From the NCBI GenBank assembly GCA_032718475.1, contig JAUCBJ010006890.1:1-36241 (forward strand): DNA of 36,241 nucleotides, read 5' to 3'. The stretch's first letter is position 1. Every line of letters starts with the position of its first letter. Positions 1-36,241 of this stretch are shown here, one piece after another. The DNA comes from Nemertoderma westbladi (lineage: Eukaryota; Animalia; Xenacoelomorpha). A program made the translations under genes and the position numbers. The notes beneath the pieces were generated by a model. It saw nothing but the letters and a program-made list of their open reading frames with translations, did not search any database and was not told the DNA's origin.

Positions 1-65
1 CAGCGCCTGGGGGGGAACTGGCCAGCAAAGGCAAACGTATCAGTTATCCCACAAAAGCTTTTACA

Positions 66-138
66 GTTGTCGAACTATCATCATACCAAATTTGGTAGCA
101 TATTATTGAAATTTGAAAAAAAAAATAGGGGCTTCGAC
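66..138. repeat. Dispersed repeat fragment; inverted copy at ~11679-11776
   Basis: Reverse complement (gtcgaagcccctatttttt..caaatttcaat..gctaccaaatttggtatgatgatagttcgacaa) aligns to 11679-11776. Confidence 0.7.
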
Positions 139-429
139 TTGCTAAAAGTGGTTGCTGTATAAAGCCCCCTAAAAATGGTTGTTAAGGGAGATGGTGTATT
201 TACATGAGCCTATTAGCAATTCACAAAGAAAATGATTTTATTTCAATTTAATTTTATCGAATTATTTTTACGTAATTTATTTTAATTTCTTTGAAATAAA
301 TAAATTAGCATTCTTAGCAGCACAGCATGCCATTACGTGGATTGCGTGGGGGAAGCACAACTTTTTTAAGCCAGCATCGCACCTCAATGTAACCTGCAAT
401 GCAACCTGCCGATTAATAATATATTGTAT

Positions 430-636
430 ATGGGGGCAGGAGGCTACTGTCCGTGTGGTTACTGTCCGGGGGGTTACTGATGGGGGGTTATTGTCCATGG
501 GGGCGACTGTCCGGGGCCTACTGTCCGGGAGGCTATTGTCCGTGGGGCGACTGTCCGACCGTAACTGTCCGGGGCTACTGTCCGGGGGGGGGGGGGGGGG
601 GGTTACTGTCCGTGGGGCGACTGTCCAAGCGCAACT
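430..636. repeat. GC-rich ~15-16-bp minisatellite (ggggctactgtccg), left part; continues at 8732-8874
   Basis: Repeated ACTGTCC(G)GGGG units. The same units resume right after the insertions at 637-8731. Confidence 0.8.
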
Positions 637-1918
637 GCTACTCAGAACTGCTAATCAGAATGGGTTCCGTAAAGGTCGTGGGACCATGGAGCCCATTTTG
701 GCACTTAGAAGGATAATTGAAGAGTTATCAAACAGACAGGCAAGACAGGCATCTGGCTGTTATCTTTGTTGACTTCTTCAAGGCCTTTGATTCAGTCTCT
801 CGCTCACGTATGTTCAGCATACTTTCATTATATGGGATTCCTGATGAAATTATTGCAGCAATCAGATCAGTATACGATGGTTCGACAACATTTGTGTCTA
901 CATTTGACACAGAACCATTTGAAGTGTTATGGGGCGTCCTCCAAGGAGACACACTTGCACCATTCTTGTTCATTATTGTGGTTGATCATGTTCTACGCAT
1001 GTCCTTAGATCATCATAATGATGATGGGGTGATGATAACTCCACTTACTGGCTCCAGAAGTCGAGGAAATGCTGCCAAGTACGTAACTAACTGATCTAGA
1101 CTTTGCTGATGACTTAGGAGTACTCTCAGAATCACTAGAGGGAGCCCAACGGCTCCTCAGCTCATTAGAACATGCTGCTTCTAGTGTTGGTCTTTTTATT
1201 AACTCCAGAAAGACCAAAATTCTGACAGTTAACTTTGAAAGTCCTCAGCAAGTCTCTGATCGGATGAGCATAAGCTCAAAAGATGGTATGCTTGAGCATG
1301 TGGATGACTTCTGTTACCTGGGATCATGGATCCGGAAGTCAGGTAAGGACCTTCGAATACGTAAGGGAAAGGCATGGGCAGTCTTGAATAGGCTTTCCAG
1401 GATTTGGAAGTCACCGAGAATTAATCGGAAACTTAAGGTCCGATTATTTAGAGCAGCAGTAGTTCCAGTACTCCTCTATGGGAGTCCATGCTGGGCTCTA
1501 ACTGCTGAGAACACCAAATCTCTGGATGGCACATTCACAAGAATGCTACGCCGGGTTCATTGTGTCAAGTACAATGCACACATCTCCAACGAGACACTAT
1601 ATAACATTGGAGGTGTCTCATTGGTTCCCCCAAGCTTGACACTAGAACAAAATCGCATCCGCTTTGCAGGACATTGCTTTCGCCGTGAGGACCAGCCAGT
1701 GCATAAACTTGTACTTAGGCAGCCTCATGGAGTGAATAATCATGGTGGACAGCCCATGACTTTCTTGAGACGCATCTTAAAGGACACTGGCCTTGAAGAT
1801 GCGGATAATCTAGCAAATGTCATGGGTGAAGGGAGTTGTGGCGGAGCAATTTTGTCGATAAGCCGGCACAGCATTCTTAAAAATGCAGCTGCAATGCAGC
1901 ATGCCTATCCTAGTAGTA
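637..1918 (+). mobile_element. 5'-truncated, frameshifted RTE-clade non-LTR retrotransposon (copy 1)
   Basis: RT motifs across several frames: QNGFRKGR, FVDFFKAFDSV, GVLQGDTLAPFLF, DFADDL, FCYLGS, PVLLYGS, RFAGHCFR. Ends in a (TAG)n tail. Nearly identical to 14427-15362. Clade assignment is from motif recognition. Confidence 0.85.
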
Positions 1919-4119
1919 GTCCGGGGGGCGTATTCCCAATCCTTACACTAGTAGGAACACATCTCGAATTGACGCTTGGGATTGGTTAATGAGCTATATT
2001 TTGATTGGACGTTGAAATCATGTAAGGAATGGAGAGAGGGGTCGAACTAGTGTAAGGGTGTCGTTTCACTTACTGTAGATGGCAGGTAGAGACAAAGTGT
2101 TCCAAACGCTGTAAGGAATGGAGAAAATGGGTGAAATCATGTAAGGAATGGAGAGAGGGGGTCGAACTAGTGTAAGGATTTTATACTCAGTTTGCAGGTA
2201 GAAAGTGTTCCAAACGCTGTAAGGAATGGAGAAAATGGGTGAAATCATGTAAGGATTATCTGCCTATTAAACGGTTCATTGTCAGGTAACAGTAAAAATA
2301 TATACGAATAACAATATACAATAGGGCTACATATATTCAGAGTGGAAATTACGTTTTATAAGGAATCGTTTTACAGAGCATTCTCCATGATTTTTCTGAT
2401 GGAAAAGATTGTAATAATATAGAAGCTAGCTTTATTGATAGTATTTACTATTGAAATTTATTCATTTGATGTTCATATTTAAAAGAATTTGTAAACATAA
2501 ATATTCTAATGAAATAAACTCATAATTTTTCAAATGATGTTTAGTATTTGTTCGATTTGCATTAATGTTTATCGAAAGGTTTCTGCGGCGCTTTTTAGCG
2601 CGTTAAGACATATTAAGTACCATGAGGTCGGCCAGCAGGCATCTGTTTACTTCCTGTTGTCAGAGCTACTCGTCGGCGCGCTAGTGCAGTTGGCTCCACA
2701 CGAATAGCAAATAGACTATTCCTAAGCAAACTTACAGTTTAACAGTTGAACTCTGTGTACAAAGGAATGTATCCCTAGACCCTAGTAGCCAATGTTCCAA
2801 TGGTTTCAGCACTAGGAACCCAGGCGCGCTTACGCGCGTCTGGGAGCCAACTAACAATATAATAATGCGTTCACAATAAATTATTAAAAAGGCAATTTCT
2901 CAAGCGCTTCAACTGCACTGTACACTACTGTATAACTAAAAAGTCATTCAGGATGACAGATTTCCCAGGAACTTACTGTAATAGACATTCAATTGTATTG
3001 AATCCAGGGCAAGAGTTTGTGTTGTATTCTGTGAAAGGAGCTATCAGCTGGGTAAAATGTTATTTGCGAGAGATCCCACTCTATAACGTGGCAATTGCTC
3101 AAATCCATTCAGCTGAATGGCACAGTAGAGCATTGATTCTGGGTTACAACTAATAAGCAATCAATGACAAATTCTCGTTGATTTGCACACCGACATCTAA
3201 TAATTGGATAAAGTGTGTTCGAGGGCAATGGATTGGAAATTGAGCTCAACATTGTTAAGATTAATTATCGTGTAACTTTCCTATTCCATGGCCGATACAC
3301 ATATAAACCACCATACAAAGTATCGTAGTGATTCACCGGAGCGTTTAGGCGGAGATAGATCTACGAGGGGTAGGAGGTACAGGGTCATATTCTTGGAATC
3401 AAGGGGGTCGCCCCACATTCTATCCATTATGATCCCAGAACTACAAAAAAAACAAAAATTTGAAAAAAAATTTCATTTTCATCAGTAGACATCATTTTTA
3501 GTCTGTCGCGTTGACAAAAACTCATTTTCACCTTAGTCATAGTGATCGGAATCATTAATATGTTGTAAAAAGAGTTTGAGAGGTCGTATGAAGTTGAAAA
3601 TAGTCTCATTGGAATCGCAATCGTCGGTTTACTGTTAGTGAATTAAAAAATATTTATTTTTCAACAGCGAATAATTTTTTTCAGTATGAGATATTGTCTA
3701 AAATCAACTTTTCACCCTACTGTAGGCGTAGCGATCAGAAGTCTTAATATGCAGATATGTTGTAACAAGAGTTTGGAAGGTCGTATTAAATTGAAAATAG
3801 TCTCATTGGAAAATTGTTGCTGGGTCATCTTAACTTGAAATAAAGTCTCATTGGAACCACAATGATGATTAATTTACTAATAATGAGTTAAGAAAAAATT
3901 AACGGAACTCAAAGTCTGTTGTGTTGATGAAAGTTGACTTTTCACCTTAGCCAGTGATCAGAGTTATCATATATTGTATAAAGTGTGGAAACTCATCTGA
4001 ACTTTCAAATAAGTCATAGGAGCCGCAAAGTGAACGAATTTTCCTGTAGCTTTAGTTCAGCTGAGTTTATCAGCTTTAAGCTCTGCCACGTCGCCAACGT
4101 TCTACAGGAAGGCAGAGAG

Positions 4120-4365
4120 TTTGGCTTTTGGGTTGAACTTTGCCGGATGCCAGATAAACCGGGAAGATTTTGGCTTTTTGATTGACCTTTGCCGGATGCC
4201 AGATAAACCGGGAAGATGTTGGCTTTTTTACTGACCTTTGCCGGATGCCAGATAAACCGGGAAGATTTTGGCTTTTTGATTGACCTTTGCCGGATGCCAG
4301 ATAAACCGGGAAGATTTTGACTTTTTGATTGACCTTTGCCGGATGCCAGATAAACCGGGAAGATA
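4120..4365. repeat. 49-bp tandem repeat, 5 copies
   Basis: gccggatgccagataaaccgggaaga recurs at 4142, 4191, 4240, 4289 and 4338. Confidence 0.9.
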
Positions 4366-4381
4366 TTGAGAATGATTAGGC

Positions 4382-7300
4382 CTACTTTTTAGATGGAAAA
4401 AGGAAGTCAAATGTGGCCCTGAACTCAGAGTGGTTATGTAGAATAAACTGCATATTTCGTGAAGATGAAGTTAAGTCCCAGTCTCCATCAACCAAACAGT
4501 TCATAATACCTTCCTTTGTGACCTCCTGAACATCATCGAAAGCAGGATATTTCCAACGTTTATCAGATACAGGATCTACCCGTTCCAAATGGTTCACAAC
4601 ATAAGTTGACTCCTTTCTTTCAAGAAGGTATCCTAATTCCCATGTGGATTTGCCTTCAAAAATCCACAATGTGGCACACATTCCATTGATGTCCACAGCC
4701 AATGAAGGAGCTGGTTTATCTATTGCTTTATCTTTGTCACTCTGTATGGCTAATATCATAGACAAGTCATCATTTGTAGGTAAGTCTACAACAGATCCTG
4801 TTGGTGGAGTTTGATTGCCAAGAAGCACCAGAAAATTTTCAAGCCGTTCATCAGGTGTTATCCCATTTAGACGATATAGCTCTGGTCGAATAGTAACATC
4901 TAACTTGTGTGTATGTTTAAAGTAAGATAATTCAGTTTTAACAATCCGATCTGACTGTAATTGACCTTTATCTTTAATTATTTCTTCGAGTTCATTTATA
5001 CAGGTAGCTGGTCCATTCCAAGATTTACAGTCCCTAAGAAGTTTTAATGTGTAATCTTTGACATTTTTGCTTTTCTCAATTTTTTCTTCTAATCTTTTCA
5101 GCTGTAGTTGTTTTTGTTTAGCAGACCAATTAAATTCTCTCTCACGAAGGATGGCATTGATCTTCTTTGTGGTTTCATCAACACACTTTGGTGATGCTTG
5201 ATACAATACCATATCGTTTCTGATGCCTCTTGCAGTAAATTTCTTATTTCGGAATTTCGCAACAGTTGCTATGTTACTGAATTTGCCCAAGTCCCGCTCT
5301 GCTTGTAAGTTGTTAGTTGGCAAATTTGCTAGCTCGCAATCTGTCAGTTTGTGCAACTCTGTAGTACGTGCGGGAGTATCAACTGCTGAGAAGCCATATT
5401 CTCTGCCACATTGCAGTTGTAAAACAGCAGCTGCATCTGTGCACATTAGCTCTATTAGCTTGACTTCCAGTGGACTATTGGGTTCTCTAATTGGTACATG
5501 TTTATAACTAATTATAAATTCTCCAAGGGTTTCAGTGCATCCTATCAATAGATCACTATGTAATTTTGGTAAGATCTTTAGGAGAGTTGACTGGTTTGAT
5601 AGCTCGATACAGTTTAGGTATGGAAGAGTTACCTTATGGGTAAAGTATGATAGTGCCCAGAGTTCAGTGATAAAAAACTCGCACTCCAAAAAGAGATTAC
5701 ATGTTTCAGTTAGTTGATTCGATTTGTGACTCTGAGCTAAAAGAGTTCTCAGAAGTGGTAATGCTTCTAGAATGGAAGCTGACATGTAACCTAATTTAGT
5801 AAATCTTCTCTCATGGTAGAGTGTCATGTGCTTCACTTTTCCCTCTTTCTCTAGGAGAATGTCAAACTCTTCAGCCAGTGAAGCTGCATTGGCAGACTTA
5901 TCATAGGCGACCAACTTAAGCAAGGCATTTAAACCTGCTAGAACTACTGCCTTTTTCCCTCGAAAGAATGTATGAAGTGAATAATTGGCAGCTTCCAGCT
6001 TTCCTCTAAGGTCTAATTGTCGCTCTAAGTCACACAAAACTGTCAGATTTGACCTATCAAATGCTTCAACTGTATGACTCTTACACAGTAAATGATACGG
6101 AATATAATCACTTCCAAGTTTGTCAGAAACTCCCTTCTCTATATTTAGATTTTTTGATACAGCATCCGTCATTACTGCAGTTGTGTTTTTCCATAGGGAC
6201 ATTGGACCAATAGCAGATGATAATGCCAGTGATGCAGCACAAGCTAAACGTTCATATGTTTCTGTAATTAATAGTATTATATTATCTCTATCCTCATACG
6301 CAAAAAACAGAGGACGCAAACGAAATTTAGTGTTGTTTGAGAATATCAATATGAGGCAAGGCCACTCCCCATCAATGTTATTTCTTGATGTTGTATCATA
6401 GTGGAGGGTGCACTTTATTTCACTGTTTTTTGTTGCTAAAGCAGTCCCTGCATCTTTTTCTACACCAGATGCTTGTAGTTGTTTGTGTTCAATTATTGTT
6501 TTTGAACTAGGTAGAACATATCTATATTTTCCGTAGTCTGTTGCCGAAACTGGAGTATTTGTTTTGGGTGATACAGTTTCTCGACAAACTCGTTTAGGGT
6601 TGGGCTCAATTGGTTCAGCTTCCAGGGTACAATTACTGTCTCCATTCTGTTCTTCGGGAGATAAAAAGTATTTATGCTTGTACAGATCTCTAGCCACTAC
6701 CTGGACAGCTATTCGTGACTTTTCTGCTGACAGTGCACATGAAGTTGATACATTTGCACATGTTGTTTTTATGTCACTTGTTAAGTTTCTCCTCTGGCGG
6801 ATTTCAATTCGGTCAATGAAATTGCAAATTGTCTGACTACTTTTTTCTATGTAAGACTTGGTGTTTCGGGCTAAACCTGAGCGATTGCTGCTTATGTTAA
6901 GGTTTATAGGCGAGCTTATTTCCCCATTAAAGCAGTCGTCATCAAAATTACTGTCAACAACCTCACTACCATCATCACCAAAGATGTGTTCTTCCTCTAT
7001 TCTGGTGAGTTCCTGTTGGTCTTGACTTTTTTGTTGCTCGGCAGTTATTTTCAATTCGTATTCAGTATCTATTTGATCGCTAAGATAACCAGTCCGCTGC
7101 TTGCTTAATTGCCCAAAATAAAATGCACGTTCATCTGTATCAAAATTATCTGGAACCGCTTTAGTGTTCAATATGGACAAAACTGAATAATTATTATCCC
7201 TCCAGTTACGCATTCTCTCTCTCTTACTTTTACAAGACCTCCCTTTCATGGTTACTTTATTGAAATAATCCAAAATGTGAGCCCGAAGTTTTCGCTTTAT

Positions 7301-7528
7301 GGTGCTTCTAGATGCAATATTATCAGCTCCAAAGGCTTTGCACCACATATTGTTAAGGGAATTTGAATATGCAGTAATTGCCTTCGTTCTAAGGGCAGAC
7401 TCTTTATCTGCCTTAGGTGAGCCGCCTGGGGCATAATTGGTAATTGCAATAACAGCCTCATAAATGAAGGGTAATTTGTCACCCAAAACAAATACTATGT
7501 CACACTGAGCAAGTGATTGAGATGTCAT
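4382..7528 (-). CDS. Intact DDE-type transposase (~1048 aa from first ATG) with CxxH motif; superfamily unresolved
   Basis: Uninterrupted intronless ORF between TIRs. Candidate catalytic motifs LHYDTTSR, VMTDAV, LCKSH (CxxH) and PTNNLQAERD are in the order seen in hAT/Mutator/P-type transposases. First ATG at 7528; the ORF track starts at an upstream TTG. Confidence 0.75.
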   Translation of the reverse strand: MTSQSLAQCDIVFVLGDKLPFIYEAVIAITNYAPGGSPKADKESALRTKAITAYSNSLNNMWCKAFGADNIASRSTIKRKLRAHILDYFNKVTMKGRSCKSKRERMRNWRDNNYSVLSILNTKAVPDNFDTDERAFYFGQLSKQRTGYLSDQIDTEYELKITAEQQKSQDQQELTRIEEEHIFGDDGSEVVDSNFDDDCFNGEISSPINLNISSNRSGLARNTKSYIEKSSQTICNFIDRIEIRQRRNLTSDIKTTCANVSTSCALSAEKSRIAVQVVARDLYKHKYFLSPEEQNGDSNCTLEAEPIEPNPKRVCRETVSPKTNTPVSATDYGKYRYVLPSSKTIIEHKQLQASGVEKDAGTALATKNSEIKCTLHYDTTSRNNIDGEWPCLILIFSNNTKFRLRPLFFAYEDRDNIILLITETYERLACAASLALSSAIGPMSLWKNTTAVMTDAVSKNLNIEKGVSDKLGSDYIPYHLLCKSHTVEAFDRSNLTVLCDLERQLDLRGKLEAANYSLHTFFRGKKAVVLAGLNALLKLVAYDKSANAASLAEEFDILLEKEGKVKHMTLYHERRFTKLGYMSASILEALPLLRTLLAQSHKSNQLTETCNLFLECEFFITELWALSYFTHKVTLPYLNCIELSNQSTLLKILPKLHSDLLIGCTETLGEFIISYKHVPIREPNSPLEVKLIELMCTDAAAVLQLQCGREYGFSAVDTPARTTELHKLTDCELANLPTNNLQAERDLGKFSNIATVAKFRNKKFTARGIRNDMVLYQASPKCVDETTKKINAILREREFNWSAKQKQLQLKRLEEKIEKSKNVKDYTLKLLRDCKSWNGPATCINELEEIIKDKGQLQSDRIVKTELSYFKHTHKLDVTIRPELYRLNGITPDERLENFLVLLGNQTPPTGSVVDLPTNDDLSMILAIQSDKDKAIDKPAPSLAVDINGMCATLWIFEGKSTWELGYLLERKESTYVVNHLERVDPVSDKRWKYPAFDDVQEVTKEGIMNCLVDGDWDLTSSSRNMQFILHNHSEFRATFDFLFPSKK

Positions 7529-8731
7529 TGTATTCAAGTAATAATAATACTATTGAGAGAATTGAGTAGGCCTAACATTACTACAGAACTGCAATTACAG
7601 AAGTGGCATCTGAAGACATAGCTAGCTGCATTCCTAAGCTGTATAAAATATGCTTATACTGTAATTATGGTCCAATTGTTGACCATATATATACCAATGC
7701 AGAAATATTTTTGCGCAGTAATCCTTAAGATAAATCTAATATTATATCATCAAATTTCAAAATTTTCATTAACACATTTTTTTCACAATGAAATTATATA
7801 TATTAGATAAATCATTTATATATTAAAACAATTAAAGTCACTGTTAACTAACTATATTTATTGAACATTATTTTTGTAAATAATTTATTAAAATTAAATA
7901 TATATTAAAGTTAATTAGCTGTAAATAGCACAATGTCGGTACTTATTACCAACTAAAAATCAAACTATCTGGGTATGAAATGCGTTTCAAACAATGTAAT
8001 TTTTAACAAAATATGGATAACTTCGTCAATTTTTACAGTATTGCTGCGAAACTATTGATCAGGGGTCTTCAAAAGTGTGTTCTATACCCACTAAATCGGC
8101 AATTGCGGTTCCAATGATACCACTTTCGAGTTCATAGGACCATTGAAACTCTATTTACATCATATTCACTACACAACCCACTATGCGTAAGGTAAAAATG
8201 GGACATATGGCACCAAAATTAATGTCTACTGATGAAAATGAAATTTTTTTCAAAATTTTTTTGTTTTTCATAATTCTGAGATGATAGCGGTCAGAATGTG
8301 GGGCGACCCCCTTGATTTCAAAGACATGACCTAAAAAGTGCTATCTACCTCCTACCCCTGAGTCAAATATACAACATTGACAATCTATTTGTATTATAGA
8401 CACTAGAGCAACCCTGTAGAAACCATAACAACAACACTATTATAGGCCTACTGACTAGCTAATGTCACCTGCTGCTGCTTGCATACTCTTCTAATACTGT
8501 TGGTATAATAACCCTTATATGATTTCACCCATTTTCTCCATTCCTTACAGCGTTTGGAACACTTTGTCTCTACCTGCCATCTACAGTAAGTGAAACGACA
8601 CCCTTACACTAGTTCGACCCCTCTCTCCATTCCTTACATGATTTAAACGTCCAATCAAATAATAGTTTATTAACCAATCCCAAGCACCAATTCGTGATGT
8701 GTTCCTACTGGTGTAAGGATTGGGAATACGC

Positions 8732-8874
8732 GTCCGGGGGCTACTGTCCGTGGGGCAACTGTCCGACCGCAACTGTCCGGAGGGACTGTCCGGGGGGCTA
8801 CAGTCCGTGGGGTTATTGTCCGGGCTGCTACTGTCAGGGGGGTTACTGTCCGGGGGGCGACTGTCCTAGAACCG
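8732..8874. repeat. GC-rich minisatellite, right part; ends ctgtcctagaaccg (possible terminus of a larger element starting upstream of the window)
   Basis: Same units as 430-636. Confidence 0.75.
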
Positions 8875-9533
8875 GTAATTGTTATAATACCGTACCCGGA
8901 TGATGCAAAGTTTCCTATTTAAAATGACAATTTTGAATTGACAGATATGAGTTTGTACAGGTCCTTAATTCCAAATATGAAAATAAAAGTTTCCCTTTGT
9001 CAAAATATAAAACATTGTCATTTTTAAGACATAATACAAATACAAACAATCCTCCAGCATGGTATATTATGATAATTCATTAACAAAATAACAATATACT
9101 TAATATACACCAAATATAGTATACAGTATGGCCTACAAAGTAAGGTTAGATTGATATGTAAATAGATATTGCATAGATATTATTTGTATATACCATTACT
9201 TTGCACAAATTTGTAATAGATTTACTAAATTGGAAATTCATTTGATAGTATTAGTATATATTGTTTATTATTTATTTGTTGTTTATTTAACAATGTAGTA
9301 TAAATAAATATTGCAACAACCCAATTGTAACTCATTTGGTGGCAAATTAAATTTTATCTAGACAGTTTGAAAATTGAATGTCAGTAAGGCAACATATATC
9401 TAGGTAGATTCTAGAAAAGTCGAATTGCAAAAGCCCAAAAAATGCAAGACATCTTGTGTATAGAGGGAAGGTAGGCATAAACTAAATAGGATTGTTAATC
9501 CTAAGGAATTGGTACATAGTAGTGTGAGTGTGG

Positions 9534-10551
9534 TTAATAATGGGAGGAATAATCACTATCCGAATCGTGGTTGGCAGAGTTAACAAACAGAGTTTTAGGC
9601 TCGATTGAATTGATTGGTTGAAATCCGTCGGAGTCAGATAATCCGTCTACCGGGGGTGTTTCGTTGCTGGAAGGGCTACTGAAGGTGCTGCTGAGATTCC
9701 TACGGCTGGATGGGGGGGAGGAGGGGGACGGGAAGAGACGGGGGTTGGGTTGGGGAATCCGAGCGGAGGAGACGGGGAAGGGGGTGGAAGAGGAGGGGAA
9801 CGGGGTCGGAAGCCAGTCCTCGCCGTCGCTGAACATCGCGGGGTCGGGTATCCTCGGAGAGCCGAGGAAAACCTCGTCGACTTCGGATACACTCGATTCG
9901 TTAACAACCATATCGGGGGCGGTGGACGTTATCTGGCGGCATTGAGCCGCGGAATTACGTCGAGGGATAAACCGTTTCCACGGGAGAATAAATAGGAAGT
10001 AGAGAAAGGAAAGAACAGCGAGGAAATATGTGGATAGTTTAGTAGTCGTGGAGACTAAGAGTAGTTTGAGTTTCCGCTTGCGAGCGGCCCAGACGAGTCG
10101 AGGAGCAGCTAGGAGTTGTCGGACGGTTGGACGAGTTGAGGGATTCGGATCCATCATCGATTGGATGAGTTCCCCGAGGGTGGGATCGCCGATGGATTGG
10201 AGTAACTCGACGGGTAGCGGGGCGCGACGCAGTCGGTGCCAGGTGGGCCCTCCCGAGGGGGGGTCCAGGTCGGTTGCCAGCTCCAACAGCGCGACTCCGA
10301 GGGAGAACACGTCCGCGGGTTTACCGAAGTCGCCCTGCAGGAGTTCCGGCGCGAGGTAGGCGGGGTCGCCCTCCTGCGGGGAACCCGAGCGGCATTGCGT
10401 CGTGTCTACCATGAGGCCGAAGTCGGCGAGTTTCAGTCGGCCGTCGAGACCGACCAGGATGTTGTCCGGTTTGATGTCGAGGTGGACAAGGTCCTGGTCG
10501 TGGAGGTGTCGGAGACCGGTGAGGAGGTCCACCAACCAGTCGATCAGTCGG
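9534..10551 (-). CDS. PKMYT1: Myt1 kinase (membrane-associated Tyr/Thr CDK1-inhibitory kinase), coding exon 2
   Basis: HLDIKPDN, ADFG, QEGDPAYLAPE, ADVFSLG motifs; hydrophobic anchor LSTYFLAVLSFLYFLFILPW; S/P-rich tail. Acceptor ttctcacag ending at 10552 matches the phase-2 donor of exon 1. Confidence 0.9.
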
Positions 10552-10872
10552 CTGTGAGAACGGAAATAACATTGACAAAATAAAATAAGTTACAGTTCCA
10601 TAATGTTATAATACTGTTATATAAAAACAAATGAAAACCGTTGAGGTTGAATACAAAAAAAAAACAGAAACATATCTATGTATGTAGTGTAGTACCGGTA
10701 CCAAGTATAGTACTATTATAGTACCACACGGTAGTAGTCCCAGATCAGTTAATAGTATTACATTTTCTCATTTTTCGGAGTTCTTAAAAATTAAAAAGTT
10801 AGAAGGCAATGAACTACTAAGTATACCACTAACAACAAACTACAGTACTCTAACGTACAATGGCGTATTTAC

Positions 10873-11480
10873 CTTGTGGGTAGATCATGGTGCCTTTCTG
10901 CATATGAAGCCAAACTCTCTGCACACAGTTCTGTCTGTATATACAGCCTCCCTCGCTCTTCCCAAGCTCTGTGGAACGCTAAACAGTTGCCATGACGACC
11001 GAGTAATTCATGACGACGAACCTCCTCCATTCGTCTCCGTCTGTCTGACTCACCCCGGAAACAGTCCTGCGATATTTTAACCGCGTAAAACTCACCATCG
11101 CTTTTACATTTCGCCTTAAAAACCTCCCCAAAACTTCCATTCCCAAGTTTACATTCCACCTCGAATCCTTGATTGAAAAACAATCGTTTATTTTTTTTGT
11201 TGTACAGCGAGGCATCAAGGAAAGATGATATGTTTGAATCGTTTCGGAAGGAAACCGCCTGGGGGCGCTGCTCCGAGAGCAACCGATGAGGGAATATGCG
11301 GCTGACCGGCGGGGCCGATTTGACCGGGGCTCTCGGCAGGGTGGCAGGGCTTCCCACCGTGCAGCGTCGATTCTTTTTGTGTGAGAAATTCCTTTGCGAG
11401 GAATCGAATATCTCCGGAAGGGGACGAGGGGTTAGAGTAATATTCGGTACGCTTTGGGCCCGAGTGTCTCTTACCAACAT
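10873..11480 (-). CDS. PKMYT1: Myt1 kinase, coding exon 1
   Basis: ATG at 11480. PVKSAPPVSRIF and PQAVSFR N-terminal motifs, LGNGSFGEVFK, YAVKIS, AWEERGRLYIQTELC. Donor AG|gtaaat at 10872. The 321-bp intron gives a 541-aa spliced protein. Confidence 0.9.
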
Positions 11481-11678
11481 AGCACCATCAGTCAGTCATT
11501 GCCAAGTGGCATGTCGGCGACGCACTGTCTGACCGTGGTTGCGTTGGCATACCTATCCTACACCGTCAACAAACTTACAGGCTGCAGAGTATTTCTGTAT
11601 TTCTAGGCCTATTCTGCTACTACACTACACTTACACCATCTCCATTAATTTAATAGGCCTACAACAACCATCTGTGGG

Positions 11679-11776
11679 GTCGGAGCCCCCCCCCCCCCCC
11701 CCCCCCCCCCCTATTTTTTTTCAAATTTCAATCGCTTGCTACGAAATTTGGTATGATGATACTGTAGTTTGACAAT
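11679..11776. repeat. Dispersed repeat fragment (inverted copy of 66-138) with an expanded poly-C tract
   Basis: Direct alignment; differs by poly-C length and a CTGTA insertion at 11762-11766. Confidence 0.7.
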
Positions 11777-12456
11777 TTTTCTTACTGCTGGCCTGGTCGG
11801 ATTTTTCAATTTATTATTCTCTTGTTTTTCTAGCATTCTGTGTTTATTGCAAATGTGTTGTTGCAGAGGAACTGTCAAATGTAACGAAATAAAGGATAAA
11901 GCTTGTTGTTTTTTAAACATATATCCGACTTAAATTTCCAAATTTCAGCTCACATTCTTGAATGGTGAGATTGCTGCCGAATGGTCCGCGTCCGTTGAAA
12001 AATGTGTTTCGCTAAAGAATTCTACCATTCGCTAACTTTCGCAAGATGAAAAAGCGGTAGCGTTCCCACTTAATTATTATCATCTCTACAGTATTACCGA
12101 ATGTAAATAATGGTATTCGATAATGGTAGCAAATTGATTTATCGCCTTACTAACTGACTAAAATAATAATTTTTCACTATAATTTTAACAGGAAATCACT
12201 AAAATATTCAGTTTCCACTAAAATCTATTAATTAACATTAAATCTATTAATTATAAATTATTGCTAAAATGTGGGAAAGGGCATGTTACAGTGCCACTAA
12301 TAATGAAGGGATTTTATTACAATAGGCCGTAACAGATTTTGATGAAAATATATTTTAGTGATAATTAAATTGAGTGGAGGAAATATATATTTCATAACGA
12401 AATTTACTGGAAAACAGGAGTTGTTTTAGTGACCAATAAAATTAATGGGTTTTAAT

Positions 12457-12553
12457 CAAGGTGTAGGCCTACTAAATAACTTAACAATAAATAAATAATT
12501 TATTATAATTCTAAATAATAAATAATTCTAAATAACTTATTTAGTACACCTTG
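12457..12553. mobile_element. 97-bp MITE with CAAGG termini and 8-bp TSD (P-element- or hAT-like)
   Basis: TIR caaggtgta[ggccta]ctaaataa / ttatttagtacaccttg. TSD GTTTTAAT at 12449-12456 and 12554-12561. Confidence 0.8.
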
Positions 12554-12761
12554 GTTTTAATGTAGACTACCAGTACAAGTAAAATCAGTAAACATAGAGA
12601 CATGCAGGGCATAGCTACCGACCTTAAGTTGAAACTGAAAGCTTTTTGATAAACATAAGTTAAAGTACCGGCACTGCTTCTAATAGGCTAGAACTAAGTT
12701 TAGTAACAGTTTATGAATACTGATATTTGTTAAGGGCTAGTTGAAACTAAGTTAAGTCAAT

Positions 12762-12870
12762 GCTCTTACTAAAATCAGTTGTTTTTAGTAACAGATAGCT
12801 CTTACTAAAATCAGTTGTTTTTAGTAACAGATAGCTCTTACTAAACATAGTTGCAGCTCTTACTAAAAGC
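12762..12870. repeat. Short ~36-bp tandem repeat (gctcttactaaaatcagttgtttttagtaacagata)
   Basis: Two full copies plus partial copies; the unit is internally palindromic (ttactaaaa..ttttagtaa). Confidence 0.7.
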
Positions 12871-14426
12871 TGTCACTAAGTAGCTGTAACTAATACTAAC
12901 TCTATGAATACCGCCCCAGATCATGGTCCCATTGCTGCATTGTCTGGAACACATTAGACAGTTAGATGCCAACACAAAAAACAGTAAGACAACAAATTTA
13001 CAAGGAATAAATTTCTAGAAAAACTAATATACTGTATGAACTTGATTAATACCGTACAGTACTGTCGTAATTGAATAAATATATATACAGTATATACAAA
13101 TTAAATGGTCAAATCAATAATTGAATAACTTCATTTTTATTTTTTATAGGCCTACTTAAATAATATTTACCTCAAATAAAGCTAGGGCTAAACACAAAAT
13201 AATTAGGATGGGGAATCAATATAACACCTCCCCCCTCTCGGAAACTAACGCTACTAACTAAAAGACTAACTGAAACGAACTAAAAGGAATTCATATAAAA
13301 TAAGCTAGAAATTTTAGTCTTGTTTTTAGCGGCGGGTGCCAAATGTTGGTGCCAGCCCCAAATTTTGAAATATTTCAATTTTGTAAATTGATTAATTGAA
13401 GCTGTTTTTTCCGCAATAGAGGTTTTAGGCGTTCTAGTCTCGTTGGAATATATATGAATTGCACTAGGCATATCATCAACGTGGTATTTTTCGGTGCTGT
13501 GTGCAAAATTTGGTGCCAGCAAGAAATTTTGAAAATTTATTCAATAGTTCAATTGATTGTGACAACTCAGTCCTATCTTACATTTTAGAGGTTTAAGGGG
13601 GCTCTGAATTCAATGGAATTAATATTTATCTAACAACTATATATCTCAAACTTGTATTTTTCGGAAGTATGGGGTTTCTTGCGTTATACGGATTTGTGAG
13701 GGTTCTGAATTCAATGGAATATGTAAAAATTGCATATGAATTCTGAAACTTGTATTATTCGGCGGTGGGTGAAAATTTTCAACAACATCGTTTATTGTTT
13801 TGGTTAGAAATTGCCGCCGCTGTAACCTGCTCTTTTCCTTCAATTGGAATGGAAGGTAACAACATCGTTTATTGATTCCCACCTTCCCATCTTTCTTCAT
13901 CGTCTGGGTATAAACTCCGCTGTATCAGCGTGGCAATCAGGGCACTATGGGGCATGTTAAAGTGTTTCGCCATATTCGCAGTACAGCACTGTACAGGAGG
14001 TACTGTACCTCTTCCTGCCTTCCTTTTAGCGTAACAAACAAACAATAAATATTTTAAATGTAACATACTAATAAGTACAATATCATTATTTAATAATATT
14101 AATTATAATTAATATAAATAACTTTAACTATTAATATTGATAATTATTAACAAGAAAGATTACTAAAATATTGCAGCAAAGGCAGAAAGGCTGTATTGTT
14201 TGTAATAAATGATTAATGTTTCAACACCAACTAAATCTGCGAAGGTTGTTTACATCTGAAACTATCCATCTTTGCTGGGGCAATCACACAACTTTCATAC
14301 CCGCCATCCTTCATCCTACTGTATATCGCATTTTTAACATGCCTTTGCTGCATTGGCTGCATACCGGTATGCCTGATGGCCTACTGCTATGTCATATGAT
14401 GATACTGATACGTAACATGGCAACCT

Positions 14427-15362
14427 TAGAACATGCTGCTTCTAGTGTTGGTTTTATTAACTCCAGAAAGACCAAAATTTTGACAGTTAACTTTGAAAGT
14501 CCTCAGCAAGTCTCTGATCGGATGAGCATAAGCTCAAAGGATGGTATGCTTGAGCATGTGGACGACTTCTGTTACCTGGGATCATGGATCCGGAAGTCAG
14601 GTGAGGACCTTCGAATACGTAAGGGAAAGGCATGGGCAGCCTTGAATAGGCTTTCCAGGATTTGGAAGTCACCGAGAATTAATCGGAAACTTAAGGTCCG
14701 ATTATTTAGAGCAGCAGTAGTTCCAGTACTCCTCTACGGGAGTCCATAGCAAGCAAAAAAAGCAAACAGTCGGTCGAAGCCGGAGGCGACCCGAAGGCTC
14801 CTCTTTCGATAGCTGCTACCCGAGGGTAGGGGTGGGCGCTACTCCTATCCCAAGATTTGCTCCCAGTTATTTAACTGGTACTCATTTGGGTGTCCAGCAT
14901 GGACACGGGAGTCCATGCTGGGCTTTAACTGCTGAGGACACCAAATCTCTGGATGGCACATTCACAAGAATGCTACGCCGGGTTCATTGTGTCAAGTACA
15001 ATGCACACATCTCCAACCAGACACTATATAACATTGGAGGTGTCTCATTGGTTCCCCCAAGCTTGACACAAGAACAAAATCGCCTCCGCTTTGCAGGACA
15101 TTGCTTTCGCCGTGAGGACCAGCCAGTGCATAATCTTGTAGTTTGGCAGCCTCATGGAGTGAATAAGCATGGTGGACAGCCCATGACTTTCTTGAGACGC
15201 ATCTTAAAGGACACTGGCCTTGAAGATGCGGATGATCTAGCAAATGTCATGGGTGATAGGGAGTTGTGGCGGTGCAATTTTGTTGACAAGCCGGCACAGC
15301 ATTCTTAAAAATGCAGCTGCAATGCAGCATGCCGATACTAGTAGTAGTAGTACTGTAGTAGT
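14427..15362 (+). mobile_element. 5'-truncated RTE-clade LINE (copy 2), interrupted by a 157-bp insert
   Basis: Aligns to ~1166-1918. (TAG)n tail. 10-bp TSD ATGGCAACCT at 14417-14426 and 15363-15372. Confidence 0.9.
14748..14904 (-). mobile_element. 157-bp SINE-like retroposed insert within the RTE copy
   Basis: Absent from copy 1. 12-bp TSD ACGGGAGTCCAT at 14736-14747 and 14905-14916. The minus-strand 3' end is a simple-repeat tail (tttgctttttttgcttgct). SINE identity is inferred. Confidence 0.7.
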
Positions 15363-16275
15363 ATGGCAACCTGATCCCCTATTGGCTATTTACCTATATC
15401 TCTTTCTCCTGGTTGGTTATAGGACCAGATGCCGCCAGATCAGATCAGATCAGATAAGGAAAGACGTTTTATTCTACCTCCAAAATAATCGACAGAGATA
15501 ACAAGCGAAATCAACGTTACTTTGTTTCCCCTGCTCTGCCCTCCCCTCCCCTCCCCTTTATCCAGACCCACTCCCCCCGATTGATCAATGTCAGAGGTTG
15601 ACAGCACTAGCATCCGCTATTGTCACTGCACTTAAAATCATAGAAAAAAGAGAACTCAAAAAAATTTAATAAAGTTTCCTAAAATGCTTTGTTACCGGTA
15701 AAATTAATCAATTAATAATACCGGCAATAACATTTTATAATCATAATTGTATATGTGCTTAAACTGTGCTTGGCCCAATTGAAGGAAAATAAATAATAAT
15801 CTAATATAATCTGTATTACAGTCAAGGCGTACTACAGTATAGGCAAGGCGTACTACATGTACAGTATATGCAAGGCCATGCCATGCCATCGAGTTAACTG
15901 GGGGCGGTGACTGGGGGCAAGATTTTCTTAAGCTGTATACCTGTATAACAGAGATTTCCCTCTGTTATTACAATTTATGAATAAAATACGCTTTGGTAAG
16001 ACTGTATTAGTATTAGTAATTGTAATTAATGTATCTTATGTTAACTTTCAAATTATGATAAATAATTTCAATTATTATTACAATAATTCATAATTCAATA
16101 ATTATTACAAAAAGGCAGAGCGCCTTTTAGTTATTGTGTACAATAAATATTGCCAAATATTAATAAATTATATTACATTCAATTATGAAATGCAGCAATA
16201 ATTTTATCGCATTTTTTGGAATTGATACATTAATTCACCACGTTGGTTTTTATAAGAAAGATATGTAAAACTCTA

Positions 16276-16607
16276 GGCCCATGTGAAGAATACCAGAATT
16301 TCTACCGTTATATTTCACTTTGCAGTTACCCCCATGTGAAGAATACCAGAATTTCTACCGTTATATTTCACTTTGCAGTTATCCTCATGTGAAGAATACC
16401 AGGTTTTCACCAAAAACACAGGTTACAGAAGGGCTGAATTTAACCAAAACAATAAACGAATTAGTATATGTACAGGTTATAAGACAGAAATAAGCGCTAT
16501 AATACACTTAATAAAGATACATTAATAAAAAATAAAAAATCTTCATATATAAAATTCCAATAAAAAGTCGACCGAAAAGTGAAATCCTGGTATTCCTCAC
16601 ATGGGCG
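16276..16607. mobile_element. 332-bp MITE with 8-bp TSD and internal 53-bp direct repeats (Merlin- or hAT-like)
   Basis: TIR gcccatgtga(a/g)gaataccag(a/g)atttc at both ends. TSD AAACTCTA at 16268-16275 and 16608-16615. Confidence 0.8.
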
Positions 16608-17529
16608 AAACTCTAACTACAGTAGCAATTATACAGTTTCGCATTATTATCTCCTCTTGATGTCCCGGTGTCTTATACAGTTATAAGCCTAGTTAACTGA
16701 CCAAAGGGCATCATCCAAAAGATTGTTGTGTTTAAAAACTCTATACAACAATGCAAATGAAGTCTCAGTTCTTAGATAAACTGAGAATTCTAAACTTAAC
16801 TCAATTTGCGTCGGTTTTAAAGGTAAAATAAGGGTGAACAGAAATTAACAAATGAATGAAGACCGTTATTAACGTTCGAGTATTGTATATTAAGTGGCAG
16901 AGTGGATGAGGTGTATCACACTGGATAACAAATAGGCTAATAAATCTGTAAATAAAACCCGACAATTTTTGACCTGCTTCTACTGTATTAGTATATGAGT
17001 TCCTCGACTGAACCGAGAACGTCCTGACCTGAACTGAGTCTGAGAAGGCAACAAAAAGATCTATACTGGAAGATCTCCTCTCCTCAGCACTCGATCCAAT
17101 GGTTGGTCAGGGCGGCGGGTCCGGTGTTGGGACGACGCTCACAGGGAATGGTCAAACTGATGGCGGTACAGCGGGTCGAGGTTTACCCCGAGCCGTTACC
17201 ATCTCGACGTCATCCGGTCAATGTTTATAGAAATAACAGTATCAGTATAGTTAGCGTAAATTCTCTCCAGACTTTAACGCGGAACCGGAGATCCATACTG
17301 ATACTGCCATAGGGTGTTCGCGGATACCGCATCGGTGGTAGGCGGAAATACTTGAATACGGAGCACTGAGTAGGCCTACTCTCCACTCCAGTTTACTTGG
17401 CATTTCGGTATAGCGCACCACTTTTTCCCCATTTTAAATAATACTATCATTAAAAGAGAGAGAAACTCATGAATAAACAAACACTAGGTATTACTACAAT
17501 AATTATGTTATTGTCTGCTCAATCATGTT

Positions 17530-19085
17530 GGGACGAGTTCCATGGTGAATTATTATCAGCTTTTGACCGTTTTGTACCTAAGTTTACACCTACAGTAGTA
17601 GAAACCCCCGCAGGCACCCTCTGCACATCCGAAGACTGTTAGCTAGAAAGCGGCGCCTCTGGAGGAAAAGAACTTCAACTCCAAATGGCACCTCGATCTA
17701 TCGCGAACATAGTCAACGTTGTTCAGCAGCTATGCGGGAATTTTCTTGTAAACAGGAAGTTAATGTGCTAAATTGTGGTGACAGAAATGCATTTTATAAA
17801 TATGTTAATAAGAGAAAACAGGGTTATAGTTCAGTATCGCCCCTTCTAAAGTCAGATGGTACCACTGCTCTATCAGATTCTGATAAGGCCGAATGCCTCA
17901 GTGAACAATACTCCTCGGTTGGTGTTGATGATAACAAGTCATGCCCCACTGTAAACGCAATTACTGACTCTGTTTTCTCAGAAATTAATTTCTCTCCAAG
18001 TAAGGTGTGTAAAGCCCTAAGTAAACTGCCAGCTAAATATAGTCACTGCCCTGATGGCATCCCTGCGGCAATTCTTAAACAACTGAGATGTGAAATAGCA
18101 TATCCACTAAGTTATCTTTTCCAAGTTTCACTAGATACTGGAGAAGTACCAGATATTTGGAAATGTGCGGATATAATTCCGAGTTTTAAAAAAGGTAAAC
18201 GCAATATAGCTGGAAATTATCGCCCTATTTCACTGACCTCAGCAGTTTGCCGTTTATTTGAACGCATTTTGGTGCTAGAAATGGTTGATTATCTTTTACA
18301 GAATAACCTTTTATCTGCTCAACAATTTGGATTTTTACGTAACCGTAGTACGATTTTGCAGTTAATTGATTGTACTTTTCATTGGTCAAATAATTTAAAT
18401 AACCAGCAATTTACTGATATTGTATATATAGACTATGCTAAGGCATTTGATTCTGTCGTCACTACCAAATTATTAGAAAAAATGAAATCGTTTGGTATTT
18501 CTGGTAAAGTGCTTAGCTGGTTTAAATGCTTTTTAACCGGTCGTATCCAAAGGGTCAAGGTTCGTAATAGTTACTCATCCTACCGGAGAGTTATATCAGG
18601 GGTACCACAGGGGTCCTGTAGTGGGCCGCTGCTATTTCTTATGTTTGTCAATGATATGCCAGGTATATTTACAGAGGAGACCAGTGCTAGACTGTTCGCT
18701 GATGACACAAAATTATTTGCATCATTTGGTTATAGTGACGATCGTAACTTATTACAATCGAACCTGGATACATTTTCGAACTGGTCAAATATCTGGCAAC
18801 TTAACGTTGCAGGTGACAAATGCAAGGTGCTTACTTTAGGTAACTGTAATTGTGGTGCTAACTATAATATAAACATGAAGGTGTTAGAAAATGTTCTATC
18901 CTATCGTGATCTAGGTGTTGAAGTAGATACGAAACTTTATTTTAAGGACCACATAGATAATATAGTAGCCAAATGCTATAAAACAATTAATTTAATATTT
19001 AGATGCTTTGTTACCAATGATATCAGTGCTCTTCTATTTGCCTACAAAGTTTATGCTAGACCACTCGTAGAGTATGCATGGCTAC
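17530..19085 (+). mobile_element. CR1/L2-group LINE ORF2 fragment (reverse transcriptase), truncated at both ends
   Basis: ORF 17732-19099: PDGIPA, NYRPISLTS, QFGF, YIDYAKAFDSV, SGVPQGS, FADDTKL, RDLGV, YKVYARPLVEYA. Similarity breaks off at ~19080. Confidence 0.88.
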
Positions 19086-19118
19086 CCCATAAACTATAGT
19101 AACTGTATGAGATGGCAG

Positions 19119-19300
19119 AGTATCTCCGGGCCTGAGATAGTATCTCCGGGCCGGACTTAGTATCTCAGGGCCTGAGATAGTATCTCCGGGCCGGACTTAG
19201 TATCTCCGGGCCTGAGATAGTATCTCCGGGCCGGACTTAGTATCTCCGGGCCTGAGATAGTATCTCCGGGCCGGACTTAGAAAAAAATAGGGGCTCCGTA
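19119..19300. repeat. 20-bp palindromic tandem repeat with alternating A/B units, followed by a probable transposon end (aggggctccg|ta)
   Basis: agtatctccgggcctgagat alternates with agtatctccgggccggactt for 8 units. Confidence 0.8.
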
Positions 19301-20037
19301 CATAGCATAAGTCGACCAGCTGTATTACTGTTTATTTTAATGTGTTACCTCTACCTGTTTATGTTATATTTTAATGTGTACTTTCGCTGCTATGACCGTG
19401 ATGTCTCCGGACTCCGAATAATATAATATAATTACAGAATTGCTGATTTTTGGGTAGGCCTATTTACTTTTGACTGTAGTCTACCTAACAGTCAGATAGT
19501 GTCCTTGGGTGTTGGGATTGTAATTTCAGTAATTCAGTACGGTATTTATAAAATGACATTCTGAATGGGAAATGTTATCCCATAATTTAAAACTAACAAG
19601 ACACATTTCTTGCAATAATTAGGCCTACTAATACAGCCATACAAAGCGTACCTATTTTAGTCATAAATTGTAATAACATAAGGAAATCTCTGTTATAAAG
19701 CTTAAGAAAATCTTACCCCCAGTCACCGCCCCCAGTTAACTCGATGGCATGGCCTTGTACTGTATATATTACTGTATTACGCCTTGACTGACTGTCAGTC
19801 AGTTCAGCAGTTGTCAGGTTGTAGTGCTGTAGTGCAGCTGTAGTGAGATACAGCTGTACAGACTACAGTACAGCAGTAGGAGGCCTACCGGTAGGCTTAT
19901 CTGAATACAGACAGTGACAGACCGACTGAGATAGGCCTAGCCTTTGCCTTTATACAGTCATCATACTACACCGTACTGTCGTACTTCAGCACCGGTAGCG
20001 GTACAGGACATCAGCGTCAGCGAGATCGTCAGATCAT

Positions 20038-20095
20038 ATGATCATGACTGAATCAGTAACAGTGAAACTCGGAGGAGGTGATGCTAATGATAGCG
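20038..20095 (+). CDS. hnRNP D/AB/squid-like RNA-binding protein, putative coding exon 1 (MIMTESVTVKLGGGDANDS)
   Basis: ATGs at 20038 and 20044. Consensus donor G|gtgagt at 20096 (phase 1) matches the acceptor at 20536. Confidence 0.6.
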
Positions 20096-20535
20096 GTGAG
20101 TCTGGAGTTGGCGAGGTCTGTTATGTTGCCGTCTTCCGTCTTGTTGTTGTTGTTAGCGCCTGCTGAATTACTGTACCGTACATTGGTACATTGTGATTTT
20201 TAGTAAAAATACAGGTACTGGGTTGGGTACCTCGTCAGCTAGTGATTATTTCAGTATTCAGGTATTTGTCAGTATTCCTATTCACTATTCGCTACGGTAC
20301 CAGGCTGCCGGCTGGCCGGCGTACTGGACTACCTGTACTGCTACTGCATACTGCACTACTACAGCTCACCACGTTACTCACGTATTGCCGTAACACAATA
20401 ACGGTACTAAGTAGGCCTACTGTACTTACTGCGGTACGGTAGGCCTACCGCGTGCGCGTACTTACCGGTCAGCCGGTATATACAGATATGGGATATAGCC
20501 TATAATTCTATAATTTATTACTATTCTACTATTAG

Positions 20536-20765
20536 CGCCGCAGTGGAGTGGTTCCCGTAGCAACGCAGAGAACCCCAACTCGGATGTGGAGCATAGGAAA
20601 CTGTTTGTAGGGGCGTTGTCATGGGAGACGTCGGAGGAATCATTCCAGAAATACTTCGAACAATTCGGGCCGATCGAATCGTCCAAAGTAAAGTGCGACT
20701 TCCGAACGGGACGGGCGAGAGGGTACGGCTTCGTTGTGTTCCAGAATCCGGAGTCGATTAAAAAG
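20536..20765 (+). CDS. hnRNP D/AB/squid-like, exon 2 (RRM1)
   Basis: RNP2 KLFVGALSWET and RNP1 RGYGFVVF. Donor AAG|gtaggc, phase 0. Confidence 0.9.
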
Positions 20766-21159
20766 GTAGGCCTAAGTTAGTGGGTCACTATGATACGCAC
20801 GCAGAGTTACTACGACACACACTGTCAGACTGTACCACTGAGTTACTAGGACGCCTTAGTTACTATAACAGTATAAGGTATATACTGAGTTAGTATAATA
20901 CGAGTTGATGGCGTAAAATCAACTCAAACACCACTATGCATAGAGTGGAGAGCAGGAGATATAAGCAAATAGTTCAATAGATTGATGTAAAACATTAAGG
21001 GAAAGTAGCAGGTGGCAGTGGCGTTGTTTTCTAACCAAAGCAATAAACTAAACTTTATTTTACTTGCGGTCAATTATTTACACCCTTGTATGGTACGCAC
21101 TGAGACTGAGTTAATACGATACAATAGTTAGTAAACAGCCCGCCCCATTCCCGGTACAG

Positions 21160-21336
21160 GTGGTTGCCAAGTCAACGCATAGTCTGGATGGAAAACGGAT
21201 AGACCCCCGCCCTTCGGACCCCAGCATGGCTAACAAACACCCCCCTGACGGACGGATTCGGAAACTATTCGTTGGCGGAATATCCCCGGAAGAAAGCGAA
21301 CAGGAGGTCCGGGATTACTTCGGAAAGTTCGGAACG
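21160..21336 (+). CDS. hnRNP D/AB/squid-like, exon 3 (end of RRM1, start of RRM2)
   Basis: HSLDGKRIDP and KLFVGGISPE. Acceptor tacag|, donor ACG|gtaagc, phase 0/0. Confidence 0.9.
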
Positions 21337-21484
21337 GTAAGCGAATAATAATCCCGGAAGTAAATTTCGACGAGTTGCAAGTTATTGTACGATTCAATGA
21401 TAATAATAGACCTACTTTATAAACAAAATATAATGTATTTATTATTAATTTGTATAATAATTTGGATTTAATCTATTATTTTAG

Positions 21485-21625
21485 ATTTCTGAGTTTAATT
21501 GGCCCAAGTTAGTGCGGGATGATCGGACAGAAATTAATCGGCGTTATCTATTTGTTATATTTCAAGACCCTGATCCAGTTGAGGAGATAGCCCGAACTCA
21601 ATTCCATTACATAGGCAACAGTAAG
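21485..21625 (+). CDS. hnRNP D/AB/squid-like, exon 4 (RRM2: ISEFNWPK..RRYLFVIFQDPDPVEEIARTQFHYIGNSK)
   Basis: Not in the ORF track; translated by hand. Acceptor ttttag|, donor AAG|gtgggt, 141 nt, phase 0/0. FHYIGNSK|VEVKIA parallels hnRNP D YHNVGLSK|CEIKVA. Confidence 0.88.
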
Positions 21626-23915
21626 GTGGGTGCAAACTGAGTTCCGTTACATAGGCAACAGTAAGGTGGGTGCAAACTGAGTTCCGTTACATAGGCAATA
21701 GTAAGGTGGGTGCAAACTGAGTTCCATTACATAGGCAACAGTAAGGTGGGTGCAAACTGAGTTCCGTTACATAGGCAACAGTAAGGTGGGTGCAAACTGA
21801 GTTCCATTACATAGGCAATAGTAAGGTGGGTGCAAACTGAGTTCCGTTACATAGGCAACAGTAAGGTGGGTGCAAACTGAGTTCCGTTACATAGGCAACA
21901 GTAAGGTGGGTGCAAACTGAGTTCCGTTACATAGGCAACAGTAATGTGGGTGCAAACTGAGTTCCATTACATAGGCAACAGTAAGGTGGGTGCAAACTGA
22001 GTTCCGTTACATAGGCAACGGTAAGGTGGGTGCAAACTGAGTTCCGTTACATAGGCAACAGTAAGGTGGGTGCAAACTGAGTTCCATTACATAGGCAATA
22101 GTAAGGTGGGTGCAAACTGAGTTCCATTACATAGGCAACAGTAAGGTGGGTGCAAACTGAGTTCCATTACATAGGCAACAGTAAGGTGGGTGCAAACTGA
22201 GTTCCATTACATAGGCAACAGTAAGGTGGGTGCAAACTGAGTTCCATTACATAGGCAACAGTAAGGTGGGTGCAAACTGAGTTCCATTACATAGGCAATA
22301 GTAAGGTGGGTGCAAACTGAGTTCCATTACATAAGCAACAATAAGGTGGGTGCAAATGCAAACTGAGTTCCGTTAGGCAACAGTAAGGTGGGTGCAAACT
22401 GAGTTCCGTTAGGCAACAGTAAGGTGGGTGCAAACTGAGTTCCATTACATAGGCAACAGTAAGGTGGGTGCAAACTGAGTTCCGTTACATAGGCAACGGT
22501 AAGGTGGGTGCAAACTGAGTTCCGTTACATAGGCAACAGTAAGGTGGGTGCAAACTGAGTTCCATTACATAGGCAATAGTAAGGTGGGTGCAAACTGAGT
22601 TCCATTACATAGGCAACAGTAAGGTGGGTGCAAACTGAGTTCCATTACATAGGCAACAGTAAGGTGGGTGCAAACTGAGTTCCATTACATAGGCAACAGT
22701 AAGGTGGGTGCAAACTGAGTTCCATTACATAGGCAATAGTAAGGTGGGTGCAAACTGAGTTCCATTACATAAGCAACAGTAAGGTGGGTGCAAATGCAAA
22801 CTGAGTTCCGTTAGGCAACAGTAAGGTGGGTGCAAACTGAGTTCCGTTAGGCAACAGTAAGGTGGGTGCAAACTGAGTTCCGTTAGGCAACAGTAAGGTG
22901 GGTGCAAACTGAGTTCCGTTAGGCAACAGTAAGGTGGGTGCAAACTAAGTTCCATTACATAGGCAACAGTAAGGTGGGTGCAAACTGAGTTCCATTACAT
23001 AGGCAACAGTAAGGTGGGTGCAAACTGAGTTCCGTTAGGCAACAGTAAGGTGGGTGCAAACTGAGTTCCGTTAGGCAACAGTAAGGTGGGTGCAAACTGA
23101 GTTCCATTACATAGGCAACAGTAAGGTGGGTGCAAACTGAGTTCCATTACATAGGCAACAGTAAGGTGGGTGCAAACTGAGTTCCATTACATAGGCAATA
23201 GTAAGGTGGGTGCAAACTGAGTTCCATTACATAAGCAACAGTAAGGTGGGTGCAAATGCAAACTGAGTTCCGTTAGGCAACAGTAAGGTGGGTGCAAACT
23301 GAGTTCCGTTAGGCAACAGTAAGGTGGGTGCAAACTGAGTTCCGTTAGGCAACAGTAAGGTGGGTGCAAACTGAGTTCCGTTAGGCAACAGTAAGGTGGG
23401 TGCAAACTAAGTTCCATTACATAGGCAACAGTAAGGTGGGTGCAAACTGAGTTCCATTACATAGGCAACAGTAAGGTGGGTGCAAACTGAGTTCCGTTAG
23501 GCAACAGTAAGGTGGGTGCAAACTGAGTTCCGTTAGGCAACAGTAAGGTGGGTGCAAACTGAGTTCCATTACATAGGCAACAGTAAGGTGGGTGCAAACT
23601 GAGTTCCATTACATAGGCAACAGTAAGGTGGGTGCAAACTGAGTTCCGTTAGGCAACAGTAAGGTGGGTGCAAACTGAGTTCCATTACATAGGCAACAGT
23701 AAGGTGGGTGCAAACTGAGTTCCATTACATAGGCAACAGTAAGGTGGGTGCAAACTGAGTTCCGTTAGGCAACAGTAAGGTGGGTGCAAACTGAGTTCCA
23801 TTACATAGGCAACAGTAAGGTGGGTGCAAACTGAGTTCCGTTAGGCAACAGTAAGGTAGGTGCAGACTGAGTTCCGTTAGGCAACAGTAAGGTAGGTGCA
23901 GACTGAGTTCCGTTA
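21595..23915. repeat. 40-bp (with 36- and 45-bp variants) satellite derived from the exon4/intron4 junction, roughly 60 copies
   Basis: Unit aactgagttcc(a/g)ttacataggcaacagtaaggtgggtgca; the first unit overlaps the last 31 nt of exon 4. Confidence 0.95.
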
Positions 23916-24583
23916 TGTGTCATTTAAACTTTTTCTGAGGTCTTAAAAATCGACTGCAGTTTTCCAGACTACCTCTAAGTGTAAAGTGATCAAGGGACAT
24001 CTGCTTAGATGTTGCTTATATTTCTTTCGGGTTGACACTTACATAATTTTATGTCACGTGCTGCGCGAAGGACCCACTTCAGGCATAATATGGTTAAGGT
24101 TAAGTTACAACAAATTATAGATATTGATACCAGCGCAAGCAACCCTCAACGCGTAGCCTTTTAGCTGCAAGTTGGCTCCAAAATTACAGACAAATAGACA
24201 ATGGGTGAACAACAAACAACCCCTGGTAGCCAATGAGAGAACCTGGAACTTTCGGGTATTTTTAGTAATTACAGGTAGGTAGGTTAATGTCATTTAGTAG
24301 TATTATATTATAATTGGACCAAAATGGGATGGTGTGAGTCACGTCAGTGTGTATGTAGACGTGTGTATCCTAATTATAAGTATATCAATGTGAATCCAAT
24401 AATATTGATCACTGATCACTGGGGTCAACTCCTCGCAGTCTATTATTATTAATTAATTGTGAACAAGACGAGTGAACAAGACATGTCTGGCTGGGGGGGG
24501 GGGGGGGGGGGCAGTGAAACGTGTGTGGGGGGGCAGTGCCTCCAAAGCCCCCCCCCCCCCCCCCCCGCACGATACGGGCCTGA

Positions 24584-24651
24584 AGGCAACTGTAAGGTGG
24601 TGGTTGCAAACTGAGTTCCATTACATAGGCAACAGTAAGGTGGGTGCAAAC
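24584..24651. repeat. Detached ~1.7 units of the splice-junction satellite
   Basis: aggcaactgtaaggtgg..aactgagttccattacataggcaacagtaaggtgggtgcaaac, then unique sequence. Confidence 0.9.
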
Positions 24652-25098
24652 CAACATTGTACCAGTTGGCTCACGCAGCTATTTTCGTTTGGAACTTTAA
24701 CAAATAGAATATATTATACTCGGCACATTACGAATGGATGCTATGCTACTACCCTATTTCAAATTCCATGCATATTAGTTAGAACAAATATAAAAACTTT
24801 GAGGGGTGGGGGGGGGGGGGGGGGGTTGATGGGTGTACCTCAATTATATCACCATACCATATGCCAAGACAAGGTGACGATTGTAATGTTATCGTAATGC
24901 ATTTGTTGGTGAGGGCGAAATTAACAGCCAGTGTCATTATAAAGCGGGAAGCCGTTATGGACTTACAAGTTAGTAAATTATTTCAAGACATTCATTCGTG
25001 TTCATTGTATTATATCAATAAACGTTATAATAACACACTTAAATATCATTGTTTAAATAATGCATTTATATAACACATATATAAATTATATACATAAT

Positions 25099-26550
25099 GG
25101 CCCATTCTCACCAAAATTGGCCAAACGGTTGTCCGATGACACAACTTCTGTTTATGGCGGTTCTAGAAAGTGGTTGTTCCAGTAAACCAACCTACCGTTA
25201 GAAAGCTGGATAAATGGAGATTCGTTTTCAGCAGTATTTGTATTAATGTATACATACACTGTAGTTGGTGTCGTACAGCTGCGTTTAACATCGTGTCCGA
25301 CACTTTTCTGATTTTTATGTCCTACCCTGTACAGATTATTTACAGACAATAATCAATCACTGTGTCCGGCCTTGTAGCTGTAATGGTGTCCGCCACTGGT
25401 AATGTATGGCTCTGGGGGCTCTGGGATCACGTTCACTATGTAATACAAGCTTGCCAGCGAGGCTGGCAATATGGACGGATCCATTGCTATCAATATTATT
25501 GTTGTAATAAATTACGCGCCTATATGCAGGGAAGCCTAATAACGCAAAACGAAACATTGAGCAAAGTACCGTCTGTACAATACAATTATTATTTTTTTGT
25601 TTGTTGTAATGAATTAAGCGCATACTGTAAGCAGGACAGCCTAATAAGTAATATCGAATGAGAACCCAATAGTTGTCAATATGGACGTGGAGCAGACAAC
25701 TCTCTCAATTACACTGCTACAGTACTTACATGTACCTCCACACTGAAGCTCCAATAGGATGTAGTCTAGGCAACGATATTCTGGGATTAACTAATCCAAT
25801 TTTCTGGGATTGGCTATAGCCTTTATGATAATAGTATAATTAGTATAATATTGTAGGGCCTATGTTAAAAAAACACTGTTTGTTAGAAATGTATCTTCTC
25901 CTACAATTCTAAACGGAATAAAGCGAAATTTTGCATAAAGCATGTCCAATAGATGCTAACAGAATTTTGATTGAGTGAATTCTACGATTATGATCGGTCA
26001 TTCTAGAATTAATTTCACTGTTACTAGGCAACCAACAGGTCCCTCGCAACCAAAACCTTTCATACACAACTAGGTCCGATAATGAACCTATCATCAAAAT
26101 TTTATCCAATTCCATCAACATTAAGTGCAAGAAGTTGTGTGTACAAACAAACAAACAAACAAACACGCGTGAGAAATAAGGACATCCACTTCTTGGATCC
26201 GTCCAATATGTTTAATATAATAAATGTATATCTTTCGCTATTCAAATTATACTAATAGGCGTGGATTATTATACATTTGCCTAGAAATGTACGCATTACA
26301 AGCCGGACAAATCATTTCATGGCGCGGACACAATGATCTATTTACCTAGAAATGTTATGCATTACTGGCCGGACAAATCATTACAGGGAAGGACTCGTTT
26401 TAAATGCAAAATCAATTTTTTCAACGCCGCAAAAGTGTTTGTCCATGTCCATGGTCCCTGTGAAATTCCTGACATCAAGAGAGTTCAAAAAATATATGGG
26501 TTTTTGGAAAAATGAACATCCGTTTTGGCCAATTTTGGTGAGAATGGGCC
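25099..26550. mobile_element. Non-autonomous TIR element (1452 bp) with 4-bp TAAT TSD; superfamily uncertain
   Basis: TIR ggcccattctcaccaaaattggccaaa / tttggccaattttggtgagaatgggcc. TAAT at 25095-25098 and 26551-26554. No transposase ORF. Confidence 0.8.
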
Positions 26551-28352
26551 TAATACATAGATCTTCTTATAAAATATTATATATTATTCATTTATCCTTT
26601 ATTTATGTCGTTGCAGTTAATCCACACCGTTGATTACATTTCATCATCAATTGGCTATGTAGGCCTAGGGTTTATATAAAATACATAATAATTCATACAA
26701 TGTTATTCCATAAATAGTTTTATAATATATAGTTATACCATAATTAGTATTTCTCGTTATTTCGCCCTGATCTGTTACTATAGCTATCGGTGTTTATTAT
26801 AAAGTACTACCGGTACTGTAATCTTCGTTATCTTCGTGTTGTCTTCCTGTCTGTAAAACAGTTTGTATTGGCGGATCTTTGTTCTCTATTTGCCAGATCT
26901 CCTAGGAAACGTCTAGTAACATTGGAGGGCGGTCAGCTCAGTCTTACCCTTTGCTAGTATTGGCTGAATCTTTATCGTCTCCCAGGTGATGCCACGTGGT
27001 CATCCATCAGGTATGACAGGTATTCTTTGAATGTCTCTTCCGGTAACGGTCGGTCTACCTGTCGGTCGTTTTGTTGGATTCGTCAACTGTCGGTTATTTT
27101 GTCGGTCTTCTAGTATGCACGCCTCCTTTTCCTATTTTATAATATTGTTTAATTTTGTTTTTTCTTGATATGATTAGTAAATGCCGTAAAGAGGTTTGTA
27201 TTAATTAACATTGATTTCACTTGGAATTCGGGTTATTTTGCACAGAAACAAAATTACTAAAGAGTCTATAACAATATTCTTGAACATTTTATTTTTATAT
27301 TATATGCAATTATATTGTATGATATTGCTTTTAAATGTTTTTATAGTTTTATGTAATAAAAGCCTTGTGTAAAAAGCACAATTAATGAATATAAATACGC
27401 AATGTTTCCACAAATGAGAAAACTATATATTTTCATCTCTGCAACTCGTTACGTTATGGCACTAACTAGGGATGTCCCGGAATCGATATTTTGATTCCGG
27501 CCGGAACCGGAACCGGAATTCAACATGCCGGAATATTCCGGCCGGAATTCCGGCCGGAACCGGAATTTCTATAATTATTGAAATACAATAAATGACCCAT
27601 GAAACTTTATAATTTTTTGTGAAACAGATGAATTTTTTAATTTCTACAGCTTAGTTTGTTAATGAGATGTCTAGAACCTTAGGGGGAATTAATGTGGGTG
27701 GAGTGTAGAATGGCCTGGCCCGTTATGGCCGTTTATGGGGACGGGATGGTACTTCGGCATTATTCAATATCATTTTTTTTCTAATATCAATAACCTTGGC
27801 CAAAAGTTAGGTTTTTAGCATTTAGACTCATATATACCTAAAAACCTACGTTTAACAAAAACTTATGGTTTCGCGTCATTAGGTCCTTTGGTGCAATATT
27901 CTGGTGTCTTTAAGGGAAAGGAGCATGTTACAGAGACATGTTATTCGAACCAAAACAATAAACGAGGCCACTAGTACATGTTACAGTTTAATTGTTGCTG
28001 GGAATAAATAGATTTATGGTAAGAAATGGATTTGCTGTAAATAGAAACAAAACTACTATATTATGCAGCACCTACGACGCAGAACTGAACTAACGACCAC
28101 TCGCAGGACCTGTACGTATTGTAATAACGTTTTATATTTATATTAGTTTTAGGTTAAAGTAGTAATAATTGTAATTATGTTAATCGTTAATCGAGTTTCA
28201 TTGCTAACTTTACAATGTTAGCAATTTATTTAGCCTCCTGTAATTATAATATTATTTAATAATTAATTCAATGTCAAATAATGTAAAATCAATCTAAAAA
28301 ACGCCATTTTATAAGCAAATTGTAATAATTAAATTGGAAAAACCACCCGCTA

Positions 28353-28699
28353 AGGCCCGTGCTCCACTGGTAAGTCTTATGTAGTCTTAGTCAGAATTAA
28401 TTATGGAAAACATTGGTTTCAATGGGAGCATCTCCTCTGGTAAATCGTAAGTTACGCCTATGAGTCGCAAGTGATTATATCCCATGTTCCATCTTTTGAC
28501 ATATGAATCATGTGTTATATCCGTCAAGATGCCTGTGATTGGTTACTTTGCGTATAAATATGCAGTAAATGTGAGACGAATCTTATATTTTCTATCAAAT
28601 GACTTATGACTTGTGTTACCTATGGAGCAAGGAGGCATTCATTTTGAGATTCTGACTAAGACAAAATCTGAAAACGACTTACCAGTGGAGCACGGGCCT
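28353..28699. mobile_element. 347-bp MITE with 3-bp TSD (PIF/Harbinger-like) nested in the hAT element
   Basis: Perfect 24-bp TIR aggcccgtgctccactggtaagtc / gacttaccagtggagcacgggcct. CTA on both flanks. Confidence 0.8.
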
Positions 28700-28955
28700 C
28701 TAATGATGCATTTCATAAAATATCTTCAGAACGACAAAGGGTTTAATTAGTTAATGTAAATTACGATGGTTATTGTGAATTGTATATGAATACTACAGTA
28801 GGTGGTGTAACATATGGTGGGACCACTTTAGTTTGATTACCAGGTGAATTTTTTTTGGAAATGTGTTACATATACCCATCAAGACTGCATTCACTTTAAT
28901 AAACAGGGTGGCTGAGAATTTTACCTCGTTAGATAGGTTAGTTAGGTTCCACCTT

Positions 28956-29100
28956 GGTGTATACGTATATAGTGGTTGCATTGATTTCCAATCTATCTGG
29001 GGGTCGTGGGTACGATCCCTGCATGTGGGCCAAGACAGTTTTCGATTCGGCACGAATGGTTTAAAGGGGCTAACCAGGGGGCATCTATGCCTTTCATCCT
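28956..29100 (+). mobile_element. Possible degenerate tRNA-derived SINE
   Basis: A-box-like tagtggtt, anticodon-arm-like gatttccaatc, B-box-like gggtacgatccc (29008-29019). No full cloverleaf. Confidence 0.35.
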
Positions 29101-29552
29101 TAAATGTTAGCCCTAACGGTCGACGAAAACTTTATTTCTATACTTGTTTACAAGTGTTGAAAAGTATCTTAAACTAATTGGTAATAATGTTTAAAAAATA
29201 TACAAATGTTAATAATAATTTAACAAACTAATTGCATCAAACTAGATATGAACCTTGCAATTCCGGTAAAATTCCGGCCGGAATTGACCCCATTCCGGCA
29301 ATTCCGGCCGGAACCGGAATCGGGCAAAAACCGCCGGAATTCCGGCCGGAACGGAATTCCGGGACATCCCTAGCACTAACTAACTATTAAAAACTACTTG
29401 AAAAATTGTGTTTTAAACCCACAACACCAATTTACTTTCTATTTTAATTTATATCCGAATATTTTTAACTTTTCATCTTTGCGTGCAGCGGTCAATAAAT
29501 TGAGCGGATAAATGTAAAATAACCTTAATTCCATGTGGGGGCACCTCGGACA

Positions 29553-32292
29553 ACCCGGACCACCATGGGTTCGGTACAGCACCGGTTGGTACGATCGGAC
29601 AACCATGGGTTCGGACCAGCGCCGGTTGGTACGATCGGACCAGCACCGGTTGGTACGATCGGACCAGCACCGGTTGGTACGATCGGACAACCATGGGTTC
29701 GGACCAGCGCCGGTTGGTACGATCGGACCAGCACCGGTTGGTACGATCGGACCAGCACCGGTTGGTACGATCGGACCAGCACCGGTTGGTTCCATCGGAA
29801 CAGCACCGGTTGGTACGATCGGACCAGCACCGGTTGGTACGATCGGACCAGCACCGGTTGGTTCCATCGGAACAGCACCGGTTGGTACGATCGGACCAGC
29901 ACCGGTTGGTACGATCGGACCAGCACCGGTTGGTACGATCGGACCAGCACCGGTTGGTTCCATCGGAACAGCACCGGTTGGTACGATCGGACCAGCACCG
30001 GTTGGTACGATCGGGCCACCTCGGACAACCATGGGTTCGGAACAGCGCCGGTTGGTACGATCGGACCAGCAGCGGTTGGTACGATCGGACCAGCACCGGT
30101 TGGTTCCATCGGAACAGCACCGGTTGGTACGATCGGACCAGCACCGGTTGGTACGATCGGACCAGCACCGGTTGGTTCGATCGAGCCAGCACCGGTTGGT
30201 ACGATCGGACCAGCACCGGTTGGTACGATCGAGCCAGCACCGGTTGGTACGATCGGACCAGCACCGGTTGGTGCGATCGGTGGTGCGATCGGACCAGCAC
30301 CGGTTGGTGCGATCGGACCAGCACCGGTTGGTGCGATCGGACCAGCACCGGTTGGTACGATCGGACCAGCACCGGTTGGTACGATCGGACCAGCACCGGT
30401 TGGTACGATCGGACCAGCACCGGTTGGTACGATCGGACCAGCACCGGTTGGTACGATCGGAACAGCACCGGTTGGTACGATCGGACCAGCACCGGTTGTT
30501 ACGATCGGACCAGCACCGGTTGGTTCGATCGGAACAGCACCGGTTGGTACGATCGGACCAGCACCGGTTGGTTCGATCGGAACAGCACCGGTTGGTACGA
30601 TCGGACCAGCAACGGTTGTTACGATCGGACCAGCACCGGTTGGTTCGATCGGAACAGCACCGGTTGGTACGATCGGACCAGCACCGGTTGGTACGATCGA
30701 GCCAGCACCGGTTGGTGCGATCGAACCAGCACCGGTTGGTGCGATCGGACCAGCACCGGTTGGTTCCATCGGAACAGCACCGGTTGGTACGATCGGACCA
30801 GCACCGGTTGGTACGATCGGACCAGCACCGGTTGGTACGATCGGACCAGCTCCGGTTGGTACGATCGGACCAGCACCGGTTGGTTCGATCGGACCAGCAC
30901 CGGTTGGTACGATCGGACCAGCACCGGTTGGTACGATTGAGCCAGCACCGGTTGGTGCGATCGGACCAGCACCGGTTGGTACGATCGAGCCAGCACCGGT
31001 TGGTGCGATCGGACCAGCACCGGTTGGTACGATCGAGCCAGCACCGGTTGGTTCGATCGGAACAGCACCGGTTGGTACGATCGGACCAGCACCGGTTGGT
31101 ACGATCGGACCAGCACCGGTTGTTACGATCGGACCAGCTCCGGTTGGTTCGATCGGAACAGCACCGGTTGGTACGATCGGACCAGAACCGGTTGGTACGA
31201 TCGGACCAGCACCGGTTGGTACGATCGGACCAACACCGGTTGGTGCGATCGGACCAGCACCGGTTGGTACGATCGAGCCAGCACCGGTTGGTGCGATCGG
31301 ACCAGCAACGGTTGGTACGATCGGACCAGCACCGGTTGGTACGATCGGACCAGCACCGGTTGGTACGATCGGACCAGCACCGGTTGGTTCGATCGAAACA
31401 GCGCCGGTTGGTACGATCGGACCAGCGCCGGTTGGTACGATCGAGTCAGCACCGGTTGGTACGATCGGACCAGCACCGGTTGGTTCGATCGGACCAGCAC
31501 CGGTTGGTGCGATCGGACCAGCACCGGTTGGTGCGATCGGACCAGCAACGGTTGGTACGATCGGACCAGCACCGGTTGGTGCGATCGGACCAGCACCGGT
31601 TGGTACGATCGAGTCAGCACCGGTTGGTGCGATCGGACAAGCACCGGTTGGTTCGATCGGACCAGCACCGGTTGGTACGATCGAGCCAGCACCGGTTGGT
31701 ACGATCGGACCAGCACCGGTTGATTCGATCGGACCAGCACCGGTTGGTGCGATCGGACCAGCACCGGTTGGTGCGATCGGACCAGCAACGGTTGGTACGA
31801 TCGAGCCAGCACCGGTTGGTGCGATCGGACCAGCACCGGTTGGTACGATCGAGCCAGCACCGGTTGGTGCGATCGGACCAGCACCGGTTGGTTCGATCGG
31901 ACCAGCACCGGTTGGTACGATCGAGCCAGCACCGGTTGGTGCGATCGGACCAGCACCGGTTGGTTCGATCGGACCAGCACCGGTTGGTACGATCGAGCCA
32001 GCACCGGTTGGTACGATCGGACCAGCACCGGTTGGTTCGATCGGACCAGCACCGGTTGGTGCGATCGGACCAGCACCGGTTGGTACGATCGGACCAGCAG
32101 CACCGGTTGGTTCGATCGGACCAGCACCGGTTGGTGCGATCGGACCAGCACCGGTTGGTACGATCGGACCAGCACCGGTTGGTACGATCGGACCAGCACC
32201 GGTTGGTGCGATCGGACCAGCACCGGTTGGTGCGATCGGACCAGCACCGGTTGGTACGATCGGACCAGCACCAGTTGGTACGATCGGACCAC
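29553..32292. repeat. 24-bp GC-rich satellite (gatcggaccagcaccggttggtac), ~110 copies, ending ~40 bp upstream of the exon 5 acceptor
   Basis: Directly visible tandem array; the unit contains ACCGGT, CGATCG and GTAC palindromes. Confidence 0.95.
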
Positions 32293-32333
32293 CGCGGGCA
32301 GCTGTTCTACGAATTTGTCTATTTTTGTTTCAG

Positions 32334-32469
32334 GTTGAAGTTAAGATAGCCGAGCCTAGGGAACCCAAGCACTACTCGCAGGATGCAGAGGACCGCCCCC
32401 CAGCGGGCGCTGGGGCAGCACCCCCCTGGGGGGGTTGGCAGCAGCCCCAACAGCAATGGGGTGCCGCAG
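32334..32469 (+). CDS. hnRNP D/AB/squid-like, exon 5 (VEVKIAEPREPKHYSQ..PPWGGWQQPQQQWGAA)
   Basis: Strong acceptor tatttttgtttcag|. Completes RRM2 beta4. Donor CAG|gttagc, phase 1. Confidence 0.88.
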
Positions 32470-32818
32470 GTTAGCCCAGTCGCTTATATTTTTTTCTTGT
32501 TTGATTTTTTTTAAATACTGTATAACACATTTACGTTTATATTTTTGTATGATATTCATTTTATAATTTTAATAAATTTTAGACGCAAATCCCATCTAGG
32601 CGAGATAATAATGGTAATCATCAATTAACGCAAAGCAGCTGTTTATATGAGTAGTGACATGTTATTCTAACCAAAACAATAAACGAGATTAAATGGCAGT
32701 TTGCTACATTTTCATTCTTGCTCGTATTAAAATGTTAGTTCAGTCCATGGTACTAACTATGTTTATAACGTATCATTACTTTTATATATTATATGAATTT
32801 TTAATTGTGGCTATTTAG

Positions 32819-33127
32819 GTTGGAACGCTGCCGCTCCTGGGGCCCAATGGGACCCGGCACAGGCCCAGGCCTACCAACAACAACAGCAGCAGTGGGGCGA
32901 ATACTGGGCCCAGTGGCACCAATGGAACCAACAGCAACAGGCATGGGCCGCCAGTCAAGGCCAACAAACTGCTGTCCCATCGGTTGCCCAGCAACCCTGG
33001 ACTGGAGACTCGACCAGCTACCCCGCCTATCAACAGCCGACCAGTGACCCTGCCGCCACACAGCCGCAGTACGGCAGTCAGCCACCCGGCTATGGCTACA
33101 CCCAGCCCCCACCACAGTCGGCACAGG
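32819..33127 (+). CDS. hnRNP D/AB/squid-like, exon 6 (Q/W/P/A-rich low-complexity domain); gene continues downstream
   Basis: Acceptor tatttag|, phase 1, reading GWNAAAPGAQWDPAQAQAYQQQQQQWGEYWAQWHQWNQQQQAW..QYGSQPPGYGYTQPPPQSAQ. Consensus donor G|gtaagt at 33128; no stop. Confidence 0.82.
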
Positions 33128-33621
33128 GTAAGTAGTTTACTAGCTTATACTTTATACTGTGCTCAGTGTGCTCAAGTATGGACATTCTGGCCATCCAAAC
33201 AGGTGCCACCCCCCCCCCCCCCCATGTTATGTTCGATCCCATGTTAGAGCAGCTGTGTGCCACGTGTTCTAAATGGTGCAACCCAGCAGCGTAGTTAGAT
33301 TATAGGTATAGGTACAGCTAAGAATAACAGTTGTTCATATAATTCACAACAAACTATCATTGGTATTTTGGTTAAATGGGGGGTTCGTATTACTGTACAA
33401 CAACTCTTATCTTATATTAAAACTCCGCTTCGTTTCAAAATGAAAATAGGTGATTTTGTTAATTATTAGGCAATTAAGGTGATTCGGTAGGGAGAAACAA
33501 CAGAACAGAAAACACTTTTTCGTTTAAGTTATTTCATGAAAAATGATCCATTCCAATCTATGTTTGTTCCAGTCCAGATGCCTCCAATACATCCCCAGTT
33601 GTGTGGGTCGATATATTGTAT

Positions 33622-34941
33622 TTAAATATAATCACTTGTGTCGAGACACGAGTTTAATGTTTGTTCTGTTCCCAAGATGAAGTATCTTTGATTGTCTTCT
33701 AGCGTTCTAATAAGATCTACGCAGTCATTTTCCACCGATGTGTAAAAGCACTTCAACCAGGAAGAATACACGTCCGTACTAAGACTCCAACCCTGCTCCC
33801 CAGACAGTGCTGCTAGACCCTCGTAACGTGGTGTGGTAAACATTCTTCCTATCATGTCGAACAAACCCAAGGGATATTTTATATAGGAACCGTTAAATAT
33901 AGTAGGGATGTCAGTGCAGGTGAGGTGAGTGGCCTCCTTAATGGTGATAACGTTGCTGCTTAGCGACGCAGACCCACTGTGATCCAAAATCTTCAATTTC
34001 TTTTCGAATGTCGGAAGCCTCTCGAAGTTGCTTCTATAATGGCATTTCTCATAGTTAAGGAACATTAGCGGCTTCTCGCAGAGTTTGGACAACATTCCGG
34101 CTTCTTCATGTATCGGGAATAGCCAAGCGTCGAAACAGAAAGCGGATGAGAAACATTCGTATGTCTGCAAAGCCTTCACAACCGTGGCTCCACCGAACGA
34201 GTGCCCACATAGACTAACTCCATTACCGAAGTCCAACCTATTCCGCCATTCATCCATCACGAATTCTCGCTTATCATCGAAAGGTCGAGATATTTCGTTT
34301 AGTCGAGGCCCGGAATTCAGATTCATCAAAAGATCGACGGCACTTTTACACTCGCGACTGCGTATGCAGACTTGGGAGTTTAATACCGAGTAATTCCCCA
34401 TTTCGAATCGCGTTGGTTCACACCACTTCAACTCACCGTTAGCGTCCAGTTGTCTAGCAATGCACGCCGTGCCGTCCCCGTGCTCTATCGCGGCCACCAC
34501 GTACCCTTTGGAAGCCATTTCGGAGCAAAGTAGTGAGTAAGCTGTCCTACAGCCGCCAGTACCATGAGAAAATATAATAATGGAGAACTTCGATGGTTTG
34601 TTAATGTCGGAAATCGATGCGTTTTGAATAATCGGACATAAAGGATTGCAGGCCATCCAAGCGCCGAGTCTTCCCATCCATTGTGGGCAATCCATGCCGG
34701 ATCTTTTGTTTACGTACGCTGTTGCGTATTCCGGTTCAGGCACCCAGGTGGGCCAGCGATCCATCTGCGACATCAGATACGTTTCCTTATCTTCAATTGA
34801 GTCGTGGAAACGATGCGGATAATATAGTCGAAAGAAAATGTGTTTGTCCGCGAGATCGACACAGCCCACAGAGTAATGGCCCGATGATACAGGGAGGTAG
34901 ACACGGCCTCGGATTGTAGAGACTTTTCGTGAAGGGACCAT
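33622..34941 (-). CDS. Platelet-activating factor acetylhydrolase family lipase (PLA2G7/PAFAH2-like), intronless, 439 aa from first ATG
   Basis: GHYSVGCVD, FRLYYP, IIFSHGTGGCRTAYS, EMASKGYVVAAIEHGDGTA, nucleophile elbow GHSFGGAT, FDAWLFP, and candidate catalytic His in ATHLTCTD. First ATG at 34941. Confidence 0.9.
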   Translation of the reverse strand: MVPSRKVSTIRGRVYLPVSSGHYSVGCVDLADKHIFFRLYYPHRFHDSIEDKETYLMSQMDRWPTWVPEPEYATAYVNKRSGMDCPQWMGRLGAWMACNPLCPIIQNASISDINKPSKFSIIIFSHGTGGCRTAYSLLCSEMASKGYVVAAIEHGDGTACIARQLDANGELKWCEPTRFEMGNYSVLNSQVCIRSRECKSAVDLLMNLNSGPRLNEISRPFDDKREFVMDEWRNRLDFGNGVSLCGHSFGGATVVKALQTYECFSSAFCFDAWLFPIHEEAGMLSKLCEKPLMFLNYEKCHYRSNFERLPTFEKKLKILDHSGSASLSSNVITIKEATHLTCTDIPTIFNGSYIKYPLGLFDMIGRMFTTPRYEGLAALSGEQGWSLSTDVYSSWLKCFYTSVENDCVDLIRTLEDNQRYFILGTEQTLNSCLDTSDYI

Positions 34942-36241
34942 GTTTGAAACTGGCTTAATCAAGTTAGTGCTTGACAATAATTGTCCAAAGGTTCAACTTA
35001 TTTAAGCAAAACTTCAGTTGCTAAAACGCTACATAATATTACGCCAAGTGTTTATATAAAAATGAAAATGTAGTTAGAAATCAATATTGGCTTATTAGTA
35101 TCTTATTTAATAAATATTATTAATAAATAAAGTTTCCAGTTAACAAATAACACTGTATTATTCTTTTTTTGTATCTAACTGTACACTGTACAGTACAGTT
35201 AAGTACCTCAAACCATCATCCATATTTTCAAACTAACTATAATAATAATTACAATTTGTATATAATATTTATTTTTTTTTTTTATTTGTTTAAAATTCCG
35301 TCTTATCTTAATGATCCAATGTTCTCTATCGGTGTACATTGAACGGCATTGTTCAGTAGGCCCTACCTTTTATATCTCTATAAAATCTGAGTGCCAAGTA
35401 GTTAGAGAGTTCCAGACCGCGCTTACTTAGGATATGTCAGACATGCCAAATAATACTCTTGACGGGCTATTGATATGGATGGATCCCCAATGCCAGGACT
35501 CTGTCAAGGTAACAGACAGGGTTGGGAGATTATATGGATAGGCCTTATCAATTAATTATAATAGTTTTTATTTTGATAGCAGTCGGAATGAACTAACGAT
35601 GTAGTTACAAAAATAACTTGATGAATAATAATGATTCACATGATTTATTTTATCTTTAAATTGTTACTTTTTCGCTCGAATATACCCCAAATTCATGAGA
35701 AAAAGGATACTTTATTCCCTAGGGAAAAAACTAGAGACGGGCCTAGCGGCCCGTGAAGCTAGTCGTAGGAGACAGTACGAGTCAAGTAAAAGCTTTTTGT
35801 TCTGTCTGATAATAAATTAGTGTGAGGGTAGACCCGGTGGTGTACAACAAATTTACTAGACAACTTCAAACTATACTTATTATGTTGTAATCATCTAATG
35901 AATTATAAAAGCTGTTGTGATTATAGAAGATAAAGAGCAGTTAGCGAAATGATTATTTTGTTCTATCGGAGATAATAATAATAACAGCAGTTGTCATGAA
36001 TTCAATACAATCGCGCACAAGAAGTGATAAGACAAATTCGGTCTTATTTTTGTAATAAATAACAAGTTGAGATGTTTCAATGTAAACCGCGATTAACAAT
36101 TTACACGGTTAAATGTAAACCACGATATTAATTAAATACAACAATTATATTTTTATATAGATTTTTATATTTCAAACTATAACGTTAGCCTTATGGAGAA
36201 TCATTATTAGGCTGAGTAAACATTCAGCCTTATAAGCATAC

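What the first reader, a model, noticed from the sequence alone, without database searches (positions are those of the whole stretch)
21595..23915. A 5' splice site amplified into a satellite: roughly 60 donor copies behind exon 4 of an hnRNP gene
Seen: the 40-bp unit is the last 31 nt of exon 4 plus the first 9 nt of intron 4, so nearly every unit has the same AAG|GTGGGT donor and exonic context as the real one. The last two units read AAG|GTAGGT, and each unit also has an internal CA|GTAAGG. Reading past the first donor gives VGAN-stop (TGA at 21638-21640), so use of any downstream copy truncates RRM2 upstream of an exon junction. Most units also contain UAGG in the pre-mRNA. Established: RNA-binding-protein genes often autoregulate through splicing coupled to NMD, and hnRNP A/B-type RRMs bind UAG-containing motifs. 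Inference: the array could act as a copy-number-tunable U1 decoy or poison-donor switch, or it shows that the spliceosome can pick the first of many identical donors.
Basis: partly seen in the sequence, partly recalled or inferred. Interest (0 to 1): 0.85.

Follow-up and report, generated by a model that had tools for sequence, protein, structure and literature searches.

The report
Splice-donor minisatellite in an hnRNP intron
The end of one exon of an animal RNA-binding-protein gene, with its splice signal, is copied about 60 times into the next intron, but the spliced RNA assemblies seen use the first signal, so this is likely a tolerated example of a repeat type known from human and lancelet genes and likely not a control switch.

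Summary
The array is real. It has 59 units of 36-42 nt at 21595-23915, then a 668-nt insertion and 1.6 more units: 60 donor copies in all. Short-read 31-mer depth in DNA run X3 gives 21/26/39 copies where the assembly has 23/28/42, so the length is not inflated. The host is a two-RRM hnRNP D/DL/AB-like gene. The copies are not exact: 0 of 59 downstream donors carry the native 31-nt exon end, though 56 of 59 share the 9-nt donor. Two runs that behave as RNA, from two studies, each give a spliced contig from exon 4 to exon 5 through the first donor. Contigs drop rare forms, so decayed downstream-donor RNA is not excluded, and one run holds unexplained array sequence. The anatomy matches the human F7 intron-7 VNTR and amphioxus 'mirage' repeats. 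The F7 work already tested how the first of identical donors wins. The scan noted the same kind of array before, in many unrelated genes of this genome and in other genomes (unchecked notes). That argues against an hnRNP-specific switch. Verdict: new member of a known kind.

The parts
20044..20095 (+). Coding exon 1 (ATG to GCG|GTGAGT, phase 1)
   Evidence: X5 loose ends at 20095 and 20535 give the exon 1-exon 2 join
20536..20765 (+). Exon 2, most of RRM1
   Evidence: Pfam RRM_1 E 7.6e-16; X5 joint skipping 394 nt, GT..AG
21160..21336 (+). Exon 3, end of RRM1, linker, start of RRM2
   Evidence: best solved-structure hit hnRNP D-like 7zir, E 3.3e-13; X5 joints
21485..21625 (+). Exon 4 (141 nt), RRM2 core; ends at the authentic donor AAG|GTGGGT
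   Evidence: best hits hnRNP D0 and D-like, E 3e-4 to 5e-4; X4 and X5 contigs leave here into exon 5
21595..23915 (+). Junction-spanning minisatellite: 59 units of 36/40/42 nt, first unit spans the exon 4-intron 4 border; 58 downstream donor copies
   Evidence: X3 depth
21638..21640 (+). TGA reached on read-through of the first donor (VGAN-stop)
23829..23900 (+). Two terminal 36-nt units with AAG|GTAGGT (7 of 9 consensus matches against 6 of 9 for the authentic donor)
23916..24583 (.). 668-nt insertion that interrupts a unit; nature inferred (mobile-element-like), not tested
   Evidence: borders printed
24584..24651 (+). Trailing 1.6 units with a degenerate donor (24596) and the 60th donor (24639), followed by the unique, presumably original, intron sequence
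   Evidence: X3 contig joins a unit to the letters from 24652
29611..32291 (.). Second, unrelated 24-nt satellite at the 3' end of the same intron; not junction-derived; ends 43 nt before the acceptor
   Evidence: longest exact match of one sampled unit to the gene's exon regions is 8 nt
32334..32469 (+). Exon 5, end of RRM2 and start of the low-complexity tail
   Evidence: loose-end letters of X4 and X5 are the start of this exon; frame open
32819..33127 (+). Predicted exon 6, Gln/Gly/Trp/Pro/Tyr-rich tail; the gene's 3' end was not traced

Best explanation
A 40-nt stretch spanning the exon 4-intron 4 border of an hnRNP D/AB-like gene stands in about 60 tandem copies; it likely arose by one short duplication, likely grew by ordinary minisatellite turnover, and is likely tolerated because splicing uses the first donor, as the two spliced RNA assemblies show. 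Shown: the array, its copy number, its nested larger duplications, the interrupting insertion, and first-donor use in both spliced contigs. Inferred: (1) the seed duplication used the 3-nt AAC shared by exon and intron; (2) slippage or unequal exchange expanded it; (3) only the first copy keeps the frame, and it is chosen because exon 4 lies between a short and a long intron, where the donor nearest the upstream acceptor is favoured (141-nt exon; each later donor adds 36-42 nt); (4) any leak to later donors gives a stop at 21638 and would be removed as waste, with no regulatory role.
For: Unit structure and polarity: 36-nt units only from unit 20 on; exact 576-nt internal duplication at lag 462. 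Border units escape homogenisation: the first unit differs from the unit consensus at 2 positions and is the only unit of its kind, and the last two carry a private change, as described for mirage clusters (PMC3087553 passages). AAC is shared at both breakpoints. Changes in the units look unconstrained: 9 distinct substitutions, one 4-nt deletion, one 6-nt insertion. Spliced contigs of X5 (depth 2300.8, study P3) and X4 (depth 15.8, study P1) run with 0 other letters through exon 4 and leave at 21627 into exon 5, 2 of 2 RNA-behaving runs. The DNA runs X1, X2, X3 show no such joint, so it is not a retrocopy. Intron sizes 148 and 10,708 nt put the exon in the short-long class with upstream-donor preference in human data (PMC9225289 passages). 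F7: only the most upstream of 5-9 identical donors is used (PMC1557585 abstract, Introduction, Discussion). The window has 15 distinct tandem arrays, one at a junction of this gene. Unchecked notes list the same anatomy in lysosomal, dynein, transporter and other genes of this genome.
Against: Only contigs were available, and they drop rare forms; decayed isoforms would be rare in any case. X4 holds array-unit contigs at depth 11-58, roughly 1.4-2.9 per copy against 15.8 for the spliced contig (hand arithmetic; the tool warns that summed depth is a poor measure), so array-containing RNA may be appreciable there. X4's spliced contig stops exactly 30 letters into exon 5, where a join from an internal CA|GT donor would break a 31-mer graph (59 of 61 such sites); a variant at letter 31 or a drop in depth would do the same. 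In human IFI6 and CBS two downstream copies are used (PMC1557585 Introduction). The splicing rules cited are mammalian. One unchecked note reports use of an inner copy in GALNS in this genome.
Confidence: 0.8

Rival explanations
1. The array slows or detains removal of intron 4 (many U1 sites and hnRNP motifs on the nascent RNA), so array-containing precursor builds up and copy number affects output without any use of downstream donors.
For: X4 contains array contigs at depth 11-58 beside a spliced contig at 15.8. Arrays fill 46% of the 10.7-kb intron.
Against: A low general precursor or DNA background is multiplied up to 42-fold in the repeat and would look the same. X4's library type is not on record. 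X5 shows an unbroken spliced contig at depth 2300.8.
Confidence: 0.08
2. Regulated poison-donor switch: the protein binds UAGG in the array and moves splicing to downstream donors, giving stop-containing RNA that is decayed; copy number sets the gain.
For: All downstream donors lie past the stop at 21638. Human hnRNP D and DL autoregulate by splicing coupled to decay (PMC5824352 abstract and section 5). X4's contig end 30 letters into exon 5 fits a join from an internal donor.
Against: Both spliced contigs pass through the first donor unbroken. The stop is a by-product of unit length. Known D/DL control uses a 3'UTR cassette exon, for DL an ultraconserved one, and not a drifting repeat. hnRNP A/B sites favour the upstream donor in mammalian extracts (PMC1326234 passages), which would give positive feedback here. 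The same anatomy is noted in genes with no RNA-binding role (unchecked).
Confidence: 0.07
3. U1 decoy or sponge: the copies titrate U1 snRNP.
For: 60 main and about 60 internal donor-like sites; the RNA is poorly structured (z +2.0 and +1.9 against shuffles), so the sites should be accessible.
Against: U1 snRNP is far more abundant than the nascent copies of one gene (recalled knowledge, no call). The donors match 6 of 9 (main) and 5 of 9 (internal) consensus letters. Notes list arrays of 500-2,100 copies elsewhere in this genome (unchecked), which would dwarf this one.
Confidence: 0.02
4. Assembly artefact, or copy number inflated by the assembler.
For: Tandem arrays are error-prone. X2 gives a lower ratio (19.6 against 25 expected), and an X4 contig shows a unit form absent from the window.
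Against: X3 depth ratios 21.4, 25.6, 38.5 and 21.0 against assembly counts 23, 28, 42 and 23.5; one further, partly laid contig gave 7.4 against 9.5. Single-copy contigs stop at 21631 in 3 of 3 DNA runs; the unit-to-intron junction is seen in X3.
Confidence: 0.02

Closest known systems
Human F7 intron 7 37-bp VNTR, with IFI6/6-16, CBS, LMNB2 and PDGF as cited there (PMC1557585; abstract, Introduction and Discussion read)
   Same: First monomer spans the exon-intron border, the donor is repeated in each unit, and the most upstream donor is the one used.
   Different: 59-60 copies here against 5-9 (F7), 10-15 (LMNB2), 15-20 (CBS), 16-18 (PDGF) and 25 pseudo-sites (6-16). The unit is mostly exonic (31 of 40 nt; F7 has 4 of 37). 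Invertebrate host. In 6-16 and CBS two further donors are used; not seen here at contig level.
Amphioxus 'mirage' minisatellites: Adh3, globins BflGb6/BflGb9, troponin C, PGBD5 (PMC3087553 and PMC3902484; passages read)
   Same: Tandem copies of an exon-intron border inside an intron, normal splicing, concerted evolution with border units left out.
   Different: Mirage globin clusters have 3-6 units of about 150-160 bp; this one has about 60 units of 36-42 nt, nested larger duplications and an interrupting insertion. Length instability is shown in amphioxus and only hinted at here.
hnRNP D / DL autoregulation by splicing-coupled decay (PMC5824352; abstract and section 5 read)
   Same: The host protein's exons 3 and 4 are closest to hnRNP D/DL among solved structures; alternative use would give decay-type RNA.
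   Different: D/DL use a 3'UTR cassette exon (ultraconserved in DL) shown to respond to UPF1 knockdown. Here there is a drifting repeat in a coding-region intron, no cassette exon, and no unproductive isoform observed.

Membership tests
Junction-spanning minisatellite (F7-type / 'mirage') | Head-to-tail tandem units of minisatellite size | tested here: met
   59 units of 36-42 nt
Junction-spanning minisatellite (F7-type / 'mirage') | First unit spans a real exon-intron border and the splice signal is repeated | tested here: met
   Donor at 21625 shown by X4 and X5 contigs; 56 of 59 downstream donors have the same 9-mer
Junction-spanning minisatellite (F7-type / 'mirage') | Normal mRNA is made from the authentic site | tested here: met
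   2 of 2 RNA-behaving runs, at contig level only; minor forms not visible
Junction-spanning minisatellite (F7-type / 'mirage') | Concerted evolution with border units excluded | tested here: met
   The first unit is unique (2 differences from the unit consensus), the last two carry a private change, and there is a 576-nt exact internal duplication
Junction-spanning minisatellite (F7-type / 'mirage') | Length polymorphism or instability | tested here: inconclusive
   X2 ratio 19.6 against 25 expected; a unit form in X4 is absent from the window; no phased alleles available
Autoregulatory poison element (hnRNP D/DL type) | Alternative cassette exon that makes the decay isoform | tested here: not met
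   The feature is a run of alternative donors in a coding intron, and no cassette exon is part of it; the gene's 3'UTR was not examined
Autoregulatory poison element (hnRNP D/DL type) | Deep sequence conservation | not testable with these tools
   No relative's locus was obtained (no genome held; no close homologue); within the array the units drift freely
Autoregulatory poison element (hnRNP D/DL type) | Unproductive isoform rises when decay is blocked and follows the protein's level | not testable with these tools
   Only untreated contig sets were available
hnRNP D/DL/AB-like protein (host gene) | Two tandem RRMs followed by a low-complexity tail | tested here: met
   Pfam RRM_1 in exon 2 (58.2 bits) and, below the curated cut-off, in exon 3 (18 bits); tail composition
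hnRNP D/DL/AB-like protein (host gene) | Closest to D/DL/AB rather than A1/A2 or Musashi | tested here: inconclusive
   Exons 3 and 4 hit D-like/D0 first; exon 2 ranks A1 first on summed two-domain scores and A/B and D0 first among single-domain hnRNP entries; no tree built
hnRNP D/DL/AB-like protein (host gene) | Binds UAG(G) RNA | not testable with these tools
   RNP1 of RRM2 departs from hnRNP D (alignment); no binding data

The most novel reading that the evidence does not exclude
The array is a copy-number-tunable unproductive-splicing or intron-detention element on an hnRNP gene: a real share of transcripts is held in, or spliced from, the repeat (perhaps at the internal CA|GTAAGG donors) and decayed, under control of the gene's own product. 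That would be a young repeat taking over the job that ultraconserved poison exons do in vertebrates. The array contigs in X4 and its contig end 30 letters into exon 5 are what keep this open.
Probability: 0.1. Interest if true: 0.7.

Novelty: new member of a known kind. Interest (0 to 1): 0.2.

Why it matters
As it stands it is one more, mid-sized, case of a described repeat type. It is a usable natural test of donor choice in an invertebrate: 60 near-identical donors, two stronger ones at the far end, and two marker letters that tell the first copy from the rest in a single read. The larger question is why this genome appears to have so many junction-built arrays (unchecked notes). That needs a genome-wide count, which could not be made here. 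If the novel case held, it would link repeat copy number to the dose of a splicing regulator.

Tried and rejected
No whole genome was held, so no genome-wide count of junction arrays against chance and no search for the unit elsewhere. No RNA holder was listed as such; X4 and X5 are recorded as 'DNA?' and are treated as RNA only because their contigs cover exons and skip introns. X5 has no cover past 21627, X4 no listed contig from native exon 4 into the array and none over intron 3, and X6 laid nothing: holes in contig sets, not used as evidence. The exon-2 homologue search gave 5 distant RRM proteins of 15 candidates, and the neighbouring PAF-acetylhydrolase at best 40% identity; neither placed the organism or gave a related locus. 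Folding gave no structure that would hide the downstream donors (2 stretches of 120 nt). The idea that the 24-nt array is also junction-derived was rejected (8-nt best match), and so was its in-frame ORF with exon 5 as a used exon (all three plus frames of the unit lack stops; spliced contigs go straight from exon 4 to exon 5). Literature searches that added nothing: 0 papers; only the F7 paper; listings only, none opened, no title on junction-built satellites. These searches cover open-licence papers only; the original Adh3 mirage, CBS and 6-16 papers were not seen, and no supplements were read. A protein comparison of two units failed on frame and was not needed.

Full report
Observation. 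Tandem Repeats Finder places an array of period 40 and 59.4 copies at 21595-23915. Splitting it gives 59 units: 41 of 40 nt, 15 of 36 nt, 3 of 42 nt. Six exons (20044-20095, 20536-20765, 21160-21336, 21485-21625, 32334-32469, 32819-33127) form an open frame of 348 codons with GT-AG borders. The array's first unit is the last 31 nt of exon 4 plus 9 nt of the 10,708-nt intron 4. There are 60 main donor copies counting the authentic one: 57 AAG|GTGGGT, 2 AAG|GTAGGT and 1 AAT|GTGGGT. The 60th lies at 24639, after a 668-nt insertion that splits a unit; the unique intron resumes at 24652. Read-through hits TGA at 21638-21640.

Is it real? Three DNA runs (X1, X2, X3; each may be the source of this DNA) have single-copy contigs that stop at 21631, where repeat words begin. 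In X3, single-copy depth is 23.4 and three unit contigs have depth 500, 600 and 900: ratios 21.4, 25.6 and 38.5 against 23, 28 and 42 copies of the same 31-mers in the window. A fourth gives 21.0 against 23.5, and a partly laid fifth 7.4 against 9.5. X2 gives 19.6 against 25. The high depths look rounded and the tool warns against reading summed depth as copy number, so I used single contigs. An X3 contig joins a unit to the unique intron. The array and its rough size are therefore supported by short reads; unit order is not tested.

Host gene. Exon 2 is an RRM (Pfam). Exons 3 and 4 hit hnRNP D-like and D0 first among solved structures. Exon 2 ranks hnRNP A1 first on summed two-domain scores, and A/B and D0 first among single-domain hnRNP entries. 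I call it hnRNP D/DL/AB-like; no tree was built. The organism was not placed.

Which donor is used? X5 (sample S3, study P3) and X4 (S1, P1) are recorded as 'DNA?' but behave as RNA. The X5 contig (1,232 letters, depth 2300.8) joins exons 2, 3 and 4 across GT..AG introns and leaves at 21627 into exon 5, whose first two letters are also GT. The X4 contig (676 letters, depth 15.8) has exon 3 letters before 21484 and leaves at the same place. Both carry the native exon 4 letters. The DNA runs, X2 from the same sample as X4 among them, show no such joints, so this is not a retrocopy. Thus 2 of 2 use the first donor as the main form. Contigs drop rare variants, and decayed RNA would be rare, so minor use of later donors is not excluded.

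Results against the simple reading. X4 also holds array-unit contigs at depth 11-58 (8 of 13 laid records listed). Scaling three bins by X3 gives about 1.4-2.9 per copy, 9-19% of the spliced contig (hand arithmetic, rough). This may be precursor or DNA background multiplied by the repeat, or array-specific RNA. X4's spliced contig also stops exactly 30 letters into exon 5. In a 31-mer graph that is where a second upstream partner not ending in G would cut it: 59 of 61 internal-donor-like sites and the one AAT|GT copy would do so. A retained intron would cut at 28 letters and the commonest main donors at 6-24. But the contig passes the first donor unbroken, which such RNA would have to leave, and a variant at letter 31 or a fall in depth explains it as well. 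Some laid records appear to share words, so graph reasoning is not fully safe. I count this as a weak, unresolved hint.

How it arose (inferred). Exon and original intron share AAC at the two breakpoints, which fits a 40-nt microhomology duplication. Growth looks like minisatellite turnover: 36-nt units appear only from unit 20 on, a 576-nt block is repeated exactly at lag 462, and border units carry private changes. Eleven distinct changes separate the units: 9 substitutions, a 4-nt deletion and a 6-nt insertion. None hits the main GT, against about 0.45 expected, so there is no sign of selection either way. The stop is generic: with native letters the read-through still stops, after 12 codons rather than 4. 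TAGG would be in 12% of 30,203 other 40-nt stretches of the window. The window has 15 distinct tandem arrays; one lies at a junction of this gene, and a second, unrelated one fills the 3' end of the same intron.

Why the first donor wins (established in mammals, inferred here). For F7, with 5-9 identical donors, only the most upstream is used and stronger downstream copies do not compete until they match the consensus fully (PMC1557585: abstract, Introduction, Discussion read). In human data, exons between a short and a long intron prefer the upstream of two equal donors (PMC9225289, passages); exon 4 lies between 148 and 10,708 nt. hnRNP A/B binding sites promote the distal, upstream donor (PMC1326234, passages). 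Human D and DL do autoregulate, but through 3'UTR cassette exons, ultraconserved in DL (PMC5824352, abstract and section 5).

Comparison and novelty. The anatomy is that of the F7, 6-16, CBS, LMNB2 and PDGF arrays (as cited in PMC1557585; originals not seen) and of amphioxus 'mirages' (PMC3087553 and PMC3902484, passages). I reached F7 by my own search; the 'mirage' name came from earlier notes and was then checked in the papers. Those notes, unchecked, list the same kind of array in GALNS, dynein, a nuclear receptor, PRPF8, HBS1L, CstF-77, RBM25, CLUAP1 and others in this genome, several with hundreds to 2,100 copies, and in other genomes, where two notes found no excess over chance. I could not test these because no genome is held. 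If they hold, an hnRNP gene carrying one needs no special explanation.

Verdict. Observation confirmed. Most likely a tolerated junction-spanning minisatellite with first-donor splicing (0.8). New member of a known kind, interest 0.2. A regulatory role for the repeat keeps about 0.1 and would deserve 0.7.

Noticed in passing
window 29611-32291: A second satellite (24-nt unit, about 110 copies) fills the 3' end of the same intron and stops 43 nt before the exon 5 acceptor. One plus-strand frame stays open from 29529 through it into exon 5, but the unit has no stop in any plus frame.
   Followed up: partly
window 21612-21645, run X4: A 51-letter contig at depth 54.9 gives a 36-nt unit form (A where the window's 36-nt units have G) that does not occur in the window; possible second allele. 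A 66-letter contig in X2 and X3 may also be a unit order not in the assembly.
   Followed up: partly
window 20078-20550, run X5: The spliced path is broken into several contigs around the exon 1-exon 2 join (one ends at 20078, the next starts at 20550); possible variant or alternative splice site there.
   Followed up: no
window 33622-34992, minus strand: Intronless PAF-acetylhydrolase ORF (Pfam E 3e-53), 0.5 kb past exon 6, whose donor at 33127 implies a further exon; it may be nested in or overlap the hnRNP gene's 3' end. Best named hit is a copepod protein at 40%, the rest 34% or less.
   Followed up: partly
window 9534-11495, minus strand: Two-exon protein kinase, Myt1/Wee-like by recalled motifs (Pfam Pkinase E 5e-27 for the second exon), head to head with the hnRNP gene across about 8.5 kb of repeats.
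   Followed up: no
window 4382-7549 (-), 717-1989, 14213-15308, 17582-19099 (+): A 1,055-codon ORF between inverted repeats (3383-3502 / 8212-8331 and 1921-2146 / 8513-8738), probably a DNA transposon, and reverse-transcriptase-like fragments, by eye only.
   Followed up: no
window 25099-26550, 27469-29370, 28353-28699: Short inverted-repeat-flanked elements inside intron 4, one nested in another (the middle one read by eye).
   Followed up: no
window 20988-21075: A short piece of intron 2 is a very high-copy genomic repeat (summed depth about 20,000-40,000 in DNA runs).
   Followed up: no
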